In this document: piece by piece, positions 1 to 64,000 of the stretch | Numbering within the stretch: the first letter of the stretch is position 1 | Layout: each line of letters starts with the position of its first letter | Virus record (IMG/VR): IMGVR_UViG_3300024336_000005 | Location: 1-64,000 of that record | DNA length: 64,000 bases | Reading direction: 5' to 3' (one strand) | Translations under genes and position numbers: made by a program | The notes under the pieces: generated by a model | The model's database searches: none | Seen by the model: only the letters and a program-made list of their open reading frames with translations | What the model was told of the DNA's origin: nothing

Positions 1-895
1 TGAACTTCAACTTAATGACAACCTCAAGGCCAATCAAACGAGGAGCTCTTATCTGAATGTTCATGCCTACCGCAGACAGCCTAGAGATTTTGTCTTGCGC
101 TTGGATGAGTGTAGTGTTTGAGACCTCGCCGCTCACGGTGTCGATTATCATATCTGCTGTTCCTATCCCTCTGAAGAGGTCTAGTGTTACAACATCCGAA
201 ACGGAAGGGAGCTGAAGGATGCCCAATCTGATTGCGACAGCGTTTGCTGTCTCAGCTGAGAGAACTGCATTTTGGATTCTGAACCTATAGAAGTCATCCA
301 GCTCCTCTTCTGTGCCGCTATCAATTGCAGAAACATTCTCTACTACAAGCTCTAGCGATGGGTGGGCGGAGTATGCTGTGAAGTCTATCTCGGTAATGGT
401 GCCTGCTGAGACGTTGCCGTCGATGCCTGAGTCCAACGCCCTTGCGCCTACGAAGTCCTCTGTGTCCGTTGGGACCAGAGTCAGCGAGCCGCTTGTTGAG
501 TACTTGAACACGCCATCTGTGCTCTGTAGTATCGTTCCACTTGGAATTGTGATTGGGGTTCCATTGTTCAAGTCGCTGAATGAGGTGCCTGATGGGGATG
601 AGATCCTCATCGTTTGGCTGCCTGACGTGACCGCCGCTGAGGTGGATTGCTTTCTGGGAGCTCCTACAAGAGAGCCAAGAAAGTCTAGGTAGACTCCTTT
701 GGCTCCGCTCAACAGGCTTAGCACTACGTTAGCTGAGACTATGTCTTCTAGTCTCTCTGCTTCTGCGGCCATGACAGACAAGAGGGACCGGGTCTTTGAA
801 CCAGGGGAGAAGCGTGTTAGCTGCGAGCTGTTGTCCAGTTGGTCTAGCGCGCGCTCGAGAATGTCGGACGCTCGTTCTGTTGTTAGGTCTGCCAT
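1..895 (-). CDS. Baseplate J-like wedge protein (runs off the window's left end; absent from the ORF track)
   Basis: Manual translation from the ATG at 895: MADLTTERASDIL...FSPGSKTRSLL...GAKGVYLDFLG..VGAPR...GTEEELDDFYRFRI...GIGTAD. These are typical baseplate-J motifs, and the gene follows a gp25/XkdS-like gene. Confidence 0.85.
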   Translation of the reverse strand, partial: MADLTTERASDILERALDQLDNSSQLTRFSPGSKTRSLLSVMAAEAERLEDIVSANVVLSLLSGAKGVYLDFLGSLVGAPRKQSTSAAVTSGSQTMRISSPSGTSFSDLNNGTPITIPSGTILQSTDGVFKYSTSGSLTLVPTDTEDFVGARALDSGIDGNVSAGTITEIDFTAYSAHPSLELVVENVSAIDSGTEEELDDFYRFRIQNAVLSAETANAVAIRLGILQLPSVSDVVTLDLFRGIGTADMIIDTVSGEVSNTTLIQAQDKISRLSAVGMNIQIRAPRLIGLEVVIKLKF

Positions 896-1309
896 TTAGT
901 ATCCTATGAAGCGCTGGGTGTCAGAGTCATATCCAATCGTAACATCTAACTCACCTTCTGAAGTTGAAATGATTATTCTGAATAGGGCAATGCTCGTTCC
1001 TACTTGAATGGGAACGACTTCAAATTCGCCTGCCTGTAGCAGTCGGTCAAATGTTAGAGCGTCTTCTACTCGTCTTACGATCCTGTTTATGTGCTCTGCT
1101 GTTGCGGCGTCTCCTAAGAATGAAGCTAAGTTGGCTCCAATCGATGGAGCCAACTTCCAGTCACCTTGATCTGCCTTGAGCCTGTCTCTGATCTCTTGTA
1201 TCACAGCCCGCCCATAGGTGGGCTTGGTATCCCTCAGGTCCCCAGATGAATCTATATCAAGATCTCCGATGTCTGAGAACCATAGGTCTACTTCTGTGTA
1301 CTTGCTCAT
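896..1309 (-). CDS. Baseplate wedge/sheath initiator (gp25/XkdS-like)
   Basis: DLDIDSSGDL...QEIRDRLKADQGDWKLAPSIGANL motif; 137 aa; directly upstream of baseplate J. Confidence 0.75.
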   Translation of the reverse strand: MSKYTEVDLWFSDIGDLDIDSSGDLRDTKPTYGRAVIQEIRDRLKADQGDWKLAPSIGANLASFLGDAATAEHINRIVRRVEDALTFDRLLQAGEFEVVPIQVGTSIALFRIIISTSEGELDVTIGYDSDTQRFIGY

Positions 1310-1746
1310 AGTAGTCCAGCCATTGCAGCGACTACTGCTGTGGTCTTAACGTAGAGAGCGACAGCCTCAAGAGGGGGAGAGAATTGCATTACAGGGATGG
1401 GCGTCATGATTGTTGACGGTGCGGCCGAAAGTAGTAAATCATTGAGCACCCAGAGCCCTGCAATACGAATCGATGATGGTGAGTTTGTGAATCCTACTGG
1501 CCCTCTGAGTACGGTGCCAGTTCCTCCTACGACCGAGACGCCGAGTGGCTCTGCATCTTCAGCCTCTGGAGTTGAGATGTCCACGATGTTTGTGCCGATG
1601 GCAACGCATCCCGTTGCTCCACTCCCACCCTTTAGAAGTCTTGTCCTGCGCCCTCTGGGGCGATTGCGAATCTTCACAAGCACGGCTAGCTGGTCTTCTG
1701 TCTCAGCAGACCTGGCTCTTTCCTCAAGGTTTTCTAAGACTGCCAT
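1306..1746 (-). CDS. Hypothetical baseplate protein
   Basis: Overlaps both neighbours within the baseplate cluster. Confidence 0.55.
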   Translation of the reverse strand: MAVLENLEERARSAETEDQLAVLVKIRNRPRGRRTRLLKGGSGATGCVAIGTNIVDISTPEAEDAEPLGVSVVGGTGTVLRGPVGFTNSPSSIRIAGLWVLNDLLLSAAPSTIMTPIPVMQFSPPLEAVALYVKTTAVVAAMAGLL

Positions 1747-2114
1747 TAGCTTACTGCCCAGGAGCCTCTAATGGGAACATAAGACATGGCCTCATCGCCA
1801 CCCTCTTCGTGTCCCATCATTACGAACCCCTTTTTGTACTGTGATCCAATGAAGAAGATCATACCAGACTCTCCAGGCTGAGGGGCAATATCTTCCGCGC
1901 CTCTTCCTGGAAGCAGTAGGGGAAACTTTGTGTCCCCTACCTTTCCTTTTATGACCTCTCCTCCGTCGCCTATCGTATCCCCAGAGATAATGACCGTAAC
2001 CATATTCTCCTTGGGGAACCATTCTTTTATTCTTATAGGCTTTGGTAGCTGCATGACCTGTTGCATAACAGAGCCGATAAGAGACTCGAGTCTTTTAATA
2101 TGTCCCGCTATCAT
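1746..2114 (-). CDS. Putative baseplate spike/OB-fold protein
   Basis: The ATGA overlap with the hub gene suggests a start at 2114 (MIAG). The PQPGESGMIFF pattern resembles gpV/gp45 N-terminal OB folds. Confidence 0.45.
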   Translation of the reverse strand: MIAGHIKRLESLIGSVMQQVMQLPKPIRIKEWFPKENMVTVIISGDTIGDGGEVIKGKVGDTKFPLLLPGRGAEDIAPQPGESGMIFFIGSQYKKGFVMMGHEEGGDEAMSYVPIRGSWAVS

Positions 2115-5100
2115 CTTGCCACCCAGTTGGCCCAACCCTGATCAGCGACCTTAACCGCTTCAGAAAGGCCATCCCCAAAGTACTTCCACTTTCTCGTTAT
2201 AATTGCTCCAAGCGCCCTATCAGATGTCTCTTCGTCGGCGCTGAAGATGTCCTTCACAACAAGCCCATCGGACTCCATTCCCTCTACTCCTGCGATGAAG
2301 GGCTTTCCCTGCTTAATCAAAGGAACGATGATTATGGGTTCTCTTGTGAGGTTGTACTTCAAGAACTTGTATAGAAGTGAGCCAGCGACAATCCCAGAGA
2401 CTGCAACTGTGATGGGAAGGCCGGCTGTAGCAACTACTCCTAACCCTCCTGCAATAACACCACCCACTCCAGATGTGAGACCAACTCCAGCTACAGCGCC
2501 AGATGCTGCGGCTGCAGCACCCGTAGCCGTAGCCGACACTGTGGCTCCCGCTAGCGCAGACGTTGCAAGAGCCCCTCCTCCAATAGCAGCTGTTCCTGCT
2601 CCAGATATGGCGGAGTTTGTGAAGTCCTTAATAGTCTCAGTAAAGAAAGCGCCCATGGCGTCTGCCATGGTAACTGTAAGCCCCTCCTTTACTTCTACAA
2701 TCATATTAGGCACAACCTCTGTAATGAAGCCTACGTCTGAGGACAAGGTATGCACAACCTCCTCAATCTCCACAGGTCCAGCCATGTCTGAATAGTTATC
2801 ATAGATCCATACATAATCATACGGCTTCAGCTTTGGCTTCCCTACGATAATGATATCTCCCTTATAGGTTCTCTTTAGTGAGTTGGCCATAAGCTGAGAA
2901 GCATACCTTCTTGCGAGGTTGCTTGTTGAGCAGTTTGGCCAACTCTCGATGACCCTTCTTATGTGATGCTCTTTGATATTGTCATCAGCATTTACGATAA
3001 GTGACTCGGCTGAGCCGCCGTCGTCAAAGTCGGCTAGATTGACATTATTGTCTGAGTATCTAAGCTCGACGCTGTTGAACGTGTCTCGATGGTCGCACCT
3101 TATGTTGTTGCTGATTATATCATGCATGCTCGTAACAAGCTCGTAGTTCCTGAAAGACCTCATCCTTCCCTCTTGATGATACATTGTCGACTTCCAGAAC
3201 TTAGCATCAGGGATAGATTTTATGTCTCCCTCCTCTGTAAGGGCTGCCATCTCCTGGATTCTTTTGTACTGCTCCTTTGCATGAGGTTGATAAACTGCTA
3301 GGTCATCAACACTTTCGCCGAATCTGTTCCCGCTCGCAAGGACCCTTGTACCCTGAGAGAAGAGCTCTTTTCTAGACTGCTGGAGGAGGACGTCCTGCCC
3401 CTGGTCCGCCAGCTCCTGGCTGAGCGGACTCGACTGAGAAGAGAGGGCATCCAGTTGCCGCTTCTGGGTGTCGTATCCAAGGCCAACGATGCTTTCCCTC
3501 TTGTCAAAATCCATCTTGTTTCCGAGCGCCTCGGCTTCTCGTTCTTGTGATGTTTTTGCGGGACGATATAGATATTCCATTGATGGATGGCCGAAGAACA
3601 TTGTCATACGGGCGTCGATGCCGTCCCCATAGGGGACTGGATAAGCTATATAACCGGGGTGGCGGAGCTCTGCTTCCTTAAAAACATCCCACACCGTGGT
3701 GTCGAAGAAGACATACTCTAGGTCTCCCCAGAATCTTTCCCATCCAGATGAATAGGTTTCGAAGTCAGGTATGAAGATGTTGTCATCTTGAGCGCCTGGC
3801 TTCCATGTCCAGACTCTTTTAGTCTGGCCATCTGGCCGAAGCTTCTCTGTCCCAAAGAGTGGACCGAGCAGGTCAATGTCCTTGAGGTGCCATCTTCCGA
3901 AGTGGCGAACTTCCTCTCTGTCCATGCAGTCATGCAATAGATCTGATGTCTCTACGTTCCATTGGTCAGCATTCGCTGAGGGGTCTGTCCCAAAGCGATG
4001 CGAGACGAGCTCTGAGCCATAGCTCTGAGCAATAATCTCTACCAAGTGAGAGCCGGACCATGAGGCAATCTGGCCGACGAACATTGTCTCTAGTTGAGCT
4101 GGGTCATTGCTGTATCCAAACTTGACTACGACCTTCATTCCCTCTTTGATTACGGTATCCAAGAAAGGGTTTCTCGCTCCCTGAGACTTGGTCAGTCGAT
4201 TACCGAATGCATCTCCTTCCTTTAGGTACTTCCTATTATAAAGAACTCCGTCGAGGTCCATGATCTGCATGACACAAACGTCCGCTGCCATAGTCTTGCT
4301 CTTAATGATGCGGACTTCCTTGACAGAGTTGACTCCGTAGAAATCATCAAGGGCGTAGGATGTGAAGAGCTTGGCCTCGAGCTTGGTGTCCGAGTTGCGC
4401 GACTCCTCTCCGTTCTCTTCGACGAAGAATACCTTGAATGTGGGGAAGCATCTTCTCGCTGTGTAATGGTCTGATTCGTATGAGGTGGCGAACTTCTGAA
4501 AGATCTTCTTATACTCACCCTCTTCAAATATGTGCATTGTCTTGTTCAAGTTGAAGGAGTCTTCTGTGAAGTCGGCCTTTGCAGGGGAGTTCTGCATATG
4601 CATGTTCAAGGACTTCTTTCTCTTGTAAGTCTTCTTTCCCTCTCTGTTCTTAAATCTTCTGTCGATGCCTTGGGTGGTTCTGCTTACTCCAGGTTGCCCC
4701 AGCTTTCCTCTGGCTCCAGAGATCATTGCTCCCTGAAGGTCAGGTCCTACTGGACCACCCCCTATTGCTGCTGTTACAAAGTCTTCACGGAATTGCTTCT
4801 GTCCGTTCACATACCCCTTGAACTCCCCTCCATTCTGCTTAAGGTATGAGCCGTCTTGGCCTTCGTGGACGGGGCGAATGCCACCGTCCACTGCGGGGTC
4901 GACCCCGTAAGCGTGCCTGTGCCCTTGTACGGAATCGTCCATAGCTTTGAATGATTCCCTTATGCCTAGCTTCTTTGGCATTCCATTGACTGCTGATCCG
5001 TGCACAATCTCCAATAGGTTCGAGTTGCATAGCTTAACGTCAGACTCGTTGTACAAAAAGAAGTCTGGAGTCATGTCTATAGCAAGGCCTGTTATGGGGT

Positions 5101-8100
5101 TGGGCGGGAGGAGGAGGTCTGGGTACGCCTCGTGCTGTGGCTGGTATGCCCGCGCCTTTGTGATCTTCTTCAGGATCTTAGGGAAGGCTAGATCCCCAAG
5201 GCCGTCCTCTGCTGTTCCTGCGATTGTGATGACTCTTCTTACAAGGGCCTTTAGTGTAGTGTGGTCCGGTCCTTCTGGCGAAGCCATTCCCAGATCTAAG
5301 CCAAAGTAATCCTTTAAAGATCTGCGCTTCTTGGATCCAAATAGAATGATCCATACAGCCTCTGGAAAATCTATGGCAACATACTGAGGTGGGATGTTTT
5401 TGCCATATGCCTTTGAATACTCTTCTCCGGAGATTATACGGCGCCCTTCAAACGATCCGCTTAAGGAGATCCTTCTACTGGTGGCCACACTAGAGGATAG
5501 ATCTGCTATGTCCTGCAGAGTTTTCCCAACCACAGGAATCGAAGGATTGGCATTAAAAACGACAGCCCCTGCGCTGGCGTTGTTGGATGTCAACTGCTCA
5601 AAGAATTCTACTTTGTTCTGGGCTTCGAAGCGCAAAAGGTCCCAGCTCTTTTGCCCAATCCTAACGCCATTGTAGATGGCGTTAGGGCCCTTGGCTTCAA
5701 TCTCTTGCAGCGCTGCCTTGGCTAGTTCTAGCTTAGGGTCTACTGACTTATTAGATACCGCCCCTTTCTTTGCGTGGGGTACTATCCAACCGTTCTGAAG
5801 GATCCTTATGAGGCCTTCATGGAAGATGGTGTCTAGATCTAGGCTATCCGTTCCGGTTAACAAGGGGCGTAGGGCTGGGTTAGTCGTGGCGTCGATTACC
5901 GATAGGTTGACGATCAGACCATTGGGGTTCCCAGGGACCGTGTCTACTGTGAGGTTCTCTATCATCACCTCTCTGAGGTTCATGGAGTTGAGGAGGGCGT
6001 TCTTTATGCGAATGCCCCTCTTGTCGGAGAACTCTCTGAAGTAGATGGCCGCCTCTTCTGAAGAGTTAACTAGAGACTTCAGCTGAGAAAGGAACTCTCT
6101 GCCTGCCTCACCTTCGCATCTTAGTGAGATGGTCGCAGCTGTGTGCTGCCCTCCAGTGTACTGCACTGTCGGGAACCTGTGCCCCTCTAGTGGGATCATA
6201 GCTAGGTTGGTGGCAAAGCCAACGCTGATTGCCAAGGGGATCACTCCAACTGATTCGTCAGGAACTGCCAGTGTGATGCCCTTAATCATAGCAGGCTTCC
6301 CTGTGATGACATTCTTTCTTAAAAGCCATCCTGTTGAAGCTAGCTCGACTATGGCGTCGTAGACCTTTCTGGTTCCCTGGTCAATCTGAGGAGACTTGTT
6401 TAGTTGACGGCGGACCTCGGCGTTAAGAGCTGGTCCCTGAATGCCCTCCACGCCAAGGCCTTCGGCAATGATAGTTACAGCATCGTTCGGATCAATGTCT
6501 ACAACCTCTTCCATCTTGGTCTTACTGGTGCTGACGTTCCCCTTTAGAAGCCTCTCTGCCTGCTGCTGCACACGCTCCTCTGTTGAACCTTTACCCTGAC
6601 GATAGAACCTAACGGCACTAACGGCTTGTGTGATCCCAAGGACCGTTAGCCTATTGGCCCCTCCCTTCTCCCACTTTGATCCGACCCTATCTGCTGAGGC
6701 GATCCTGTCATCTCTGGTCTTACCCTTCATGCTCAGGGGATGGATAAAGCTTGTAACTCCCTGCAGTGACTCTCCAGTTCTTCTTATGTCAAGTACTGCC
6801 TTGACCTGCTCTATCCTTGTGTCCAGCGTGGCCGCCTTGGGAACCCTAGCGCTGGAATACTTTCTTCTGCCACCCTGCTTTCCTGTTACGTTGCCAGGAC
6901 CCACGGCATACCACCATACACTTCTGCCTTTTCTTAGGGCATTGTTGAATAGCGAATGGATGATGGCCTGCCTCTCTTCTAGAGATCCTCTAGGCTGCTC
7001 TGAGTTGAGAACAATAGCAGCAACAAGGATGTCCTCATGGACATTCAACTTCCTTGCCCAGGTGACTATGTCACCTTCCCTTAGGGTTCCCGAAGTGGTG
7101 CTAACGTCAAGACCCCTTGATCTTCTTTCTTTTCTCTCTTTCTCAAGCTGGACGTCTGCCTCAGCATCAGTGATCTTAATGATAGAATCTAGAACCTCTT
7201 TGGGAGGTGACTTTATTATGTCGAACCCAAAGGAGATATCCTTGTCAAAGGAGTCAAGAACATAGGGAGGGAACTGAAGAAGAGATGCAGCAGCTGAGGA
7301 CTGGACGCCTCCCATCTTATCCCCAATATTTGTTGACTCGTATCTATACGGCCATAGGTACTCATGCAGGGGCCTGGCTTTATGGATGTCCTCTGAGTTA
7401 GTTCTTGCTGCAGCGGCATTGAAGGCCACTGAAGGGTGGCCATAGTTCTCAATGAACTTGGCCCTGCCTGGGTGCTCAGCTCTGTCCTTCTCTGTGCTGC
7501 CGTCCCAATATCTATCAGACATCCCTTTTACAACACCCTTAGTTCCATCAGCCCACTCTGTCCTGAACTTTATCTTAGGCATGAAGGGGCGGTGGTTAAA
7601 CCACACAAATTGAAACTCTGCTGTTATGGCATTTGGCATGCCAGGTACAGTGCTGATGTTCACCGACTGAATGAAGGCTCCTATGTTCTCGCCTGTTAGC
7701 ACCTCATAATCTGCATCGCCAAGCTTAACGACCTTCTTGTAGGAAGCAATGGGAAGGTTTCTGCGCAGCAACTCGTTGTCCAGGAAGCACATGGGCATCT
7801 TCTTTAGACTGTAGAGGATAGGCATCAAGGTCTCGTTTAATGTTCTTAGAGCGCTTGCGCCACTTGTTGGCACTCGCGCTTCGCGCCCTGTGATGCCAGT
7901 AAAGATGGCTCTAACCGAGATGTTGATTCTGCTGTGGCCACTTCGTACCTTTGACGACTCTCTAGTTCTGAGAGTCTGATACTTGTGGTTAAAGTTCTCT
8001 TCTGAGATAGATATCCCCTGAGGATCTACTGGAAAGCGGATCCCATTGATTTCGAACTGACCGTGAAGCAGAGGTCCAGGCACAAGGGCTGTGCCATTCT

Positions 8101-8188
8101 GGTCTGTATGGTACACGACCCTTTGACTCTTCGAGACGCGGTTGAATTCTTCTGGGAGATTCCCAGCTTTAATCTGAAATTCTTTCAT
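2111..8188 (-). CDS. Large baseplate hub-like virion protein with a possible SleB/Hydrolase_2-like muralytic domain
   Basis: 2025 aa. Hub-like segments (IKEGMKVVVKFGYSND..LETMFVG; GKPKLKPYDYVWIYD..GPVEIEEVVH). Internal AAIVLNSEQ...AIIHSLFN...KYSS...TSFIHP segment. Gly/Ala hydrophobic C-terminus. Confidence 0.6.
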   Translation of the reverse strand: MKEFQIKAGNLPEEFNRVSKSQRVVYHTDQNGTALVPGPLLHGQFEINGIRFPVDPQGISISEENFNHKYQTLRTRESSKVRSGHSRINISVRAIFTGITGREARVPTSGASALRTLNETLMPILYSLKKMPMCFLDNELLRRNLPIASYKKVVKLGDADYEVLTGENIGAFIQSVNISTVPGMPNAITAEFQFVWFNHRPFMPKIKFRTEWADGTKGVVKGMSDRYWDGSTEKDRAEHPGRAKFIENYGHPSVAFNAAAARTNSEDIHKARPLHEYLWPYRYESTNIGDKMGGVQSSAAASLLQFPPYVLDSFDKDISFGFDIIKSPPKEVLDSIIKITDAEADVQLEKERKERRSRGLDVSTTSGTLREGDIVTWARKLNVHEDILVAAIVLNSEQPRGSLEERQAIIHSLFNNALRKGRSVWWYAVGPGNVTGKQGGRRKYSSARVPKAATLDTRIEQVKAVLDIRRTGESLQGVTSFIHPLSMKGKTRDDRIASADRVGSKWEKGGANRLTVLGITQAVSAVRFYRQGKGSTEERVQQQAERLLKGNVSTSKTKMEEVVDIDPNDAVTIIAEGLGVEGIQGPALNAEVRRQLNKSPQIDQGTRKVYDAIVELASTGWLLRKNVITGKPAMIKGITLAVPDESVGVIPLAISVGFATNLAMIPLEGHRFPTVQYTGGQHTAATISLRCEGEAGREFLSQLKSLVNSSEEAAIYFREFSDKRGIRIKNALLNSMNLREVMIENLTVDTVPGNPNGLIVNLSVIDATTNPALRPLLTGTDSLDLDTIFHEGLIRILQNGWIVPHAKKGAVSNKSVDPKLELAKAALQEIEAKGPNAIYNGVRIGQKSWDLLRFEAQNKVEFFEQLTSNNASAGAVVFNANPSIPVVGKTLQDIADLSSSVATSRRISLSGSFEGRRIISGEEYSKAYGKNIPPQYVAIDFPEAVWIILFGSKKRRSLKDYFGLDLGMASPEGPDHTTLKALVRRVITIAGTAEDGLGDLAFPKILKKITKARAYQPQHEAYPDLLLPPNPITGLAIDMTPDFFLYNESDVKLCNSNLLEIVHGSAVNGMPKKLGIRESFKAMDDSVQGHRHAYGVDPAVDGGIRPVHEGQDGSYLKQNGGEFKGYVNGQKQFREDFVTAAIGGGPVGPDLQGAMISGARGKLGQPGVSRTTQGIDRRFKNREGKKTYKRKKSLNMHMQNSPAKADFTEDSFNLNKTMHIFEEGEYKKIFQKFATSYESDHYTARRCFPTFKVFFVEENGEESRNSDTKLEAKLFTSYALDDFYGVNSVKEVRIIKSKTMAADVCVMQIMDLDGVLYNRKYLKEGDAFGNRLTKSQGARNPFLDTVIKEGMKVVVKFGYSNDPAQLETMFVGQIASWSGSHLVEIIAQSYGSELVSHRFGTDPSANADQWNVETSDLLHDCMDREEVRHFGRWHLKDIDLLGPLFGTEKLRPDGQTKRVWTWKPGAQDDNIFIPDFETYSSGWERFWGDLEYVFFDTTVWDVFKEAELRHPGYIAYPVPYGDGIDARMTMFFGHPSMEYLYRPAKTSQEREAEALGNKMDFDKRESIVGLGYDTQKRQLDALSSQSSPLSQELADQGQDVLLQQSRKELFSQGTRVLASGNRFGESVDDLAVYQPHAKEQYKRIQEMAALTEEGDIKSIPDAKFWKSTMYHQEGRMRSFRNYELVTSMHDIISNNIRCDHRDTFNSVELRYSDNNVNLADFDDGGSAESLIVNADDNIKEHHIRRVIESWPNCSTSNLARRYASQLMANSLKRTYKGDIIIVGKPKLKPYDYVWIYDNYSDMAGPVEIEEVVHTLSSDVGFITEVVPNMIVEVKEGLTVTMADAMGAFFTETIKDFTNSAISGAGTAAIGGGALATSALAGATVSATATGAAAAASGAVAGVGLTSGVGGVIAGGLGVVATAGLPITVAVSGIVAGSLLYKFLKYNLTREPIIIVPLIKQGKPFIAGVEGMESDGLVVKDIFSADEETSDRALGAIITRKWKYFGDGLSEAVKVADQGWANWVAR

Positions 8189-11100
8189 CGATTAAGCCTC
8201 TTCCTTAGGTACTCTTCATTGATTCGCTCTCTGTAGTCGTTCATTGTATATGAAACATTTGCTCCAGGGAAGCGTTCCTGCATCATTCTTGTTGCAGCAC
8301 TTGTGTCAATGTCACCATTAGTTCTACCGCTTATTCTGATGGACCTTCCAGGTCCTGCAGAAACTGGTGCTGATTCCCCAAAGCCTGGGCCATCTTCTGT
8401 TGGACGACCAGCGGAGTGACGAGCTCCGGCTTCATTGGCCATTTCTGCTGTTACATTACCAGGGGAGCTGAGTAGTAACGATGTGGCGACTGCCGCTGCC
8501 GCGCCTATGAGCGCTGGCCGCTTGTGCCTCTTGACCGCCGAAAGAAGATCCTTAAAGGTTCCTGCAGCTGTCTTCAGGTGTGACTTAGTGGCACCTGGTC
8601 CCTGAATGCCTATCTCTTCCATAGCCTTTCTGCCGAATGCAGAATGAGGAGAGGGGGTTGTAGCATCAAGAACTCTATCTGTCAGCCTCATCATGTCGAC
8701 CCCTTCCCTTTTCTTCAGGGTCTTAGTGATGATGTTCTCGTCTTCGTTTCCTGGGTTTGCAATTACAGCATCTATAACCTGTGGGATATACTCTAGCAGC
8801 TTTGGCACTAGCTTTGACGCCCCTCTTGGGTCGTGGATGTTCTTGAAGGCGTTGGTCATTGTGTCAATCTGTTCTTGCCTTGACAGCTTCCCAACTCCCC
8901 TTCCTGTCAAGATGTCATGCATCTGATCAATGGATTCTCCGATGGACTCTTTGAACTTCTCTCTGTATTCCATAAGTCCGCCAGCACCAGCCTGCTTTGC
9001 CTTAAGTGCTGTCTCCGGCATGATTCCCAAAAGCATTTCCGTGAAGAGCCTTCCCTCTGCCTTCTGTCCTGTTGTTGTAGCTCTGAGGTGCTCACGAACA
9101 AAGTCCGTTGCATTGGTCATGGAGCCGATGTATCCCTTCTCCATCTCTGCCATCATTGCCATGCCTGCTTGCTGCTTTTTCCAGGCAGGGGACCCTCTTG
9201 TGACATCCGCTCTAGTTAGAGCGGGGATGTCTCTATCCTTTAGGCCCTTGTATAGCTCCCTCTGTCTGATCTTATAGACATAGTCTTCTGCTGCAAGCTT
9301 TTGCTCAGTTGTTGTGGCGCGGGCTATGGCTTCTTCTGCTGTGGCTCCTTCCGTGAGCATCTCTCCCATGAAGCCTGCGCGCTCCCTAAGTCGGGAGACG
9401 CCGCTTCTATCCTTGCCTAAGATTAGGTCAAGCTGGTCGTCGTCGAAGTCGGCGCCCAAGATTTGTTCCATCTGCTTAGGCAGCCATAGGGCATGCTTAT
9501 CATACTGGCTAAGGAGACCTTCTGTGTACTGCCCCTTCCAGTAGTCCGCTGACCCCTTTAGTGTCTCAGCTTGGATGTTCGCCTGCTTAGCGGCCCAGCT
9601 GCCGTCGTCGATTGCTTTAATCTGCTTATGTATTCTGTTCCTCTCTTTGGTGATACTCTTACTGCTTCTTTTCTTCCCCCCTTTCCTTTTCCTTCCAGAT
9701 TCCTTAAGCGTTTTAAGGTCCTCCTCGAATCCGATTCTTCTTCCTCTTGCCTCTCTGATGGCCTGCTGATGGAACTCATCCCAGAGGTCTCCCCCCTCCA
9801 GCAATGCCTTTCTTGCTGTGTCATGCCTAGACTTATCGAGAGAGAAGAACTCTCTTGAAATCTCACTAGCTGAAAGGCCGCTCATGCGCTGAGACGTATA
9901 GCGTCTCATTGCCTCATCGACTGAGAACATCTCTACAGAAGAGATACGGTGTAACTCTGTGCCTGGCTGCCTTGCCACCACGCCCGCAGCCTTGCCTTGG
10001 CGGAGAGCTGTCATACGCTCATCAAGCTGGCCGCCCCCTACTGCACCCATCTCTCCTAAGATTCGCTCGAACTGAGACTCTCTAATTCCAACCTTATGGG
10101 TGAACTCTTTCCCCATGAACTCTAAGACATCATCTGCGATCTGAGCCCTCGCCTGCTGGCGGAGGGACCCCTGTAGTTTTCCTGAGTACATGGCAGAAGG
10201 GGCTTGCTTCTTCCCAAGGATGATGTCTTGAACCCCTTCGTCGTATGCCGCTACCCCCTTAGCTACATCATCCACCTTGTCGTCCCAATGAGCTTTGGCA
10301 ATATTCTTTGTAGCCTTATCTATTGGACTTGTGGTGATGTCCCCACCAGCAGTTCTGAATCCTCCTGTGTGTGTGCTTATCCCTTCGGGGTGGAAGATTT
10401 GCCTCCCGTCCCCTAGATCAAACAGGAGGTGGCCTGATGTGTTGACTCCAAACTTTTTTCTTACTACTTCGAAGGCATTGCTACGCTCTTTTTGGTTCCT
10501 CCCGAATAGAGAAGACAGGACGGTATCACCGGGCCCTCCAAAGGCCTTCCCAAAGGCCTTCATGTCTATGGTGGATTTGGCAGCGGATTCTCCGACCCCC
10601 TTATAGAACGCACCCATCCTCTTGTAGACATCCTTTGCCTCAGCCGTCTTGTCTCCTGTCAGTCTCCCTGCGAACTCAATCCCAAGGTCTGCCATTACCC
10701 CGCCCTGGGCTTGCATGTGCTTCATCATGGGGAGGTTGAAGGAGCCGGCCTTGCCTGAGCCTACGGTCAGGGTTGGGCTTTGGTTTGCCGAGAAGGACAT
10801 GTTCATAACGCCATACTGCATCTGACCTTGAAGGGAGGCTAACATCTTGTTCCTCATCCCCTCTTCACCGCGCAGCATCTTAAGCGCTTCGGCTCTTCTT
10901 TCTCCTGCGCTTAGATTGGCCTTAGCCTTAAACATTGCCCTGGACGCTTCGTCAAACATCTCCTCGTTGACGCTCATATCTGTGAAGAGCTGCTTGGCCG
11001 ACCAACGTCGCACCTTGTGGTGAGTGCCCTCATGCATTGTCTCTTCGAGCAGTTGCTCGAAGCTCTCTACAATGTTGGTCTTAGTTTCATCAACAACGAA

Positions 11101-13656
11101 CCTTCCATCTTGGAAGGTTACGCCACTCCTCGAGAGGGCGTCCTCAATGGCGGCACGCTCTGCCTGCCTTTTTATGACCTTGGTCCTTACCTTGTCTCTT
11201 CCTGGATACTCTGTCGCGCCTGGTGCAAATTCTTCCTCTCCTATGCTGGCCAGCTCCCTGGTTAGATTTGTATGCTCTGTTGCCAGCTCGCTGGCAAGGA
11301 CCTCTGCTGTTTTTGCAAGAGACTTTGATCCAATCTTCTTTAGTCCCTGAGTCTCAAGAGTTTGGACACCTCGAGCCTGCCTCAATGCGCTTTCCCAAGC
11401 TCCTCTCTTCACTCCCTTTGGCTTGAACTTGTGAAGTAAAGGCGCCCTTCCATCAGGGTTCTTCATCCATTCTTCCGCATGACCTATCCTAAACTCTTCT
11501 AGTGCCGCCGTGTACTTCTGGTGGCCTTCAGCGGTATCTTCCCATGGAGCTGCAATAGAGAGAGCTGCCATGAAGCGACCTTCTGACCTTCCTAGCTGTG
11601 CACCCGCGACTCTCTTCTGGTCAAACATCTTAGATCCGACGGTCAGTTCTTCTTCTGTGTGGCCCCTAAGAACAAGCTCTCCAACCCTGTCTTCCCCTGG
11701 ACCCCCTCTTCTTTTTACGTAGTCCATACGGTCAAGGTTAAAGGTGCCCACCTTTGATGCGTGCTGCAGTCCGCCCTCGGCGAGCTCTCCTACGATAACA
11801 TCTGGACCTATCTGCCTCCCCTCTCTTAATGCCTTTAGCTGCTCTTGGAGCCGGGTTCTAAGTCCATCTGGGAGATCCTCCGCCAACCTTGCTTCATGTC
11901 TGGCAATAGTCCCAGAGATTCCATCGGTTCTTGATGCCGATCTCCTCGCAAGCTCGCTCTCATCTCCTGTCAGAAGCTCTGACAAGAATTCCGTTACGGG
12001 AGAATCCCCTTGGATCCTTACTGTCTTGTGGGCCTTGATCCTGATGTTATCATCTATGAGAATATTGACGTCTTCATGCAGCCCTATATCAGGCCTGCTG
12101 GAACCTCTAAGCATTGCTCTCATAATGCCTTCAGGTGCAGCAGCTGTTCTGTTGTAGTTCCTTACATCTCCCATCTGCTCCTGGAGCATTCCCTGGATTG
12201 CTGTCACTCCTCTATTCCTGCTTGATACTACGGTTCCTCTTGTGGCCTGCGAAACGGTCTTGTTGTCGCCGACAAGGCCTCCAAATGCTCCTGTTCCTAT
12301 CGTCCTATCTGATGGAAGTATGCCTACACCCGCAACCTCCTGCGAAGGAGAGATGCCAGTTGTGAAGCTGAGACCAAGCTCATGGGCGCGCTCGTTTATT
12401 GCTTTGATTCCGGTATCCGTCAGGCTTTCTCCAAGAGGGCTTCCCTTGAATCTGAATTGAGATGCATGCTTCTTGTTGAGCATAGGGTTGGCCGAATCAG
12501 AGATGATTAGGCCTCCCACCTCATCATGGTAGCTTGTCTGTATGCCTCTCATGAATTCTCTATGAGATTCAGATGTAAGCTTGCCAGCGGATAGCTTCTC
12601 TTTCACGCCTCGAAGAAGAGCCACATCTAGAGATTCAGTAAGCGACTCGATCGGGACCCGCTCTCCTGCTGCAAACCTCGAGGCATTCTCAGTAAGAACT
12701 CGGCGAGCATAACCTCGGTCTTGTCCGTAGTAACCAAGACGAACGCTGCCGTTCTCCTGGACAAGAGGGACGTCTATTGGGGAGCTGTATGGTACGTTTG
12801 ACTTAATGCGGACTCCAGAGATTATCTCCCTTCCTCCTTGCTGTAGATACTGAAGTCTCATGCTCATGTTCATCTTTGAAGCTTCTTCAAAGAGCTCATG
12901 TGTCATGCTGACCAGGTCGCCCCGGTCGGCTCTATTTAGTCCACCCATCAGTTCTTGAATTTGATCAATGCCGGAGATCCTTACAGATCTGGATCTATTT
13001 GAAGCGCTTAGTGCGTTGTTTAATGCCTCGTCCGCCTTCATGAGTTCGCCTACAGTTTGTGTTGTCTTGAATGCTTCATTGGACCTGATGATTGAGGCGG
13101 CCGATGACTCTGCTCTCTGAGAGAGAGCTCGACTTGTTAGTGGGTCGGTTGTGTCAATGTTTGTCAGACTGAGCATTCCAAAGCTTCTGGCCACCTTCTC
13201 AACATGGCGAACGTGCTTTGGGCTTATGTCTAGCAGCTTTCTAAAGGATCCATCAGGGCCACCGGTGATGGTCGAAGGGTCGCTGGTTATGCCGAGTCTT
13301 CGAGCTGCGTCGTGCAGTCCAAAGTTTTTAATCAAACTTCTGGTAGCCCTGTCTCTTCCTGCTCCAAAGGCTTCTTTTACATCTGGATTGCTAAAGAAGG
13401 AGCTGGCCTCGGGGCTTGAGTATCTTCTTCCGGTGTCTAACCACATTTCTCTAGTAAGGTCAGCTGCAGTCATTTCATATCTGCCTTCCCTTGCTTCCTT
13501 TACTGCGGCGAGAAAAGTCTCTGTGGACTTCTGTGCGTCCCATCTTCTTGTGACAGTACCAGCTGCATTGATGTCGCGCAGAGCCCTGACACCAGACATG
13601 CCTACGCCAGTTGCTAGCATACCGGGAGCTACGTACTCTCCAAAAAAATCAGACAT
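8185..13656 (-). CDS. Putative single-chain two-barrel (DPBB) RNA polymerase, probably virion-associated
   Basis: Ordered motifs: GLHED (~aa 528), VGSKMFDQK (~aa 676-681), GKLQGSLR (~aa 1166), VVARQP (~aa 1229), ALWLPKQMEQILGADFDDD (Asp triad at nt 9436-9450), GYIGSMTN. Confidence 0.72.
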   Translation of the reverse strand: MSDFFGEYVAPGMLATGVGMSGVRALRDINAAGTVTRRWDAQKSTETFLAAVKEAREGRYEMTAADLTREMWLDTGRRYSSPEASSFFSNPDVKEAFGAGRDRATRSLIKNFGLHDAARRLGITSDPSTITGGPDGSFRKLLDISPKHVRHVEKVARSFGMLSLTNIDTTDPLTSRALSQRAESSAASIIRSNEAFKTTQTVGELMKADEALNNALSASNRSRSVRISGIDQIQELMGGLNRADRGDLVSMTHELFEEASKMNMSMRLQYLQQGGREIISGVRIKSNVPYSSPIDVPLVQENGSVRLGYYGQDRGYARRVLTENASRFAAGERVPIESLTESLDVALLRGVKEKLSAGKLTSESHREFMRGIQTSYHDEVGGLIISDSANPMLNKKHASQFRFKGSPLGESLTDTGIKAINERAHELGLSFTTGISPSQEVAGVGILPSDRTIGTGAFGGLVGDNKTVSQATRGTVVSSRNRGVTAIQGMLQEQMGDVRNYNRTAAAPEGIMRAMLRGSSRPDIGLHEDVNILIDDNIRIKAHKTVRIQGDSPVTEFLSELLTGDESELARRSASRTDGISGTIARHEARLAEDLPDGLRTRLQEQLKALREGRQIGPDVIVGELAEGGLQHASKVGTFNLDRMDYVKRRGGPGEDRVGELVLRGHTEEELTVGSKMFDQKRVAGAQLGRSEGRFMAALSIAAPWEDTAEGHQKYTAALEEFRIGHAEEWMKNPDGRAPLLHKFKPKGVKRGAWESALRQARGVQTLETQGLKKIGSKSLAKTAEVLASELATEHTNLTRELASIGEEEFAPGATEYPGRDKVRTKVIKRQAERAAIEDALSRSGVTFQDGRFVVDETKTNIVESFEQLLEETMHEGTHHKVRRWSAKQLFTDMSVNEEMFDEASRAMFKAKANLSAGERRAEALKMLRGEEGMRNKMLASLQGQMQYGVMNMSFSANQSPTLTVGSGKAGSFNLPMMKHMQAQGGVMADLGIEFAGRLTGDKTAEAKDVYKRMGAFYKGVGESAAKSTIDMKAFGKAFGGPGDTVLSSLFGRNQKERSNAFEVVRKKFGVNTSGHLLFDLGDGRQIFHPEGISTHTGGFRTAGGDITTSPIDKATKNIAKAHWDDKVDDVAKGVAAYDEGVQDIILGKKQAPSAMYSGKLQGSLRQQARAQIADDVLEFMGKEFTHKVGIRESQFERILGEMGAVGGGQLDERMTALRQGKAAGVVARQPGTELHRISSVEMFSVDEAMRRYTSQRMSGLSASEISREFFSLDKSRHDTARKALLEGGDLWDEFHQQAIREARGRRIGFEEDLKTLKESGRKRKGGKKRSSKSITKERNRIHKQIKAIDDGSWAAKQANIQAETLKGSADYWKGQYTEGLLSQYDKHALWLPKQMEQILGADFDDDQLDLILGKDRSGVSRLRERAGFMGEMLTEGATAEEAIARATTTEQKLAAEDYVYKIRQRELYKGLKDRDIPALTRADVTRGSPAWKKQQAGMAMMAEMEKGYIGSMTNATDFVREHLRATTTGQKAEGRLFTEMLLGIMPETALKAKQAGAGGLMEYREKFKESIGESIDQMHDILTGRGVGKLSRQEQIDTMTNAFKNIHDPRGASKLVPKLLEYIPQVIDAVIANPGNEDENIITKTLKKREGVDMMRLTDRVLDATTPSPHSAFGRKAMEEIGIQGPGATKSHLKTAAGTFKDLLSAVKRHKRPALIGAAAAVATSLLLSSPGNVTAEMANEAGARHSAGRPTEDGPGFGESAPVSAGPGRSIRISGRTNGDIDTSAATRMMQERFPGANVSYTMNDYRERINEEYLRKRLNR

Positions 13657-16600
13657 TATGTACCATACCTAACGCCGGCCCGTTCAAGGGCTGAGGCGAG
13701 TTGACCAGATCTATCTGCGTCAATGTCAAAAACAATTCTTGTTTCATTACCACCAGTTGCGACTATTTGAACATCTAAGTTATGCAATTCCATTTGTTGC
13801 AAGGACTTTGTAATATAGTCTCTTTCTTCTGCCTTGCCTTGGAGCAGCTCTTCAGCAGCTACATCCAAGTAGGGCTTTCTTCTCGCCATAGCTACATCAT
13901 CTTCCCAGATGTTGAAGTCATGATGGTCCAATCCTAGATTCTCTACGACTCTAAGCTTTACATCATCCATTGCAATGGCAGGGTCATATCCAAGCCAGTC
14001 AGTTGGAGGCGCATCCAGTGGAGACTCATCGTCAAAGTATCCCCCTAGTCTCTTGCCTCTTATGAAGTCTGGGAATGTATTCGCACGAACTGACCCACTT
14101 GCTACTTCAGATTGATACTCTCCCCAAGTTGATCTGGAAGAACTCTCTCCCTCTAGTGCTCGAGCTGCTTCAATCTGCTGAACCATTGAGACTTCATCAC
14201 TACTTAGGTCTCCCTTTGCAGCTAAGGATGCATGAATCTGCTTTTGCCACTGGCCAAGGTAGAACTTCTTTGTATACTCTGGAACAAGTTCTAGTATCCT
14301 ACCCTTCTCTTCAGATGTTTCTGCGGCTATGAAGTCCTTAAAGAAAGGCTTCTCCTCTCTGGGCAGGGACTTCATGATGGAGTCTACTGTCCCATAGGGG
14401 TCGGCTCCATACATTGTGTACTCAGCTTTTCTGGCATATGCGAAAGCAGCGGAGCCATCGTCCTGCGCCCTCGCAGCTCCCTCAAGCTTCTTATACTTCA
14501 TAAACTCGAGCTTATCGAAGTATCCAGTCAGCTCTCTCCGCTGAGACTCTGCCTGAGGAATGCCATCGTAGCCAAACATCCGGGCTGCATTCGTAACAGC
14601 CGGGGCGACGAAGTCGTCAAGTGGGTCTCCCCAGGAGGGGGATGCTACTGAATAGACGTTCTTCGACTCGTACTCAGAGATTGGATCCAGGGCTCCAGCA
14701 AACTTGTGTACTGGAGATAAGGGAATTAAATGCTCAACAGGATTGGCCCTACCAACCTTCTTAAGCATTTCCCAATAACCGCCAATGATCCCTTTGTGCT
14801 CTCCGAATGGAACCTTGCGGCTCTTCTCCTCTGTCTCGGCTCTTGTGGCACGGTACAGCATTTCATCTTGATCTGACAGCTGATTAGAATCAGCCATTGA
14901 ATCCATTCTTTGACTTACGTCTTTAAACTGCTTGGAGTATGGAGCGACATCAGCAAGAATCCTGTACTTGTGGATGTCAGGATAGTCTTCTAATGAAGTG
15001 CCCTCTAGTTCAGGGAACCTGCTTTCATACCCTGAGCCTGGGAGTCTATACTCACCTTCTTGGATTGATGCGTATGGGTCTCCATGCTGGAAGTCGTTGA
15101 AGTACTCAGCGCCCGGCATCCAGTCTGGCATTTCATTTGCAATTGGGTTGACCTTCTGTAGTTGGAATCTTTCATTTGGAAAGATTCTTCTGAAGGCCTC
15201 TGTCGTTCCAAATCCACCACCAATGTTGAGGTCCCAATAGTTGTCTCCGACTGACCCCATCTGTGAGAAGGATTCCAATACTGGGTCTTCAGTTCCGAAG
15301 TCCTGTTCACCTGTTATCGCCTTTTTGATAGCAGTGAACACGAAGCCCGGCAGACCTGCCGCTTCTGTGGCCTTGTAGGCCGCCTCACCGCCCAGGAAGG
15401 AGGCAGAGTAGGGTGATGCAGCGGGTGTGGGTCCAAGGCCGCCTAAGGTACCTTCAGGCGCATCTGAGACGGATGTCCCATATTGGATAACTTCGCCATC
15501 GTCAGCTCCTTCGGTCCCACCTGAGCCAAGCTCATCTGTGTGCATGTATGCGGGGTTCTTTAGAACCCTTCCTACAGTGGCCCCCCATAGTGTACCAAGG
15601 GGGCCGAAGCCTGATGTCTCTGGTCCTGTTACTGGATAGGGTCTCTCATAGTAGAACTTCTTTTCTCTCCAGTATGGATCGATGAGCCCCTTAATGAATC
15701 TAGAGAACGGCCTGTCGGCGTACTCGTCATGTTGCAGGTCACCGAAGGCGTCATCTTTGGCGCGGGCGAACCAGCCTGGACGATAGTAATCTATCCCCTC
15801 TCCCTCTATGTCTGTCCTGCCCATTTCCCAATAGGCACCCTTACGTACTGCTACCTCAGTTTCACCAGACTGTTCTGCAAGGGTTTCATCGTAGCTCTTA
15901 GAAGAACCAAGTGAGCCCAATGCGAATGGGGCGGCTAGTAGGCCGCCCACTACTGCACCTATTGCTCCAAACCTTCCTCCTCTAGTCTTTGCTCCCTTAA
16001 ACATATTGCCTATGAGAGGGGTATCCTCTAGGCGCTTAAGGGCTGAAGGTAGTTCATGGATCTCTTCTCTTGCGGCTCTCCAACCGAACTCCCCTGCTTC
16101 TTTTACTAGGGGCGCCGTAGCAGAAGCTACCATGTGGCCAGTCAGGAAGCCAGATAGGCCAAAGCCTATGTGAGCCATCATCCTGCTAGAGCCGGGAGCT
16201 TGCTCCTCTTGATACTGTCCGAGAGCGGTTAGACCTGTCAGGTCAGAGGTTGCGGCGTATGTTCTTTGTGCGGCGCCTACAACTTCTGCTCCTACTTGAG
16301 CAACATTCTTGTCAAGGAAGAGATTCGTTATAGCAGAGCCTGCCTCATAGCCTAAGGCCAGACCACCAGCCACTAGGCCTATCCTGCCAGCATGACGAGC
16401 CCAGAGGTCTATTACACTTCCAGAGTAGTCTCCTCCTGTCCCAAGGAGGTTCTTAAAGAAGCCATACGCAGAGGAGCTCTGAGCCTTCTTAAGCAACCCG
16501 CCTTCTGCTCCTGGCCCTCCATGAATTAACTCTTCATAGAACTCTAGAGGAGCGTCAAGGATGCGCATGTATCTTTCAGACATGCGCTTTGCAAATACAT

Positions 16601-17468
16601 GTGCATCCCTAATGCCCTTATGAGCACCTTCAGGCAGGTTGGCTGAGAGCCTCTCTTCCATCTTTGTGACATCGCCAAAGGGCTCTAAGAATTCTCTTGT
16701 GATGCCTGTTATCTTTAAGTCGCCGCTTGCCTTGGAAACCATGAACCTAGCGGGGTTAGACTCTCCTATCTCTGCCCCACGAATCTTCGTTCCGCCCATG
16801 AACTCAGTGACAATATCTGCATCTCTGATTCTATGGTTGAATCTATCTGGTGCGCCTTCTGGAGACCACCTTCTAACCTGGACATCCACATCACTTACTA
16901 ATGGAGACGCCTCCAGTTCGCCGCTTGCTGTCTTTCCGAATAGCCCGAGCTTGCCTTGGTGCGGAGCAACCTCTAGTCCCCTTAGCATATCAGACGGCTT
17001 TAGCTTTTCTCCTGCATTCTCCATTAGAGCACGATAGTGCGGCTCTGCCCCTAGAAGATCATCAGGGGAGATGGATAGGCGGGTCGCGGGGGAAGTAAAT
17101 ACATCTCGCGATGCATAGCCAAAGACCCCAAAGGTTCTGGGGATGCCGCCCAGAGTTTCCTCTGTTCGCTTAACCCCCTCGAGGAAGAAGTCCTTAAGGC
17201 GGACAGGGGCCTTGCCGTCTGAGTCTAGCTCAAGCCCGGCAACCTTCCACCACTCATTCCCTGGAGTTGATAGCCCCTCGTGAAGATAGCTAAGCTTGGA
17301 GGGATCGATCTTTATGTGTACGTTCTGCGCTGCGAACTGTACGCCCCTGAGTCCTAAAAAGCTAAGGGCCGCGTATGCTGCGGCCTTAGCAATCTTAGAT
17401 TCAGTCTCCTGGTAGTTCTCAACTTCTACATAGGGCCTTCTATCAATCCCTCTGATTAGACTACCCAT
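13656..17468 (-). CDS. Tape measure-like / ejected tail protein
   Basis: 1270 aa, Gly/Ala-rich helical and hydrophobic segments; follows the tube and chaperone genes. Confidence 0.55.
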   Translation of the reverse strand: MGSLIRGIDRRPYVEVENYQETESKIAKAAAYAALSFLGLRGVQFAAQNVHIKIDPSKLSYLHEGLSTPGNEWWKVAGLELDSDGKAPVRLKDFFLEGVKRTEETLGGIPRTFGVFGYASRDVFTSPATRLSISPDDLLGAEPHYRALMENAGEKLKPSDMLRGLEVAPHQGKLGLFGKTASGELEASPLVSDVDVQVRRWSPEGAPDRFNHRIRDADIVTEFMGGTKIRGAEIGESNPARFMVSKASGDLKITGITREFLEPFGDVTKMEERLSANLPEGAHKGIRDAHVFAKRMSERYMRILDAPLEFYEELIHGGPGAEGGLLKKAQSSSAYGFFKNLLGTGGDYSGSVIDLWARHAGRIGLVAGGLALGYEAGSAITNLFLDKNVAQVGAEVVGAAQRTYAATSDLTGLTALGQYQEEQAPGSSRMMAHIGFGLSGFLTGHMVASATAPLVKEAGEFGWRAAREEIHELPSALKRLEDTPLIGNMFKGAKTRGGRFGAIGAVVGGLLAAPFALGSLGSSKSYDETLAEQSGETEVAVRKGAYWEMGRTDIEGEGIDYYRPGWFARAKDDAFGDLQHDEYADRPFSRFIKGLIDPYWREKKFYYERPYPVTGPETSGFGPLGTLWGATVGRVLKNPAYMHTDELGSGGTEGADDGEVIQYGTSVSDAPEGTLGGLGPTPAASPYSASFLGGEAAYKATEAAGLPGFVFTAIKKAITGEQDFGTEDPVLESFSQMGSVGDNYWDLNIGGGFGTTEAFRRIFPNERFQLQKVNPIANEMPDWMPGAEYFNDFQHGDPYASIQEGEYRLPGSGYESRFPELEGTSLEDYPDIHKYRILADVAPYSKQFKDVSQRMDSMADSNQLSDQDEMLYRATRAETEEKSRKVPFGEHKGIIGGYWEMLKKVGRANPVEHLIPLSPVHKFAGALDPISEYESKNVYSVASPSWGDPLDDFVAPAVTNAARMFGYDGIPQAESQRRELTGYFDKLEFMKYKKLEGAARAQDDGSAAFAYARKAEYTMYGADPYGTVDSIMKSLPREEKPFFKDFIAAETSEEKGRILELVPEYTKKFYLGQWQKQIHASLAAKGDLSSDEVSMVQQIEAARALEGESSSRSTWGEYQSEVASGSVRANTFPDFIRGKRLGGYFDDESPLDAPPTDWLGYDPAIAMDDVKLRVVENLGLDHHDFNIWEDDVAMARRKPYLDVAAEELLQGKAEERDYITKSLQQMELHNLDVQIVATGGNETRIVFDIDADRSGQLASALERAGVRYGT

Positions 17469-18171
17469 TGCCCCTGCTCCTAAGATACTCTTCCCTTAGC
17501 TTTCCCATCTCTGCTCTTCTCTCTGCTCCGGCTTCCGCCCTCTCCTGAGCCAATCTCTTTGTGCCTGTTATCTTCGTCTGCTCTCGGATCTCCTTCTCTA
17601 GGTTAAACTTCTGATCAGCTATTCGCTTCCTCTCTTCTGCCTCATGGTCGACAATCTCAAATCTGGTCCCCAAGATATTCTCAGCTTGTGCTGCCCTCTT
17701 CAGCAGCAGCTGCCAATCCATGGCCTCCACCTGTTCTGGAGTATATGCAGGGAAGGCCCTGCATATTGCAACGACAAGTTGGTCTTCAATGTTCTCTGCG
17801 TTGGGGCGGTGCTGGTCTAGTTGCTGTAATATGGTGGGGCCATTGGTGGCCCCACTCGCGTACATGATGAGCTTAACTACAGTCGATATAACACCGGCTG
17901 GTTGCTCTTCTCTAGACTTCTCTTGCCAGAACGGCGCGAGATCTTCTTCTAAATCAGGGGGTGGTGAGTCGTCGAATGAGGAGAAGATTACACAGCTGTT
18001 GAAAACTGACTCCTCTATCTCTAGGTCAACCTTAGAACCGAGGATGCCTCGGGCATCCCTGTACTTCCTATAGTCCCTCCACTGGAGGCACTTCCACACG
18101 ACATAGCCGTCATCAAAGTCGGTTCTAAAAAGAGCTGTCTTTGATTCCAGCTTGTGGTCTAGGTAGTTCAT
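17461..18171 (-). CDS. Tail assembly chaperone-like protein (long paralog)
   Basis: N-terminal half resembles 18574..19056 (SCVI..PAGVISTVVKLIMYAS vs ACIL..PAGLFRTLFNLIMEHS); has a YTPEQVEAMDW T-like tail; sits directly before the tape-measure candidate. Confidence 0.6.
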   Translation of the reverse strand: MNYLDHKLESKTALFRTDFDDGYVVWKCLQWRDYRKYRDARGILGSKVDLEIEESVFNSCVIFSSFDDSPPPDLEEDLAPFWQEKSREEQPAGVISTVVKLIMYASGATNGPTILQQLDQHRPNAENIEDQLVVAICRAFPAYTPEQVEAMDWQLLLKRAAQAENILGTRFEIVDHEAEERKRIADQKFNLEKEIREQTKITGTKRLAQERAEAGAERRAEMGKLREEYLRSRGNG

Positions 18172-18174
18172 TGA

Positions 18175-18252
18175 TTACTTCTTTGGTATGATTGGGGTCC
18201 CTCTGTCGGGCTTGGGGATGCTTCCGTTGACGGGGATGGTTGCCTTAGGCAT
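18175..18252 (-). CDS. Possible 25-aa Pro/Lys-rich peptide (MPKATIPVNGSIPKPDRGTPIIPKK)
   Basis: Fills the gap between two genes and overlaps the upstream stop codon; too short for the ORF track. Confidence 0.35.
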   Translation of the reverse strand: MPKATIPVNGSIPKPDRGTPIIPKK

Positions 18253-18565
18253 CGTCGATTGGCAAGGCGCCGACAAGATGCAGCCTAAACTCCGGAACAA
18301 TGTCATCAGCTCTCAGACGGAGGTCAAACCCTGTGACGCTCTTTAGCGGCACCCATTCGTCTCCAGCCTTAACAAAGGCTCTGATGTCACCTGGGTTCTC
18401 GCCTTCGCCTACCAGCTTAAGGTCTGCGGTCTCCCAGTGAAACTTGAAGACAGGCCTATCCTCCATGGCCCTCTTCAGGCTGTCCAGGCCGCTCCCCTCC
18501 AGCCTTCCCGTTTCGGGATTGATGCTAATCGATCCCTTAGCTACTTCAACTGTGTCTCTTTTCAT
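18245..18565 (-). CDS. Hypothetical protein (106 aa, start MKRDTVE)
   Basis: AAGGA RBS before the ATG at 18565; the longer track start overlaps the previous gene. Confidence 0.6.
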   Translation of the reverse strand: MKRDTVEVAKGSISINPETGRLEGSGLDSLKRAMEDRPVFKFHWETADLKLVGEGENPGDIRAFVKAGDEWVPLKSVTGFDLRLRADDIVPEFRLHLVGALPIDDA

Positions 18566-18573
18566 ATTGTTCC

Positions 18574-19056
18574 TTATAGTCGGATGCAAGAAGCGAGGGC
18601 GCGTTCTGGTGCAACGAAGTGTGAGTGCTCCATGATTAGGTTGAACAGAGTCCTGAACAGCCCGGCGGGTGCGTTGTTTAGCCTGTCGGCAGACATCAGA
18701 TCTGAAGGAAGCAGAATGCAAGCCTGAACGACTCTCTCGTGAAGCTGGTCTTCTACGATTGTAGGATCCTGCTCAGCTGATGCTGACTCCTGTAGCCTCT
18801 GCATGTCTCTGCTGATGTTTCGATGCTCCAGCCTCTTGAGCGAACGGAACATAAAGAACTCGTCTGCTGAGGGGATGTAGCAATTGACTCCACCGTACAT
18901 TGCCTTCCATCCTTCAATTATGGATCTCTCGGGAATCAAATCTCCGAAGTCAAGCCTTAGAAGGTCCAGAGCATCCTGCTCCTCCTCGGGGGTCTCTACT
19001 TCTTCTACTGCTTCTTCTAGGGAACCCTTTGCGTTGGGGTTTAACAAGTTGCTCAT
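18574..19056 (-). CDS. Tail assembly chaperone-like protein
   Basis: 160 aa, acidic, follows the tube genes; AGGAG RBS. Confidence 0.6.
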   Translation of the reverse strand: MSNLLNPNAKGSLEEAVEEVETPEEEQDALDLLRLDFGDLIPERSIIEGWKAMYGGVNCYIPSADEFFMFRSLKRLEHRNISRDMQRLQESASAEQDPTIVEDQLHERVVQACILLPSDLMSADRLNNAPAGLFRTLFNLIMEHSHFVAPERALASCIRL

Positions 19057-19074
19057 ATCTTACTCCTAATTTAT

Positions 19075-19824
19075 CTATTCTATGTCTCTAGCGATAAAGC
19101 TGAATTGCTCTTGTATCACTTCACCACTAGAGTTTACCACTTGTGCCTGTGCAGTTAAATAGACATCTATAATTTTTCTTAACGTATGGTTAGCGTTCGG
19201 GTCTGTTTCATCACCAAAGACAGCAAAGACATCGAATGGTGGGATGTCGTAGAACATATCATGTTCTACTTCTATCACATTTAGTTCTTGTATTGCTGAC
19301 TGTAGCTCTCTAAATTCTTTGTTGCCCAGCCCTCTTATCTGATTTAAAGCCTGAGTCAACTCGAAGGGGCTTAGGGCGCTGGGGTTGTTTGCTGCTTGGA
19401 CTAGTGTTTGATCGCCTGCTGGGCGGAGCCGGCCGGCCCTTGACCTTTCTAACTCTGCCTTGTTGCCTTGAAGGTACTTTGAAAGGATGCTCATGTAGTT
19501 CGCATTAACAAAGTTTACAGTAAAGGAGCCTGTCACTAGAAGGTTGCCGTCAGCAACCGTATCGAATCTCTTTGAAGAGTATCCGTAGATGGGGGTCTTG
19601 TTTGTTACCGTCGAGAACTGCAAGGCAAAGAGTTCATCTATGAAGATGTCCTCCATGTAGATCTGAGCCTGACCTCCAGAGTAGTAGTATGTCTTATACT
19701 GGGAGACTGTCGGAGAAGGGGCTGGCCGGAAGTTGGCTACTTCATTTACTGTTGTGGCATCAACCAGCCTTTGTACAGCCCTAGTCTCTTCTCTTGTGAA
19801 TCTAACTACGTCTTCGGTTGCCAT
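19075..19824 (-). CDS. Tail tube-like paralog 3 (tube initiator?)
   Basis: YYSGGQ..IY...KTPIYGYSS..FDTVADG...VTGSFTVN...IPPFDV...FIARDI is similar to the two upstream tube-like genes. Confidence 0.65.
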   Translation of the reverse strand: MATEDVVRFTREETRAVQRLVDATTVNEVANFRPAPSPTVSQYKTYYYSGGQAQIYMEDIFIDELFALQFSTVTNKTPIYGYSSKRFDTVADGNLLVTGSFTVNFVNANYMSILSKYLQGNKAELERSRAGRLRPAGDQTLVQAANNPSALSPFELTQALNQIRGLGNKEFRELQSAIQELNVIEVEHDMFYDIPPFDVFAVFGDETDPNANHTLRKIIDVYLTAQAQVVNSSGEVIQEQFSFIARDIE

Positions 19825-19827
19825 GTC

Positions 19828-20514
19828 TTACCTAAATGGGTTATGAGACTTTTCTACAAGAGTCTGAAGGTCGCCACTGTGCTTGCTTCTCATGATGCTT
19901 TCAAATGTCTTCTTGGAAGATCTTCCTGCAGGGGTCTCCACATAGGCCTCTAGGAATCCACCTGGTCTCATGATAGCAACATGTCTTGCTGTGTACTGCA
20001 TGACATTCTCTGTGAGCATGTCCTGCACTGAGTGGACCTGGCCCTCTGAAGAGAACTCAACTCCAAAGAGCACGAGCTCTGAGAGACTTCCATACTCATT
20101 AGCAAAGTGGATGATGATATCAAAGGGAGGGAGCTGGTCGGGGTGGACGTAGGAAAGGTTGGCTAACCCGGTGGGGGTTACCGCATCTGCGGGAGCATCA
20201 TTTGGGTGCAGTCTCATAAGGTCAAACATTGGATGCCTGTCGAAGACTGTAAAGACAATAGAACCAGCAATGGTTCTAGTCCCTCTTGCTCTTCCCTTCT
20301 CTCCAACGAAGCCCAATGAGCGGGCGGCGGACTTCTCTCTGAACACTGAGTATGACAGCGTCTGCACGTTGGTCATCACTCTTGTAATCGGAGGGGGATT
20401 CTCATTTTGTGATGTAGGGGCGGAGGGCATTGCAAACAGGATATTAACATCAGCTCCCGAGAAGGAGTTGTACTGCTTCAACAACGCTGCGGCCGTCTGG
20501 GGTTGGGATGCCAT
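19828..20514 (-). CDS. Tail tube-like paralog 2
   Basis: YNSFSGAD...VQTLSYSVFREK...RGTRTIAGSIVFTVFDRH...DQLPPFDI...ANEYG; start MASQP at 20514, downstream of the terminator. Confidence 0.75.
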   Translation of the reverse strand: MASQPQTAAALLKQYNSFSGADVNILFAMPSAPTSQNENPPPITRVMTNVQTLSYSVFREKSAARSLGFVGEKGRARGTRTIAGSIVFTVFDRHPMFDLMRLHPNDAPADAVTPTGLANLSYVHPDQLPPFDIIIHFANEYGSLSELVLFGVEFSSEGQVHSVQDMLTENVMQYTARHVAIMRPGGFLEAYVETPAGRSSKKTFESIMRSKHSGDLQTLVEKSHNPFR

Positions 20515-20527
20515 AATTTCCTTGGAT

Positions 20528-20575
20528 AAAATAAAAAAGGGAGGGCCCAGTCTACCATGACTGAGCTCTCCCTTC
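20528..20575 (-). terminator. Intrinsic terminator after the major tube gene
   Basis: Minus strand GGGAGAGCTCAGTC-ATGGTA-GACTGGGCCCTCCC followed by TTTTTTATTT. Confidence 0.8.
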
Positions 20576-20611
20576 AATTACTCCAATTCAATTAGAACTG
20601 AAACCGTTGGA

Positions 20612-21238
20612 TCACGTGGCCTGTTCGAAGCCCTGTGAGTGCCAAGGTGTGATTGTTCGACAGACATAAGTCATCTGATGCTCGATTACGATGTCGTCAA
20701 TGCTTACGCCTGATCCCTCGTTCAAGATTTCAACACCATAGATTCTCATGATAGCCGCCGCTCCGTACTCATTTGCAGCATGGAGGGTGATATCGAAAGG
20801 AGGAAGCTGATCCACAAACCAAGCATCAGAGGAGATCTGATCGTCTCGAGGGTCTGTTACATTGCCAGAGAATGTCTCCTGTGTGAAGGCGGTGCTTGCT
20901 GTGGTCCGGTCGGATCTTCCGGCAGTGATAATATTGCCTGTTGAATCCTTGTCTGGACGAAGGGAATCCTTGTCTGACCAGAAGCGGGCATCGGCCATCT
21001 CTTGAGCGAGCGCGTGGCGGTCGAACTGGATGAAGACCATCGACCCTGCAATTCCTCTCTTTCCTCTTGCGAAGGCTCGAGGGTCGGGGTCGCCCATTGT
21101 ATAAATAGGTGCCTTCTCACGGGTAACGCTCCAGGAGATGCCCTGGAGCGTTCCAACAACGCGGTCACCGAAGACCGCTCTGATGTCACACCCTGAGAAG
21201 GAGTTGTACGACTGAATGAATTCACTACTTAGTGCCAT
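20612..21238 (-). CDS. Major tail tube protein
   Basis: Directly follows the sheath and is followed by a terminator; YNSFSGCD...ISWSVTREKAPIY...RGKRGIAGS...DQLPPFDI. Confidence 0.8.
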   Translation of the reverse strand: MALSSEFIQSYNSFSGCDIRAVFGDRVVGTLQGISWSVTREKAPIYTMGDPDPRAFARGKRGIAGSMVFIQFDRHALAQEMADARFWSDKDSLRPDKDSTGNIITAGRSDRTTASTAFTQETFSGNVTDPRDDQISSDAWFVDQLPPFDITLHAANEYGAAAIMRIYGVEILNEGSGVSIDDIVIEHQMTYVCRTITPWHSQGFEQAT

Positions 21239-21252
21239 CTTTCAAATACTCC

Positions 21253-24216
21253 TTATAGTGTCAATGCAACATCAAAGGTTAGCTTGCGCAACTCGTTGAT
21301 GATTGACATGGAAACAGTCACCTTTGCGGTCCCTCTGACTCTGTCAAGAGGCGACTGTGTGACCCCAAGATTGAAGCTCTCAAGAGCCCCTCCCGAGGAT
21401 CGTTGTAGTTCGTTAAGCTCAAACTTAAGCTTTGTTTCAAGAGCCGACTTGCGGATGGCATCAAGCGGGTCACCCAAGAACGGTCGTCCAGCATCACGCA
21501 ATCTTGTGATTGCTTCTGCAACTAGACGCATGGTCATGTTGCGTGTGTAATCTGAGTCCGAGAGCGCTGCTGAAGGTCCATCTACAACTGTCACCTGACC
21601 TAGAGTCTCAGTGAAGAGTACGTAGTTGATGCCAGTCAGTGAGTTCAAGTGACGCTTGGCCAGTCTTGTGGGCAGACGAACATTCGATCCACCAATCGGC
21701 TTCGCTGTGGTGCCTCTCCAGGGCTCGAGTCCAGCTAGCAGACCAGAGTAAAGAGCAGCACCGGAAGCAATGTAACCAACACCAGATGAGTCACTTGCGT
21801 TTGTCATCGTCGGCCATGAGGCTACGAGGCTCAAGTACTTACCAAGATCCTTCTGGAATCCGTTGGTATCAAGCTCAGCGTCTACGTCATCAAGCTCTCC
21901 GCTTACAGTCGCCAGGAAGCCCGGGTCAAACTGGTTTGCAGCAAGGTAGATGTTGTTGAGGCCGCGTCCTGCAAGGAACTTGTTTCCAAGTAGTCCTGAA
22001 CCGTTTAGGGTAACATCGCCATCTTCATCGTATGAAGGGCTCTTGCCAATCCAAGTGGCAACTGCCGCTGGGTTGAAGTGGTTCGACGGAGGTCTCACCC
22101 CAATGCTACCAATAACAGTAGTTTCATTTTCTGTAAGATCGTGGCAGAGCTGACCAAGCTTGTAAGCAAAGTTTACTTCGCTGAAGGCATTCCCTTCCGG
22201 GTCGCTCTTAGCCGAGTACCAGAAGTGAGTAAGCTCTCCCTCGATCTCTTTCTCCCTGTGGAAGAAGAGAAGGTCGCTTGTGAAGACCTGGAATGCAGGC
22301 GCCTGAGCGACAACAATGGCACCGCCAACACCGTCCAGTGAGAAGCCGATGTCACGGTCGAAGTAAAGTGTCTGAGTAGTGCCGGCAGAACCTTCGGGGT
22401 TAACAACCACACCCCAGCCAGCTGGGATGGTTCCTATAAGTGGATTTGTTACATCCCCTCCGTCTCTCATTGTTAGAGTCGTGCTAGTCGCCTGAGCGGT
22501 CGCAATGACCCTTGCTGGGCTGGCATTAATGGCCGAAGTTGTGAGGATTGCAATGTCGGCAAGAATGTCTCCTGTATCGTAATCCACTTGAATTTCTGAG
22601 AATCCAGCTGGGGCAGGATCTACTCCTGTGCCAAGAGTTACATCATTGTGCCAAACATACCAATCTGTGGTTCCATCGCTGAATGTCCAATATTTGTTAA
22701 GAAGATCGTTTGGACCGGCCGCGTCTGGCATGAGTGTAACTACAGCTACCTCTGGCGCAGTGTTTTCCCAGTTGAGGACTCTCGCCATGCGGACGATCTC
22801 ATCCTTCTCTCTGTTGTTGCCAAAGGCTGCTGCCTGTGGAGTGCTGAAGCGAATCCATGAGGAGCCTCTTCCCGCTGCTGAGAGTAGTGATGTCGCTAGA
22901 GTCCTGTGCGCCGCGTCTGCATACGTCAAGTCCAGGCGGTTGCCAACACTTGCGATTGTAGCAGGCGCAATGACCTTTGCTCCGTCTCCGGCAAGTGCGT
23001 TAGAAGCTGAGTCCAACATAAGACCCTGAGCGGCAGTTGTCGGAAGAAGAGTCTCTCCAGAGGTCTGACCGTCTAGGGCAGGGTCATCCATGTAGGCGTC
23101 CATCATGACTAGAACGTCAATGTCCGAAGCCTCTAGAATCAGAGCTGCATCCGATAGCCCCTCGAAGAGGTTCATCTTGTGAGGCTCTACCTCTTCTAGG
23201 GCTGCGTCAGCGACGTTGCCTGCCTCGGCCAAGACCAAAGGAAGACCGTTGAAGCTTGATCCAGGAGTCGCAAGGATCTCCGGCTGCAAACGAGGATGCG
23301 CTGCTGCAGCCAATCTGTTCAGGTTGATCTCATCCATTCTCGCCCCTGCTGAGAGAGATACGAAGCGGATACGGTGGTGCGCGGGAGTGGCAACATTAAT
23401 CGCTACTGAATACTTTATGGCCGCCCCAGCGGAGTTCGCGGTAAAGTAACCAGCGGCAACTGCTGCCGATAGAGTAACAGTCCCAGCCCCTACGTCGACA
23501 GATGCAACAGTCTCCTCAAACAATGTGGTTCCATCGTTTGCACGAATCTGGCACATGATCGGAGTGCTGGTTGCATCAACAAATCCAAGCTTCCCAAGGT
23601 TAAGGCCAGTGCCTGCAACCATTGTGAAGACTGCAGTCTCTGCGCTTGTGCAGAGCTGTAGTGACTCGTCGTCCTGAACGGGAAGTGCCTTTCCAACTGA
23701 ACCAAAGATCTGGTCAGTTACGGACTCATCATTGACAGCCGAGCCAGTTACAGTAACGAGGCCGAGGTCTGTTGCTACGGTCGCACCAGTTGCGTCGTAG
23801 ACAACTACGCCGCTGGCTACGTCATATACCTTTAGCTGATCTGTCTGCTGGTTGTAGAGTACGCTGTAAAGCTCCAGTGCATCCTCGCCTTCAACTACAG
23901 TCTCGATTGTGTACCCTGCTGCGCCTGTGGCGTCAGCAATGTGCTCGACCTTTCCTGTAGTTGTGAATAGACGAAGGCCCACTGCCTGTCGCGCTCCACC
24001 CTGGAATGCCTCTGCTAGGCCACGGCCTAGCGATCCATCCGCTCCATACTTTGTAATAGCTGACGCGCCACTGAGGACGGCCGACTCATTTGTCGGACCC
24101 TTTTTAGCACTACCAAGTACTGCTACGATGTTTCCCGCCGGAGCAGCTTCTCTTAGCAATCTGCTCTCGTTGATAACAGCGGGCTGGCTTGGTAGATTGG
24201 AGAACTTATCTGCCAT
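21253..24216 (-). CDS. Tail sheath protein (987 aa, with inserted domains)
   Basis: N-terminal VAVLGSAKKGPTNE; C-terminal sheath-like region (LNSLTGINYV...YTRNMTMRLV...PFLGDP...INELRKL). Confidence 0.85.
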   Translation of the reverse strand: MADKFSNLPSQPAVINESRLLREAAPAGNIVAVLGSAKKGPTNESAVLSGASAITKYGADGSLGRGLAEAFQGGARQAVGLRLFTTTGKVEHIADATGAAGYTIETVVEGEDALELYSVLYNQQTDQLKVYDVASGVVVYDATGATVATDLGLVTVTGSAVNDESVTDQIFGSVGKALPVQDDESLQLCTSAETAVFTMVAGTGLNLGKLGFVDATSTPIMCQIRANDGTTLFEETVASVDVGAGTVTLSAAVAAGYFTANSAGAAIKYSVAINVATPAHHRIRFVSLSAGARMDEINLNRLAAAAHPRLQPEILATPGSSFNGLPLVLAEAGNVADAALEEVEPHKMNLFEGLSDAALILEASDIDVLVMMDAYMDDPALDGQTSGETLLPTTAAQGLMLDSASNALAGDGAKVIAPATIASVGNRLDLTYADAAHRTLATSLLSAAGRGSSWIRFSTPQAAAFGNNREKDEIVRMARVLNWENTAPEVAVVTLMPDAAGPNDLLNKYWTFSDGTTDWYVWHNDVTLGTGVDPAPAGFSEIQVDYDTGDILADIAILTTSAINASPARVIATAQATSTTLTMRDGGDVTNPLIGTIPAGWGVVVNPEGSAGTTQTLYFDRDIGFSLDGVGGAIVVAQAPAFQVFTSDLLFFHREKEIEGELTHFWYSAKSDPEGNAFSEVNFAYKLGQLCHDLTENETTVIGSIGVRPPSNHFNPAAVATWIGKSPSYDEDGDVTLNGSGLLGNKFLAGRGLNNIYLAANQFDPGFLATVSGELDDVDAELDTNGFQKDLGKYLSLVASWPTMTNASDSSGVGYIASGAALYSGLLAGLEPWRGTTAKPIGGSNVRLPTRLAKRHLNSLTGINYVLFTETLGQVTVVDGPSAALSDSDYTRNMTMRLVAEAITRLRDAGRPFLGDPLDAIRKSALETKLKFELNELQRSSGGALESFNLGVTQSPLDRVRGTAKVTVSMSIINELRKLTFDVALTL

Positions 24217-24229
24217 TTTGTGACTCCTA

Positions 24230-24928
24230 TTAAGTCGACGAATCGACCACTAGACTTCGTAGAGAATACTCTCTAACTGTTGATACTTTTTCGGTCCTCA
24301 CGTAGAAAGAAAGCGGTCGACAGACAAGCTTTCTATTTTCTGGGGAGAGGTGCATGTCTTCACCTCGTTCCTCAAAGTACACGTGCTTTACGCCACTTGC
24401 TTGAAAGAACCATCTCCATTCTTCAATGAGGCTCTCGAACCAAATGGCCCGCCTGTTGGCGGTCTTGTTTGTTTTAGCCCAGATCTTGAATAGGACAATA
24501 TTGTCGTACTCTTGACCGTAGGTATAAATCTTCATCCCCGCGTTGTCTGGATCATCAAGAGCCTCTCGGAACATCTTGACTCTAGCTCTTGAACGACGCG
24601 GACTCATTGCCTGGGAGACAGGAACTTGTTCAAATACCCCTGGCTTCCTTTGCTTTACACAGTATGTAATTACTTCCCCTTCGATGTTATCATCCTTTTC
24701 GGGGAAGTCTTCTGAGTAAGTTAAAGGTTTTGTCACTCCTTCTACTTCTTGCTGCTTCTGAATGACCTGTCCAACTAGTCGGAAGAAGCCATCTATATCT
24801 GTTGCTGGCCTCGGCGATCGAAGCCTTGGACTTGTCTCAGCTTCCGTGGCATTAATAGCTAGCTCTTCTAGGTACTTACCAATGGCTGCCGTTATGAGTT
24901 CTTTGTCCATCTTTTCTACCAATAACAT
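24230..24928 (-). CDS. Putative tail terminator/neck protein
   Basis: Immediately upstream of the sheath; alpha/beta composition. Confidence 0.5.
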   Translation of the reverse strand: MLLVEKMDKELITAAIGKYLEELAINATEAETSPRLRSPRPATDIDGFFRLVGQVIQKQQEVEGVTKPLTYSEDFPEKDDNIEGEVITYCVKQRKPGVFEQVPVSQAMSPRRSRARVKMFREALDDPDNAGMKIYTYGQEYDNIVLFKIWAKTNKTANRRAIWFESLIEEWRWFFQASGVKHVYFEERGEDMHLSPENRKLVCRPLSFYVRTEKVSTVREYSLRSLVVDSST

Positions 24929-24962
24929 TTGAAGTGGGAGTGGTCAGGGTATTGAATTCTGA

Positions 24963-25511
24963 TTAGTCGGTCCAGCAACTGAGGCGCCAATACTCGACTC
25001 TTGAGTTGTCTGCCCTGAAGGCTTCGGCCATATGAATGTTGTGCCTATGGAGGAGCTTAACAGGGGTGGTGATGTGGCCGTCGAGGTCGATTACAGGTTC
25101 AAGAATCTTGTCGAACCTAGAGATGGACTCATGGTACTCCACATAGAAGAAGGACATTGCAACAGTGTTCTTCCCCCATGCGTGGTACTTCTCTACATCT
25201 TGGTACTCATATCTGTTTGTCTTGTATGCTGCTACTATCTCGTCATCGAAGAGATAGCCCTCTCCTTCACATATGTCACAGGGGTAGTCTTTGTCGGGTT
25301 CGTTCTCGAACCCGTTTGTTCTACACTCGCATTCCTGTAGGTCCTCAGACCTTACAGGATAGATGATGCCATCTTGTAATCTCATGCGGCGAAGGATGTT
25401 GAACGCACCCTTTGGAATCTCATCTGCAGCCCCAAAGAATGTTCTGTTCAACTCCTTTCTTAGGTCCAACTCTTTAAGGCCAGACACTGGATAGGGCTTG
25501 AATGATTTCAT
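24963..25511 (-). CDS. Putative neck/head-closure protein with CxC...CxxC motif
   Basis: ECEC...PCDICEGEGY; start coupled to the upstream stop codon. Confidence 0.55.
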   Translation of the reverse strand: MKSFKPYPVSGLKELDLRKELNRTFFGAADEIPKGAFNILRRMRLQDGIIYPVRSEDLQECECRTNGFENEPDKDYPCDICEGEGYLFDDEIVAAYKTNRYEYQDVEKYHAWGKNTVAMSFFYVEYHESISRFDKILEPVIDLDGHITTPVKLLHRHNIHMAEAFRADNSRVEYWRLSCWTD

Positions 25512-26206
25512 TAGGATCTGCCCCAGGTCTTCTTCCACCTCTTCTGAGATCTGCCGTCAGAGGTTCGGTAGAATGGAGATCTGATGTTTGCTCCAGGGAT
25601 GTTCCTGCTTGCGTGGGTGTCAGCTCTTGCAAAGAGCCGTCCGATGATAGGTGCATCGGGATGTCCTGAGCCCTTCGAAGTGGTCAGAGGAGAGCGTCCA
25701 TAGTAGCCGCCATCCTCGAGCACTCCACAGAGCCATCCTAATTCGTCTCTCATGCTGTCTAGAAGGTCCCGTGCGGCTCCGTTACGCTTAACAGATAGGT
25801 CACCTAGCCTTTTGGACATGTCGGAGTTTATGGACGTGCCAGAGAGCAGCGTTACTATAGCAGCTGCTGTCACATATCGAGCCTTATAGTTGGTGTATGT
25901 GGTGGGGTTGACTGCCGAAGCATCGGGCACATAGTTCTTGAGGTCGGCTTCTTTTGAATAATACCAGACCAGTTGATTTATTGTATCGTCTGGAACCTCT
26001 GTAAGGAACTCTCCCGCTATCAATCTCACTCTCATTGCGCTGGAATAGAATGGATTGAAGGAGGTTGTGTAGAAGGAAGTGATTGGGCCAGCCATAGTAG
26101 AGCCATCGACTGCGACGATGCCCTCTACGGTAATATGAATGATCCTGTTCTCCACCGGACGGGCGGGAAGCATGATTGCATTTAGTCCGTGCTCATTAGT
26201 CGGCAT
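25511..26206 (-). CDS. Putative head-tail adaptor
   Basis: FYSSAMRVR...VPDDTI...SKRLGDLSV pattern; position in the neck cluster. Confidence 0.5.
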   Translation of the reverse strand: MPTNEHGLNAIMLPARPVENRIIHITVEGIVAVDGSTMAGPITSFYTTSFNPFYSSAMRVRLIAGEFLTEVPDDTINQLVWYYSKEADLKNYVPDASAVNPTTYTNYKARYVTAAAIVTLLSGTSINSDMSKRLGDLSVKRNGAARDLLDSMRDELGWLCGVLEDGGYYGRSPLTTSKGSGHPDAPIIGRLFARADTHASRNIPGANIRSPFYRTSDGRSQKRWKKTWGRS

Positions 26207-26594
26207 CTGGCCACTCCTCTCTGTGGTACTTTAGGTCTTCTGTGATTATGTATTCATCATGGAAAGCAAAGAGATACTTTGTCTGGCCATCAATCAGAAA
26301 TTCTAAAGCAGGGACAACCCTTGTGTTCCCTCTCAATAACTCTTGCTCTGTTCTCCTGAACTGCCTAACCAATCTTGGCCTCTTTGAGAACTGAACGAAG
26401 TGAACTATTGATTCCATCTGCTGAGACTCTGTGTCCATCAAGCTGAACTTCTGTCGATCTATTAGAGTCACAGACTCTACTACTATTCCCTCAATGTCTC
26501 TTATCTCTTTGAACTCAGGATGGGTTTCATTTAGCGTGAGGGACTCATCTCCCAATGAGAACGTTACATGCCACTCATAGAGGAGTTGGTGCAT
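26196..26594 (-). CDS. Hypothetical protein
   Basis: Translationally coupled to both neighbours. Confidence 0.55.
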   Translation of the reverse strand: MHQLLYEWHVTFSLGDESLTLNETHPEFKEIRDIEGIVVESVTLIDRQKFSLMDTESQQMESIVHFVQFSKRPRLVRQFRRTEQELLRGNTRVVPALEFLIDGQTKYLFAFHDEYIITEDLKYHREEWPDAD

Positions 26595-27133
26595 TAGGTT
26601 GTCTCGTCGTAACGGAGAACCATATTGAAGCTTGAGGAGGCCCCGGTACTAGCGGTGGGATACACTTCCATCTGTAAGACCAGGTGGTCGCCAACGTCGC
26701 CTGCGATAACGTAAGGCGTTGCACCATCGTCTAGAGATAGAGGTGCAGCCGAAGTATAGGTAAAGAGGTCTACCTTTGGCCCAACCATTGCACCGCCAGC
26801 ATCATACCCTCCTGCTAGTGGAGGGGTATAAGCTGCCTCCTTCTTGGCATAGATGGCCGTTCCATCATCTGGAGCAGATCCGCTAATGAAGACCTCAATG
26901 TTTCGGATGTCGACAGAGGGAAGGGCAATGGCGTTGAGTCGCGTCTTAAGGTACTTCTCGTATGATCTAAAGACTCCAGCGTTAGGCTTTGTTAGGCCTT
27001 CTGTAACTACCGGCCAAACCTCAACTGCAGGATTGTCTGCGCTCTTGAATTGGATAGTCTGCCCACCATTCTTTGCGGTGGGCGCACCCGCTCCCGGCCC
27101 ATTCCATTCTTGTAAATAAACTGTAACTGCCAT
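26594..27133 (-). CDS. Putative virion structural protein (beta-rich)
   Basis: Gly/Ala/Thr-rich; lies in the structural operon. Confidence 0.5.
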   Translation of the reverse strand: MAVTVYLQEWNGPGAGAPTAKNGGQTIQFKSADNPAVEVWPVVTEGLTKPNAGVFRSYEKYLKTRLNAIALPSVDIRNIEVFISGSAPDDGTAIYAKKEAAYTPPLAGGYDAGGAMVGPKVDLFTYTSAAPLSLDDGATPYVIAGDVGDHLVLQMEVYPTASTGASSSFNMVLRYDETT

Positions 27134-27135
27134 GA

Positions 27136-28143
27136 TTATCCAGTAAAGGTTAAGGTTAGGGTTGACCCACTTACTGTGGGTGTGACCCTAAGAGCTGTTG
27201 AGGTTCTCTGACTCTCGTCCAGAGGAAGGCTTTCCATTAGGACTTCAATTGTTGCTGTCGTTAGACTTGCTGCATCAATAGGCTTATTGAAGGTCAGTAT
27301 GATTGTGCGCCTGGAGGTAGGAACATTTGAATCCTGTACGTCAGGTTCAATTGATACCAATGCCAATGTGCTGCTATCTACTGCCGGGACTTGATCGATC
27401 CTAAGGATCCCTTCTACTTCCCTCTCTTGTATTCTTAGAGATGGAGTGTCCTCTGAGACTTCAACATGGGAGGATGATCCTGTGGCGAAAGAGAACTCGG
27501 TTATCGCGGCGAGGGCGGTCCCCGGCTGTGATACAAACACCCACTGATCTGCAACTACGAAGGTTCCAGCAGTGAAGTTAAGGAATACGCCATCCTCTAG
27601 TTCTACTGATCTATCTGTGGGGATAGCTTCTGAAGTAAGGCCTGTCGACGTTCTCGTATATGTGAACGTCGCTGTACCAAGTAGGCCGCCAGAGGCAATG
27701 TCTATTGTCCAGGTGTCTGGGTCAGCTGCTCCCGTGTAGGGGCCGACTGTAGTAAAGCTTCCCGTAGAGGTGTTACCACCATCAGGTGCGATTGCATTAA
27801 TCGTCCTGCTGGTTAGCTTCGTTCCGAGGATTACTCTATATGTCTTGTTTGGTTCTAGGTCTACGGTCGGAGTGAAGACAAATGTTAGCGAGTCACTTGT
27901 TGTGATCTCGCCTTCTATGAATCCAGTAAAGACTTGAGAGTCTAGTAGGTCGTCGTCTGTTGGAGACCAGTCTTCAAATCCTGGGCCGCGAGAGGTGAGC
28001 TTATCGGCAGAAGAGACAACGACAAAGTTGCCGGCAGTAAGGATTGTATCTAAGTCAACCTCTTCATCGAAGACCACCGAAATGGTCTGCTCAAGAGGAA
28101 TCCCCACATCGCCGTTGTCTGGAGTGGTATCGTTTATAACCAT
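27136..28143 (-). CDS. Ig-like (Big_5-type) domain virion protein
   Basis: TTPDNGDVGIPLEQTISVVFDEEVD and IEPDVQDSNVPTSRRTIILTFNKPID are Big_5-like signatures. Confidence 0.7.
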   Translation of the reverse strand: MVINDTTPDNGDVGIPLEQTISVVFDEEVDLDTILTAGNFVVVSSADKLTSRGPGFEDWSPTDDDLLDSQVFTGFIEGEITTSDSLTFVFTPTVDLEPNKTYRVILGTKLTSRTINAIAPDGGNTSTGSFTTVGPYTGAADPDTWTIDIASGGLLGTATFTYTRTSTGLTSEAIPTDRSVELEDGVFLNFTAGTFVVADQWVFVSQPGTALAAITEFSFATGSSSHVEVSEDTPSLRIQEREVEGILRIDQVPAVDSSTLALVSIEPDVQDSNVPTSRRTIILTFNKPIDAASLTTATIEVLMESLPLDESQRTSTALRVTPTVSGSTLTLTFTG

Positions 28144-28149
28144 GTGTTA

Positions 28150-28470
28150 TCACTGATGCTTTTTGCGGATCTCCTCTACAACTTCATCTGGAGACTTCTC
28201 TTCTTCCCCCTCTCCTTTGACTCGAATGAATGCCCAATCTTCTTGGCTTAGTCGCCAGTTTTCTGGATCTTCAATTCCAAGTCGTGCAGCGAGGCCCTTA
28301 AAGAGGTTCTCCAATTCCGAGTTGAGGGATTCCATTTTGTTAAGAATTGCACCCTCAGCATGCAAATACTGCAGGCGCACCCTCGAGTGTGCCTGCACAT
28401 ATTGATCGCGCTGTAAGAGTACTGCTTGGACCAATTTACGGTCCGCTTCTGTTAATTGCTTCTCAGCCAT
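28150..28470 (-). CDS. Small coiled-coil protein
   Basis: GGAGG RBS before MAEKQ. Confidence 0.6.
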   Translation of the reverse strand: MAEKQLTEADRKLVQAVLLQRDQYVQAHSRVRLQYLHAEGAILNKMESLNSELENLFKGLAARLGIEDPENWRLSQEDWAFIRVKGEGEEEKSPDEVVEEIRKKHQ

Positions 28471-28520
28471 CTGTTCCTCCAATTACATAGAAAAGTAAAT
28501 GTGTAGGTAGATTCTACAAT

Positions 28521-28553
28521 AAGAAAAGCCCAGGCACAAGGCCTGGGCTTCTT
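28521..28553 (-). terminator. Intrinsic terminator (possibly bidirectional)
   Basis: AAGCCCAGGC-ACAAG-GCCTGGGCTT flanked by A-rich and T-rich runs. Confidence 0.75.
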
Positions 28554-28571
28554 AAATGAATAGATTGACTG

Positions 28572-29189
28572 TTAGATCTCTACAGTAAGTCCTGTGAATC
28601 TTTCACTCACTAACATCCGCTTGGTGTTGTGGACTGAAATCTCTACCGCTCCGACGGCTGCATTCTTTGCCCCCCACTTTCTGGGCATGACTATCGTTGC
28701 TGTGATGGAAGCATTTCCAGGAGGTGCCGCATCATCCAGGTTTGCAGATGCAGTGATGACCGTCGCAACTGGCATTCTGTTGTCGGCGATTCGCTTTCGG
28801 TTGTATGGAGCCGGACCATTAGCTGTGTCAGCTGGAAGGACGTGAGCAATAACCTGAATGTCACCTACGGCTGCACCGAAGGTGTTTCCAAGGATTGTTA
28901 GCGTAGTAGTTCCTGTAAGTCTGATCTCAGTATTTGTTGGCTGGTCTGTGGTGATGGCAGTAATGGTGGGATCGTTTGTCAACTCCCAGGCATCCACTCT
29001 CACTAATTCCCCAGCTGCATCGAATCCTCGCCCACCGGTAAAGATTACGTCTGTGTCAGCGTCCGTTGGATCTCGAAGGAAAGTCTTAGTATCTACTACT
29101 GCAACCGCCTCCACTCCAAAGCCTGTTACGGCTAGAGCTGGCTCCTTAAGAAGAGATCCCATTTGTATGGTTTCATTAATTAGTGGCAT
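28572..29189 (-). CDS. Putative head/virion structural protein (IPT/TIG-like C-terminal half)
   Basis: DPTITAIT...LTILGNTFG...ITATI pattern. Confidence 0.45.
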   Translation of the reverse strand: MPLINETIQMGSLLKEPALAVTGFGVEAVAVVDTKTFLRDPTDADTDVIFTGGRGFDAAGELVRVDAWELTNDPTITAITTDQPTNTEIRLTGTTTLTILGNTFGAAVGDIQVIAHVLPADTANGPAPYNRKRIADNRMPVATVITASANLDDAAPPGNASITATIVMPRKWGAKNAAVGAVEISVHNTKRMLVSERFTGLTVEI

Positions 29190-29198
29190 TTGCTTTCC

Positions 29199-29732
29199 TT
29201 AGTTTAATCTAGAGACTCTAGTCCTAGCGTTTCCGGCAGGTCGAGTTGTTGGCTCAACCTCTACCTCCAGTTCCAACTCTAGCTTCCCGCCATCATCATC
29301 TTCGATCTCTTGAATCGCATTATAGAATCTCTCTTCATCTGAAGATGAGATCTGGCGCAAGGCATATTCAATCATTTGAATAACAGAAGCTCGAGGGCGA
29401 TCCTTCGCACCCTCTGCATCTCTTAGTGACTTAAGTCCCTTTCCGTCCTTAGCCATGATCATCTTTGAAACATAGCGCTTCTGAATTTCTGAAGCCGGGC
29501 GGGTTACGATGTAATCAACGCCGGCCTTTCCAAAGTTCTTCGGCACAAAGCCTGAGCTCACCTCGGTGATAACACCAGATTCCTTTCCAGCATTAAAGAT
29601 CGCCATCTGCTCTGGTGAGAGATCCTTTAGCTCCTCTTCTTCCAATTCATAGAATGGGTGCGATCGAGTCAGAAGGATATCTGTGTCGGGAATAGCCCAA
29701 AATGGGCGAGGCGGATTTAGAAAAATGAACAT
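29199..29732 (-). CDS. Hypothetical protein
   Basis: AGGAG RBS; acidic C-terminus. Confidence 0.55.
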   Translation of the reverse strand: MFIFLNPPRPFWAIPDTDILLTRSHPFYELEEEELKDLSPEQMAIFNAGKESGVITEVSSGFVPKNFGKAGVDYIVTRPASEIQKRYVSKMIMAKDGKGLKSLRDAEGAKDRPRASVIQMIEYALRQISSSDEERFYNAIQEIEDDDGGKLELELEVEVEPTTRPAGNARTRVSRLN

Positions 29733-29846
29733 AACCTATACTCCTAGTCAATTGACAATGTAAGTATAGGTAGAAATAACCGAAATGTCTAGACTATTTA
29801 ACTTCTGCTATGCACTCGCTCGATAAAAGTCACACGAATTCCAAAC

Positions 29847-30557
29847 TTAGGCTACGCCGTATAACGTCTTGAGTCCAGCTTCTACCAGAGCGCGGTTGAA
29901 GTCTGATAGAGCCTCGCCGAAAACAACACAGTGGCCAATCTTGCCGTCAAACTGCTTGACGCTCACATTACCAGAGAGTCCAATGGCGAAGTTCTGCGAG
30001 CTTGGGGTGGCGTTGCCCGTGTTGGCAGTAGGGTTCGTAGTGGCTTGCACTACCCCATCGATCCAAATGTCAACGTCGGTGTCACCAGAAGTGTGCCTTA
30101 CAGTGATGATGTACCACTGCCCTGCCACGGGTGCCCACGCGCTTGTCTGTGTGACGCTCCAGACCGCCGAATTGCCAAACTGAACCTCAAGGTAATCAGC
30201 CGCGCCCCCGTTAACCTCGATTTTGCACACCAGTAGGCTGTTGGCCGACCCGGAGACGTAGCTCCCCACGAAGAACTGGTCGTTAGCTGCGGAGAAGGCG
30301 TCGAACTTCACAGCAATCATCATCGTGTGACTGTCTGTGATGGCGACCTGGGCAGGGAGGTTGTGATACTCACCAACCGCGTAGTTGTAGACCCACTGCC
30401 CGCCAGCGTCTAGCTCGGCGTCAGGCGTGCCAACCGCAGTAGCCAGAGTCTCAAACGGTACAACCTGTCGCTGGTTGTAGAGCCTGCCGATGGGCGGCTC
30501 CCAGAACAGAAGTGGCACCTTGGGAAGTAGGGGTAGAGGTAGGGGTGTATAGCTCAT
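29847..30557 (-). CDS. ConA/LamG-like beta-sandwich protein
   Basis: GQWYIITVRH...DIWIDGV...FAIG...FDGKIGHCVVFGEALS signature. Confidence 0.75.
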   Translation of the reverse strand: MSYTPLPLPLLPKVPLLFWEPPIGRLYNQRQVVPFETLATAVGTPDAELDAGGQWVYNYAVGEYHNLPAQVAITDSHTMMIAVKFDAFSAANDQFFVGSYVSGSANSLLVCKIEVNGGAADYLEVQFGNSAVWSVTQTSAWAPVAGQWYIITVRHTSGDTDVDIWIDGVVQATTNPTANTGNATPSSQNFAIGLSGNVSVKQFDGKIGHCVVFGEALSDFNRALVEAGLKTLYGVA

Positions 30558-30559
30558 GG

Positions 30560-31264
30560 TTAACTCACAGGGTAGAAGCGTGCGCAGGCGGTTTCAAAGG
30601 CGAGGCGCTCTGCATCGGACAGCGGGCGATCCCACACTGCCAAACGGTACACGTCTCCGATCCAACGAAGACTGTTGTAAGCCCCGTCAGCACCAACAGA
30701 CCAAGTGCCACCTGCGGGCGTGGACACGACCGGCTTGGTGCCGGTAGGACTTGGCGTGTTCGTTGTGACCTTCTTCGCGCCGTTCACCCACATATCACAG
30801 AAGTTGTCGCCTGTGGTGTACCGCGTTGTCAGGCAGTAGACGTTGTTCAGCGTGAAGTTGAAAGTCCCGGTGGTGATACATAGCACGCCATTCGTTCCGT
30901 CACCTACCTGCGACCCGTAGTTTGGCGGCGAGTTGTTGGTGGTTCGGATTGTCGCCCACTGATCCCGGTTGTTGGCACCAGAGTTGCAGTTACCACACAA
31001 GTAACGATTTTGTGTCGTCGCCTCGGCCACGGCGATGACCGTCCATTCGGCCGGAACGCCCAGCCCGGTCCCGTATCTCAAAGCAGCCCCGCCACCGAAG
31101 GTGACGTAGGGGATACCCCCACCGTTGCGAACGAAGGTAGGGGTGCTGATGACCTCCGGAACCAGTGACACGCTCCCACTGTTGAACAGCGTGTTGACCA
31201 TCGGGTTGAGGTCAAAGATCGGAGTCGCAGGTGCTATCGGCCATGGATCTGGTGTATAGCCCAT
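30560..31264 (-). CDS. ConA/LamG-like beta-sandwich protein (paralog of 29847..30557)
   Basis: VYCLTTRY...DMWVNG...WSVG...WIGDVYRLAVWDRPLSDAE. Confidence 0.75.
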   Translation of the reverse strand: MGYTPDPWPIAPATPIFDLNPMVNTLFNSGSVSLVPEVISTPTFVRNGGGIPYVTFGGGAALRYGTGLGVPAEWTVIAVAEATTQNRYLCGNCNSGANNRDQWATIRTTNNSPPNYGSQVGDGTNGVLCITTGTFNFTLNNVYCLTTRYTTGDNFCDMWVNGAKKVTTNTPSPTGTKPVVSTPAGGTWSVGADGAYNSLRWIGDVYRLAVWDRPLSDAERLAFETACARFYPVS

Positions 31265-32538
31265 TACACCAGCCCCCAGTTCCCGTCCGCCTTCTTCCGC
31301 AGGGTAATCGACTGCCAGTTCTCGGTGAGCGTGTAACTCGCCGCCCCGTTGATCGTCTCCGCAGCGACTTGCTGTACGGTGATGTTCGCTGTGGTGGCAG
31401 ATCCAGTCGAGTCCGCAACCTTGACCTCGTAGCCCGTGGGGGCAGCGGCATCGAGGGTGATGGTGATCACCCCGAGCAGGGCGTCACACCAGAACATTCC
31501 GTCCGTGGTCGAGTCGATTGTGTCGGTGGTCGGCCCGGTCAGGATCGTGTCGCCGTTTGGGGCTCCTCCGCCTGCGGCTGCAACATTTTCCCAGCGACTG
31601 TTAGCTGTGACATACGTTAAGACCTCTCCATCAAGAGGGGTGTCGATGTTGGCGTCATGAAGATCTTGGAGATGCCCTTGGTCATTGATATTGACCAATA
31701 GAATTCCCTGGGTAGCGTGGGCGTTTAGGACCCACCCTACAGCTGTGCCATGCGTGGGAGCGACTGGCAGAACGTTTGTTAAGACTCCCGGAGTAGACGA
31801 AAGGTAAAGCCTTTCTCCAGCAGCCCAGACTTCCCCTCCTCCTGTTGTATCCAGGCCCCTAACAAGGCCAATGTGAGTGATGAACCCCTCTTGGTTGTTC
31901 GCAATATCGGCCGTTGCTATGCCAATTGTTCCCTCGGAGGTTGATTCTAAGTCGGCGTCGGCGAGTTCAACTGTTGGTCTATTTCCTTGCGCGCCACTAG
32001 TATAAACTACCTGTCCGTCATTAATTTGAACACCAGTCTTATTTAGGACTCTGATCACCACCTCTTGTCCGACTGAAATTGTTGACCCATCTGAAACGTC
32101 TACAGACAGCGCCTTCTCGGTGCTATCGTAGTAGACCTGACCCTCTGTGTGACCAGGGGCCGCTCCGGGTGTGAAGGTGGCGAGTGTCTGAGCGTTGCTT
32201 CCGTCTACGCGGACAATGTCCGTTTCGTCCAGTAGGGTTGCGTCACTTACCTTAGCATTAAGGTTGGCTAGCGTATCAGCTGTGTGAGTTGCACTGCCTA
32301 GAAGGTGTGCACCACCTCCACCTTGAGCTACTCCTCCGAGTGTTACTCCATCTCCGATCCAGAATGAATCTAGATCGGTATCGTAATACTGAGCTCCCTG
32401 AGCAGGAGTGAGTGTGAGGCGGACTGCTGTGGTGACATTAGTTGAGCCTCCTCCAGCTCCCTCTACGACAGTAACCCTGGCTTCTGTTGAGTCAAGAAGA
32501 TCTCTGATCCCCTTGCTGCTTAGGTCTAGCTGTGCCAT
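31264..32538 (-). CDS. Head/tail fibre-like mosaic protein
   Basis: Cement-like domain (NKTG..I..GQVVY...GIATADI...GERLYLS), an LQDLHD..GEVLTY...WEN fibre motif and a C-terminal ITITL...ETING module. Confidence 0.6.
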   Translation of the reverse strand: MAQLDLSSKGIRDLLDSTEARVTVVEGAGGGSTNVTTAVRLTLTPAQGAQYYDTDLDSFWIGDGVTLGGVAQGGGGAHLLGSATHTADTLANLNAKVSDATLLDETDIVRVDGSNAQTLATFTPGAAPGHTEGQVYYDSTEKALSVDVSDGSTISVGQEVVIRVLNKTGVQINDGQVVYTSGAQGNRPTVELADADLESTSEGTIGIATADIANNQEGFITHIGLVRGLDTTGGGEVWAAGERLYLSSTPGVLTNVLPVAPTHGTAVGWVLNAHATQGILLVNINDQGHLQDLHDANIDTPLDGEVLTYVTANSRWENVAAAGGGAPNGDTILTGPTTDTIDSTTDGMFWCDALLGVITITLDAAAPTGYEVKVADSTGSATTANITVQQVAAETINGAASYTLTENWQSITLRKKADGNWGLV

Positions 32539-32552
32539 TTGTTTTACTCCTT

Positions 32553-32583
32553 AAAATAGAAAAGGGGACTAAAAAGCCCCCTC
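32553..32583 (-). terminator. Intrinsic terminator
   Basis: Minus strand AGGGGGCT-TTTT-AGTCCCCT followed by TTTCTATTTT. Confidence 0.6.
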
Positions 32584-32610
32584 CTCCACTTGATCAAAAT
32601 ACAGCGTGGC

Positions 32611-33063
32611 TTATACCACTATGCTAAAGTCAAGTACTGCTACTGCAGGTAGAGCCCCATTTGTGAGAAGCTCAAGTGTATAGACGTCGTCTTGGACTGG
32701 GCCCTGTTCGGTGAACGTTAGGACTAGTGCTCCGTTGACATCAGAGGTCGCGATACCCTCGTTGCTGATTATGCCAGCAACAATAGTGCCAGTTGTGGCA
32801 GCGGCTACAACTTCAGTCGAAGTGCTCAGCCCGCCCGCATCTGTGAATAGTCGCCAAGTGAAATTTGCTGTTCCAGCTACTGGAGCCGCAAGATAATCGC
32901 TTACCTGACAGGTCACAATAATCTCTTCAGCAAGACCTGCTCCTTCGATGCCAACCGCAACAGCAATGCTGTTGGGCATCGAGGCTGCAAGGTTTGTTGA
33001 GGCGGTCGACGCTGCGTCCGCAACGTCAGCAATACCTGTCTTACTTAGGTCTCTTTGTGCCAT
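32611..33063 (-). CDS. Putative capsid decoration protein (Ig-like)
   Basis: Directly after the MCP; Ala/Thr/Val-rich. Confidence 0.5.
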   Translation of the reverse strand: MAQRDLSKTGIADVADAASTASTNLAASMPNSIAVAVGIEGAGLAEEIIVTCQVSDYLAAPVAGTANFTWRLFTDAGGLSTSTEVVAAATTGTIVAGIISNEGIATSDVNGALVLTFTEQGPVQDDVYTLELLTNGALPAVAVLDFSIVV

Positions 33064-33087
33064 TATATTCTCCTATTGGAAGATGGC

Positions 33088-33111
33088 GGGGAGGGGGTTT
33101 AGCCCCTCCCC
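33088..33111 (-). promoter_or_regulatory. GC stem-loop after the major capsid gene (stabiliser or weak terminator)
   Basis: GGGGAGGGG-GTTTAG-CCCCTCCCC, with no U-tract. Confidence 0.5.
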
Positions 33112-33119
33112 TTACCTAA

Positions 33120-34484
33120 TTAAGGTGTAGGTACGACCTGGTTACGGTCTAGGGCGCCAATGCTACCACCAACATCAATTGTGCTCTGAGCAGGCAGGAT
33201 GATCTGGTTTGCACCAACTACGACGTTCTTCGCTACTGCAATTCCCATTCCTCTGTTCTTCTCACGAAGGGTGAACCTCTCCTTCAACTTAATCTTGAGG
33301 ATATCAGTCTCGGGGTCCGTCCACTCAGAAGTCATGATCGGGTGATCCTCTACGTAGAAGCCAAGCTCGTTGGAGTCTGCCATGAGGATTGTAGTAGTGT
33401 TGTTCAGCGCATCATAAGGCACGAAGGGGCTTACGATTACGCGGAACGGAATTCCCAGATAGTTAGGCAACACAGGCGCAGAATTTAGGTTCTGGCTGAA
33501 GTCCAACGGGTTCTGGGTGATGACGTTACCATGTCCATCCTGAGGCTCTTGGGCACCAGGAGCAGCCGGAACTGCCGGAACAGGCTGATGAGCAGGGTGC
33601 GAGCGATGGATACCACCGGCAACACCTTCACCACCAAACGATGAAGCAAAGTCATTCTTCGCAGGCGATCCAGTCCACTGACTTCCGAAGAAGGCTCCCT
33701 GGTTCATCTGGGCGAAAGCGCGGAGCTGAGCGTCCTGAACGAACATTAGCCAGGTCAACGGGTGGAGCAGGAGCATGTCGGGAATGAATCCGTTGTGCAT
33801 GATCGAGGCAAACATCTCGAAGATGTCGTCCATTGTCAGGGTACCGTTCTGGGCACCTAGAAGATCACGTCCTGTAGTCGTACCGAAGTTCGAGGCAAGC
33901 GGGGTCTGGTTGTCGTGTGTGGTGTTCGCTACGCTATACCACATGTTGAAGATCTTCTCTTCCTTGTTACGAGCCATTGCTCGGCCGGCCTGACGGACTG
34001 CCATTGTAACAACATCGAAAGTGGAGTAACGAAGTACTTCCTCGGTGAACTTTACAGCCACACCCTGCTTTCCGATCTTGCCAATCTCAGAACCCGGTCC
34101 GTACGCAACACGTAGCTCAGGAAGGGACTCTTCCTCGCCGACGTCGAAGTCGCCGTCAACGGCACCCATTACTGGGAGGTCAACCATTGTTCCAGGCTGA
34201 TACGGGATTTTTTGTAGAAGAGAGGTCGCAATCAACAGAGGCTCAACTGCTTCCTGTACGGCGTTGTTTACGACCTTGGGGATGAATAGCGGGGATTCCC
34301 ACATTGCGAGCGCATCGCTAATTCTTCCTTCTTTGCCGAGCAACCTGCCGTCGGGGCGGACACCGCTGTTCTTCCAGGCGTACTCAAAGTCTCTAAACTT
34401 CTCTCCTGGCGCAGCAGAGGCATCAACCTCGCGGAAATCAGCGAACTTGAGCTGGCGTCTATTCTTTGAACGAATATCACTCAT
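33120..34484 (-). CDS. Major capsid protein (HK97 fold)
   Basis: LFIPKVV...VGEEESLPE...KQGVAVKFTEE...AGRAMARNKEEKIF...PDMLLLHP...VIVSPFVP...LKERF; follows the protease/scaffold gene. Confidence 0.9.
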   Translation of the reverse strand: MSDIRSKNRRQLKFADFREVDASAAPGEKFRDFEYAWKNSGVRPDGRLLGKEGRISDALAMWESPLFIPKVVNNAVQEAVEPLLIATSLLQKIPYQPGTMVDLPVMGAVDGDFDVGEEESLPELRVAYGPGSEIGKIGKQGVAVKFTEEVLRYSTFDVVTMAVRQAGRAMARNKEEKIFNMWYSVANTTHDNQTPLASNFGTTTGRDLLGAQNGTLTMDDIFEMFASIMHNGFIPDMLLLHPLTWLMFVQDAQLRAFAQMNQGAFFGSQWTGSPAKNDFASSFGGEGVAGGIHRSHPAHQPVPAVPAAPGAQEPQDGHGNVITQNPLDFSQNLNSAPVLPNYLGIPFRVIVSPFVPYDALNNTTTILMADSNELGFYVEDHPIMTSEWTDPETDILKIKLKERFTLREKNRGMGIAVAKNVVVGANQIILPAQSTIDVGGSIGALDRNQVVPTP

Positions 34485-34496
34485 TACTATAGCTCC

Positions 34497-35672
34497 TTAT
34501 CGCATTAGTGGGGAGATCTGGACAGTACCCAGAGTCGATCCCGCTGTGTGCATGTGCCAAGGGTATCCTGAGGTAGCTGTACCAGGCATACGATCTAGGC
34601 CATCAAATCCTTGAATTGAGGTCTCCCAACGAGTTCTTACCTTATCAAGGTATGAGCTTGGGTAGCGAGTACTCTTGCGAACAACCTGACCGACGATTCG
34701 GTTCATTAGGTCTAGCATTGCAATGCTTGCAAGGGCATCAGCGGCAGCGCCAACGGCTGACCAGTCAGGAGTTCCCTGCGATACAGCAAGGCAAGTGTTC
34801 GTAACCGGTACGATGTCTGACTCATGGTCAAAGGTAACATAGCCACCGTTTACAAAGTCTGCCATTGCACCAATCGCAATTACCTGACCTTCTAGTAGAA
34901 CGCCTGTTCTGTCAGCTGCTACAGGGTATTCCATGCACTCATTTGCAACGAGGACGGTGACCTTGTTCTGTAGCTCCCATGCGAGGTTACGCAACTGTGT
35001 GGGGCTGTAAGGCTTAAGGGCCTCAGGGCCACTTGCTGCGGCTGGGTGAAGCTCGTTCTCATTTAGAGCACGCTCCATAACATCCGAAGCTGCACGAAGC
35101 ATGCTGTAGGGGGCGAAGCCAATGTGACGACCAATGTCGAAGGTGCGAACTGGTGTTGGCGGGTTGTCGAGAGGAATCGCTGTTGAGGCTGCGCCAAGGG
35201 CGACAGACTCATCGTACTGGACTCTCTGCTGGACCGCACCTGATAGCCATGTTATGAATGACAGGACTACTGGCTCATTTAGGGTGGCCACTTCACCGCG
35301 AGCATTTACCACACCATTGGCAACGTCTGTTGCATCATAGCGCCAAAGAAGATCAAGCTCCGGTGTGCGAGCTGTAGAAAGATCCATGGTAGCGCCAAGG
35401 CCTGCTTGGACCGCCATGTCATCTTCTAGGATCTGCAGCTGATAAGCAAGTCCAGCGGGGACAATAAAGCCACGGTCGTCAAGGGCGACTACCTTACCTG
35501 TTAGGATAACGTAGAACTCATCATGCCGATCGTTCTCAAACTGGAGAGGCAAGTAAGGAGCCGGTCCAGTGTCGAGGCGCGGGCGCTCTGAGGGGCAAAT
35601 TCGTACGTTAGGAATGACTCTTCCGAGATCTCTATCGTACTTCTTTACTGGGATATTTGCATCGTAGGACAT
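34497..35672 (-). CDS. Minor capsid/decoration protein
   Basis: Lies between scaffold and MCP; VILTGKVVALD..GFIVPA motif. Confidence 0.55.
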   Translation of the reverse strand: MSYDANIPVKKYDRDLGRVIPNVRICPSERPRLDTGPAPYLPLQFENDRHDEFYVILTGKVVALDDRGFIVPAGLAYQLQILEDDMAVQAGLGATMDLSTARTPELDLLWRYDATDVANGVVNARGEVATLNEPVVLSFITWLSGAVQQRVQYDESVALGAASTAIPLDNPPTPVRTFDIGRHIGFAPYSMLRAASDVMERALNENELHPAAASGPEALKPYSPTQLRNLAWELQNKVTVLVANECMEYPVAADRTGVLLEGQVIAIGAMADFVNGGYVTFDHESDIVPVTNTCLAVSQGTPDWSAVGAAADALASIAMLDLMNRIVGQVVRKSTRYPSSYLDKVRTRWETSIQGFDGLDRMPGTATSGYPWHMHTAGSTLGTVQISPLMR

Positions 35673-35690
35673 TTCCTAAAATTCCTCCAA

Positions 35691-37640
35691 TTATGGGTTG
35701 ATGTGGGCCGGCAGATAACCTCTGCGCTTCTGCTCTACCAAGAACATGTCTGCCGCACGCTGGCCACCAGGGCCAATGGATTTTTCGTAGTAACGGTCAA
35801 GGATAGCAGCATACGCTGAGGTATCCACTTCTTCTCTTTCAGGTGCTGCGCTATCTTGCTCGGCCCCTAGACCATCAAGCTTCTCGCCATCAGGCTTTCT
35901 AGCCATCCCATTCTCAGGCTCACTTTCAAGATCTGAAAGTGAATCTCTTAGAGACTGGATGCTTCTTGTTGAGAGCTCGGTTAGCTTCTCTGTTCTATCA
36001 GTAACTCTAAGCCCCTTCTTGATCTGCGCATCTACAAGAGTTTCTGCCAACATCTGCTTCTGATCTTTCATCAGCTCGATGTTTGCTGCTTCTAGCTGTG
36101 AGATCTCATCCTTTAGGGATGTGACTCTTAGCTTAAGCATGTCTCTTGTTGCTGTCAGGTCATCAGTCTTAGCAGCCTTTTCTTTGAGGGCAGTTAGCTC
36201 CTCTTCTGAAATTTCTACCTTGTCTGAGACCTTCTCTTCCTCCGCAGCCGCTTCGGGCTCGGGAACTGCAGCGCTATCCGCTTCGGGCTCTTCTGGAGTA
36301 GGAGCTAGCTTGACTAGCTTCTCATCAAGGATCTCAAGTAGAGTGGCCTTGGCGTCAGAATCTTCAACTGTCTCAAGCAGTCCCTTAATGGCTTCGCAGT
36401 GAGCGATGTCCTTAGCAGGGAAAGTCTTGTTAGGACCGATGAAAACACTATCTTCCAAACCAGTCAGCAAGTCACCTGTAAGGCGCGCTGCGTCTGACGG
36501 GAGGAACTTGAGAATCTCCTGGTAGTTGGACTCTGTGTCCTTAGTTAGATCGGCGAAATTCATGGTATTTCCTTGCGAGGAGACTTCCTCACGTTGTTCA
36601 TTTCTTCCAATTACTGCATCGGCCTTTTCCTCTGCGGGATTTTCGGGCGGTACAGAGGGGCTAGACTGTTGATTTTTTGAATCTTCTTGAAGAGCGTCTT
36701 GCTCTTTGCCTTCGCCCTTAGCATTAAGTGAAGTAGGAATCTCTACTTCTGTGGCATCGCTGATTCTATAACCCTTACTTGTTCCATCTTCAGACTTCTT
36801 TACCAGCACATGGCCTGAGAAGATTTGATGTGTCATAAGAGTCTGCAGACCTGAGGATGCATCTGCGAATGATAGGTTCTCTCCGAACTCTAAAATCTGT
36901 GCATGTGGGGCTGCGGGGTTGTTTACTGGAGATACTTCTTCATAGTCGAATCCGAAAGGAACTGCAACGCATTCCTTTCCGTCATAGAAGCGACCTCTAT
37001 CGTGACCGCAGTCCTCGTTACGCCAGTCTACTAGCTCTCCATCTAAAGCGCAAGTGGAACAGTGTGCACCCTTTGGCATAAATGAAGTTGATACTGTTAG
37101 GTATCTTCCATCTAGTACCTTCTGAATTGCATCAGGGTCTGTGATGTTCCACAGTCCCTGGATGTGTCCTACTCCTCTGTAGCCATCTGTGCTGGATAGC
37201 TCCTGAAACAGGGGGACTGATTTGAGGCGGTTTTTCTTTGTGGTCTTTGCGTCCCTGAAGGGCGACATGGCGCTTTGCACTCGAGAGTCAACAAGGATCG
37301 CTTGGTTGGTTGTATCGATATAGCGAACGTCGATTACTCTTCCTATTGGATCCTTGCCCTCATCGTGGTGCTTGAGGACGGGCTTGTTGAATGGGCTGAC
37401 GAAGGATCGCGCCCCTCTAAACATCTCATCTGGCAGATAGATTGCCTTGTTCTTTGTGGTTAGCCCTGAGAAGGTCATTCGGACCTTCGCTCGGAGAGAG
37501 TGTCCTGTCAGTGATACTGAGTCTTTCGTCTCGAGCATCAGTCTCTTTCCGGGCTCTACAGCAATTGGTTCCGCGACCATGTGTGCATAGTCGCTTCTTG
37601 CAATTGGCTTTACCCAGTCTGCAAAACTATTATCGGCCAT
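35691..37640 (-). CDS. Prohead protease fused to an acidic coiled-coil scaffold
   Basis: KPVLKHHD..PIGRV...YLTVSTS...EEVSPVNNPA protease motifs; acidic coiled-coil C-terminus. Confidence 0.85.
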   Translation of the reverse strand: MADNSFADWVKPIARSDYAHMVAEPIAVEPGKRLMLETKDSVSLTGHSLRAKVRMTFSGLTTKNKAIYLPDEMFRGARSFVSPFNKPVLKHHDEGKDPIGRVIDVRYIDTTNQAILVDSRVQSAMSPFRDAKTTKKNRLKSVPLFQELSSTDGYRGVGHIQGLWNITDPDAIQKVLDGRYLTVSTSFMPKGAHCSTCALDGELVDWRNEDCGHDRGRFYDGKECVAVPFGFDYEEVSPVNNPAAPHAQILEFGENLSFADASSGLQTLMTHQIFSGHVLVKKSEDGTSKGYRISDATEVEIPTSLNAKGEGKEQDALQEDSKNQQSSPSVPPENPAEEKADAVIGRNEQREEVSSQGNTMNFADLTKDTESNYQEILKFLPSDAARLTGDLLTGLEDSVFIGPNKTFPAKDIAHCEAIKGLLETVEDSDAKATLLEILDEKLVKLAPTPEEPEADSAAVPEPEAAAEEEKVSDKVEISEEELTALKEKAAKTDDLTATRDMLKLRVTSLKDEISQLEAANIELMKDQKQMLAETLVDAQIKKGLRVTDRTEKLTELSTRSIQSLRDSLSDLESEPENGMARKPDGEKLDGLGAEQDSAAPEREEVDTSAYAAILDRYYEKSIGPGGQRAADMFLVEQKRRGYLPAHINP

Positions 37641-39702
37641 TCTGAATTTCTCCTATGGGCTCTAGCTCACATCTGCAATTTGGATGGAACGGAGGAAGGT
37701 CTTCTTGTGTAACACTGTCTAATTCAATAACAATGTTGTTCCATACGTCGAAGTCTTCTCCACCTGGAGTAGCCTTAATTACAGCTGTATCGAACCCACT
37801 GGCCTTCATTGCAGCAACCTTTGATAAGATTCTTGCTCTGTGTGTTAGAGTTCTCTCTATAAAGCGGATCCTATACTCTAGTCTGTCGATAGTCAAGTTA
37901 TCTCTTCTGCCAACTGCCAGCTCTGCTGCAGTTCTTCCCGCAGTAGCTCTGAAGAGTCTTGTGACGTCTGTCTCAAACTGTCCATGAATTCTATCTGAAA
38001 TATTACGGACTCTCTGCAACAGGGCACTGCTTGCGGAAAACCCTTGCAGGCCTGAGATGGATGCTCTGTCAATCGTTGTCTTGAAGCGCCTCTTTATCTG
38101 TCCTTCTGCAGCCATGAAGATTTGGCGGATGAAACCTAGGTTTATCTCCCCGCTTCTAACCTCCTTGAGGTCTCTCGCAAGAGAGCCATATATCTCTGCG
38201 GCCACACCGTCCTGAACTGAGCTCCTGGCCTTTGTAGGGCCGGTAGATGTGCCGTGCTGGTTAGAGGGTTGCTGCTTAGCTGTAGCGGCCCTGTTGGCCG
38301 CCTGAGCCCTACTGGTGGCCTCTGTCTTCTCCACCTCCAGTTCCCCTTGCTTCTCCATCTTAGGAATCTCAACTACACACAAGGCACAGTCCTCTGATTC
38401 CTCTTCAGTCATAGCTTCCCAGCCGGATAGACTTCTAGCTTCTGTCCTTGAGATTAGGTTGGATGTGAAGAGCAGCATGTAGTGGTTCTGCAGTTTGATC
38501 TGTGCTTCGTGATCAATCTCTGTAAAGCGGAGTTCTACATTGTTCTCTTCTGACAATGGGTCAAAGCCGAAGGTGCTCTCAAGTAAGAGCTCCCTTAGGA
38601 TTTCAAAGTTGAATGAGTCTGCAAGACACTGCTGGTAGAACTTAACGTTACCGTGAGCCAGCTTAGACATTGAGTCTGCTGTTGCTCGGTTGGCCGTGTC
38701 TCCGTCGCCGAAGTCGAGCTGAGACATTCCTGAACCTGTGATGACCCTCTTCTTGAAGTGCTCAATGAAAGGCTCTGGTCTGATAGAACGACTCTCCGCG
38801 CCAAGTCCAGAAATCTCATGTCTCTCTGGGGTTACAAGCATTCCATCGGAAGGCATGTCTCTTACCATTGCCCTGACGATATCTACCTCTGTTACGCCGT
38901 CCTCATACCTTTGCATCGGTGCGCTTTCTGTTCCAACCTTATATTGAAACAGGGGGTATATGTGCTGGTAGACAAGGTTCTCTACATGCTCCTCTATCCT
39001 TCGTAGAGCTGTAACATCTTCTATAACTGGGTGCCACGGTGGGGTTGCAGTTAGGAAGTGAGGCTTCTTGTTCACAGAGATGAAGATTACATCTTCAGGT
39101 CTATAAATCTTAAACCTTCCATCTGGCATGATGTGCTTGTAGGAAATGATTCTGTTGTTTGTGCCGGGCTTAACTCTCATAGTGTCTGGTGACACTACAA
39201 AGTATCCGGCGACGGGCTTCAACTTCCTCGTCCCAGCAGTCCTAACCTTACCCCCTGATTTATCCACACTCCTTGCTTTGATTATATAGCAGTTGTGGTA
39301 TCTAAGTAGAGTTCCCATGATCTCGATTAAGAAGGACCTTAGTGTCTGGTCCTGTGCAACTTCAATCTGGCGGAAGCGTTCCTTGATGTACTTAATTGTT
39401 TCCTTGTTCTTTCCGACGAGGGTATGCCCTTCCTTCATGGCAAGAGCAAGCTTCTTTAGGTTCGCTTGGAAAATGTATGAGTCAGTATCCTCTGCCGCCC
39501 CGATGTCAATCAAAGGGTACTCAGACTCATGGTATCCATGGTCGTCTGCCCTAGCATTTGGAACGGGAGCGATGTATGTCATCGACTCCCTCTTAATTGT
39601 TCCAGGGATTCTCTTAATCAATCCTATTGAAGGAGGATTGGCGTCCTGCTCAGACTCCGGCATCTCTTCCGCAGAAAAGATTTTAATGTTTGTCTCTGTC
39701 AT
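37630..39702 (-). CDS. Portal protein with a C-terminal MuF-like motif
   Basis: Portal-like core (YHNCYIIK...PEDVIFI...ANRATA...ISRTEAR); terminal LPPFHPNCRC. Confidence 0.85.
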   Translation of the reverse strand: MTETNIKIFSAEEMPESEQDANPPSIGLIKRIPGTIKRESMTYIAPVPNARADDHGYHESEYPLIDIGAAEDTDSYIFQANLKKLALAMKEGHTLVGKNKETIKYIKERFRQIEVAQDQTLRSFLIEIMGTLLRYHNCYIIKARSVDKSGGKVRTAGTRKLKPVAGYFVVSPDTMRVKPGTNNRIISYKHIMPDGRFKIYRPEDVIFISVNKKPHFLTATPPWHPVIEDVTALRRIEEHVENLVYQHIYPLFQYKVGTESAPMQRYEDGVTEVDIVRAMVRDMPSDGMLVTPERHEISGLGAESRSIRPEPFIEHFKKRVITGSGMSQLDFGDGDTANRATADSMSKLAHGNVKFYQQCLADSFNFEILRELLLESTFGFDPLSEENNVELRFTEIDHEAQIKLQNHYMLLFTSNLISRTEARSLSGWEAMTEEESEDCALCVVEIPKMEKQGELEVEKTEATSRAQAANRAATAKQQPSNQHGTSTGPTKARSSVQDGVAAEIYGSLARDLKEVRSGEINLGFIRQIFMAAEGQIKRRFKTTIDRASISGLQGFSASSALLQRVRNISDRIHGQFETDVTRLFRATAGRTAAELAVGRRDNLTIDRLEYRIRFIERTLTHRARILSKVAAMKASGFDTAVIKATPGGEDFDVWNNIVIELDSVTQEDLPPFHPNCRCELEPIGEIQNGR

Positions 39703-41141
39703 TAACTTAGCTCACTCATCCATTGGCGAAGCTGATCTTCGCTCACACCGCTGGAGCGCTGGAGACACTGCGATAGAGAAATAGGAATCCTAACTCTAGC
39801 ATTGCTTGCAGTGCGGTCCGCTGCTGTGCCACCGGGGGTGGGTTGTTGGTTAGCTACCGGAGCCAACGGTCTATCATTGGCGTTCGGTGGAAGAGGGTCG
39901 GGGTCACCGTCTCCGCCTCCTGTATCAGAATCCTCTTCAATTACAATATCATCTGGGAATCTATCATTGGCCTCATCGACTACTCTTCTGACATTGTCTT
40001 CACTACAGAGTTCATCGATGTCACCTAGTGACACTATGATCTTCAAGATCTGAATTATTGTTAAAACGCTTCTCATCTGCTGAATGAAGGATATGTTCTT
40101 ACTTGTAAGAAGCCACTCTCCTCCTAATAGATCCATAACAGCATCTTGTGTTTTAATTACCTGAAGCTCAATCCAGTCTGTGACCTCTCTGATAATGCTA
40201 ACCAAGTAGGCGGGGATATCATTGGCAATGAAGCTGGTCGCTTTCCTTGGTTCCTCTCTGATGGTCTTTCTTACCTTCTTGGTTAGGCCGGCGGTCTTAT
40301 CAAGGAATTTATCTCCCCTGCCTGTGATTACATCAGCTTCGAAGTGAAGGATGTCCGGACCTAATGTATTTGATACCTTCATGTCCCTCAGCCCCTCGGC
40401 GGAAACAATGATTGCATTCATTATACACTCTATCTGATCTACATAGAACTGTATGTACATATTAAGGAAGTCTTCAAGCCCTGCGATGTAGGGCTTGAGT
40501 ATCATACCTAGGATATCCTTTAGGATGCCTGATGCATTAAACTTTATGCTCTCTATGGTCTTAACTAGCCAAGCAGTAAGTGCTGCTATTAGCACCAACA
40601 GGTCCTGTGGACATAGGTTTCTAAACATGTGGAGGAAGGCACAGAGTTGTTCTATTACTTCGTTTCCTATCAACATGTCTTCAATCTTTGTGAGCCATCC
40701 AAAGCGAGCCATTAGGTCTGCATTAAGAATATCTTTTAGTCTGTCCCAATCAAAGTCCTTCCACTCCCAACTCTTATTGCAGGGGATACAATCTTCCAGG
40801 TTCTTAAAGAGGGAGTCACTATCTCCCCCTGTTCTTTCTGACGGCTGGAGGGCTGACCCTATGCGGCCGCCCTCTGCGAATAGAGGAGCTGTTGTAGATG
40901 AGACGACTGCATCCTGGGCGGGGTCGTGTGCATCCTTCTGGGGGTCCTTTGTGACTCTGTCTGCTCGAGTTCTTCCTACTTCACTCATCCCTATTGTGCG
41001 GACAACATCTCTTGCGACAAACCCTTCTATTGCAAGGATTGAGTTATCTCCATTGAGCATCTGCCCCTGAAGATAATCCTCGTACCCCTTAATGATGGAG
41101 CCGAGGTTCTGCCTCATCTCTAATGCTAGGTCTCTATTCAT
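39702..41141 (-). CDS. Hypothetical helical virion protein
   Basis: 479 aa, translationally coupled, between terminase and portal. Confidence 0.5.
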   Translation of the reverse strand: MNRDLALEMRQNLGSIIKGYEDYLQGQMLNGDNSILAIEGFVARDVVRTIGMSEVGRTRADRVTKDPQKDAHDPAQDAVVSSTTAPLFAEGGRIGSALQPSERTGGDSDSLFKNLEDCIPCNKSWEWKDFDWDRLKDILNADLMARFGWLTKIEDMLIGNEVIEQLCAFLHMFRNLCPQDLLVLIAALTAWLVKTIESIKFNASGILKDILGMILKPYIAGLEDFLNMYIQFYVDQIECIMNAIIVSAEGLRDMKVSNTLGPDILHFEADVITGRGDKFLDKTAGLTKKVRKTIREEPRKATSFIANDIPAYLVSIIREVTDWIELQVIKTQDAVMDLLGGEWLLTSKNISFIQQMRSVLTIIQILKIIVSLGDIDELCSEDNVRRVVDEANDRFPDDIVIEEDSDTGGGDGDPDPLPPNANDRPLAPVANQQPTPGGTAADRTASNARVRIPISLSQCLQRSSGVSEDQLRQWMSELS

Positions 41142-41548
41142 ACTGAGGGATCCAAAGGATTGATGGGAGGAATAGCAAGAGGGTTAGGGTCTATGCGACT
41201 CTCCTGGAAAGAGATACCGGCGCCAGTCGGTTGAGGTACACCTCCTCGTACAATAAGACTTTCTCCTATTGTCGGAGTTGGCTTAACTGTGGGAGATACC
41301 GGGAAGACGGGGAATGCAGAGGGTCCGGTAGATACACCTGTAACCGGGTGGATGTGAAGCTGTAGGATTGCCTTAGTTTCTTGGAGCTCCGCAAGGACGG
41401 TGGCCATTGCTGCGTCCATGTCGCCCTTATGATAGAAGTCTCCCACTATGTAGGGGTATAGCCTTAGGTACAACTTTTTAAATTGTTCCTTAGCTACATC
41501 CCCTGGAGATCTCGTTAGAGACGAGATCAGACTATCTAATAATGCCAT
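41138..41548 (-). CDS. Hypothetical protein with an HxH spike-tip-like motif
   Basis: LQLHIHPVTGVSTGP. Confidence 0.45.
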   Translation of the reverse strand: MALLDSLISSLTRSPGDVAKEQFKKLYLRLYPYIVGDFYHKGDMDAAMATVLAELQETKAILQLHIHPVTGVSTGPSAFPVFPVSPTVKPTPTIGESLIVRGGVPQPTGAGISFQESRIDPNPLAIPPINPLDPSV

Positions 41549-41978
41549 TCTCTGCCTCTCCTATTTGGACTGCAATATCCTTGTCTAACTTTAGGGCGGC
41601 GACATACATCTTATAGTCGATGCGGTCGTTAACGCCCTGGAAGATGGCAGCAACAGATTCAGAGAGTGCTGGGAATTCATTTGGGTCAAACTCAAACACA
41701 AGCTTATCATTTCTTTCAACGAGCTTATCTAGAATGCTATCGGCTCTGTCTATTAGTTCTGTATATCCCTCTGAGAGTTCGACTAAGGATAGGCTAACAT
41801 CCTCTTCTTCTGCCACTGCGCTCTGTGCTGTCCCAACTGCTCCGGCTTCCTTAGACTTAGACTTGTCTACCTTAGGCTTGCGAAAGAGCGCTCCTCTATT
41901 GTCCTCGGATAGGCCCTTGGCTACTGCAGGAGAAGATACTGTTACCGCAATGTCAAACCTGGTAGTAATGATAGCCAT
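41532..41978 (-). CDS. Hypothetical protein
   Basis: Translationally coupled ORF. Confidence 0.5.
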   Translation of the reverse strand: MAIITTRFDIAVTVSSPAVAKGLSEDNRGALFRKPKVDKSKSKEAGAVGTAQSAVAEEEDVSLSLVELSEGYTELIDRADSILDKLVERNDKLVFEFDPNEFPALSESVAAIFQGVNDRIDYKMYVAALKLDKDIAVQIGEAENGIIR

Positions 41979-42448
41979 TAGACATTGCTCTCAGTGTGCG
42001 TCACCTGCAAGGAGAACTGCGACGTACCTATTGGGGCGGCCTTAGACATTGATACATAGATCCAGAAGGGGTAGTAAATCCTATCAGGGGATCCTACTGC
42101 TCCTAGCTCTGGTACGGTTGAGGTGTCCCCGTTGATCAGGGGAGATGCGAGCGTGGCTAGGGCGTTGCTTGGTGCGGCAGCCCACTCTGCATCGGTCGGC
42201 TTATTGTCTCCAGACAGGAGCTTGATGGAGACTGTCCCATCGACAATGTCCGCGCCAGCGGTAGAGGTTGGCTTAATCTCAATGGCATCATACCACTTTG
42301 CCGCATCGTCATTCCTGAGGAATAGCTTCTTTACGAAGCCCGTTCCTCCTGGACGAATCCCAACTGCTATCGGATCTCCAAAGGTTGTAGCCGTAACCTC
42401 TGTAAATAGGAGAGTAGACTCATCAAGCCTATAGATCTTTACTGCCAT
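41978..42448 (-). CDS. Hypothetical beta-rich virion protein
   Basis: Coupled to the terminase gene. Confidence 0.5.
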   Translation of the reverse strand: MAVKIYRLDESTLLFTEVTATTFGDPIAVGIRPGGTGFVKKLFLRNDDAAKWYDAIEIKPTSTAGADIVDGTVSIKLLSGDNKPTDAEWAAAPSNALATLASPLINGDTSTVPELGAVGSPDRIYYPFWIYVSMSKAAPIGTSQFSLQVTHTESNV

Positions 42449-44412
42449 TATCTTCTGCCTCTAAGTAAGTTTGATCTTCTAATCGGACCACGGCCTCCGG
42501 GCTTTGATCCATTTCTTCTCGCTATCTGTCCTCTTACGTGATCCACTGCTTCCTTTGTTGGCATGGCTCCACCGGAGGTTCGAATGTGAGAAGGAGGTAT
42601 GTAACCCTTATCTGCTTCGGCCATCTCTTCTTTCTTATTGCTCATCGCTAGCTTATGGATAGCTCTAGATCTAGGCCTACTTGATTCAGGTACAGAGCTG
42701 ATTGTATCGCTTCCTGGGTGTCCTGTAAATCTAACAATAGGAATAATCTCAGGATTCCCCATCTTTGTGAACTTCATAGCAAATGCAAAGAGGGCAAGAA
42801 TGAACGCATCAAGGGCGTGGTCCGGCAAATCGTCTGAGACCATCTTGTAGGATGGTCTTCCGTTCATTCCAATCTTGTCGATTACATAACCTCTAAGCTG
42901 CCTCTCCAGGTCTGCGTCATACTTACTTAGCTGTATGTTCATCTCTTCGAAGGCTCTGATTGCATTCTCTACAATGGCAGGCTTTGCATAGACCTTATGC
43001 GTCTGCCCTGTGGTTGGGTGGCGGATTTCAATCTTGCTGCCAAAGTCAATTGCCTCGACAATTGACTCTAGTCTCTTGTCTGCTGTATTGGGAGCTGCTG
43101 CTCTGCCGAACTCATTTAGATATTCGATCTGCATTGAGCCTGCGCCGCGATCAACATAAATTGCGACAGGGTTCCACTTCCTGTTTAGCCTTATGAGCTC
43201 TTGGATAGCCTGATACTGCGTGTTGCCTTCTCTGAAGACCTGCCCCTTATCGACAACCTTCCACTGCTTAAAGTCTGCAGAGGGGTCTACTCCTATCACA
43301 TAGCACTCTGTACCGTTGACTGGGTTCCAGTCAACTCCCATTGCATAGATCCACCCTGGAGTGAATACCTGATCACTGTAGAAGTAGTCTCCGTCATCAA
43401 TGGCCACATCAATATGGCCATGCTGGAATACGCCCTCATTAAGCTCGCCGTACTCAGCAAGAATCTCATGAATGTACTTAACGCCTAAGTTCTCTCTCTT
43501 CTGTTCTATCTCCATGTCCTCATCCCAATTGGGACGACACATAGAAGGATAGTGGAAGGATCTAAACTTGGGGTTTAGGTCCCACTTCCAGAACTGCTCT
43601 CTCGCTCCTGAGGGAGTAGAGGACACGCACATTACTGTGTCCTTGTGCTCTGAGAGGATTGCTACGATAGCAGAGAGGTCGCTTGTGGTTAGGTAGTCGC
43701 CCTCGTCGATAACAATCATATCTGCCGACTGGCCACGAATTGTTTCATTTCCCGATACGAAGCCTCTCATGAAGGATCCGTTGGCTAGCTTAAGAAACCT
43801 TTGGGGTGTCTTAACAAAGCGGTTACCAGGGGAGTCTAATGTGGAGGAGGTCTTGATGAACTCCATAGCGATGCTAAAGATGATGTCCAGCTGTGCGATG
43901 TTAGGAGTGATGACAAGGATTCTATATCCTTCCTCTGTGAACATCCGGTGGAGCATCTTCATTACAAGAGTCCAGGTCTTTCCACTTCGCCGGCCAATCC
44001 TATAGATCTGTCTACGGGCAGTGCATTTAACCATCATCTCCTGATAGTAGATAGACGACGGATCTAGGTCATACCTTTCAACATTCTCACCCGAGGCTCC
44101 CTGAGGGAGCCAAGGGCCTCTTATCTTTGTCTCCATATCAGGGACAGTAATATTGTCCTCAGCCCAGAGCACTGGATCCTTAGTCCTGGCGTAGGTCTCC
44201 ATTCCCCGCTGGCCAAGGGCCTGCTGAATAATAGGGTCTGTAATCTGAACGACATGAGTCATAGGATCTGCTGGGATGCCGTCGCACTTAATCGCGAACT
44301 CACCCTTAGCAACTATGGTCTTGCCGCTCTCCTCATCAATTATATCAGAGGTAGCCTTATTTCTTTGGATGCACATTACACATCCGGGATGGAGATCTTT
44401 AGCTTCTATCAT
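42448..44412 (-). CDS. terL: Terminase large subunit
   Basis: Walker A IGRRSGKT, Walker B MIVIDE, SSTP coupling motif, nuclease motifs MGVDW and DHALDA. Confidence 0.93.
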   Translation of the reverse strand: MIEAKDLHPGCVMCIQRNKATSDIIDEESGKTIVAKGEFAIKCDGIPADPMTHVVQITDPIIQQALGQRGMETYARTKDPVLWAEDNITVPDMETKIRGPWLPQGASGENVERYDLDPSSIYYQEMMVKCTARRQIYRIGRRSGKTWTLVMKMLHRMFTEEGYRILVITPNIAQLDIIFSIAMEFIKTSSTLDSPGNRFVKTPQRFLKLANGSFMRGFVSGNETIRGQSADMIVIDEGDYLTTSDLSAIVAILSEHKDTVMCVSSTPSGAREQFWKWDLNPKFRSFHYPSMCRPNWDEDMEIEQKRENLGVKYIHEILAEYGELNEGVFQHGHIDVAIDDGDYFYSDQVFTPGWIYAMGVDWNPVNGTECYVIGVDPSADFKQWKVVDKGQVFREGNTQYQAIQELIRLNRKWNPVAIYVDRGAGSMQIEYLNEFGRAAAPNTADKRLESIVEAIDFGSKIEIRHPTTGQTHKVYAKPAIVENAIRAFEEMNIQLSKYDADLERQLRGYVIDKIGMNGRPSYKMVSDDLPDHALDAFILALFAFAMKFTKMGNPEIIPIVRFTGHPGSDTISSVPESSRPRSRAIHKLAMSNKKEEMAEADKGYIPPSHIRTSGGAMPTKEAVDHVRGQIARRNGSKPGGRGPIRRSNLLRGRR

Positions 44413-44420
44413 TTAATTCC

Positions 44421-45089
44421 TTAGATCAAGCCAGTCGGGATAGTTCCAAATGGACTGCGTCTTGCGCCGGCCTGATAGGACAACGTCCCCGGATCAGCTC
44501 GCACTGGCTTCCGCCTGTTTACAAAGCTTGATGTGCCAGTTGACATGTCCGCTCTCGTTGGGAGTCGACTCCGCACATGACTTGGAGGTATATTCGCAGC
44601 CGACTGAAAGGGGTCTGCTGCTCTTATCATGCCATCTCCTGCATGTCTCTTGGCTGGTGGCGATCCGATGTTTCTTGATCTCTGAAAGGGATCTAAGGCT
44701 TGAAGGTCCGCCATTGGCCTGGGGGGAGCGCCTACGGCGCGAGCTGTCCGCCTGGAGTGATCCCTATACTTTGAGGTCTTGAATTTATTGCGTTGCACAG
44801 GTCCAATAAATGGCTGAGGTCCCATTGGCCCCTGGCCTCTGGCCCCTGCCATAAACTCGTCTCGAGCTGACCTAATTCCTGCGCCAGCACGGTGAGCCCT
44901 ACGACGCGCAGCTGCGCCCTGTGCTCTTACTGCAGTCTTGCCTCTTGCGGCAGCCTTTGAAAAGCCTCTCATCCCCATTCTCATCATGCCAACGGCCATG
45001 ACTGAGCCTGCACCATATGCTGCAATCTTTCCCCAGTTGACCCCAGGCTGCTCGTTGTACGAGCCGTTCATTTGATTATAGCCGCCCAT
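44421..45089 (-). CDS. Arg/Gly-rich protein with an N-terminal hydrophobic segment
   Basis: Composition; internal repeats DPFQRSRNI / DPFQSAANI. Confidence 0.5.
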   Translation of the reverse strand: MGGYNQMNGSYNEQPGVNWGKIAAYGAGSVMAVGMMRMGMRGFSKAAARGKTAVRAQGAAARRRAHRAGAGIRSARDEFMAGARGQGPMGPQPFIGPVQRNKFKTSKYRDHSRRTARAVGAPPRPMADLQALDPFQRSRNIGSPPAKRHAGDGMIRAADPFQSAANIPPSHVRSRLPTRADMSTGTSSFVNRRKPVRADPGTLSYQAGARRSPFGTIPTGLI

Positions 45090-45091
45090 CG

Positions 45092-45547
45092 CTAGCTCCT
45101 TGAGTTCAATGCAACCATACGATCGAATATAAAGTAGAACTTAGATTCATGTCGTGTGACCCTATCTTGATGACAGGACTTGCATAATGTTATACCATTT
45201 TTTACATCCAAAGTCTTCTCTGGAAATAAATACTTCGGCCTAATGTGATGCACCTCTAGTTTCCCACCAAGGCGTCCACACATTTGACACTGGAAGCAAT
45301 CTCTTTTCAGAATATACTCCCTCCAATCTGCATACCAAGGTGTACCATACAAGGCTTTCGCCTCATCATAGTTTCTTGGAATCTTTCGTAGAGTCGCTGA
45401 AGCTGTCGAAGTCCTTGAGGTCCTTCTCTTCCTGCGAGGCTTCCTTGGAGAAGATTTAACAATCTTCGTACTCCTAGCCTTTCTTTTCTCTCGCTCTCTC
45501 TTCTTCCTCTCGAGCTCCTTTAGCTTCTTCTCTACTGCGTTACTCAT
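45092..45547 (-). CDS. HNH endonuclease with a basic N-terminus
   Basis: RDCFQCQMCG...LEVHHIRP...NGITLCKSCH. Confidence 0.9.
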   Translation of the reverse strand: MSNAVEKKLKELERKKREREKRKARSTKIVKSSPRKPRRKRRTSRTSTASATLRKIPRNYDEAKALYGTPWYADWREYILKRDCFQCQMCGRLGGKLEVHHIRPKYLFPEKTLDVKNGITLCKSCHQDRVTRHESKFYFIFDRMVALNSRS

Positions 45548-46127
45548 ACTTAACATGAGACAAAAACTTCAAATCCTCTGTGGCGGTCGCGTAAGCGATC
45601 ATAGTTCCCTTACTTGCCTTAACAAAAAAGAGTGCGGCCTCCTCCATTGAGGAGTAGTCCTTCTTAAGGCCCCAATTACAGAGCGTCCCGTACCTCTTCT
45701 CCTGATCTTCATTCATGTAGGAAAAGACACAGGTGTTGTGGCCTGACAAATCGCCAAAGGCGTCAACCCACCTAAGGGTCAAAACCTTAACGTCAAAGAC
45801 GCCAGGAACGAACTGAAGCATCTTGGCCGCATAGATGGCAAACTCATCGCAATCAGTCTGAAATTTCAATCCTGTCCTAATCTTTCTTTCTACCCATTCT
45901 GCTGATCTCATCCAGCCGTGCTTAATCTTTAGGCCAAAGGCCTCCACGACGTCCGCAGACCAAACCAGGAGGTTGAGGCGCTGGACTGCCTGGATGACAG
46001 TGCCGTAGCGAGGGACCGGCAGGCCTGGCCAGAGCGTATCGTGGACCTTATTCGCGACCCTGCTAACAAAATAAGTCAACCAAAAGCTAAGCTTGGTCGC
46101 CGACCACCATATGATAATCTTCTTCAT
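45540..46127 (-). CDS. Transglutaminase-like cysteine peptidase
   Basis: TDCDEFA (GDCDDFA-like) plus a downstream GHNTCVF. Confidence 0.55.
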   Translation of the reverse strand: MKKIIIWWSATKLSFWLTYFVSRVANKVHDTLWPGLPVPRYGTVIQAVQRLNLLVWSADVVEAFGLKIKHGWMRSAEWVERKIRTGLKFQTDCDEFAIYAAKMLQFVPGVFDVKVLTLRWVDAFGDLSGHNTCVFSYMNEDQEKRYGTLCNWGLKKDYSSMEEAALFFVKASKGTMIAYATATEDLKFLSHVKYE

Positions 46128-46551
46128 TGCAAACGTCCCTCCCTTTGCAGAACCTCACGACCTTTCTCATAACACCTGGCAGTTGTGTAATGGTATAGCT
46201 GCTGTAGTTCTCCATAAAGCTGTTACGTATCTCATTAATCCCGATAACATATGCACCAGAATTCTTTAAATCTAAAATTAGACAGTGTGTCTCACTGTAC
46301 TCTTCTTCAAATCCTACGGCGATGACAAGATCTGTCTGATCTATTAGCAGTTCCCTCTCTTTCTTGGAGAGTGAGGCTATGTCTGCGCTACTTATTGACC
46401 TAATCTTTGAAGAATATGACAATCCTTTAGCCAATCCCAACGCTCTTGCGTGGTCATATGCCTCAGAGTTGGAAATTATTACAATACTTACTGCATGTTT
46501 GATACGACTATAGATTATCTTGGAGATCTGTTCGTCGTTTATTGATTTCAT
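46087..46551 (-). CDS. Hypothetical alpha/beta protein (SIS-like?)
   Basis: TDLVIAVG...LKNSGAYVIGI pattern; AT-rich. Confidence 0.4.
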   Translation of the reverse strand: MKSINDEQISKIIYSRIKHAVSIVIISNSEAYDHARALGLAKGLSYSSKIRSISSADIASLSKKERELLIDQTDLVIAVGFEEEYSETHCLILDLKNSGAYVIGINEIRNSFMENYSSYTITQLPGVMRKVVRFCKGRDVCNEEDYHMVVGDQA

Positions 46552-47429
46552 GCGTGGTAAGCCAATGCCTCCTGGCCAAAGGCAGATCTTGCATTCATTT
46601 GGCTCCTTCTAATGGACTGCATCGCCCTCTGCCTCATTGTGGCAGCATAATCAGAGTCAATGAACTGACTCTTTCTGTTTACGGACCTGCGTCCATGTCT
46701 ATTCCCGAACTCTGAGATCTTCCATACCCCTTCAGCGGCCATCATGCCAACTTCAGCTCCTATAAGGCCACCAGCCACAAGGCCGATGCCTCCTACAAGC
46801 ATCCCACCCTTAGGAACCATCTTAATGGCGGCTGCGGCTCCAAGCCCAGCGCCAGTAATCGCTCCAGCCTCGGCACCAAGGTTGCTTGCAAGCTGCCTGG
46901 GCATCCCGTTTATGGGATCAAAGATATTATCATCAGTCATCATGGCCGACAGACCTGCCGTGGCGCCAAGGCTGACCATGCTTTTCATCTGCCAAAGGTT
47001 ATGTCCGACTCTGCCTAGGTGCTCTCCTGCTGATCTGGCTCCGAATCGCCTAACAGCTTGACCTGTCTTGGGGTTAATCTGCTTCCCGTACTGCTTAACA
47101 AACTCTTCTGGCTCGTAGCCCATTGCTCTTGCATAGTTTTGAGCTCCCATCCTATTGGGACCCATCTCTGCCATGGTGTCAGCAGTAGCCCTGAAGGCAT
47201 TCATTTGGGACTGCTCGAACCTTCTGTGAGCTCGATAGCCCCCCACTCCGCTCCGTAGCCCTCCGCTTATTCCTGCAACGCCATGATAGCCAGCCTTGGC
47301 AATCGTGCTGGCACCAAGGAAGGCAGCAGTCCCTCCGAAGGCGGCACCGCGATAAACCGCATTCCCCATCTTCCCAACAATATTTCTTTGGGCCTCACTA
47401 TGTGCTTTAAGCTTATCCCACCAATTCAT
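46548..47429 (-). CDS. Gly/Ala-rich hydrophobic protein (possible ejected/internal virion protein)
   Basis: GxxxG-rich transmembrane-like segments. Confidence 0.45.
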   Translation of the reverse strand: MNWWDKLKAHSEAQRNIVGKMGNAVYRGAAFGGTAAFLGASTIAKAGYHGVAGISGGLRSGVGGYRAHRRFEQSQMNAFRATADTMAEMGPNRMGAQNYARAMGYEPEEFVKQYGKQINPKTGQAVRRFGARSAGEHLGRVGHNLWQMKSMVSLGATAGLSAMMTDDNIFDPINGMPRQLASNLGAEAGAITGAGLGAAAAIKMVPKGGMLVGGIGLVAGGLIGAEVGMMAAEGVWKISEFGNRHGRRSVNRKSQFIDSDYAATMRQRAMQSIRRSQMNARSAFGQEALAYHA

Positions 47430-48031
47430 TAGTCATTCCAACCAAAGCCAAATGGGTTTACAAAGTCAGCTGCGGCCATGCCTCCATAGACCATGGCGCC
47501 TCTAGCGCCTACGGCTCCAGCACGAGCCCAACCTCCTGGGCCGTTTGCCTTAGCTCCTAGCTCCGCTGCTGAGCCCCAATTCCAGGCACTTCTTGCCATC
47601 ATCTTAGCCTCACCCCAGGCTTGTCCAGCCGCTCGACCTCCAGGACCGACTTCTTTCTGTCCGGATATCGCGAGGAGTGAGCTGGAGGGACCATGGGCAG
47701 ACATAATATTCTCACGTGCCTTCCCGAACCTTCCTGGAGCAGCCTTAACCTGCCCAAGCCCAAACAAACTGCTCATGCCACCCTCGCCTTGAAATGGCTC
47801 TTTCATGGCCGTGAATCTGGTTGAGGCGGCGGTCCTTGTGGCGCCGGCTGCCCTTCTGGCGCGATCCCTTGCTTCTGCCGCCTTCCTCTTAACGGTTGGC
47901 CCGTGCGCCGCGCGTGCTTTCCTGGCCCTATTAAGCCCAGATCTACCACCTCTTCTGAGGCGCCGACCCTCGCGTACGGTCACCTCAGCGACATTGCCTA
48001 CTAGATTCCCTGCCTTATTTGCTAGTCCCAT
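47429..48031 (-). CDS. Arg/Ala/Gly-rich protein (possible internal virion protein)
   Basis: Composition; translationally coupled. Confidence 0.45.
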   Translation of the reverse strand: MGLANKAGNLVGNVAEVTVREGRRLRRGGRSGLNRARKARAAHGPTVKRKAAEARDRARRAAGATRTAASTRFTAMKEPFQGEGGMSSLFGLGQVKAAPGRFGKARENIMSAHGPSSSLLAISGQKEVGPGGRAAGQAWGEAKMMARSAWNWGSAAELGAKANGPGGWARAGAVGARGAMVYGGMAAADFVNPFGFGWND

Positions 48032-48032
48032 G

Positions 48033-51000
48033 TTAATTCCCTATATGGTGTTGAGTCCAATTTTCTGAATTCATCATCCTCTTACTCCAGCCGCGTGCAA
48101 TCCTATTGCCTTCCATAAGGCCTCGCCTTGTGCGCGTGCTGCGCTTCACTGTATTAATAACCCCGTCTATTCGGTATCCAGACCCAAAGTCTCCAATGTT
48201 TGCTTGCCTGTTGGCTTGGGCCCATCCGTGTCTGAGTCCCTCCTGAATTGTGGAATCATCACGTCCTCCCGCAGCCTGCATTGCAGAAAGCTCAGTATCT
48301 GGATTCCGAATTCTGTGGACAATGCTCGAGGCCCTAAAATTTCCAAATAGTCTTTCCAGATCTGTAAACGCATTGTGCGTAATCTTTCTTTTCGCTCCCT
48401 TCTGGATATTGTGAGCCGCGCGCCAACCAGCATCTGACCACATTCCAGTCTCAGATTCGACTGCTTCCTCCTGAGCTCTGTTAAAAGCACGCGCATCGAA
48501 TATTCTGTCTGAAGCCTTTCCAAAAGGTAGACTCGCCGCTGCCCCTTGGCGGACGAGCTGCAAGTTGAGGTTAACATTGTCATCGCCAAACAAAAGAGCG
48601 GGAGTACGACCATATGTAGATCCTGCGTTGGGATCGAAGACGGCAGTCATCGAGCTCTGTGAGGCCATTAGCTCTTCGAGCATCTCCGTTGCTCTCTCAC
48701 CATATGGCTGATCTTGGAATACTTTATTAGATGCATACGCATCACCATGGGAGACCTCGGGAGCATCAATGCCGGCTAGACGTAAGGACATAGTATTCCC
48801 ACCGCTAAGCATAAGCTTTACGGTGTCTGCATCTTCTATCTCATAGTCTGTGACCTTCTGCTGCCCTATCTGACCTTCATACCTCCTGTTCAAAGCATGG
48901 TCTAGCCCCTGCCAAGGGGAACCGAAGTCGGTCTTTTTGCTTCTGGTGGCGTCGGCAACACCCCCTCCGTGAGCCATGCCCTCCTCTGGATTTAGAGCGC
49001 GGTTGGAGCGGACCTGTCTCTCATAGAGAGTGCTAACAACCTGCTTGTCGCGCTTCAGTGCAGCCTCTTCTGATATCGCTCTGATCTGACGGCCGCCGCC
49101 CTCCTTCCTTACGATCTCACCATGACGCTTTCCTTTGCCTGTCCATTGTCCCAATGGACTCCCGTAGTCAATAATGCCAATGCGCTTGGCGCCTCTCTGG
49201 TCCGCAGTTAAGACAATGTTGCCAAAGTTGAGATCTCCATGACGCATCTGCTCGTGTAGTGTTGATACAGCTTCGTTTATGCGACCCAAGCCAACCTCTC
49301 TTAGCTCAGAAGGGGACAGGTCCTTCAAGGGAGACCCTTCAAAGTATTCCATGTCCATCTGTCCCTGGCGACCAGGACGGGCGGCATAAACATCTGGCCC
49401 AACTGAGGAGCTAGCCTTGCTTGTCAAGGCAACCTCTGATTTAGGAATTCTCCCGGCCTTACGAACAAAATTGAATGACTGGCCTCTGAAATAGCCCTCC
49501 ATGAGGTGAGCTTCGCCACTTGCTCCGGCACCAAGCCTCTTTACGCGAGTAGCAAGGGCGATGGCATCTTGGAAGCCAGGAGATCCTGTCATCTCAGCAA
49601 AGGTCTCTGCAGCTCTAGTCAATCCCCTGAGGGCATTCCAGCCAGAACCAAAGTCAGCAGTCTTCTTTCTTGCTGGCCCCTTAAAGCCTTCGTGCCTAAG
49701 TCCTTCGATGACGTTATAGGCATCATCCTTCCCAGAAATCTTTCCTGGCTCTATCTGCATCCCGGGATAATAGCCCTGAAACTTAGACATGCGCTGGTGA
49801 GCACGACCGGCGTCGGACATGTCAAGATATCTAACTTTTCCTGCAACAATATCATCTGCAGCAGCCTGTGTGTGCAATAGCCTCCCAGAGGATGCTTCTA
49901 TGACCGCTTGGTTGGCAGTCATGTCTGTCCCCTTGAAGAATGAGGGAAGGTCCTTTTGTATTTGCACATCAAAGAAGCTTTGATGCTTGGCCATTGCCCC
50001 ATATACCTTATCTAAGCCGATGTCTCCTGTAACAAGAAGGTCAATGTCCTTAGACTGTCTTGTCCATTCGGGACGAAGACTTGACACCAGATGCTCTCTG
50101 GCCACCCCTCCCTTAACATATAGATTGCCCCCCATTCCTGCAATCTCATCTGCCAATGCACCAACGCCAGCAATAGCAGCAGGGTTGTTCGGGTCTGATA
50201 GGCCCGCAGCCTCTGCGTTTGAGAATGCTGCAGATATGCCACCTTCTTCCTTTACAATCTTTGTTGGTCGTCCAATGTGCGACGGGTTATAATCCTCCGT
50301 CGAAACTCCTTTCAGAACTCTTACTTCAACTTCTCCCCTTAACCGGCGCGTTCCGCGCCGCAAGCCCTCAACCTTCTTTTGATGGAAAAAGTCTCTTAGA
50401 ACTCCGGTCGCGGAAAAGCCCTCCAACTCTCTCCTTTCTATGAAATCAGTTCGACTCAGGGTCACGGCGTCAGTCTTTGGATCGTAACTTCTGACAGCGT
50501 GCGGCTTGTCTGCGTGTCCGATTCTCGGCATCCGAAAATCTCTCGGCTTCATATCAGTCCGCAGAATCTTTTTTTCTGTGCTTTCGAATCGGATGCTTTG
50601 GTTACGAGTGTAGAGGTGTGCGCCCTCAGACATATCTAATTTAGAGAGCTCTTTTTCAGGTATAAAGAAGAAGGTGCTATCAGATACAGAGCTGTTTCCA
50701 GTAGCGGAACTTTTCGCGTACGCAGACAGAAGCTCCTCACGGCTCCCCTTTTGCATTCGGCTTCCGTAAACGCCAACACTCCCTGCTTCATTCAAAGCAT
50801 TGGAGCCTCCTGGAAGGAGTCGCTGCGTCTCGAGAATTGAATCGTGGGCGTAATTTGGAGCACCATGAGAGAACCCCGCTCCTAAATCTAAAGTGCTTTT
50901 TGGCGTCCATGTTTTTTCAGGCCCTGCGGCTCGTATATTAATCTTTTCTGCGGCTGCTTCGTATCGTTCAATTTCCGGTCTTGACTTCTTAAAGGCCGCC

Positions 51001-51869
51001 AGATTCTTTCTATAATTCCGCCCCCCTTTGCCCAAGAGCCCCTTTGCCGCCTTTAGCCCAAGACCTATCCCGGCTCCGCCGAGTGCAGCTGTAAGGGACG
51101 GGGTTATACTGCTATAGGCCGCCATTCCGCCGACCGCCGCGCCCCATCCAGCTCCTCCGCTGCCAATATATGAGAAAGCCCTGTCAAGATCTAGGAGGGG
51201 GATCTCTCTCCTTAGTTCTCCATATCCATATTTTTTGGTTCTTGACCAAAGGTCCTTAGCCTTGGTTAAGGCCCCCCTCCAACCAGAACCAAAGTCAGTA
51301 TTGTGCTTACGGGTTTGCCCAGCAAAACCCGCATGCTTCATTCCCTCTATATAGTTATATTCATCATCAGAACCAGAAAAGAGTAGCCCAACGCCAGCAA
51401 TAGCAGCTGCTCCTCCAGCTAGAAGTCTCCAGTTGCTTTTGATCCCACGCATGGCACGTGCGCTAGTGCCCTCTGGAGCCTCCTTAGCGGCTGTTGCAAC
51501 CGAGGCGGTAGGGTTGGATGGATTAGGGGCAGAAGCCCCCACAGAGGGGGCTGTAGGGGCAGCAAGGGCCATATCATCGGGGTGCCATGGCAGACTTGTC
51601 TCAGCGGTTGGAACATGAGGAACATGAGCCCATCCTCCTGGAGCTCTAGGGGCGTATACCTTGTGCTCTGGGGTGCCCCAAGCAGGAGCAGTTCCAGTGG
51701 TCTTATATATACTGTCTAGAACATCCCAAGCGGCCTGACCTCTTGCACCCTTTAGCTCGTCTGCAGAGAGTCCCCCCATGAGCTTAGAGACTCGCTTCGC
51801 ATGAGCGCCCAGATCATTAGAGGCATCCCAATTGGTTTTACCTGCTGCGAAGTCGTCTATGGCTGACAA
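48033..51869 (-). CDS. Multi-domain polyprotein: nucleotidyltransferase + Ser/Thr kinase + SNase nuclease, separated by repeated linkers
   Basis: NTase YVKGGVARE..KDIDLLV..DMTANQ; kinase LGAGASGEA..VRK..MEY..HGDLNFGNI..IIDYG; SNase DADTV..LRLAGIDAPE..QPYG..YGR..LVRQG..GMW; four EGxxH...DFGS repeats. Confidence 0.85.
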   Translation of the reverse strand: MSAIDDFAAGKTNWDASNDLGAHAKRVSKLMGGLSADELKGARGQAAWDVLDSIYKTTGTAPAWGTPEHKVYAPRAPGGWAHVPHVPTAETSLPWHPDDMALAAPTAPSVGASAPNPSNPTASVATAAKEAPEGTSARAMRGIKSNWRLLAGGAAAIAGVGLLFSGSDDEYNYIEGMKHAGFAGQTRKHNTDFGSGWRGALTKAKDLWSRTKKYGYGELRREIPLLDLDRAFSYIGSGGAGWGAAVGGMAAYSSITPSLTAALGGAGIGLGLKAAKGLLGKGGRNYRKNLAAFKKSRPEIERYEAAAEKINIRAAGPEKTWTPKSTLDLGAGFSHGAPNYAHDSILETQRLLPGGSNALNEAGSVGVYGSRMQKGSREELLSAYAKSSATGNSSVSDSTFFFIPEKELSKLDMSEGAHLYTRNQSIRFESTEKKILRTDMKPRDFRMPRIGHADKPHAVRSYDPKTDAVTLSRTDFIERRELEGFSATGVLRDFFHQKKVEGLRRGTRRLRGEVEVRVLKGVSTEDYNPSHIGRPTKIVKEEGGISAAFSNAEAAGLSDPNNPAAIAGVGALADEIAGMGGNLYVKGGVAREHLVSSLRPEWTRQSKDIDLLVTGDIGLDKVYGAMAKHQSFFDVQIQKDLPSFFKGTDMTANQAVIEASSGRLLHTQAAADDIVAGKVRYLDMSDAGRAHQRMSKFQGYYPGMQIEPGKISGKDDAYNVIEGLRHEGFKGPARKKTADFGSGWNALRGLTRAAETFAEMTGSPGFQDAIALATRVKRLGAGASGEAHLMEGYFRGQSFNFVRKAGRIPKSEVALTSKASSSVGPDVYAARPGRQGQMDMEYFEGSPLKDLSPSELREVGLGRINEAVSTLHEQMRHGDLNFGNIVLTADQRGAKRIGIIDYGSPLGQWTGKGKRHGEIVRKEGGGRQIRAISEEAALKRDKQVVSTLYERQVRSNRALNPEEGMAHGGGVADATRSKKTDFGSPWQGLDHALNRRYEGQIGQQKVTDYEIEDADTVKLMLSGGNTMSLRLAGIDAPEVSHGDAYASNKVFQDQPYGERATEMLEELMASQSSMTAVFDPNAGSTYGRTPALLFGDDNVNLNLQLVRQGAAASLPFGKASDRIFDARAFNRAQEEAVESETGMWSDAGWRAAHNIQKGAKRKITHNAFTDLERLFGNFRASSIVHRIRNPDTELSAMQAAGGRDDSTIQEGLRHGWAQANRQANIGDFGSGYRIDGVINTVKRSTRTRRGLMEGNRIARGWSKRMMNSENWTQHHIGN

Positions 51870-51872
51870 GTG

Positions 51873-52733
51873 CTACTCCTTTTCCTCAGTAATCTGTGCC
51901 TGTAGTTGCTTAACTCTCTTCATTAGTTCAGACATGTGCACAGAAGCGTCCTTAACATTCTCACCCTCTCGAGCGGTCATGACTCTTTGTTCTCTTCTGG
52001 TCCCTACTAGTTCCTTACGAAGACGATCCTTCCGCGCCCACAACTTCTCCTTAATCTTCATAAGGTCAGCTACATCCTTTACATAGTTGTCTACAATGTC
52101 TCCCGCCTTAGTAGTTGTAGTACTAACAAGCTTCTCTTCTGTAAGTCCTTGCAGTTCAGGCTCCGACGCAAGCTTTGCGTTGACCCTGCTCTCTAATAGT
52201 TCTATCTCTGCAAGTTCTAGTATGAACCTTTGGTCTGTATACTCTTCCTCTCTTCCGGTCACATCAAACTCTATGGAAAGCTTTTGTACTGCATCATGTA
52301 GGATGTCTGTCTCTATTGGGCATGCCCTTCCTATTGGAACAACCCGACGACTCTCCCCTGATCTATCTATCTCCTCTTGGAGGCTTACATAAGGACAGGT
52401 GCGGGCACGGGGACAAACCTCTGGGCCCCAGCAGGTCATGATCTGCTGTATAGAAGCACCAGTCTTCATACGCTGGTGAGCGGTCCTTAGGCCGCGAGCT
52501 TCTTCAGCTGTGAGTTGAATATCAGTATAGGCGCCAGAGGCAAGCTTCATCCCGTCGAACCAGTTGTGCCTTACAACATCCCCGCCTTCAGTTATCGCTG
52601 TCCCATTAAATGAGACAAGTGCCATCTTATCTCCTTTGGGAACCTTCTCTAGTATAGGGAGCTTCTTAGGAGAAGGCTTCTCTTGGTCTACTATAGGAAG
52701 ACCATCTTCGTATTCTGGGATCCATTCATCCAT
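51873..52733 (-). CDS. Cys-motif + coiled-coil protein (possible terminase small subunit)
   Basis: CWGPEVCPRARTCP..CPIE; helical C-terminus; near the head of the operon containing terL. Confidence 0.35.
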   Translation of the reverse strand: MDEWIPEYEDGLPIVDQEKPSPKKLPILEKVPKGDKMALVSFNGTAITEGGDVVRHNWFDGMKLASGAYTDIQLTAEEARGLRTAHQRMKTGASIQQIMTCWGPEVCPRARTCPYVSLQEEIDRSGESRRVVPIGRACPIETDILHDAVQKLSIEFDVTGREEEYTDQRFILELAEIELLESRVNAKLASEPELQGLTEEKLVSTTTTKAGDIVDNYVKDVADLMKIKEKLWARKDRLRKELVGTRREQRVMTAREGENVKDASVHMSELMKRVKQLQAQITEEKE

Positions 52734-52999
52734 TACAACTTCTCCGCTAGCATCTTAACTAGTTCCTTAAACCTTTGATATTCTTCAGGTTGCTTCAACC
52801 AATCAATTACACACCTTCTTACGTAGGTGCAATCCATGGGGTCCTCTTTGGTCGTAGCTCGGAGCATGCCAGCGAACCTCTCTGCATAGAGAGGGCCTTC
52901 CATGAGTTTCTGTAGCTCGTGAATCAGGAGGATGTTGTTTAGTATGTCTTGGAGGGAGGAGCCGAGTTCGGCTCTGCATCTGGCATCTAGTGCGCTCAT
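52733..52999 (-). CDS. Hypothetical protein
   Basis: GAGG RBS; coupled to the next gene. Confidence 0.55.
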   Translation of the reverse strand: MSALDARCRAELGSSLQDILNNILLIHELQKLMEGPLYAERFAGMLRATTKEDPMDCTYVRRCVIDWLKQPEEYQRFKELVKMLAEKL

Positions 53000-53031
53000 A
53001 AGTGCCTCATAGGTTTTGTAAGGGATTACAA

Positions 53032-53061
53032 ATTATACCTTATTGCGGCGTTAGGAGGCAA
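53032..53061 (-). promoter_or_regulatory. Possible sigma70-type promoter
   Basis: Minus strand TTGCCT-N18-TATAAT upstream of the ORF starting at 52999. Confidence 0.4.
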
Positions 53062-53482
53062 CTGTGCGGAGGGATCCTTGCTTTAATTCTTCTAGTTGCG
53101 CGGGTGAGAGATTCATCTCAATGATAGAAGAAGTCTTCTTGTCACCAGACTCTGGCGGGTCTGGTGCTATCCACTTAAAGGCCATGGAGACAAGTGCGGC
53201 GGCGATGAGAGAAGCGACAATAGATATGACCGCCCACTTCCCACTAAAGGTCGCGCCGGTGGTCTCTAGCTCCCTCAACCTCTTCTCTTGATCTACGTCC
53301 TTCGATTCCAATACGTTGACCTTTACTTTTAGTTTGGTCAACTCCTCGGGATGATAGCCTATCATCCTGCCCTTAAGTTCTTGTACGTCCCCGCTTATCT
53401 TTTCATAGTTATCATTTAATCTTTCTAGTTCTTTTAGCACATGGCGGGACCACTCATTCCACCCATTTTGATCATTGCTCAT
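53051..53482 (-). CDS. Coiled-coil + single transmembrane protein (holin/XhlA-like)
   Basis: Coiled coil ending EKRLRELE, then WAVISIVASLIAAALVSMAF. Confidence 0.45.
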   Translation of the reverse strand: MSNDQNGWNEWSRHVLKELERLNDNYEKISGDVQELKGRMIGYHPEELTKLKVKVNVLESKDVDQEKRLRELETTGATFSGKWAVISIVASLIAAALVSMAFKWIAPDPPESGDKKTSSIIEMNLSPAQLEELKQGSLRTVAS

Positions 53483-53946
53483 TGTAGATCTCCCCGCTGT
53501 TTTTTGCTATTAGGGCAAATTTGACAAGGAGAGGGCCAGAGGCGACCAAAGGTATAGGTCTCACTCTCGTCATGCCTGGACCAGCTAGTCCAAAGAACTG
53601 TAACGTACTCCCCTTCTTTAGTCCTCAGCCGATTAGAAGTCACAAAGTACCCCAACTCTTGTGGACTTCTTGCATGCATAACCCTTTCGATTTTTTCCCT
53701 ATCCTCAGGATGAATGATATCGGAGATAGACCTCCCTTTAATTTCACTCTTTGAATACCCCAGTTCACGCAAGGCCCTGGGGTTGCAGTCTTCTATGATC
53801 AAATCGTTGAAGATAAAGATCATGTCAGGACAAGAGTTGTAGAAGTCCTCGAGCTGAGAATTCCTCTTTGCCAACTCATCGTCCCTTCTGTTCAAAGCTA
53901 TCGTTAGCTTCTTCAGTTCGGTCAGTGTTTTCATGATTACATCCAA
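53479..53946 (-). CDS. Stand-alone PAS-domain protein
   Basis: FYNSCPDMIFIF..IEDCNPRALRELGYSKSEIKGRSISDIIHPEDR...NRLRTKEGEY. Confidence 0.85.
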   Translation of the reverse strand: MDVIMKTLTELKKLTIALNRRDDELAKRNSQLEDFYNSCPDMIFIFNDLIIEDCNPRALRELGYSKSEIKGRSISDIIHPEDREKIERVMHARSPQELGYFVTSNRLRTKEGEYVTVLWTSWSRHDESETYTFGRLWPSPCQICPNSKKQRGDLQ

Positions 53947-54009
53947 TAGGCGGGAGTACGGTTCAATAACAATAGAAAGCCCTTCCGGTGCGGGACGAGA
54001 ATGGGTTCT

Positions 54010-54113
54010 AAAAAAATATGGGAAAGGGAGGGAAATATAGGGGAAAAATAAGGGAAGGCTGAAGGATTGAATATAGAGGAAAATAGGGAAAACATAGGAA
54101 AAATAAGGGAGGA
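54010..54113 (+). repeat. Purine-rich degenerate tandem repeat at the strand switch
   Basis: GGAAAAATAAGGGA exact at 54042-54055 and 54097-54110, with related units around them; G4-type motif at 54020-54043. Confidence 0.7.
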
Positions 54114-54274
54114 CCTAGTGTAAGTGTTGGGAGTAGTAGGGTACCTATCGGTGCGAGCCCCTACCCCGACGACTTGGATAGCATGTTGCTATCACACTGG
54201 GCATAACGTCCAACAACCAGAGAAGTAGCAGGCATATCGTCTGTCTTCTCTATGCATGACTTAGGAGTTATATC

Positions 54275-55081
54275 ATGCAGTCCATCATCACCTCCATCAT
54301 CGCCCTGTCCGATCACCTGTACCACGCCCTCATCAACGCGATCGACACGCAGGATGCTGTGGCGCGCTGCTACGATGCGATCTGGTACTACCACGCACAG
54401 GTCCGCATCGACAACGGGCACAAGACCGAGACCTTCACCCGTGAGGGTGACAGCGTCATGCGTGAGGTGGTGTACAACGCCTCCATCATGGGCAAGGCCA
54501 GTCGCAAGCTGGCTGTCACCGGTCACGCGCAGGTGCTCATGGATGTGAGCAAGCTGTCCTTCACCCACACCTATGCTCGTGAGCCCCAGGCACACACGAG
54601 TCAGGTGAAGGTCACCATCGTGTACCCTGCGGCCAAGGCTGAGCCCACTGACCTCGAGGTGCGCCTCGCCTACGAGGAGTGGATGAACATCCAGGGCCAC
54701 CTGGAGCCCAAGGAGGAGGCCAAGGCTGAGGCTGATGCTGAGGTGGTGGAGGATGAGCACGTGGTGGAGGACTACTGGTACCTCATGGAGGACTACACCA
54801 AGGAGGATGCCCTCCACCTGGAGCGCAGCACGATGGGCAAGGACCGTAAGGCGTGGGATAGGCCCAACCGGGTGCTGGAGGTGGCCATGGAGGCACAGGC
54901 CAAGGCCCGTGAGGAGGAGGCAGAGGCCCTGTACCAGAGGGAGATGGCTGAGGCCAAGGCCCTCTGGGAGGCCAAGGTTGAGCTCTTCAAGAAGGTGAAG
55001 GGTGGCATGCCCAAGTACCCCCGAACCCACTATGGTAAGCCCATGCCTCGGGCCTACTGGAAGGAGGTGTTCGGGGGCTAG
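54275..55081 (+). CDS. Hypothetical early protein
   Basis: AGGAG RBS, strong GC3 bias. Confidence 0.8.
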   Translation: MQSIITSIIALSDHLYHALINAIDTQDAVARCYDAIWYYHAQVRIDNGHKTETFTREGDSVMREVVYNASIMGKASRKLAVTGHAQVLMDVSKLSFTHTYAREPQAHTSQVKVTIVYPAAKAEPTDLEVRLAYEEWMNIQGHLEPKEEAKAEADAEVVEDEHVVEDYWYLMEDYTKEDALHLERSTMGKDRKAWDRPNRVLEVAMEAQAKAREEEAEALYQREMAEAKALWEAKVELFKKVKGGMPKYPRTHYGKPMPRAYWKEVFGG

Positions 55082-55311
55082 GTAGCATAGGTATGGTGAC
55101 CCCTCTTCGGAGGGGGCTCCATATGGGTACATGTGGGGTGTATGGTGTATGCCATATGCTACTACGTGTACCCATATGGGGTACTGTATAGGTAGTAGGG
55201 TATAGCCCTGCTACTGGTACCACTGGGCATACCACATGGGGTGGTGTGCTATAGCAGGGGGGTGTATAGCCCGAGCCCCCCTCTGTGTATAGTAGGGCAT
55301 AGGGGTACTAT
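55082..55311 (+). other. Highly structured intergenic region
   Basis: CCCCTC-TTCG-GAGGGG; long stem CCATATGGGTAC..GTACCCATATGG; GTAGTAGGG..CCCTGCTAC. Confidence 0.55.
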
Positions 55312-55515
55312 ATGTACGTCATCAAGACCGAGTGGGCCCGCTACGTGCGAGGGACGTTGAGGGACGTTGAGGTGCGCCTCAGCGTCGTGACCCACGAGGA
55401 GGCCAAGCGGCTTCTCCGCACTGAGGTCCCCCTCGTGGGGAGGTCCCTCCAGGGGATCTCCTCCCATGTGGGGGACCGACTGAGCGTCCCCACCTGGACG
55501 CTGGTCAGCGAGTAA
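55312..55515 (+). CDS. Hypothetical early protein
   Basis: GC3 bias; AGGGG RBS. Confidence 0.65.
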   Translation: MYVIKTEWARYVRGTLRDVEVRLSVVTHEEAKRLLRTEVPLVGRSLQGISSHVGDRLSVPTWTLVSE

Positions 55516-55615
55516 GGTGATGGGGCACACGACTGTCGTGAGACAGCCGTGTGTTTAAACCACAGGACCGGTCCAAAGTCCGGTCCAAGCAGCCCCAAGG
55601 GGCATAGGAGTAGTC

Positions 55616-55801
55616 ATGATTGATTCCACCAAGCGGGTCACCCTCGATGAGGTGTTGGAGTTGTCGGGTGTGGAGGACCAGAGGGTCTTCGCCTGGGAGC
55701 AGTGGGTCGTCAAGGGCAAGGGGGTCCAGGTGACCCTGGACGTCGACTTCGACGAGAAGACCCACAAGTACAAGGAGATCCACATCTTCATCGGGCGTTA
55801 G
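55616..55801 (+). CDS. Hypothetical early protein
   Basis: AGGAG RBS, GC3 bias. Confidence 0.75.
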   Translation: MIDSTKRVTLDEVLELSGVEDQRVFAWEQWVVKGKGVQVTLDVDFDEKTHKYKEIHIFIGR

Positions 55802-55810
55802 CGCCCGATG

Positions 55811-55951
55811 AGCCCTTCCCCACCGGGCTAAAGGTGGGTGTTCCACATAGGCGCATCAGGGGTAACACCTTGGATGCGTCTTATATGGGGCATAGGCACA
55901 TGTTGTGCCACCCCTTGGTGCAGGTACGCACCATACACGCCCTATTGGGCA
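55811..55951 (+). ncRNA. Structured element family 2, copy 1 (pseudoknot plus conserved stems)
   Basis: Shares its architecture and 20-nt/16-nt blocks with 56270-56406. Confidence 0.55.
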
Positions 55952-55971
55952 CATTAGATAGGAGCTCACCC

Positions 55972-56247
55972 ATGAGCAAGTCCAACGTCGGCAACGAGAG
56001 CCAGTTCATCAACTTCGTTAATGGTTTGTGCGCGGGAAGCCTGTTGCAGTTCGCCATCATCGGCCTCCACACGGCCGCCTGGAAGAAGGACCAGCTGGGG
56101 ACTGCCAGGCTCCGGCAGTTGGGCCAGTACCACGATGACACCACCAGCCGGTTGATCCTCTCCAACGGCGTCGTCGTGGACGTGGATTGGGGCTTCCAAA
56201 AGGGGCAGTCCGCCCATCGCCTCTGGTGGCGCGTGCGCTCTAACTAG
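55972..56247 (+). CDS. Hypothetical early protein (start MSKSN)
   Basis: AGGAG RBS; the codon bias begins here rather than at 55702. Confidence 0.7.
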   Translation: MSKSNVGNESQFINFVNGLCAGSLLQFAIIGLHTAAWKKDQLGTARLRQLGQYHDDTTSRLILSNGVVVDVDWGFQKGQSAHRLWWRVRSN

Positions 56248-56269
56248 AGCAGCGCAGGCCGCCTGAATA

Positions 56270-56406
56270 AGCCCTCTCCCCCGTCGGGCTACAATAGACG
56301 GGGGATCACATGAGGACATCAGGGGTAGCACCTTGGCGTTCTGATGTGGTTTCTAGGGACATGCCGTCCCCATTGGGCAGTTTCGCCCATCACGCCCTAT
56401 TGGGCA
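56270..56406 (+). ncRNA. Structured element family 2, copy 2
   Basis: Covarying pseudoknot and conserved blocks. Confidence 0.55.
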
Positions 56407-56424
56407 TACATGAAAGGCCATACC

Positions 56425-57012
56425 ATGGCTACCTTCATTCGTTCCTCCCTCCTCCTCGCCCTCCTGTTCATCTGTGCCGGTTGCGGCACCAACCCGATGG
56501 CCTTCGGGCCGTTGGGGTGTTTCGTTTTCTCGTTCATCTTCCTCTTGGCGGGGCTGATGCCCACTAAGGCGGTGATCAAGGACGACGACGAGGAGACCGA
56601 GACGATGTCCTCCCCTGAGTGGGAGGTCCAGGAGTTCCCCGCTCTGGAGATCAAGGGGGAGGTGTGCTGGCCCGAGTGGCTGGAGATCTGCGAGGAGGCC
56701 TGGACCGAGCAGGCCAAGGCTGATGAGAACGCCCGTTTGGCGGCGTGGATCGAGCAGAGCAAGGCCACCATCAGGACCCGACAGGCCGAGTCCAAGCGGA
56801 TCGGCAACTGGATTGAGCAGCAGCGCATCAAGCGGTGGGTCGCGGCCCAGGAGGAGAAGGCCGCCAAGAAGGCGTGGAAGGACGCTGAGTACGCCCGCCG
56901 CTGCAAGGCGGCGCGTCAGGCCTGCGTGCTCGCCGAGCAGGAGGCGCAGGATGAACCCCTCCTGGAAGAGAGGATCGAGGAGTTCCGAAAGGAGATCCTC
57001 TCCTCCCTCTAG
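56425..57012 (+). CDS. Membrane protein with a lipoprotein-like/TM N-terminus and coiled-coil C-terminus (start MATFIR)
   Basis: GAAAGG RBS; LLLALLFICAGC and a second hydrophobic stretch. Confidence 0.7.
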   Translation: MATFIRSSLLLALLFICAGCGTNPMAFGPLGCFVFSFIFLLAGLMPTKAVIKDDDEETETMSSPEWEVQEFPALEIKGEVCWPEWLEICEEAWTEQAKADENARLAAWIEQSKATIRTRQAESKRIGNWIEQQRIKRWVAAQEEKAAKKAWKDAEYARRCKAARQACVLAEQEAQDEPLLEERIEEFRKEILSSL

Positions 57013-57147
57013 TTTAGAATCACGATTCGATAGTCGTCCTGAGAGCTGGGACGTTAAACTGCTCACATTAGCAGCAACCCATGGTGGGAAGCTGCTTAAC
57101 TGGGGTAGCCAATCCCCAAGCCCCGTGATGGGGTAAAGGAGTATACC

Positions 57148-58197
57148 GTGAAGAACATTGCCAAGAAGATTGGTTTCGTCTTGGGTGCCGCGATCGGCAT
57201 CATCATGTTGGCCGTGATCGCGAAGTTCGTGCTGGGCATCGTCCAGCACCTGGTCACCATGGCCCTCCTGGCCGGACCCCTCCTGTTCGCCTTCCCCGCC
57301 GCTCGGCGGCGGGTGTTGGTGCTGCTGAACAAGAAGGGCCAGAAGCTCAAGGAGGCCATCGAGGGGACGCCCGCCTGGAAGGGGCGGCAGGGCGTCAAGG
57401 ACGCCATCCAGGCGGGGCTTGAGAAGCAGTGGGAGTCGTTCAAGTCGGCCGCCAAGGCCGACGTGGAGGGGGAGGAGACCCAGGAGTTGTGCGACGGGTG
57501 CGGGAACATCCCGTTCTCCTGCTCCTGCGCGACGATGTCGCCGGAAGATGTGGCTGAGGCCGTCTGGCAGATGGAGGGGGAGCCTGCGCCCTGGCAGCCC
57601 ACCCTAATCGAGGGTGGGCTGGGGGAGGCCGTGGAGCTGTGCCCGGTCTTCGGGGTGGCCAAGCACTCGTGCGCCGGTTGTGACAACGGGCAGCACGAGG
57701 ACCCCAACTTCGTGGACGAGATGGTGGATGATGACGGCATCCCCGCACCGAAGGACGGTCAAGTGGCGTGCTCCACCTGTGGGTGGCCCCATGGGCCGAA
57801 TGGGTGTCGCAACTGTGACGACCCCATCTGCCTTGGCCGGGACGATGATATGTACGAGTACTGCGGCGGGTGTGGCGAGACTTTCGAGAGCTGCCACTGT
57901 TGTGGCGAGCATGAGGCGGTGAAGGTGGAGGTCAAGGTGGAGGAGAGGCAGTGCTCCTGTTGTGCCATCGAGGGCAACGCGAGGACGGAGGCGTACTGTT
58001 GGTTCCACTCCGAGCAGGAGCGGGAGGGGGCGCTCCTGTCGGTGGCGGAGGCCGAGGAGTTGGCCATCTGCGTGAAGGCCGCGCAGGACGCCGTGCGACT
58101 CCTGGACGACCGCTTGGAGTGGGCCGCCAAGGCCCACGCAGGGACCGACTTCGACGCCTGGTGGGCCTGCCGTCAGGGTTGGAAGGGGGAGAAGTGA
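57148..58197 (+). CDS. Membrane-anchored Cys-rich (multi zinc-finger-like) protein
   Basis: Two N-terminal TM segments; CDGC..CSC, CSTC..CRNC, CGGC..CHCC and other Cys clusters. Confidence 0.75.
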   Translation: MKNIAKKIGFVLGAAIGIIMLAVIAKFVLGIVQHLVTMALLAGPLLFAFPAARRRVLVLLNKKGQKLKEAIEGTPAWKGRQGVKDAIQAGLEKQWESFKSAAKADVEGEETQELCDGCGNIPFSCSCATMSPEDVAEAVWQMEGEPAPWQPTLIEGGLGEAVELCPVFGVAKHSCAGCDNGQHEDPNFVDEMVDDDGIPAPKDGQVACSTCGWPHGPNGCRNCDDPICLGRDDDMYEYCGGCGETFESCHCCGEHEAVKVEVKVEERQCSCCAIEGNARTEAYCWFHSEQEREGALLSVAEAEELAICVKAAQDAVRLLDDRLEWAAKAHAGTDFDAWWACRQGWKGEK

Positions 58198-58385
58198 GGA
58201 AGCTGAGCTGCGAGAAGGCGGTCAGGCTTTTGGCCTGTGCCTCCACGGTGGCTGGCTACTACGGGCCTATCCCGCCGGTCAAGCGGGATGAACTGGTTCA
58301 GGCCCTCGGGGTGACGCCCGAGGAGATCGATGCCTGGTGGAACAACCAGATGAGCATCGAGTGGGACGGCGCCTCCAAGCACTAG
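58194..58385 (+). CDS. Small HTH/homeodomain-like protein
   Basis: GTGA overlap start; KRDELVQALGVTPEEIDAWWNNQ. Confidence 0.55.
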   Translation: MRKLSCEKAVRLLACASTVAGYYGPIPPVKRDELVQALGVTPEEIDAWWNNQMSIEWDGASKH

Positions 58386-58668
58386 TCCCACAGCCGTACC
58401 TAGTCCGGCATTATAATAGACTAGGACTCCCTCCTGTTATCACGATCTCCTATCGTGGTATGAGAAGGGTGCTGAACAAGTGCCCTTACAATCTGTTCTC
58501 CATGGGTCATGGAGGGTCTAGTGTGTACCCAACACACTCCCTGGCTCTAGGGTTACCAAGAGCTAGTATGCACAACCCCGGCCAAAAACAGGGGGAGGAT
58601 AATGGCGTGTAACCGACGCTGCAAGTCCCGTATGGGACTGTTGCCCGAAAGGGCAGAAAGGCTCCAAC

Positions 58669-59649
58669 ATGAGCACCAAGAACTTCGACCTCGCTCAGAT
58701 CCTCGCCGATGTCACCAGCATCAACTTGGAGGCGCTGGTCGCCTCCAAGAAGGCCAAGGAGGAGGCCGAGAAGGTCGCCTCGAAGGAGGCCAAGAAGGCC
58801 AGGGAGGAGGCCGCCGCTTGGGCGGCGGCCAAGGCCGAGGAGAAGGCCAAGGAGGAGGCCGAGAAGCGGGCCGACCTGGCCCGCCTCAACCGGGAGGAGG
58901 CGGCCAGGAAGGAGGCCGCCAAGAAGGAGGCCATGAAGGCCCGCGCGCGGCTGGAGCACAGCTCCTACAGGCTCGGGCTGCTGGAGGGCCGGGTGGCCCT
59001 CCTGAGTCAGATCCAGGAGAACCTGGGGCGCAAGCTCCAGGGTATGCTGGAGGGGACGGCGGCCCAGCTGGCCGCCAAGGCCGAGGAGTTCCAGGCGGCG
59101 CGGGAGGACCTGATGGAGGCGACCAAGCGCCTCCAGGAGGAGAAGGACCTGGTGGAGGATCAGCGGATCTCCTTCGGGGAGGTGCTCCCCTTGCCCCGCC
59201 ACCAGGAGGCCGGCCGTCGGGCCGCGCGGGTCGAAGGGGGCGGGGCCCTGAAGGAGATCCAGGAGGAGGCCTTCTTCGCGGCCATCGAGGCCAAGAAGGA
59301 GGCCAAGGTGGCGCAGGCCATCGAGGCCTCCGAGGAGCTGGAGGGGCTGCTGGCTCAGCTGTCCAGCCGGCCCCGGCGCTCCATCACCCGCGCCCTGAGC
59401 CGGGGGGACATCTCCCCCGCCAAGGCCGTGGAGGAGGCGAAGGCCGCCATCGAGGCGGCCAAGCGGGTCCACCAGTTCGAAAAGGTGGAGGTGGTGACGA
59501 CCAAGGTCGGCAGGGCCTCCACCTTGAGGGACCAGGACGCGGCCATCCGGATGGCCGCAAAGGGTAAGAAGCTCTCCAAGGAGGAGGGCAAGAGCTCCAA
59601 CCCGAAGAAGATTGCGAAGCTGCGCCGTAAGGCCGCGCAGAAGAAGTAA
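58669..59649 (+). CDS. Ala/Glu/Lys-rich coiled-coil protein with a basic tail
   Basis: GAAAGG RBS, GC3 bias. Confidence 0.8.
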   Translation: MSTKNFDLAQILADVTSINLEALVASKKAKEEAEKVASKEAKKAREEAAAWAAAKAEEKAKEEAEKRADLARLNREEAARKEAAKKEAMKARARLEHSSYRLGLLEGRVALLSQIQENLGRKLQGMLEGTAAQLAAKAEEFQAAREDLMEATKRLQEEKDLVEDQRISFGEVLPLPRHQEAGRRAARVEGGGALKEIQEEAFFAAIEAKKEAKVAQAIEASEELEGLLAQLSSRPRRSITRALSRGDISPAKAVEEAKAAIEAAKRVHQFEKVEVVTTKVGRASTLRDQDAAIRMAAKGKKLSKEEGKSSNPKKIAKLRRKAAQKK

Positions 59650-59658
59650 TCTTCTCTC

Positions 59659-59827
59659 TTGCCCCGCTGAATAAGCGGGGCGGTCCCCCTCGTGGGATCT
59701 AGGCTCATCACATAGGTGGTGGTCCTAGACGTCACGAGGGTAGCCGAATAGGTTGCCTCATGACAGGTGGCGCTGAACAAGCGCCGCCGCTTAGCTTTGT
59801 GCTGAATAAGCGCAGAGCTTTACATTT
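59659..59827 (+). ncRNA. Structured element family 1, copy A (four boxB-like hairpins and one long stem)
   Basis: Aligns with 60791-60964 with compensatory and G-U changes. Confidence 0.65.
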
Positions 59828-59985
59828 GGAAGCGCCCACCACCGGGGCGCATTAGTAAAATACCGGGGTTAGCGTTGCTAGAGCGCTAATTAAATGGCTT
59901 GCGTTGTGAGCCGCTGGCAAGGGGATACTCCCCACAACGGAGCAATCATGCTCCACTTTGGTCGCAAGACCTGAAAGGCCACATC

Positions 59986-60783
59986 ATGGCCATCTTCAAC
60001 ACCATCAAGTCCTCCGCCTCCGCCACCGCCGAGAAGGGCTTGCTCGCCCTCGGGCGGGCCAGCTGCAGCCTCAACCTCCGGAGCCCCATGCTCCGGAAGT
60101 TGAACGCAGCGCCCTTGATGGCGGTGGCGCCCTCGCACATGCGGGGGGCGTGTGAGGAGCACATGGAGCGCATGAACAAGCGCTCCATGGAGGCCTGGGA
60201 GCAGGACTCCCTCGTGGGTATGGCGACTTACATCGCCGAGAACCCGGAGCCCCGGAAGGAGCTGGAGGACTGGATGGCCTTCGCCTGCCGGGTGGCCGCC
60301 TACCGGGCGGCCCAGGTGGGCGACGTCACCCAGGCGCTCGCCGGGATGGCTTCCCGTGCAGGGCTGAGCCGCACGACGGCCAACCTCTGGGGCAAGACGC
60401 GGGGTCTTGATGACTTCGCCGATGCCCTGGAGGCCCACGCAACCGTGGGCGACTGCAAGTGGTGCCAGCCGCACCCCTGTGGTTGCCACGCCAAGGCGGG
60501 CACGTGCCGCACTTGCGACATCACCATCTTCAGCGACAACCGGGGGTACGACCGGTCCATCTGCGTGCACTGCGATGAGGACCGCGTCCGCATCGAGGCC
60601 GACGTCGAGGCGTGGCTGGAGATGGCCCAGGAGAGGTTCAGCTCCTCCTCGGCCCTGAGCGTGGGGGAGCAGCGGGAGTGGATGGAGATGATGGTGAACA
60701 CCTTCATCCCCGGCCAGGTGGTGTTCACCTGGAGCGAGACGGTGGAGACGGGGGACGTCTACGAGGGTCCCATCCCCTTCTGA
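59986..60783 (+). CDS. Hypothetical protein with Cys clusters (start MAIFN)
   Basis: GAAAGG RBS; CKWC..CGC, CRTC, CVHC; acidic C-terminus ending IPF. Confidence 0.75.
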   Translation: MAIFNTIKSSASATAEKGLLALGRASCSLNLRSPMLRKLNAAPLMAVAPSHMRGACEEHMERMNKRSMEAWEQDSLVGMATYIAENPEPRKELEDWMAFACRVAAYRAAQVGDVTQALAGMASRAGLSRTTANLWGKTRGLDDFADALEAHATVGDCKWCQPHPCGCHAKAGTCRTCDITIFSDNRGYDRSICVHCDEDRVRIEADVEAWLEMAQERFSSSSALSVGEQREWMEMMVNTFIPGQVVFTWSETVETGDVYEGPIPF

Positions 60784-60790
60784 TAGTATT

Positions 60791-60964
60791 TTGCCCCGCT
60801 GAATAAGCGGGGCGGGCTTAGCTCTTGCTGAGCTCTAGACTCATCCCTACGGGGGTGGCTCTAGACATTAGCAAGAGCCGCTGTGTAAGCGGTAGTAGCT
60901 GATGGTTGTGGCGCTGAGCAAGCGCCACTTTGGAGCCTTGCTGAATAAGCAGGGCTTTACATTT
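60791..60964 (+). ncRNA. Structured element family 1, copy B
   Basis: Same order of stems as copy A; both end in GCTTTACATTT. Confidence 0.65.
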
Positions 60965-61157
60965 TGTGCCATGGGTCATGGCCGGCTTGGACTACCGTTT
61001 AGTCCAGGGCTTTGGTGGAGTAGCCCTAAACACTCCACCCTCATGATACTGAGGTAGTATCAAACCTCTAACCGTAGGTAACGGTAAGTTGGTATTTATT
61101 ATGTCCCCCGCTTGGTAAGCGGGTGCCAACGGACACAATCCTCGAAAGGGATTTACC

Positions 61158-64000
61158 ATGAGCAACAAGAACTTCGACTTCAACGCCAGCATCGTCAACC
61201 TCGCCAACCAGGAGGGTCTCCAGCCGGAGGCGTTGCTGGCCTTCGCCAACGGGGAGGGTCGCGACCTCTCCCGGATCAACGGGGGCAACTTCGCTCCCTA
61301 CAGCCGGGCGCTGTTGGTGCGCTTCCAGAAGGCCCAGGAGGAGGCCAAGGTGAACCAGGAGAAGGAGGACGGGGCGCTCAGCGTCATCCTGGCCAGCTGC
61401 CTGGAGCTCCCGGTGGGCGAGACCGTCGGTGAGAAGGCCTTGGCCTACGTCCGCAAGGAGGTGGGTGAGACCTGGACCAAGGCGTCCGTGATGGAGGCCT
61501 TGAAGAAGAAGGAGGCGGAACTCCACGCGGCCCAGAAGGAGCAGGAGGAGCTGTTGTGGGACCTCCACCGCAAGGCCCTGAAGGCGCACGTCGCCGAGAT
61601 CAAGGTCGATGCGAAGGATGGCCTGATCGATTGGCGCCACCTGTCGAAGGCCCTCGGTCGGATGATCGGCGACCGCGTGGTGAGCGAAGACTACGCCGCT
61701 GAGCTGGACCTCGCGGCCAACGTAGACATCGATGCCTTCAACAACTTGATCGATGCCATGAATGTCCTGCTGAAGGGACAGAAGATCTCCGAGGGGGAAG
61801 GGAAGGAGATCATCATGGCCGTCCGAAAGGGCACCGATCTGGCCGTCGCGGTGGGTCGGGTGTTGGAGAAGTGCAAGAACAAGGAGGAGGTCACTGAGGA
61901 GGAGGCCGTCATCGTGGAGGGGCTGGGTGCCAAGATCGACGCCCAGCGGGAGCAGGAGAAGAACCTGCAGCTCGACAAGGAGCTGGCGCCCAAGTGGTTC
62001 GACGCCTTGACCGACGAGGAGTGGAAGGCGATGAAGCACGCCCGCTTCGCGGCCATCCAGGAGACGGAGGAAGAGCTGGTCACCCGGATGCGGGCGCAGG
62101 AGTACGCCTTCGGGACGAGCGTGAAGATGGCCAAGATCATCTTCAACCTGGAGGTGACCGGGGTGGAGAGCTGGAAGCAGCTGATGCCCTACTACACCGA
62201 CGAGAACTTCGATGCTCAAATGGTGAGCATCGACGAGGGGCTGACCAAGTGGGACGCCCTGGAGACCACGAAGAAGGCCGCCAAGAAGGCCCAGAAGGAG
62301 CAGGACGTGAAGACCGACATCGAGACCCAGGTGGAGACGGCGATCAACGAGGGAAGCACCCTCACGGCGGAGGAGAAGGCGGAGGTCATGGAGAGCGAGC
62401 ACGACGAGAACAATCGGCTCCAGGTGGAGCTGTTCGAGAAGGAGCAGGCCGCCGAGAAGGCGGAGGCGCGGGAGAAGCTCGCCCGCATGCTGCGGGCGGC
62501 GTTGGGCCAGGGGTACATCACGAAGGAGGAGATGGCCGGGACGCTGAAGATGGCGGATGAGAAGGCGGTCGCCGAAGAGGTGGTCGAAGTCATGAAGAAG
62601 GCGGTCGACCGCCTCAACGAGTTGGCCAACGAGCGCAAGGCGCTCAAGGCCACCAAGACCGACGAGGAGACCTCCATGGAGGAGCAGATGCGCTGCATCC
62701 CCCGAGACCAGAAGAAGAACTTCTGGCACGCCGTGTGGACGGCGCTGCCGGAGGGCAGCGCGAAGGAGCAGGCCAAGAGGGTCCGCTCCGGGGTGAAGCG
62801 GAACGGCAGCCTGGGCGTCAAGCCCACCGCTGCCACCATGGTGGAGATCCAGAAGCTGGGGGCCGATTGGGTCACCAGCACCATCAAGAACCTGGGCGTC
62901 AAGACGACGCCCGTGAAGAAGGAGGCCCCCGTGGCCAAGCCCATCGAGACCGAGACCGTGACCACCCCCGTGATGGAGGAGAAGAAGATGAAGACGGCGA
63001 TCGAAAAGGCGATGGAGAAGACGGAGATGAAGGAAGAGGCCCCCACCGTGGAGGTGGCGATCAAGGAGGAGGCGGGCAGCACCGCCCGGCTGAACCAGAT
63101 GCTGGCCGAAAAGGTGGAGACGCTGGAGGAGCTCAGGGAGCTGGCCAAGGAGGCCGGACACGGCCGCATCGAGGCCAAGGCCTCGGCGGCGCTGCTGGCG
63201 GCGGAGCTCAAGATCGCCAAGGAGGCGCTCAACGAGGAGGGCACCGTGGGTGAGCCCACGGTCGAGTGCAAGGCGGGTCCCACCGTCGAGGCGGGTGAGC
63301 CCTGCCCGGTGGAGCCCAAGACCGATGAGCCCGAGATGGGCCGCATCGAGAAGGTCAGGCTGTGGTGGAAGGAGGCCGACTTCCTCGCCATGGCCAAGGA
63401 CTACAAGGAGCGGGCCATGAAGAAGGCCATGTGCCACCGGGAGCGGGTGGCGACGACCATGAAGCAGGACCGCAAGACCTACGAGGTCGCGGTGATGGGC
63501 TTCGAGCAGGCGCGCATCGCGGTTCACGCGGACAAGCACGTCCTGCTGCTGGGCCTGCTGGTCCGCAAGGGGAAGGCCGGCAAGCTGGCCCTCAAGTACA
63601 ACGAGGGCGACCTCGCCCTCAACATCACCGATGAGGAGAAGGCCGCACTGGCCAAGACCCTCTTGGGGATGACGAAGGACGACGCCAACGGCGCCTCCCA
63701 CGCCCTGCCGGGCATCAGCCTCTCCAAGGTGAACCGCGAGGAGATCGCGGCCAAGTGGGTGGAGAAGGCCATCGCGGGCTGGGAGAAGCTCGACATCGGC
63801 AAGAAGGCGTACATCCTCTGCCAGATGGAGGGGCGCACCAGCGTCTCCGTGGGGATGTTCAAGCCCGTGCGGACCGTGTACAACGCCCTGCGTGGTGGAG
63901 CGGTGTGGACCTGGGACCACTCGGGTGGTTGGGTGCTCTCCAAGGTGGACACGATCCGCCTGAAGCGGATCGTCAAGGGGCAGACCAGCCTGGCCAAGAA
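61158..64000 (+). CDS. Large early protein, >940 aa, runs off the window (absent from the ORF track)
   Basis: MSNKNFDFNASIVNLANQEG... is open to the window end, with strong GC3 bias; E/K/A-rich and helical. Confidence 0.85.
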   Translation, partial: MSNKNFDFNASIVNLANQEGLQPEALLAFANGEGRDLSRINGGNFAPYSRALLVRFQKAQEEAKVNQEKEDGALSVILASCLELPVGETVGEKALAYVRKEVGETWTKASVMEALKKKEAELHAAQKEQEELLWDLHRKALKAHVAEIKVDAKDGLIDWRHLSKALGRMIGDRVVSEDYAAELDLAANVDIDAFNNLIDAMNVLLKGQKISEGEGKEIIMAVRKGTDLAVAVGRVLEKCKNKEEVTEEEAVIVEGLGAKIDAQREQEKNLQLDKELAPKWFDALTDEEWKAMKHARFAAIQETEEELVTRMRAQEYAFGTSVKMAKIIFNLEVTGVESWKQLMPYYTDENFDAQMVSIDEGLTKWDALETTKKAAKKAQKEQDVKTDIETQVETAINEGSTLTAEEKAEVMESEHDENNRLQVELFEKEQAAEKAEAREKLARMLRAALGQGYITKEEMAGTLKMADEKAVAEEVVEVMKKAVDRLNELANERKALKATKTDEETSMEEQMRCIPRDQKKNFWHAVWTALPEGSAKEQAKRVRSGVKRNGSLGVKPTAATMVEIQKLGADWVTSTIKNLGVKTTPVKKEAPVAKPIETETVTTPVMEEKKMKTAIEKAMEKTEMKEEAPTVEVAIKEEAGSTARLNQMLAEKVETLEELRELAKEAGHGRIEAKASAALLAAELKIAKEALNEEGTVGEPTVECKAGPTVEAGEPCPVEPKTDEPEMGRIEKVRLWWKEADFLAMAKDYKERAMKKAMCHRERVATTMKQDRKTYEVAVMGFEQARIAVHADKHVLLLGLLVRKGKAGKLALKYNEGDLALNITDEEKAALAKTLLGMTKDDANGASHALPGISLSKVNREEIAAKWVEKAIAGWEKLDIGKKAYILCQMEGRTSVSVGMFKPVRTVYNALRGGAVWTWDHSGGWVLSKVDTIRLKRIVKGQTSLAK

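Follow-up and report, generated by a model that had tools for sequence, protein, structure and literature searches.

A predicted single-chain two-barrel RNA polymerase core in a putative tape-measure-slot protein of an uncultured 0305phi8-36/ME3-type myophage

The window analyzed here, a 64,000-nucleotide stretch of DNA, comes from an uncultured 204-kb myophage of the 0305phi8-36/ME3 type. It encodes a tail sheath, terminase, portal, and major capsid protein, which together identify a myophage late operon. A contractile injection system delivering a toxin, as might be suggested by the sheath and the giant proteins, was considered and rejected, since the same operon also encodes the terminase, portal, and major capsid. 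The gene of interest is a minus-strand open reading frame with an ATG start, and encodes, as an earlier note on this DNA had claimed, a protein of 1,823 aa. The main features of the operon are as follows.

2111..8188, minus strand: downstream gene, 2025 aa, homolog of ME3_37 and 0305phi8-36 gp147
8185..13656, minus strand: target gene, 1823 aa, no cysteine, tape-measure-slot protein with a predicted single-chain two-barrel RNA polymerase core
13656..17468, minus strand: upstream gene, 1270 aa, homolog of ME3_35 and 0305phi8-36 gp145 (E 7e-57)
21253..24216, minus strand: tail sheath, 987 aa, at the head of the tail module
33120-34484: major capsid protein
37630-39702: portal
42448-44412: terminase

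The target gene overlaps its upstream neighbor by 1 nt (TAATG) and its downstream neighbor by 4 nt (ATGA), as had been noted before, and is translationally coupled to both. The earlier note had described these neighbors as a tape-measure candidate upstream and a hub gene downstream. The second description holds, since the downstream gene is a homolog of 0305phi8-36 gp147, a T4 gp27-like baseplate hub (PMC2147016); relatives carry Peptidase_M23 or SLT domains. The first had to be abandoned, as homology of the upstream gene to gp145 and ME3_35 places the target itself, by synteny, in the slot of gp146. In 0305phi8-36, gp145, which has no assigned role, has been detected in virions by mass spectrometry, and gp146 is a mass-spectrometry-verified virion protein tentatively assigned as a “hypothetical tape measure protein” (PMC2147016). 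Gene order around the target is kept in the loci of all relatives, and with ME3 and 0305phi8-36. Judged from gene order, then, the target occupies the gp146 tape-measure slot, and this position strengthens the case for packaging in the tail. The coupling to both neighbors and the lack of cysteine in the protein also count toward a link to the virion. Searches of the PDB by sequence with the giant proteins flanking the target returned nothing.

Relatives of the target are rare, with about 28 found among 1.84 billion representative proteins. By sequence, no RNA polymerase family in Pfam, NCBIfam, PHROGs, or the PDB matched it: zero Pfam families were returned at E values up to 0.1, including RdRP (PF05183), Rpb1, and Rpb2, zero matches were found in PHROGs or in NCBIfam, where Rpb1/Rpb2-type models were part of the test, and a PDB profile search produced coiled-coil noise and nothing else. 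Searching GenBank phages by tblastn with the target and with the most divergent family member (P0028) gave no match. A metagenome scan for further relatives yielded duplicates only, and a scan of a genome collection found zero relatives, leaving no prophage or host clue. Similarity to cellular beta and beta' subunits is visible only at the level of the fold and of short motifs.

Six such motifs had been proposed from the sequence, and all were found in the protein in the order given.

Residues 525-532: GLHEDVNI, beta-like part; HED(E) motif at E528/D529, nt 12070-12075
Residues 671-683: LTVGSKMFDQKRV, beta-like lysine motif
Residues 1159-1166: GKLQGSLR, beta'-like part; pattern GKxxGSxR
Residues 1226-1231: VVARQP, beta'-like part; RxP...HR spans 1229-1237
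Residues 1389-1407: ALWLPKQMEQILGADFDDD, ending in the Asp triad D1403/D1405/D1407
Residues 1508-1515: GYIGSMTN, in a long helix after the beta'-like barrel, at the predicted bridge-helix position
9436..9450, minus strand: predicted catalytic DFDDD, with D1403, D1405, and D1407 invariant and the fourth position variable

Chance alone would yield 0.3 DxDxD motifs in a protein this long, so the motif by itself is weak evidence. Conservation was therefore assessed in an alignment of 20 sequences sharing 17 to 42% identity, which contained 20 invariant columns. Eight of these (K676, G1159, P1231, D1403, D1405, D1407, G1511, and N1515) fell inside the 62 residues flagged by the motifs, compared to an expectation of 0.68 (hypergeometric P of ~1e-7). 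K676 (nt 11629-11631) is followed, 5 to 7 residues later, by a second K/R in nearly all of the 20 sequences. Full conservation was absent at K1160 of the GK motif and at R1166. A block of invariant residues spans E1506 to K1552 (E1506, K1507, G1511, N1515, R1521, E1540, E1548, and K1552). Lack of conservation of the Asp triad had been named beforehand as a result that would count against a polymerase; the triad is invariant in 24 of 24 aligned homologs. When the family profile was aligned with E. coli beta' using hhalign, the best match, weak and correctly placed, was exactly the NADFDGDQM segment, while alignment with E. coli beta gave nothing significant.

The earlier note had also called for structure prediction and a fold search. 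An AlphaFold model from a five-sequence alignment had a pLDDT of 48 and was unusable. After this set was enlarged to 24 sequences by exhaustive search of representative proteins, AlphaFold2 produced a confident model of residues 445 to 1640 (pLDDT of 84.7, pTM of 0.79). In a Foldseek search of 350,542 PDB chains, the top 50 matches to this model were exclusively beta' and beta chains of bacterial RNA polymerase. Matches to beta' reached a probability of 1.0 over ~780 aligned columns, and those to beta (chains 5d4c_M and 8hsg_I) covered ~360 columns. E values were modest (3e-4) and TM-scores were low (~0.12), indicating that the similarity to RNA polymerase chains is local. A BFVD fold search likewise returned giant-virus and phage RNA polymerase subunits. 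In the model, a strand-helix-loop-strand unit like that of beta' carries the Asp triad, and two long helices (model residues 1046 to 1083 and 1089 to 1124) bear eight invariant residues. The protein is predicted to be laid out as follows.

8188..8427, minus strand: C-terminal conserved domain, residues 1744-1823, common to 0305phi8-36-type tape-measure-slot proteins
8458..8526, minus strand: residues 1711-1733, a conserved hydrophobic segment that follows basic residues
8947..9189, minus strand: two long helices, ~residues 1490-1570, at the predicted bridge-helix and trigger-loop positions (conservation, model)
9412..10182, minus strand: predicted beta'-like barrel region, ~residues 1159-1415 (conservation, model, fold search)
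9505-9921: variable helical coiled-coil insertion, ~residues 1246-1384, between the GKxxGSxR and RxP...HR motifs and the Asp-triad unit
11587..12234, minus strand: predicted beta-like barrel region, ~residues 475-690 (conservation, model, beta-chain matches)
12325..13656, minus strand: residues 1-444, N-terminal domain whose hydrophobic N-terminus is conserved

As modeled, the target has predicted counterparts of the beta and beta' barrels that define the two-barrel (double-psi beta-barrel) RNA polymerase superfamily, with the DxDxD triad in the beta'-like barrel and two basic residues that the beta-like barrel would contribute. Conservation of the triad, together with a confident model whose matches are beta' and beta chains, supports the earlier reading of this protein as an RNA polymerase, and the model displays both a polymerase fold and conserved residues at its predicted catalytic positions.

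Sequences on either side of this core appear to be separate modules. The N-terminal domain is encoded by its own ATGA-coupled 452-aa gene in relative L003, which identifies it as an independent module. The hydrophobic segment also occurs about 100 residues from the C terminus of 0305phi8-36 gp146, WH1 gp095, and ME3_36. The C-terminal domain was matched to slot proteins by hhalign (E of 0.003), by profile-profile comparison (E of 2e-4, probability of 46%), and by hmmsearch (i-E of 8e-6 and 7e-4), and is probably a tail-assembly or anchoring module. Besides the polymerase core, ~630 residues are left, making a length-measuring role uncertain. How a core predicted to be globular would fit within a narrow tail tube is difficult to explain.

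Proteins in the same slot of related phages fall on both sides of the DxDxD question. The 0305phi8-36 gp146 protein lies, like the target, between a gp145 homolog and a gp27-like hub, has the hydrophobic segment and C-terminal domain, and lacks cysteine. However, it is longer (2,537 aa), has no detectable similarity to the target outside the C terminus, and comes from a phage with a separate YonO-like gp99. DxDxD is absent from gp146, and also from the slot counterpart in Moorella phage MTATph1. Acinetobacter phage vB_AbaM_ME3 and Bacillus phage vB_BceM_WH1 encode unannotated slot proteins (ME3_36 and gp095) with the same C-terminal architecture and no cysteine, and these do carry the motif, as GGDHDQDQ in ME3_36 and KADHDGD in WH1 gp095. 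Their cores have no significant sequence similarity to that of the target, and the family profile had no significant hhalign match to ME3_36, yet one of the top BFVD structural matches to the target was an ME3 model, probably ME3_36 (E of 8e-7, TM of 0.49). None of the papers searchable here identifies ME3_36 or WH1 gp095 as a polymerase.

The classic injected polymerase is the virion RNA polymerase of coliphage N4, which differs from the target in having an unrelated T7-like fold. The best structural matches are bacterial beta and beta'. The ED and lysine motifs of the beta-like part and the GK..GS.R, RQP..HR, and ADFDxDQ motifs of the beta'-like part, then bridge- and trigger-like helices, follow in the same order, but the target uses one chain of ~1,150 residues instead of two totaling ~2,750, has helical insertions in place of the flap and other lineage domains, and has no evident alpha, omega, or sigma partners. 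SPbeta YonO and 0305phi8-36 gp99 are also single-chain two-barrel polymerases, and are nonvirion enzymes (PMC2147016; PMC7824862); YonO belongs to an RdRP-like family whose Pfam model did not match the target. The Cellulophaga crAss-like phage phi14:2 carries a virion RNA polymerase, gp66 (10.1101/2020.03.07.982082), in a podovirus-like virion that has no tape-measure slot. The gp66 family is reported to cluster with QDE-1 (PMC10770324), whereas the target is closest in fold to cellular beta' and beta; gp66 had no entry among the top 50 PDB matches, although it may have been crowded out by the large number of bacterial RNA polymerase structures. The closest analog of the target is gp96 of Thermus phage P23-45, a tape-measure-fused virion RNA polymerase proposed to be ejected through the tail and to transcribe pre-early genes (PMC10770324). 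Both are two-barrel single-chain proteins (by prediction for the target) with DxDxD, and their genes occupy the tape-measure position of a tail module. P23-45 is a siphophage, and its 5,002-aa protein has an N-terminal polymerase followed by ~3,500 residues of tape, in contrast to the 1,823-aa myophage protein, which has its polymerase in the middle, flanked by an N-domain of 444 aa and a C-module of 183 aa. An hhalign comparison of the family profile with residues 1 to 1540 of gp96 produced only a spurious match (probability of 1.3%), and the best fold matches of the target are bacterial beta' and beta.

Several other explanations bear on how far these observations can be taken. Chance motif matches combined with an unreliable model, and no polymerase fold at all, would account for the lack of a sequence-profile match, the poor first model, and the modest Foldseek E values. 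We consider this very improbable, given the enrichment of invariant residues in the flagged motifs, the confident second model, and the agreement of 50 out of 50 top PDB matches on large subunits of RNA polymerase, both beta' and beta. If the fold is real, it could still be an exapted, catalytically dead scaffold within a structural tail-lumen or tape-measure protein. The tape-measure slot itself would fit such a role, and the 0305phi8-36 and MTATph1 counterparts lacking DxDxD suggest that the slot function does not need catalysis. However, conservation in the family is highest at the Asp triad, at the lysine of the beta-like part, and at the bridge- and trigger-like residues, and a scaffold would not be expected to constrain exactly these positions, so this explanation appears unlikely.

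Two further alternatives accept an active enzyme. It could have another job, acting as an RNA-dependent RNA polymerase, as a primer-maker for replication at entry, or as a PolD-like DNA polymerase, since RNA-dependent RNA polymerases and archaeal PolD also belong to the two-barrel superfamily (PMC10770324; PMC7824862) and since the motifs of the target do not reveal its template and product specificity. The DNA-dependent nature of the best-matching beta' and beta chains, the lack of any PolD or QDE-1 entry in the top 50, and the failure of the Pfam RdRP model to match make these functions improbable. The protein could also be an ordinary nonvirion polymerase, as YonO and gp99 are, whose gene is in a late operon by chance. 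Little probability attaches to this, because the gene is coupled between a virion protein gene and a hub gene in an order found in every relative, its product has a C-terminal module in common with a mass-spectrometry-verified virion protein, and an enzyme made only late would be useless for early transcription unless carried into the next cell.

The reading we favor, with a probability of roughly 60%, is that the target is a tape-measure-slot protein with a central single-chain two-barrel RNA polymerase that is packaged in the tail, injected, and used to transcribe the first phage genes. Its central 1,150 residues would form the polymerase, with the beta-like barrel supplying the conserved lysines, the beta'-like barrel supplying the DxDxD magnesium site, and bridge-helix-like and trigger-loop-like helices following. 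The protein would be made late, together with tail proteins, and incorporated into the tail via its conserved C-terminal module (the hydrophobic segment plus the ~80-residue domain). Sheath contraction could then expel it through the tube ahead of the DNA, after which the enzyme would carry out transcription of the first phage genes without the host polymerase, perhaps with the hydrophobic segment keeping it at the membrane meanwhile. Ejection followed by transcription is also the model proposed for the P23-45 tape-measure-fused enzyme (PMC10770324). Packaging, injection, and enzymatic activity of the target are what we infer from its position, C-terminal module, and predicted active site.

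To our knowledge, a two-barrel RNA polymerase joined to a tail tape measure has been reported so far only in P23-45-like Thermus siphophages. The target would represent both a new family and a variant of the virion two-barrel RNA polymerases. We see even odds for the broader proposal that a previously unrecognized minimal single-chain RNA polymerase family of the cellular type (beta and beta' fused) serves as the tape-measure-slot protein of 0305phi8-36-like jumbo myophages, including ME3 and WH1, and that this arrangement arose independently of the one in Thermus siphophages. If true, contractile-tailed jumbo phages would have reached the same solution via an unrelated polymerase family, one closest in fold to cellular beta and beta'. 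The tree of two-barrel polymerases would gain a new and very compact branch, with a bearing on the reduction or origin of multisubunit polymerases, and the family would explain how transcription might start in a jumbo phage group with no recognizable polymerase. It would also mean that the protein filling the tail lumen is the enzyme that starts transcription during infection, and would raise the structural question of how a 1,150-residue globular enzyme passes through a tail tube. Because cultured phages ME3 and WH1 carry a slot gene with DxDxD, the idea is directly testable.

All six RNA polymerase-like motifs that the earlier note had quoted for the 1823-aa protein were found in the order claimed, at residues 525 to 532, 671 to 683, 1159 to 1166, 1226 to 1231, 1389 to 1407, and 1508 to 1515. 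Chance alone would give 0.3 DxDxD motifs in a protein of this size, so conservation must decide. A word-indexed search returned four relatives; when 1.84 billion representatives were searched exhaustively with a profile, 28 proteins were recovered, mostly 1,650 to 1,930 aa long. In an alignment of 20 full-length members (17 to 42% identity to the 1823-aa protein), just 20 columns were invariant: M1, K676, G968, Q984, R1058, G1159, P1231, D1403, D1405, D1407, E1506, K1507, G1511, N1515, R1521, E1540, E1548, K1552, G1718, and D1807. Eight of these fall inside the 62 residues flagged from sequence beforehand, where 0.68 would be expected (P = 1e-7). The Asp triad, whose loss in homologs would have counted against a polymerase, is kept across them: in DFDDD the fourth residue varies (D, A, N, Q, or G) and the first, third, and fifth are invariant, which reads as the DxDxD pattern. 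Other motifs are looser; in "GK..GS.R," K1160 and R1166 are frequent, not universal, and the ED motif is mainly HEDE in the family.

A structure model built from five sequences was unusable (pLDDT 48), and one built from 24 sequences over residues 445 to 1640 reached a pLDDT of 84.7 and a pTM of 0.79 (protein residue = model residue + 444). When this confident model was compared with the PDB by Foldseek (350,542 chains), every one of the top 50 matches was a large subunit of bacterial RNA polymerase. Beta' chains predominated (8w8p_D, E = 2.9e-4, probability 1.0, ~780 aligned columns), and beta chains were also present (5d4c_M and 8hsg_I, ~360 columns). TM-scores were low, ~0.12, and the match is therefore local, not a rigid global superposition. 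Among viral predicted structures in BFVD, the leading matches were three uncharacterized phage proteins, and RNA polymerase subunits of giant viruses and phages came next.

The predicted secondary structure fits a beta' barrel, with strands at GK and GSxR and around RxP..HR, a variable insertion of helices (residues 1246 to 1384), and an Asp-triad unit in which the LWLP strand leads through a helix and the Asp loop to the QLDLI strand. The invariant block from E1506 to K1552 lies in the model on two long helices, at the positions of the bridge helix and trigger loop. Judged from predicted structure and conservation, the single chain holds both a beta-like and a beta'-like barrel with catalytic residues intact, and it is very probable that the protein has the fold of a two-barrel polymerase and that its active site is conserved. 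A model lacking barrels, the other outcome that would have counted against a polymerase, was not obtained.

Sequence searches place the protein far from described polymerases. No match was found in Pfam (including the Rpb1/Rpb2 and RdRP models), PHROGs, or NCBIfam, none for the family profile among PDB sequences, and none for the family by tblastn against 50,697 phage records. Profile comparison with Escherichia coli beta' gave a weak best match (E = 0.037) in exactly the active-site segment, with LWLPKQMEQILGADFDDDQL opposite its beta' counterpart. The closest system in function is gp96 of Thermus phage P23-45, a virion RNA polymerase fused to the tape measure, and the closest in fold are the bacterial beta and beta' subunits. 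Lying outside the Pfam Rpb1/Rpb2 and RdRP models and showing no similarity to gp96 by hhalign, the protein is, as far as sequence comparison goes, the member of a new family and not of a described one.

The gene belongs to a long late operon on the minus strand, which also includes smaller tail genes.

Main features of the late operon (window coordinates)
42448-44412, minus strand, large terminase
37630-39702, minus strand, portal
33120-34484, minus strand, major capsid
21253-24216, minus strand, tail sheath, 987 aa
13656-17468, minus strand, 1270 aa, first of the three giant genes that come next
8185-13656, minus strand, 1823 aa, second giant gene, the candidate polymerase
2111-8188, minus strand, 2025 aa, third giant gene

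The three giant genes are translationally coupled through TAATG and ATGA overlaps. Because the DNA is part of a 204,008-bp viral contig in IMG/VR, it represents a jumbo myophage, and a toxin-injecting particle is ruled out. Cysteine is absent from the candidate polymerase and the 1270-aa protein and makes up just 0.4% of the 2025-aa hub, a composition consistent with proteins that pass through the tail or periplasm.

Gene order was identical in the contigs of all four relatives: sheath, tube, small genes, an ~1,260-aa gene, the candidate polymerase, an ~2,000-aa gene with Peptidase_M23 or SLT, three small genes, and Baseplate_J. In one relative (L003:8646-14308), a gene of its own encodes the N-terminal 444 residues and overlaps the polymerase gene by ATGA, a natural fission that marks a domain boundary. 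Cultured jumbo myophages encode homologs of the flanking genes. For the 1270-aa protein these are ME3_35 (E = 7e-57) and ORF145 of phage 0305phi8-36, each with a virion structural protein annotation. The 2025-aa protein is matched by ME3_37, annotated "baseplate hub protein," and homology to T4 gp27 was assigned to its counterpart in 0305phi8-36, gp147 (PMC2147016). Between ORF145 and gp147 sits ORF146, annotated [quoted passage not shown] The tape-measure slot is therefore occupied by the candidate polymerase, and the 1270-aa gene, previously proposed as the tape measure, was dropped from that role as the ME3_35/ORF145 homolog. The assignment of gp146 itself rested mainly on tail length (PMC2147016).

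One C-terminal module is common to the candidate polymerase and the slot proteins of 0305phi8-36, WH1, and ME3; it consists of a basic-then-hydrophobic segment ~100 residues from the end and a conserved terminal domain (hhalign, E = 0.003; profile-profile comparison, E = 2e-4 and 46% probability across 107 columns; hmmsearch, i-E of 8e-6 for WH1 and 7e-4 for gp146). Slot proteins of this phage, ME3, WH1, 0305phi8-36, and MTATph1 all lack cysteine. The presence of DxDxD differs between phages.

DxDxD in slot genes of other phages
ME3_36, L017:33172-37983, GGDHDQDQ
WH1 gp095, L020:16359-23906, KADHDGD, weakly colinear with the family model
0305phi8-36 gp146, L018:23900-31513, absent
Moorella phage MTATph1 CDS0027, absent

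An ME3 model in BFVD was among the top structural matches (E = 8e-7, TM 0.49) and is probably ME3_36, because half of 1,603 aa fits the 802-aa piece. Phage 0305phi8-36 encodes a separate YonO-like protein, gp99 (PMC2147016; PMC7824862).

We favor, at a probability of about 0.6 (0.62), a tail-packaged, injected two-barrel RNA polymerase that transcribes early genes. The protein would be incorporated into the tail via its C-terminal module, driven out through the tube by sheath contraction, and would then transcribe early genes without the host polymerase. Build-in, ejection, and early transcription follow the model put forward for P23-45 gp96 (PMC10770324), and gp66 of phi14:2, a phage of the crAss-like group, is reported to arrive inside the cell alongside the DNA and to transcribe early genes (10.1101/2020.03.07.982082). 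The 2024 P23-45 paper called the association of polymerase and tape measure "previously unsuspected" and listed the fusion for Thermus phages only (PMC10770324); literature searches turned up no account of a myophage or jumbo phage whose tape-measure slot carries a polymerase.

A difficulty for tail packaging is that a globular core of 1,150 residues must fit in or pass the tail tube, and a length-measuring role is in doubt because just ~630 residues lie outside the core. Competing explanations would keep the fold as a dead scaffold, give the polymerase another activity, or make it a non-virion enzyme, and chance resemblance would deny the relationship to polymerases altogether.

Upstream of the terminase, a 1278-aa protein (window 48033-51869, minus strand) lacks cysteine, carries a staphylococcal-nuclease domain (residues ~1003 to 1146) and a weak Bud32-like kinase stretch (residues 811 to 912), and, like the 2025-aa hub protein, belongs to PHROG 8809; it may likewise be ejected.

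From ~54 kb onward (window ~53950-64000), GC increases from 0.50 to 0.63 and the coding strand changes to plus. The products of these genes are rich in Lys, Glu, and Ala and match no families; paralogous gene starts occur at two positions, 58669 and 61158. The region may form a transcription unit that is early or in some other way distinct. Where this block diverges from the late operon, the intergenic DNA (window 53990-54130) is AT-rich and packed with purine-rich repeats of the ATAGGGAAAA type. An intergenic stretch holds a Twister-P5 ribozyme (Rfam RF02684; window 55516-55583, plus strand; 50.7 bits versus a gathering score of 37.6, E = 2.2e-8). A hairpin family with a conserved loop and closing pair, stem-CTGAAYAAG-stem, spans window 56263-60950 (plus strand) in six exact copies, each on the plus strand within an intergenic spacer, with covarying stems. 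The hairpins may act as terminators or promoters specific to the phage, and could serve as signals for a phage-specific polymerase; they are grouped in twos and threes, with GCTTTACATTT after the last hairpin of a cluster.

Follow-up and report, generated by a model that had tools for sequence, protein, structure and literature searches.

We found that an uncultured giant phage encodes, next to its DNA-packaging genes, a 1278-residue string of predicted enzyme domains (nucleotidyltransferase, protein-kinase-like and nuclease), each preceded by the same motif of about 37 residues. Related phages exchange modules, and in the one exchange resolved at the DNA level the swap occurred at this motif, which suggests a general way of equipping virions with varied host-attack enzymes. 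The gene lies on the minus strand of the 64,000-nt stretch of viral DNA analysed here (hereafter, the window), and the phage appears to be a myovirus of about 200 kb. The starting point was a sequence-only reading, which described four copies of a ~35-aa repeat bracketing a poly(A)-polymerase/CCA-type nucleotidyltransferase preceded by an unknown domain, a Ser/Thr kinase and a thermonuclease. This observation proved correct, the repeat coordinates agreeing with ours to within a few bases.

Repeats and domains of the protein

The ORF is uninterrupted and begins with a TTG codon 4 nt after the stop codon of the upstream ORF. Public gene callers use the same start, as the corresponding public protein (P0001) matches with 100% identity and coverage. 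Pairwise local alignment scores of the four repeats are 59-126 (40 for repeat 3 against repeat 4), compared with 33 +/- 4 for shuffled protein. HMM scores are 45-71 bits per copy, and no other copy occurs in any reading frame of the window. The consensus of the repeat is FSGxDDxYNTIEGLxHxGxAxxxRKxxTDFGSGWxG. No Pfam, NCBIfam or PHROG model covers the motif, and we found no paper in which it is printed.

The nuclease module matches the staphylococcal nuclease family (Pfam PF00565) with E=3e-14 and 53.7 bits against a cut-off of 21, and a Foldseek comparison gave a TM score of 0.66 to the OB-fold structures of staphylococcal nuclease. The D-x-D-T, R...D-x-x-E and Y-G-R motifs, which correspond to the Ca-site and catalytic residues of the family, are present. 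The kinase-like module of the window protein alone scores below the Pfam cut-off (13-14 bits), but some relatives exceed it (for example, 35.4 against 31.7 for Pkinase in the homologue P0037). Moreover, a profile of the module hits 1603 kinase sequences in the PDB, the best with E=4e-13. Of the features expected of the protein-kinase-like superfamily (Gly-rich loop, VAIK Lys, alphaC Glu, HxD...N catalytic loop and DFG-type Asp), the residues listed in Table 1 are invariant in 6 modules.

For the first cargo, the AF2 model is confident only over the nucleotidyltransferase. Its 25 best Foldseek matches in the PDB are all CCA-adding or A-adding enzymes, or unnamed entries grouped with them (probability 0.97-1.0, E down to 1.5e-4), and the G-G...D-x-D motif of the Pol-beta head domain is invariant. 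On the other hand, neither Pfam (PolyA_pol) nor PDB sequence searches returned a match, and the confident domain spans only ~155 aa and is followed directly by repeat 2; the tRNA-binding neck, body and tail domains of these enzymes were not recognized. The part of this cargo upstream of the transferase (aa 201-554) is unidentified.

Table 1. Features of the repeat-containing protein and of its genomic surroundings (window coordinates).
Position	Strand	Residues (aa)	Feature
48033..51869	-	1-1278	Whole ORF: repeat-punctuated multi-enzyme (polyvalent) protein
51426..51869	-	1-148	N-terminal region of unknown function; relatives carry here a 280-560-aa DEDDh (DnaQ-like) exonuclease module, which this protein lacks
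51369..51425	-	149-167	Gly/Ala-rich hydrophobic (glycine-zipper-like) segment running into repeat 1; the same feature precedes the first repeat in most relatives
51270..51380	-	164-200	Repeat 1 (leader motif), 71 bits
51033..51137	-	245-279	Second Gly/Ala-rich hydrophobic stretch
50520..50912	-	320-450	Conserved but unidentified part of cargo 1 with an H...LxPG..N...GxGVYFS...T.N pattern; AF2 confidence is low, and the resemblance to ADP-ribosyltransferases is only a lead
49740..50207	-	555-710	Predicted class-II CCA-adding / poly(A)-polymerase-type nucleotidyltransferase head domain; G587-G588...D608-x-D610
49629..49739	-	711-747	Repeat 2, 57 bits
49017..49628	-	748-951	Protein-kinase-like module with a short C-lobe; conserved K804, E812, D879, N884, D901-Y-G903
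48903..49016	-	952-989	Repeat 3, the degenerate 'FGSPWQGL' subtype that precedes nuclease modules
48276..48902	-	990-1198	Staphylococcal-nuclease (thermonuclease) module; Pfam core aa 1029-1146; DADT (1013), IDAPE (1034) and YGR (1086)
48165..48275	-	1199-1235	Repeat 4, the 'GDFGSGY' subtype that always precedes the short basic tail
48036..48164	-		43-aa basic C-terminal tail (module cluster c5), shared by 22 relatives and ending ...HH.G
51873..52733	-		Upstream gene, homologue of 0305phi8-36 gp112 and ME3 gp009; directly upstream of the repeat protein in every relative inspected
42448..44412	-		Large terminase subunit, six genes downstream in the same tightly packed transcription direction
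35691..37640	-		Homologue of 0305phi8-36 gp123 (annotated prohead protease/scaffold), directly after the portal gene; candidate trans-acting processing enzyme

A large viral family with variable modules

The motif defines a large family. We identified 589 representative proteins (clusters at 50% identity) at E<=1e-3 and 117 at E<=1e-30, and each of the 150 best has 2-7 copies of the motif. The median distance between repeats is 236 aa, about the size of one domain. In those 150 proteins together with the first homologue set (161 proteins in total) there are 141 module clusters and 147 distinct architectures. More than 100 module clusters have no Pfam name, and the order of shared modules is shuffled. 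In addition to the modules described above, relatives feature a DEDDh exonuclease, a J-domain and DUF2441. Whether the cargo varies between relatives had been put forward in advance as a test of modularity, and it does. A DNA pattern for the motif matched 41 IMG/VR viral contigs of up to 229 kb and none of 185,579 cellular species genomes.

A pair of ~98%-identical phages, L009 and L010, shows such an exchange directly. The two are 97.9% identical up to the last codon of repeat 1, then carry an unrelated segment of 1029 nt versus 677 nt, and are 98.3% identical again from the TDFGSGW codons of repeat 2. Both breakpoints lie at the DFGSGW-coding end of a repeat. Across the family, repeat positions 1-10 co-vary with the upstream module and positions 34-36 with the downstream one, which points the same way. 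The upstream genes of the swapped pair are the same, and no immunity-like variable neighbor was seen, although little sequence downstream of the gene was included for L010.

The motif is conserved as a peptide rather than as DNA. The repeats are only ~70% identical at the DNA level, synonymous codons differ, and Ser even switches between TCN and AGY. In contrast, across 505 copies from very divergent phages, 12 or more residues are conserved at >=80%, and N9, G13, G18, R24, F30, G31 and S32 at 94-99%. The motif also heads single-module proteins. Stand-alone kinases of 261-357 aa begin with it at residues 2-16 (P0162, P0163, P0165 and P0166 start with the motif), and one of them has a GGAGG ribosome-binding site before its ATG. 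For P0162 and P0163 we checked the start site and the context; in these smaller relatives a kinase of 266-271 aa occupies the same slot, between the gp112-like gene and the terminase. The motif is therefore a module leader and not a linker. None of the three repeats modelled has a confident fold (pLDDT 24-42), whereas the flanking domains reach 60-87. This fits a linear recognition motif, but the AF2 alignments were shallow (3 and 8 rows), making it weak evidence.

The position of the gene is constant. In all 8 neighborhoods inspected, and in 32 of 32 IMG/VR loci long enough to show it, a terminase homolog lies downstream on the same strand, a few genes away. The slot belongs to the head and packaging operon of a clade distantly related to Bacillus phage 0305phi8-36. 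The region 35694-37640 of the window matches gp123 of that phage with E=3e-22. It has no Pfam, PHROG or PDB match of its own, so that its assignment as a protease rests on the annotation of the 0305phi8-36 record.

Proposed role and alternative explanations

Taken together, these results suggest, if only tentatively, that the gene encodes a polyvalent effector loaded into the virion, a chain of independent modules each introduced by the leader. Our analysis establishes that modules are exchanged, added, lost and reordered between related phages, that the one exchange seen at the DNA level has both breakpoints at the leader, with family-wide co-variation in agreement, that the leader is conserved as a peptide and also heads single-module proteins, and that the gene is a fixed member of the head and packaging operon. 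The rest is inference from sequence alone, including virion location, cleavage and any host-takeover or anti-defence activity. In this view, the protein would be made late and loaded into the prohead, and the leader would be the common handle by which any module is recognized, either to dock in the prohead or to be cut from its neighbors, most likely by the prohead protease of the phage. The modules would be delivered with the DNA into the next host, where they would attack or reprogram it before phage genes are expressed. Because every leader encodes nearly the same peptide, its DNA would offer short homologies at which in-frame crossovers swap whole modules. The model is consistent with the annotation of virion proteins in the equivalent slot of 0305phi8-36 and with two precedents, namely polyvalent proteins encoded beside virion genes, packaged and processed (PMC5512222), and prohead-protease trimming of ejected head proteins in SPN3US (PMC10052503). 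However, there are also difficulties. A tblastn search of 50,697 phage genomes gave no hit, so that no cultured phage carries the gene and virion location and cleavage are purely inferred. No peptidase family was found in the window protein or in 67 relatives scanned with Pfam, and the N-terminal modules are exonucleases. A conserved motif of 37 aa is far longer than known prohead-protease sites, which are 3 residues in SPN3US. An active non-specific nuclease stored next to the phage genome would need to be kept inactive, and the Gly/Ala-rich hydrophobic segments suggest membrane insertion, which the model does not explain.

The interpretation offered by the sequence-only reading, a swappable cassette of host-takeover or anti-defence enzymes whose repeat is a packaging signal, a prohead-protease site and/or a recombination anchor, is thus partly supported. 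The modularity and the recombination anchor have direct support. The packaging signal or protease site has only indirect support, from the N-terminal position of the motif in stand-alone kinases in the same slot, from the head operon and from the protease/scaffold homolog. The specific proposal of cleavage after Glu (xE|G), as by T4- and phiKZ-type proteases, is weak. Glu12 is only 80% conserved, and the candidate protease is related to 0305phi8-36 gp123, likened by its annotators to HK97 gp4 and P2 gpO rather than to the T4 or phiKZ type.

Other explanations seem less likely. The protein might not be packaged at all, but act late in the producing cell, possibly anchored in the membrane, for example in host nucleic-acid breakdown or exclusion of superinfecting phages, with the repeats as flexible connectors or regulatory segments. 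Nuclease, exonuclease and nucleotidyltransferase modules would suit nucleic-acid turnover, hydrophobic Gly/Ala-rich segments precede many repeats, and direct evidence of packaging is lacking. Yet the motif is kept intact at the very N-terminus of single-module kinases, where it connects nothing, the position within the head and terminase operon does not vary among the loci examined, and connectors are not normally conserved at 94-99% per residue over 505 copies. We consider this reading unlikely. Somewhat less likely still, the protein might be delivered whole and the repeats cut only in the new host, by a host protease or by self-cleavage around the near-invariant Asn9 or at Phe-Gly-Ser, or the repeats might bind a host factor. 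The absence of a detectable cis peptidase domain, the conserved N, R and FGS residues, which could form a reactive or recognition site, and the predicted lack of structure would be compatible with this idea. However, no known self-cleaving element resembles the motif, no family library or paper matches it, and the hosts of such diverse phages would need a common protease or partner.

An ejection or pilot protein, whose glycine-zipper segments insert into the host membrane to help DNA entry, with the repeats as membrane-proximal elements and the enzymes as passengers, appears doubtful. Such segments do occur before repeat 1 and at aa 245-279, as well as on both sides of repeats in relatives, and the homologue P0039 has a weak Pfam glycine-zipper hit. 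Repeats 2-4 of the window protein and the leaders of stand-alone kinases, however, have no hydrophobic neighbor, and contractile-tail phages are not known to need such conduits. Least likely is the possibility that the repeat is solely a DNA-level recombination anchor. The breakpoints coincide with the repeat, and repeats 1 and 2 share 16 identical nucleotides, but saturated synonymous change alongside the conserved peptide, and the retention of the motif in genes with only one copy, argue against it.

A bolder version of the packaging model, which we regard as less likely than not on present evidence, is that the motif is a universal address-and-cut tag of a jumbo-phage clade. Any protein carrying it would be loaded into the prohead and released as a separate unit, and the phage population could assemble and reshuffle its injected enzyme arsenal by simple in-frame crossovers at the tag. 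Together with the conserved C-terminal NGGK(G/R)H-type tail, this would be a natural, programmable cargo-loading system for large capsids. If the leader does direct loading and release of cargo, it would explain how giant phages diversify what they inject, and so how they counter host defences, and it would provide a short portable tag for packaging chosen proteins into large capsids. The more than 100 unannotated module types, all presumably acting on the host in the first moments of infection, make the family a concentrated source of candidate anti-defence and takeover enzymes, and the tRNA-type nucleotidyltransferase, the truncated kinase and the nuclease are amenable to ordinary biochemical tests.

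Relationship to known systems

The closest counterparts are the polyvalent proteins of phages and conjugative elements (Iyer, Burroughs, Anand, de Souza and Aravind 2017, PMC5512222). These likewise combine many unrelated enzymatic domains in one polypeptide, including protein kinases, Pol-beta-superfamily nucleotidyltransferases and nucleases, and are encoded among late and virion genes. Delivery with the DNA and processing into separate units have been proposed for them, and stand-alone versions of the kinase domain and cassette-like variation were noted. Here, no metallopeptidase (MPTase) or other peptidase domain was found. Instead, every module is preceded by one conserved motif, the family is confined to an uncultured jumbo-myovirus clade, and its gene has a fixed place beside the terminase.

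In polymorphic toxin systems (CdiA VENN, Rhs PxxxxDPxGL), a short conserved peptide also marks the border of a variable module, cassettes are exchanged at its coding sequence, and in Rhs the motif is the cleavage site as well. Those systems are bacterial and carry one variable C-terminal toxin plus an adjacent immunity gene, whereas the proteins described here have up to seven boundaries, exchange internal modules and belong to a lytic-type phage. The leader also recalls the capsid-targeting sequences of T4 internal proteins and the propeptides of phiKZ/SPN3US ejection proteins (PMC10052503), where an N-terminal leader directs cargo into the prohead and is removed by the prohead protease, the cargo then being ejected into the host. 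The present motif, for which targeting and cleavage are only inferred, has 37 aa with about 12 near-invariant positions, against roughly ten residues in T4 or a 3-residue cleavage motif in SPN3US, and is reiterated inside one polypeptide.

The nearest cultured phages are Bacillus phage 0305phi8-36, Acinetobacter phage ME3 and Moorella phage MTATph1. None of them has the repeat or the kinase, but their terminase, portal, protease/scaffold and major head protein are homologous (27-32% identity) and in the same order, and the gp112-like and gp115-like neighbors are shared. In 0305phi8-36 the slot is occupied by the small virion proteins gp113 and gp114, the proteins in this slot having been found in virions by mass spectrometry according to the annotation of the record.

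The polyprotein and its predicted cargoes

The 1278-residue reading frame is open throughout, begins with a TTG 4 nt after the stop of the preceding ORF, and the public protein collection holds the identical product (P0001). The sequence-only reading had described four copies of a short motif in this frame, and this observation holds: four copies of a ~37-aa motif are present and match the ranges it gave. Pairwise local alignment scores between the copies are 59-126 (40 for the weakest pair), compared with 33 +/- 4 for shuffled sequence, and a profile scores the copies at 45-71 bits each, while finding nothing else in the six-frame translation of the 64-kb window. Pfam, PHROG and NCBIfam have nothing over the repeats, and no paper was found that contains the motif strings.

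Coordinates of the polyprotein, its parts and other features of the window
Feature	Window position	Strand	Residues	Remark
Polyprotein ORF	48033-51869	-	1-1278	TTG start
Repeat 1	51270-51380	-	164-200
Repeat 2	49629-49739	-	711-747
Repeat 3	48903-49016	-	952-989
Repeat 4	48165-48275	-	1199-1235
First cargo			201-710
Conserved, unidentified part of first cargo	50520-50912	-	320-450
Predicted nucleotidyltransferase head domain			555-710	pLDDT 74-83
Conserved kinase positions			K804, E812, D879, N884, D901, G903
Staphylococcal-nuclease domain			1029-1146	Pfam match
Basic C-terminal tail	48036-48164		43 aa	ends HH.G
Direct repeat, 20 nt, first copy	51388-51407		155-161	encodes AAIAGVG, hydrophobic segment before repeat 1
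Direct repeat, 20 nt, second copy	50161-50180		564-570	encodes AAIAGVG, start of nucleotidyltransferase domain
Large terminase	42451-44412
Portal	37633-39702
Homologue of 0305phi8-36 gp123	35694-37640			annotated protease/scaffold in 0305phi8-36
Major head protein	33123-34484
HNH endonuclease	45092-45556			two genes before the terminase
PAS-domain protein	53482-53946	-	155 aa	PAS_3, E=3.5e-11
High-GC block	54200-64000
Cys-rich protein	57148-58197	+
Lys/Glu/Ala-rich coiled-coil protein	58669-59649	+		short tandem repeats
Long ORF, likely compositional artefact	61068-63920	-
Three consecutive giant ORFs	2111-17468	-	2025, 1823 and 1270 aa	probably tail or baseplate

The nuclease cargo is a staphylococcal-nuclease (SNase) domain, with a Pfam score of 53.7 bits against a cut-off of 21, a Foldseek TM of 0.66 and the D-A-D-T, I-D-A-P-E and Y-G-R motifs in place. 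On its own the kinase copy in this protein is below Pfam cut-offs. The Foldseek list for the second structural model was filled with SNase variants, so the kinase fold was checked by profile search instead. A profile of six homologous modules hits 1603 PDB kinase sequences, the best with E=4e-13 to a small Ser/Thr kinase, NCBIfam's best kinase match is Bud32, and relatives pass Pfam cut-offs. The Lys, Glu, HxD...N and D-x-G positions are invariant. Only ~50 residues follow the D-Y-G motif, so the C-lobe is short; kinases of polyvalent proteins that have lost the C-terminal subdomain have been described by Iyer et al. (PMC5512222).

For the first cargo, the AF2 model is confident only over its last part. 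The 25 best PDB matches of that model are all class-II CCA-adding or A-adding enzymes, or unnamed entries that group with them (probability 0.97-1.0), and the G-G...D-x-D motif is invariant in three homologues. It is therefore a bare head domain without tRNA-binding domains. The remainder of this cargo (aa 201-554) was left unresolved by AF2, and a PDB sequence search with the first cargo found nothing useful. It holds two Gly/Ala-rich hydrophobic stretches and a conserved region that could not be identified. In that region the pattern H-x-T ... L-x-P-G-x-x-N ... G-x-G-V-Y-F-S ... T-x-N is shared by the six members of the module cluster and is reminiscent of H-Y-E-type ADP-ribosyltransferases, but with low AF2 confidence and no profile hit this resemblance could not be confirmed, and we do not claim it. 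A perfect 20-nt direct repeat links the hydrophobic segment before repeat 1 with the start of the nucleotidyltransferase domain. A chance match of this length within 3.8 kb is very unlikely, and the repeat may be a footprint of an earlier module junction.

The repeat family and exchange of modules

A whole-protein search gave 32 homologues of 816-1895 aa on contigs up to ~205 kb, all of which carry the motif and in which the shared modules come in different orders. A profile of 20 repeat copies, searched against 1.84 billion representative proteins, found 589 proteins at E<=1e-3, 362 at <=1e-10 and 117 at <=1e-30; the best 150 are 580-2454 aa long with 2-7 copies each. We cut 161 proteins at their 505 repeats, obtaining modules with a median length of 236 aa that fall into 141 clusters and 147 distinct architectures. 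The kinase is the commonest module (120 copies), followed by an N-terminal module (clusters c1 and c3, 106 copies) and SNase (54). We looked for a cis-acting protease among the N-terminal modules of relatives, but these instead open with the FDIETTGL / N..F(D/E) / H.A..D signature of DEDDh exonucleases, and some match Pfam RNase_T; the window protein lacks this module, and the window encodes no such module anywhere. A Pfam census of 43 further members names only kinase, SNase, exonuclease, J-domain and an intein, whereas most modules are unannotated. Some relatives (P0019, P0033, P0036, P0038, P0052, P0054, P0063 and P0090) have two repeats only 33-37 residues apart, which could be empty cassettes or very small modules.

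To examine the distribution of the motif at the DNA level, we used a hand-made degenerate pattern, which matches both strong repeats in the window and 7 of 8 related metagenome loci. It finds 0 matches in one genome for each of 185,579 bacterial and archaeal species, and 43 stretches on 41 IMG/VR viral contigs up to 229 kb. In all 32 of those loci that extend far enough, a terminase homologue lies downstream on the same strand.

Evidence for cassette exchange at the repeat comes from two homologues, P0008 and P0009, encoded by two phages whose DNA is 97.9% identical from 3 kb upstream of the gene to the last codon of repeat 1. An unrelated stretch follows, 1029 nt in one and 677 nt in the other, and identity returns to 98.3% from the T-D-F-G-S-G-W codons of repeat 2 to the end. 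Both junctions therefore sit at the conserved C-terminal end of a repeat, and the swapped unit is one module plus the first three-quarters of the following repeat. Across all 505 repeats, positions 1-10 share more information with the upstream module, while positions 34-36 share more with the downstream module. Another pair of homologues, P0010 and P0014, differ by the insertion of one module in the same way.

The motif as a peptide leader and its inferred role

Within the window the copies are only ~70% identical as DNA, on which grounds we reject a recent DNA duplication as the origin of the repeat; the longest shared run is 16 nt, and between phages the same residues use different codons. 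In the logo of 505 copies, N9, G13, G18, R24, F30, G31 and S32 are 94-99% conserved, S2, G3, I11, E12, T28 and G33 are 80-86% conserved, and H16 is 73%, with Glu in 21%. AF2 gives no confident structure for repeats 2-4 (pLDDT 24-42), while the neighbouring domains fold, although the alignment was shallow and this is weak evidence.

A search for shorter proteins with repeat 2, the kinase and repeat 3 as the query found kinases of 261-357 aa that begin with the motif at residues 2-16. Two of them, in loci L054 and L055, occupy exactly the slot of the polyprotein: the gene order is a gp112-like gene, then the kinase with an overlapping TAATG junction, then a gp115-like gene, then terminase. In L054 a GGAGG lies before the start, and the motif occurs nowhere else in those two loci. 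The minimal form of the gene is thus leader + kinase, and longer forms add further leader + module units, so that the motif is a leader rather than a linker. A second shared element, ...A..N-G-G-K-(G/R)-H..., lies 10-30 residues from the C-terminus behind many different last modules (family proteins P0033-P0161 and P0162-P0166). A loose pattern for it matches 83 of 170 proteins, and one His is nearly invariant in a 43-protein alignment. The window protein instead has the alternative basic tail shared by 22 relatives.

Taken together, the analysis establishes the modular architecture, exchange at the motif, conservation at the peptide level, the leader position, the fixed place of the gene in the head and packaging operon and the restriction to viral contigs. 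Beyond this, we infer that the protein is made late and taken into the prohead, that the leader is what the assembly machinery recognises, for docking and/or for cutting, and that the modules are ejected into the next host. Since no peptidase domain occurs in cis, the gp123-like protease would be the obvious candidate for the cutting enzyme. This is the logic of polyvalent proteins (PMC5512222) and of T4 and SPN3US head cargo (PMC10052503), the difference being that one reiterated 37-aa leader replaces the MPTase domain and the short cleavage motif. The interpretation put forward in the sequence-only reading is partly supported: exchange at the repeat is borne out, but the proposed 'xE|G' protease site is not favoured, because Glu12 varies more than seven other positions. 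The loading and processing model as a whole remains tentative, at somewhat less than even likelihood in our judgement, and the protein might alternatively be an unpackaged late enzyme, be cleaved or bound only in the new host, or act as a membrane-inserting pilot protein, or the repeat might be a purely DNA-level anchor. Polyvalent or polymorphic cassette proteins are already known as a kind. What is new is the motif, its reiteration before every module, the scale of the family and the base-level swap, none of which appears in the libraries or papers that we could search.

Genome context

The window is a novel phage. Its nearest cultured relatives are Moorella phage MTATph1, Acinetobacter phage ME3 and Bacillus phage 0305phi8-36, all with 177-235-kb genomes, at 27-32% protein identity. 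A tblastn search with the whole polyprotein and a megablast search with 24 kb around it gave no match in 50,697 phage genomes, and only terminase and major head protein find distant relatives. The ORF after the portal matches 0305phi8-36 gp123, annotated protease/scaffold (E=3e-22), although this candidate has no Pfam, PHROG or PDB match of its own. The ORF directly upstream of the polyprotein matches gp112. In 0305phi8-36 the slot between gp112 and the terminase holds gp113, gp114 and gp116, which the record lists as virion proteins found by mass spectrometry.

Genes from about 53946 down past the terminase are tightly spaced or overlapping on one strand, and promoter and terminator scans were at chance level. 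Near the start of this leftward block lies a PAS-domain protein; a sensor-type domain is unusual at the head of a phage structural gene block. To the right of it, G+C rises from ~50% to 58-65%, and both GC and AT skew turn positive, exactly where transcription switches to the + strand. This high-GC block is not host DNA by any test that we could run, and it has no Pfam hits. The plausible + strand ORFs, among them the coiled-coil and Cys-rich proteins, have no Pfam match, while long minus-strand ORFs there look like artefacts of the composition.

In relatives, inteins and homing endonucleases (Hint/LAGLIDADG, GIY-YIG, HNH) interrupt or flank the gp112-like gene, the terminase and the portal (related loci L001, 8266-9981 and 20885-23272; L054, 10083-13052; L002, 22284 onward), and the window itself has an HNH endonuclease close to the terminase. 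At the distal end of the structural block lie three consecutive giant ORFs, which by position and by comparison with ME3 gp035-037 are probably tail or baseplate proteins.

Follow-up and report, generated by a model that had tools for sequence, protein, structure and literature searches.

At about 54 kb in this viral genome, strand, base composition and codon usage all change within a few hundred nucleotides. The locus raises the question whether this break belongs to the phage or to its assembly and, if it is real, why the genes on either side are written in such different synonymous codons. The window analyzed here comprises the first 64 kb (64,000 nt) of a 204,008-bp IMG/VR record with a CheckV completeness estimate of 100%, i.e., a complete genome of about 200 kb, and the end of the window falls inside a region of high GC3.

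The change that the first-pass annotation had described by eye was recovered by measurement. To the left of 53,946, every long ORF is on the minus strand, the genes from 54,275 onward are on the plus strand, and sliding GC steps from about 0.47-0.51 to 0.58-0.65. Codon usage flips likewise (GC3 0.51 versus 0.91; ENC 53 versus 33): A-ending codons decrease from 25.7% to 2.8%, AGA from 0.41 to 0.03, ATA from 0.23 to 0.01, and CTA from 0.26 to 0.02. The left block has almost no intergenic space (962 non-coding nt in 53.9 kb), and the spacers on the right are indeed long (135-471 nt) and structured; folding z-scores relative to dinucleotide-shuffled controls are -5.4, -8.6, and -10.0. All genes were called from ORFs, and the calls are approximate.

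The suddenness of the change is the sole point in favor of a chimera, i.e., two unrelated genomes fused near 54 kb, which had been named as the alternative together with the provision that nothing might span the junction. Another IMG/VR record matches at 100% identity over positions 51,158-74,721 and hence across the junction, the stretch is present in 13 seawater metagenome runs, and an 8,299-nt contig from run X10, which is not the source of the record, aligns from position 53,847 to past 57,000 with zero mismatches and bridges 53.9-54.3 kb. Neither alternative joints nor loose ends were detected at the junction in any run inspected. Moreover, a 1,188-amino-acid (aa) protein from the right-hand side was found by word search on 10 contigs, the longest of 204,398 bp, the right-hand boundary of the high-GC3 region is gradual, and independently assembled relatives show the same architecture. 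In view of the identical second record, the 13 metagenomes and the bridging contig, the abrupt flip at 53,947-54,274 is real, and a chimeric assembly is so improbable that it can be dismissed. A sudden change in composition along a viral contig need not mean misassembly or contamination.

What did not stand is the description as a two-compartment genome. The complete record consists of a minus-strand structural block, a plus-strand island of about 30 kb to which the high GC3 is confined, and a plus-strand middle block:

1..53946, minus strand, late/structural block (ORF map, PHROG/Pfam matches, and codon statistics; GC3 0.51, A-ending codons 25.7%)
33120-34484, minus strand, major head protein (PHROG match)
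37630-39702, minus strand, portal (PHROG match)
42448-44412, minus strand, large terminase (PHROG match)
48033-51869, minus strand, SNase-domain protein of 1,278 aa (PF00565)
54,275 to ~83.6 kb, plus strand, high-GC3 island (GC3 0.91 in the first 11 kb, A-ending codons 2.8%)
84-182 kb, plus strand, middle block (GC3 0.47; three tRNAs and a tmRNA at its start)

The terminase, portal and major head protein bear out the earlier assignment of the left block to late genes. The right-hand side is not a single compartment, as most of the plus-strand arm has ordinary codon usage and the GC3 of the middle block, 0.47 over 98 kb, is close to that of the left block. This third compartment had been missed because the window stops inside the island, whose GC3 is patchy and fades between 65 and 84 kb.

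Based on sequence similarity of head, portal and terminase, the genome is that of an uncultured marine tailed jumbo phage and distant kin of the 0305phi8-36-like group. In tblastn, its major head protein shares 27-30% identity, across 81-90% of the length, with those of Bacillus phage 0305phi8-36, Acinetobacter phage ME3, and Moorella phage MTATph1, and it shares with these jumbo myophages a genome size of about 200 kb and a DNA polymerase III alpha-type replicase. The kinship is distant, and the island protein examined is unmatched in any cultured phage. The photosynthesis-related search targets psbA and hli are absent from the genome, and a scan of bacterial and archaeal genomes for a host, based on an alignment of the SNase protein, returned ordinary nucleases only, the matches being driven by a generic motif. 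The proposal that late genes are transcribed by different polymerases found no support, as a six-frame search with working controls detected neither a multisubunit RNA polymerase (PF00623) nor sigma region 2 (PF04542). The T7-type RNA polymerase model PF00940 had no six-frame match either, but it also missed 14 of 14 control genomes and is hence uninformative. Two weak matches to sigma region 4 were obtained, one of them inside an intein-containing polymerase segment. RNA run X15 yielded four short contigs, all from the late block, which are no evidence of timing.

Both gene arms begin at the spacer between the left block and the island, and the divergent start of two transcription arms is the best explanation for this arrangement. 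The spacer contains two conspicuous elements:

53947..54274, no strand assigned, divergent junction spacer of 328 nt, GC 0.45, no long ORF (sequence and alignment with the junctions of relatives)
54014..54103, plus strand, purine-rich tract with a period of ~11 nt and AAATATAGGG / AGGGAAAAATA units (tandem repeat finder)
54152..54159, plus strand, invariant core of the TGCGAGCC motif (comparison with relatives)

Comparable purine-rich tracts are present in the junction spacers of relatives L008, L009, and L010, and the TGCGAGCC motif occupies the same site, where the early arm begins, in nine or more distinct relatives, some of which lack the island. RNAalifold gave no pairs common to the motif regions of the relatives. 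Stems drawn by hand around the motif did not align among them and were dropped.

The genes of the island within the window, all with refined starts, are as follows:

54275-55081, plus strand, island gene
55312-55515, plus strand, island gene
55972-56247, plus strand, island gene
56425-57012, plus strand, island gene (ORF 56344-57012 with a weak match to phrog_6271 "toxin," E value 0.0018)
57148-58197, plus strand, island gene
58669-59649, plus strand, island gene
59986-60783, plus strand, island gene
61158-64724, plus strand, island gene encoding the 1,188-aa protein, extending beyond the window

In this part of the island (54275..64000, 9.7 kb), GC3 is 0.86-0.96, A3 is 0.028, and ENC is 33. 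A GAAAGG...ACC-ATG start context is common to all island genes. A Pfam scan of 14 larger island proteins assigned a family to none of them, and the first ten have no PHROG family either, except for the weak phrog_6271 match. Two giant island proteins had no match in the protein atlas. For the 1,188-aa protein, the largest of these ten, tblastn found no match among cultured phages, a word search of 5.8 billion proteins returned only the protein itself, and an exhaustive HMMER search of 1.84 billion representatives revealed no other relative. We regard the island as a set of fast-evolving orphan genes, which its codon usage flags as probable immediate-early genes for host takeover or anti-defense.

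The long spacers between these genes carry RNA elements:

55516..55583, plus strand, predicted type-P5 twister ribozyme (Rfam RF02684, 50.7 bits versus a gathering threshold of 37.6)
58465..60959, plus strand, seven GC-stem spacer hairpins with the loop CTGA[A/G][T/C]AAG (pattern and stem scan, MFE folds)

The match to RF02684 is full-length (model positions 1-58) and directly follows the stop codon of ORF 55312-55515, and a second copy with 48.4 bits is present in the island of relative L010. By match to sequence and structure the element is a type-P5 twister, for which self-cleavage is predicted. The hairpin loops start at 58472, 59667, 59773, 59802, 60799, 60914, and 60941, with a weaker copy at 56263; shuffled sequences led us to expect 0.3 per strand by chance. 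In the folded hairpins, C-U...A-G pairs close a pentaloop of GAAUA, GAACA, or GAGCA. We take these hairpins to be reminiscent of lambdoid boxB/nut elements with their short GC stem and GNRA-like pentaloop. No Rfam model matched these hairpins, their loop motif is absent from the islands of the relatives, and sigma-70-type promoters showed no excess over shuffles in the island.

The GC excess of the island is purely synonymous. GC1/2/3 are 0.615/0.427/0.909 in its first part versus 0.557/0.433/0.510 in late genes, so GC2 is equal, and so is the amino acid make-up (GARP share 0.281 versus 0.284; K/(K+R) 0.62). ENC is 33, compared with 53-55 in the other blocks, and GC3 is 0.91, compared with 0.51 and 0.47. 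The spacers of the island have a GC content of 0.44-0.65 (0.55 versus 0.44-0.47 elsewhere) next to third positions of 0.9-0.98. Both A3 (0.028) and T3 (0.070) are depleted, but A3 two to four times more than T3, which fits the fact that NNU codons share a tRNA with NNC, whereas NNA codons require their own. Whether C or G is preferred at the codon end depends on the codon family (chi-square 130, P = 8e-25), in a pattern that agrees with that of the island of relative G001 (r = 0.89). NCG codons are under-used, and dinucleotide effects could be part of the cause of these family-specific preferences.

The scan of the whole genome proposed in the first-pass annotation revealed 32 tRNA genes, all located at 84,334-132,122, and the array begins where the island ends. 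Three tRNAs precede a tmRNA (85,869-86,490), the remainder of the array is interspersed with RNA-repair genes, and replication genes follow. At the first tRNA, median GC3 drops from 0.76 to 0.51. Twelve of the 32 tRNAs have anticodons starting with U and are cognate to A-ending codons; the NNA codons they read account for 22% of codons in late genes, 17% in the middle block, and 2% in the island. GGA also rises, from 0.11 in the island to 0.30 and 0.34 later, although the phage has no tRNA-Gly, which indicates that the increase in A-ending codons is general and extends beyond those supplied by phage tRNAs. Recoding of stop codons was considered and rejected: ORF coverage of the late block is 0.98 under table 11 without any gain from stop readthrough, and the same holds for G001 in spite of a tRNA with a CUA anticodon. 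Read in the standard code, the late blocks are open over 96-98% of their length.

The same split was sought in relatives and found: islands are present in L008-L011, G001, G002, G003, and other IMG/VR contigs, and in G001 to G003, as in the genome studied here, the island ends where the tRNA array starts (in G001, the order is island, tmRNA, 19 tRNAs). The bias recurs at the same position even in a relative with a background GC of 0.33. The island genes of the relatives are non-homologous to those described above in the parts compared, and the gene content near the junction is fully replaced between relatives that share 33-60% identity in their late proteins. The largest gap was observed in G003 (GC3 of 0.78 in the island versus 0.24 in late genes; GC of 0.57-0.69 against a background of 0.30-0.38), which has just 7 tRNAs, so that tRNA supply alone may not explain AT-rich late genes. 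Low-GC relatives lack the island, and G005, the one checked as a whole, has a single tRNA. The "direct terminal repeat" of G002 measures 127 bp, consistent with an assembly overlap.

Our preferred explanation, to which we give slightly better than even chances, is that the island is an immediate-early module written in codons read by host tRNAs, whereas later genes use A-ending codons served by phage tRNAs. It builds on direct observations, namely, the architecture, the synonymous bias, the fit between codons and tRNAs, and the conservation in relatives. Early timing is suggested by the place of the island at the start of the arm and upstream of the tRNAs; we presume that the host prefers G/C-ending codons and that tRNA supply exerts the selection. 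The rightward arm would open with about 30 kb of orphan immediate-early genes whose synonymous sites selection keeps G/C-ending, nearly excluding the A-ending codons that need U34 tRNAs of their own. Since such codons are nearly excluded, the island would be translatable from the existing tRNA pool of the host as soon as the DNA enters. Three tRNAs, the tmRNA and the remaining array with its RNA-repair genes would come next, after which the replication genes and then the structural genes on the other arm could use A-ending codons freely, 12 of them being read by phage tRNAs.

Selection might instead act on the GC content of the first-expressed, perhaps first-entering, DNA or mRNA in order to evade AT-binding xenogeneic silencers, drop AT-rich restriction or nuclease targets, or stabilize early mRNA, with the signal falling on third positions as the only sites free to vary. 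The strong depletion of both A3 and T3, the slightly GC-richer spacers filled with GC-stem hairpins, the GC-rich island of G003 with only 7 tRNAs, and the likewise GC-richer leading regions of plasmids (bioRxiv 10.1101/2025.04.03.647016) agree with this idea. Nevertheless, the spacers, where promoters or silencer sites would lie, are raised by merely 8-10 GC points compared with about 40 at third positions, a requirement for double-strand GC does not predict the excess depletion of A3, the choice of C versus G is family-specific, and the island stops at the tRNA array in all four genomes named. We therefore regard this as an unlikely full account, but given the strong T3 depletion, selection for GC as such may contribute.

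A hypervariable hotspot that is refilled with genes from high-GC hosts or phages and retains the composition of its donors is distinctly less probable. The replaced gene content near the junction, the orphan status of every island gene tested and the patchy GC3 at 65-84 kb would fit. However, a donor-like composition would be visible at all codon positions, in amino acids and in non-coding DNA, and that of the island is not: GC2, GARP and K/(K+R) match the phage and are unlike a high-GC proteome, and the spacers have about 0.5 GC. No donor is visible for the 1,188-aa protein among 5.8 billion or 1.84 billion proteins, position and bias recur in many relatives, including the one on a 0.33-GC background, and a single translation-start context is used across the island genes. 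We consider it very unlikely that the island reflects a regional mutational bias, either through GC-biased repair or conversion near an origin or through transcription-associated mutation in a strongly transcribed early operon. The cumulative GC skew changes direction at the junction, in line with an origin or a switch in transcription direction, and GC3 falls from the junction outward (Spearman -0.72, P = 4e-9), but genes equally near to the junction on its left have a GC3 of 0.44-0.56, spacers of about 0.5 GC lie beside third positions of 0.9-0.98, and codon preferences are family-specific.

Beyond the preferred explanation of a host-readable early module, we tentatively propose, as a possibility with the balance tilted against it, a clade-wide "two-dialect" genome with an early module in the host dialect, a switch of tmRNA, tRNAs and RNA-repair genes, and a remainder that depends on phage tRNAs. 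If so, it would represent a synonymous-codon counterpart of stop-codon recoding, the phage could tolerate or even cause a loss of host tRNAs (anticodon nucleases, phage-driven shut-off) and still translate, and the ribozyme and hairpin arrays would process early transcripts. It has long been asked why phages carry tRNAs, and most of the evidence is weak and drawn from whole genomes. In the present case, a strong signal is confined to one block, with GC3 gaps of 40-54 points in several complete genomes and island genes that are non-homologous where compared. Relatives with islands and low-GC relatives without them provide natural replicates and controls with which to examine if the timing of phage gene expression is shaped by tRNA supply. 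In addition, where overall GC misleads, the codon preference of the host may be read from the composition of the island, which could aid host prediction.

A parallel in logic is found in recoded phages, in which, according to a 2022 Nature Microbiology report, early genes reportedly keep the standard code and suppressor tRNAs permit recoded late genes. The genome is partitioned alike, with early genes readable by the host and phage tRNAs enabling later ones, but in the present phage the synonymous choice switches and not the meaning of a codon. Three further systems set precedents for the preferred explanation. The leading regions of conjugative plasmids are codon-adapted, GC-richer and rich in anti-defense genes, and codon adaptation falls away from the entry point (median CAI 0.34 versus 0.27; bioRxiv 10.1101/2025.04.03.647016). 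The likeness lies in the first-expressed part, which is suggested here by the position of the island; plasmids show a modest effect without tRNAs. In cyanophages, an "adaptation" strategy that matches host GC and codons has been distinguished from a "specialization" strategy with an AT-richer genome and tRNAs, mostly with U-starting anticodons, for host-rare codons (Limor-Waisberg et al. 2011, PMC3152331). These phages, which face GC-rich hosts, are marine as well, but their strategies divide whole genomes by phage family, whereas here both occur in one genome, by block, with the tRNA array at the block boundary, and psbA and hli are lacking. Differences in codon usage between early and late genes, with phage tRNAs best suited to the late ones, are known from phages (Mioduser et al. 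2017, PMC5683454; Shigella phage Sf14, PMC12482277). In Sf14, GC3 is 39% in early and 32% in late genes. Compared with this gap, the one described here is about 91% versus about 51% (78% versus 24% in G003), and the island is contiguous, starts sharply, and is conserved in position.

The first-pass annotation placed an abrupt flip of strand, GC content and codon usage at 53,947-54,300, and all three were recovered. GC content steps from ~0.47-0.51 left of 54 kb to 0.58-0.65 on the right, the last long minus-strand ORFs end at 53,946 and plus-strand genes start at 54,275, and A-ending codons drop from 25.7% on the left to 2.8% over the right block's first 11 kb, with the family shares of AGA, ATA and CTA falling from 0.41, 0.23 and 0.26 to 0.03, 0.01 and 0.02. 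The left block is as tightly packed as had been noted (962 non-coding bases in 53.9 kb), and the right-block spacers are indeed long (135-471 nt) and structured (folding z of -5.4, -8.6 and -10.0 versus dinucleotide shuffles). The proposed two-compartment genome held for the flip at the junction but not genome-wide, where ORF-based gene calls, used throughout, gave three compartments:

182.5-204 kb and 1-53.9 kb, minus strand: structural block, GC3 (G+C share at third codon positions) 0.51; large terminase, portal protein and major head protein in its left block
54,275 to ~83.6 kb, plus strand: high-GC3 island, GC3 0.91 over its first 11 kb and mean 0.72 over 65-84 kb
84-182 kb, plus strand: middle block, GC3 0.47

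The source record (204,008 bp, IMG/VR, complete by CheckV, the window being its first 64 kb) is an uncultured marine jumbo phage; the major head protein is 27-30% identical to counterparts of 0305phi8-36-like jumbo phages, and the junction stretch is present in 13 seawater metagenomes. The late block also encodes a giant protein of 1,278 aa (48033-51869, minus strand) with a staphylococcal-nuclease (SNase) domain near the C-terminus, to which many relatives (P0003-P0033) add a protein-kinase domain; because the gene sits beside the terminase, its position suggests a virion-carried, injected enzyme.

The bias of the island is synonymous and codon-specific, because the GC excess is confined to one codon phase (third positions 0.85-0.98 versus 0.44-0.65 in the spacers between the same genes), GC2 (0.427 in the first ~11 kb versus 0.433 in late genes) and the Gly+Ala+Arg+Pro share (0.281 versus 0.284) are matched, A-endings are depleted more strongly (0.028) than T-endings (0.070), and four-fold boxes differ by family in their choice of C versus G (chi-square 130, p 8e-25). 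The island has an effective number of codons of 33, down from 53, and its C-versus-G box preferences correlate with those of the island of G001, a related phage (r = 0.89). Along the plus-strand arm GC3 declines (Spearman -0.72, p 4e-9), with a median of 0.76 before the first tRNA and 0.51 after it.

The same split recurs in relatives, which are metagenome-derived sequences without hosts. Relatives of the SNase-domain protein lie on ~130-208 kb contigs, four of which carry the SNase-to-terminase block, a strand flip 2-4 kb upstream and then a high-GC3 block (GC3 0.7-0.96, A3 <=0.10, versus 0.25-0.56 and 0.2-0.35 in their late genes; A3, A share at third positions). No homology of our island proteins to the relatives' islands was detected in the junction-proximal 5-8 kb compared. 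In IMG/VR contigs with the SNase protein and a baseline GC of 0.44-0.54, 15-58% of the windows upstream of the late operon showed extreme phase-GC and none downstream did; members with a GC of 0.30-0.42 had no such windows. Inteins occur in the terminase and other late genes of relatives. Whole records of related phages are arranged as follows:

G001, 189.6 kb: island of ~21-24 kb, then tmRNA, then 19 tRNAs
G003, 158 kb, baseline GC 0.30-0.38: island with GC 0.57-0.69 and GC3 0.78 versus 0.24 in late genes, then 7 tRNAs
G002: island of ~12 kb, tRNA near its downstream end
G005, GC 0.36: no island, one tRNA

Three alternatives were weighed against these data. Chimerism, the alternative raised in the first-pass annotation, fits poorly, since a second IMG/VR record (143 kb) is 100% identical across 51,158-74,721 and, in the seawater run X10, which carries no possible-source flag, a single 8,299-nt contig starts within the last minus-strand gene at 53,847 and continues past 57,000 with zero mismatches. 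Short contigs of runs X11 and X12 cover 53,699-54,104, and a 1,188-aa island protein is found on 10 contigs, the longest of 204,398 bp. Although this read evidence consists of low-depth Logan assembled contigs and not raw reads, no alternative joints or loose ends were seen in these contigs in any run, and taken together with the relatives of the same layout it leaves no room for a chimera at ~54 kb. A donor-derived composition fits poorly as well: long residence in a high-GC genome shifts genes at all three codon positions and towards arginine, and the island genes are without this signature, as GC2 and the Gly+Ala+Arg+Pro share resemble those of late genes, and lysine is favored over arginine (K/(K+R) = 0.62). 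Regional mutation bias or drift in base composition likewise fits poorly with spacers of ordinary GC beside third positions of extreme GC.

A tRNA scan of the full genome with ARAGORN returned 32 phage tRNA genes, ~30 of them confirmed by Rfam, the first exactly at the island end; RNA genes and RNA-repair enzymes are located as follows (genome coordinates; L003, L012 and L015 are stretches of the same genome):

84,334-132,122, plus strand: 32 tRNA genes
85,869-86,490 (L003:11869-12490), plus strand: tmRNA (Rfam), close to where the tRNA array begins
96785-98146: RNA ligase, among the tRNAs
102773-104416: Ro60/TROVE protein with vWA domain, among the tRNAs
91-106 kb and 160-162 kb (L003, L012, L015): RNA-repair set as a whole, mixed with the tRNA array and also including HD and calcineurin-type (Metallophos) phosphoesterases
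160147-160923: RlaP, of the RNA-repair set

Twelve tRNAs have U-starting anticodons and read AAA, CAA, GAA, ATA, TTA, CTA, GTA, TCA, CCA, ACA, GCA and AGA, which account for 22% of the codons in late genes, 17% in middle genes and 2% in the island. For the Leu, Val, Ser, Pro and Ala four-fold boxes the U-starting tRNA is the sole phage tRNA; for Thr a G-starting one is present besides. The repair set suggests that damaged tRNAs or other RNAs are repaired during infection. The tmRNA measures 622 nt versus a 374-position model, owing to a large pseudoknot-region insertion, and was not called by ARAGORN; the G001 copy was (178,621-179,012, minus strand, tag GTESAPLALAA). Where ARAGORN gave a four-letter anticodon (tgta at 112,781-112,868, plus strand; gttg at 10,411 in G003), the anticodon loop is taken to have eight nucleotides. 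At the island end of G001 lies a tRNA with a CUA anticodon (amber-suppressor-type; 177,750, minus strand), without any sign of TAG recoding in that phage, and stop-codon recoding in general was checked and is not present. Downstream genes encode PurA, a GMP-reductase/IMPDH-type protein, DNA ligase, class II ribonucleotide reductase, PhoH, ThyA, a primase-helicase, a 284-aa reverse transcriptase (RVT_1, E 4e-21; 139,503-140,357, plus strand; L014:5503-6357) adjoining a ThiF-family protein in the middle block, and DNA polymerase III alpha in pieces (PHP, NTPase, finger, HhH/OB; 163,092-169,359, plus strand; L015:9092-15359), one with an intein containing a LAGLIDADG endonuclease.

Part of the 328-nt junction is a purine-rich tract repeating every ~11 nt, and the junction and the island spacers contain several further elements:

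54,152-54,159, plus strand: invariant TGCGAGCC core with semi-conserved flanks
55,516-55,583, plus strand: predicted type-P5 twister self-cleaving ribozyme (Rfam), directly 3' of a stop codon
58465-60959, plus strand: seven hairpins with GC stems and GAAUA-type pentaloops; a weaker copy at 56263
L010:3115-3168 (contig of a relative), minus strand: second twister, directly after a stop codon in an equivalent kind of early-arm spacer

The TGCGAGCC core stands at the early-arm start of at least nine relatives, irrespective of whether they have an island and despite no other nucleotide similarity (among them L008, L009, L010, L101, L124, L135, L137 and L158); no consensus RNA structure was found around it across relatives, and it may be a DNA-level site, e.g., a promoter or transcription start. 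The genes flanking the two twisters are non-homologous. The hairpin loops, CTGA[A/G][T/C]AAG, fold as GNRA-like pentaloops, occur on the plus strand of our phage's island only and presumably resemble lambdoid boxB. The leaders of two neighboring island genes share ~20-30 nt segments (55936-55953 and 56393-56410, plus strand), e.g., CACGCCCTATTGGGCA and, further upstream, CATCAGGGGTA[A/G]CACCTTGG; their 5' untranslated regions appear duplicated. Ribozyme, hairpins and repeated leaders point to a possible cleavage and stabilization of long early transcripts.

The island proteins themselves gave few clues. Ten larger proteins of the first 14 kb matched no Pfam family and, besides one weak match, no PHROG family, four further proteins, including one of 1,129 aa, matched no Pfam family, and the 1,188-aa protein found only itself in a word search of 5.8 billion proteins and a HMMER search of 1.84 billion representatives. 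Many have a high content of Glu, Lys and Ala; a lipoprotein-like N-terminus is seen in one, another is Cys-rich, and all island genes share the start context GAAAGG...ACC-ATG. The otherwise unrelated products of 58669-59649 and 61158-64724 (plus strand) have near-identical N-termini (MSTKNFD.../MSNKNFD..., i.e., MS[TN]KNFD).

The most economical reading is a host-readable immediate-early module followed by phage-supplied tRNAs for later genes. The island would be this module, its codons staying readable by the host tRNA pool through exclusion of A-ending ones; the phage would next supply tRNAs, tmRNA and RNA-repair enzymes, after which A-ending codons would be open to later genes. The earlier suggestion that phage tRNAs may serve late genes agrees with the codon fit, but not with the later increase of A-ending GGA, which has no phage tRNA; this and the few tRNAs of G003 are weak points. 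Different polymerases for late genes, suggested alongside, found no support in RNA polymerase searches. A serious rival is selection acting directly on the GC content of the DNA or mRNA expressed first, because T-endings are depleted in the island too. The host-readable module with later tRNA supply would unite in one genome the two strategies that, according to Limor-Waisberg et al. (PMC3152331), belong to separate families of cyanophages. Early/late codon differences reported previously (PMC12482277, PMC5683454), e.g., a GC3 of 39% in early and 32% in late genes of Sf14 (PMC12482277), are of the same kind, but the contrast is far stronger in our phage, and plasmids offer a parallel to the island in their codon-adapted leading regions (bioRxiv 10.1101/2025.04.03.647016).
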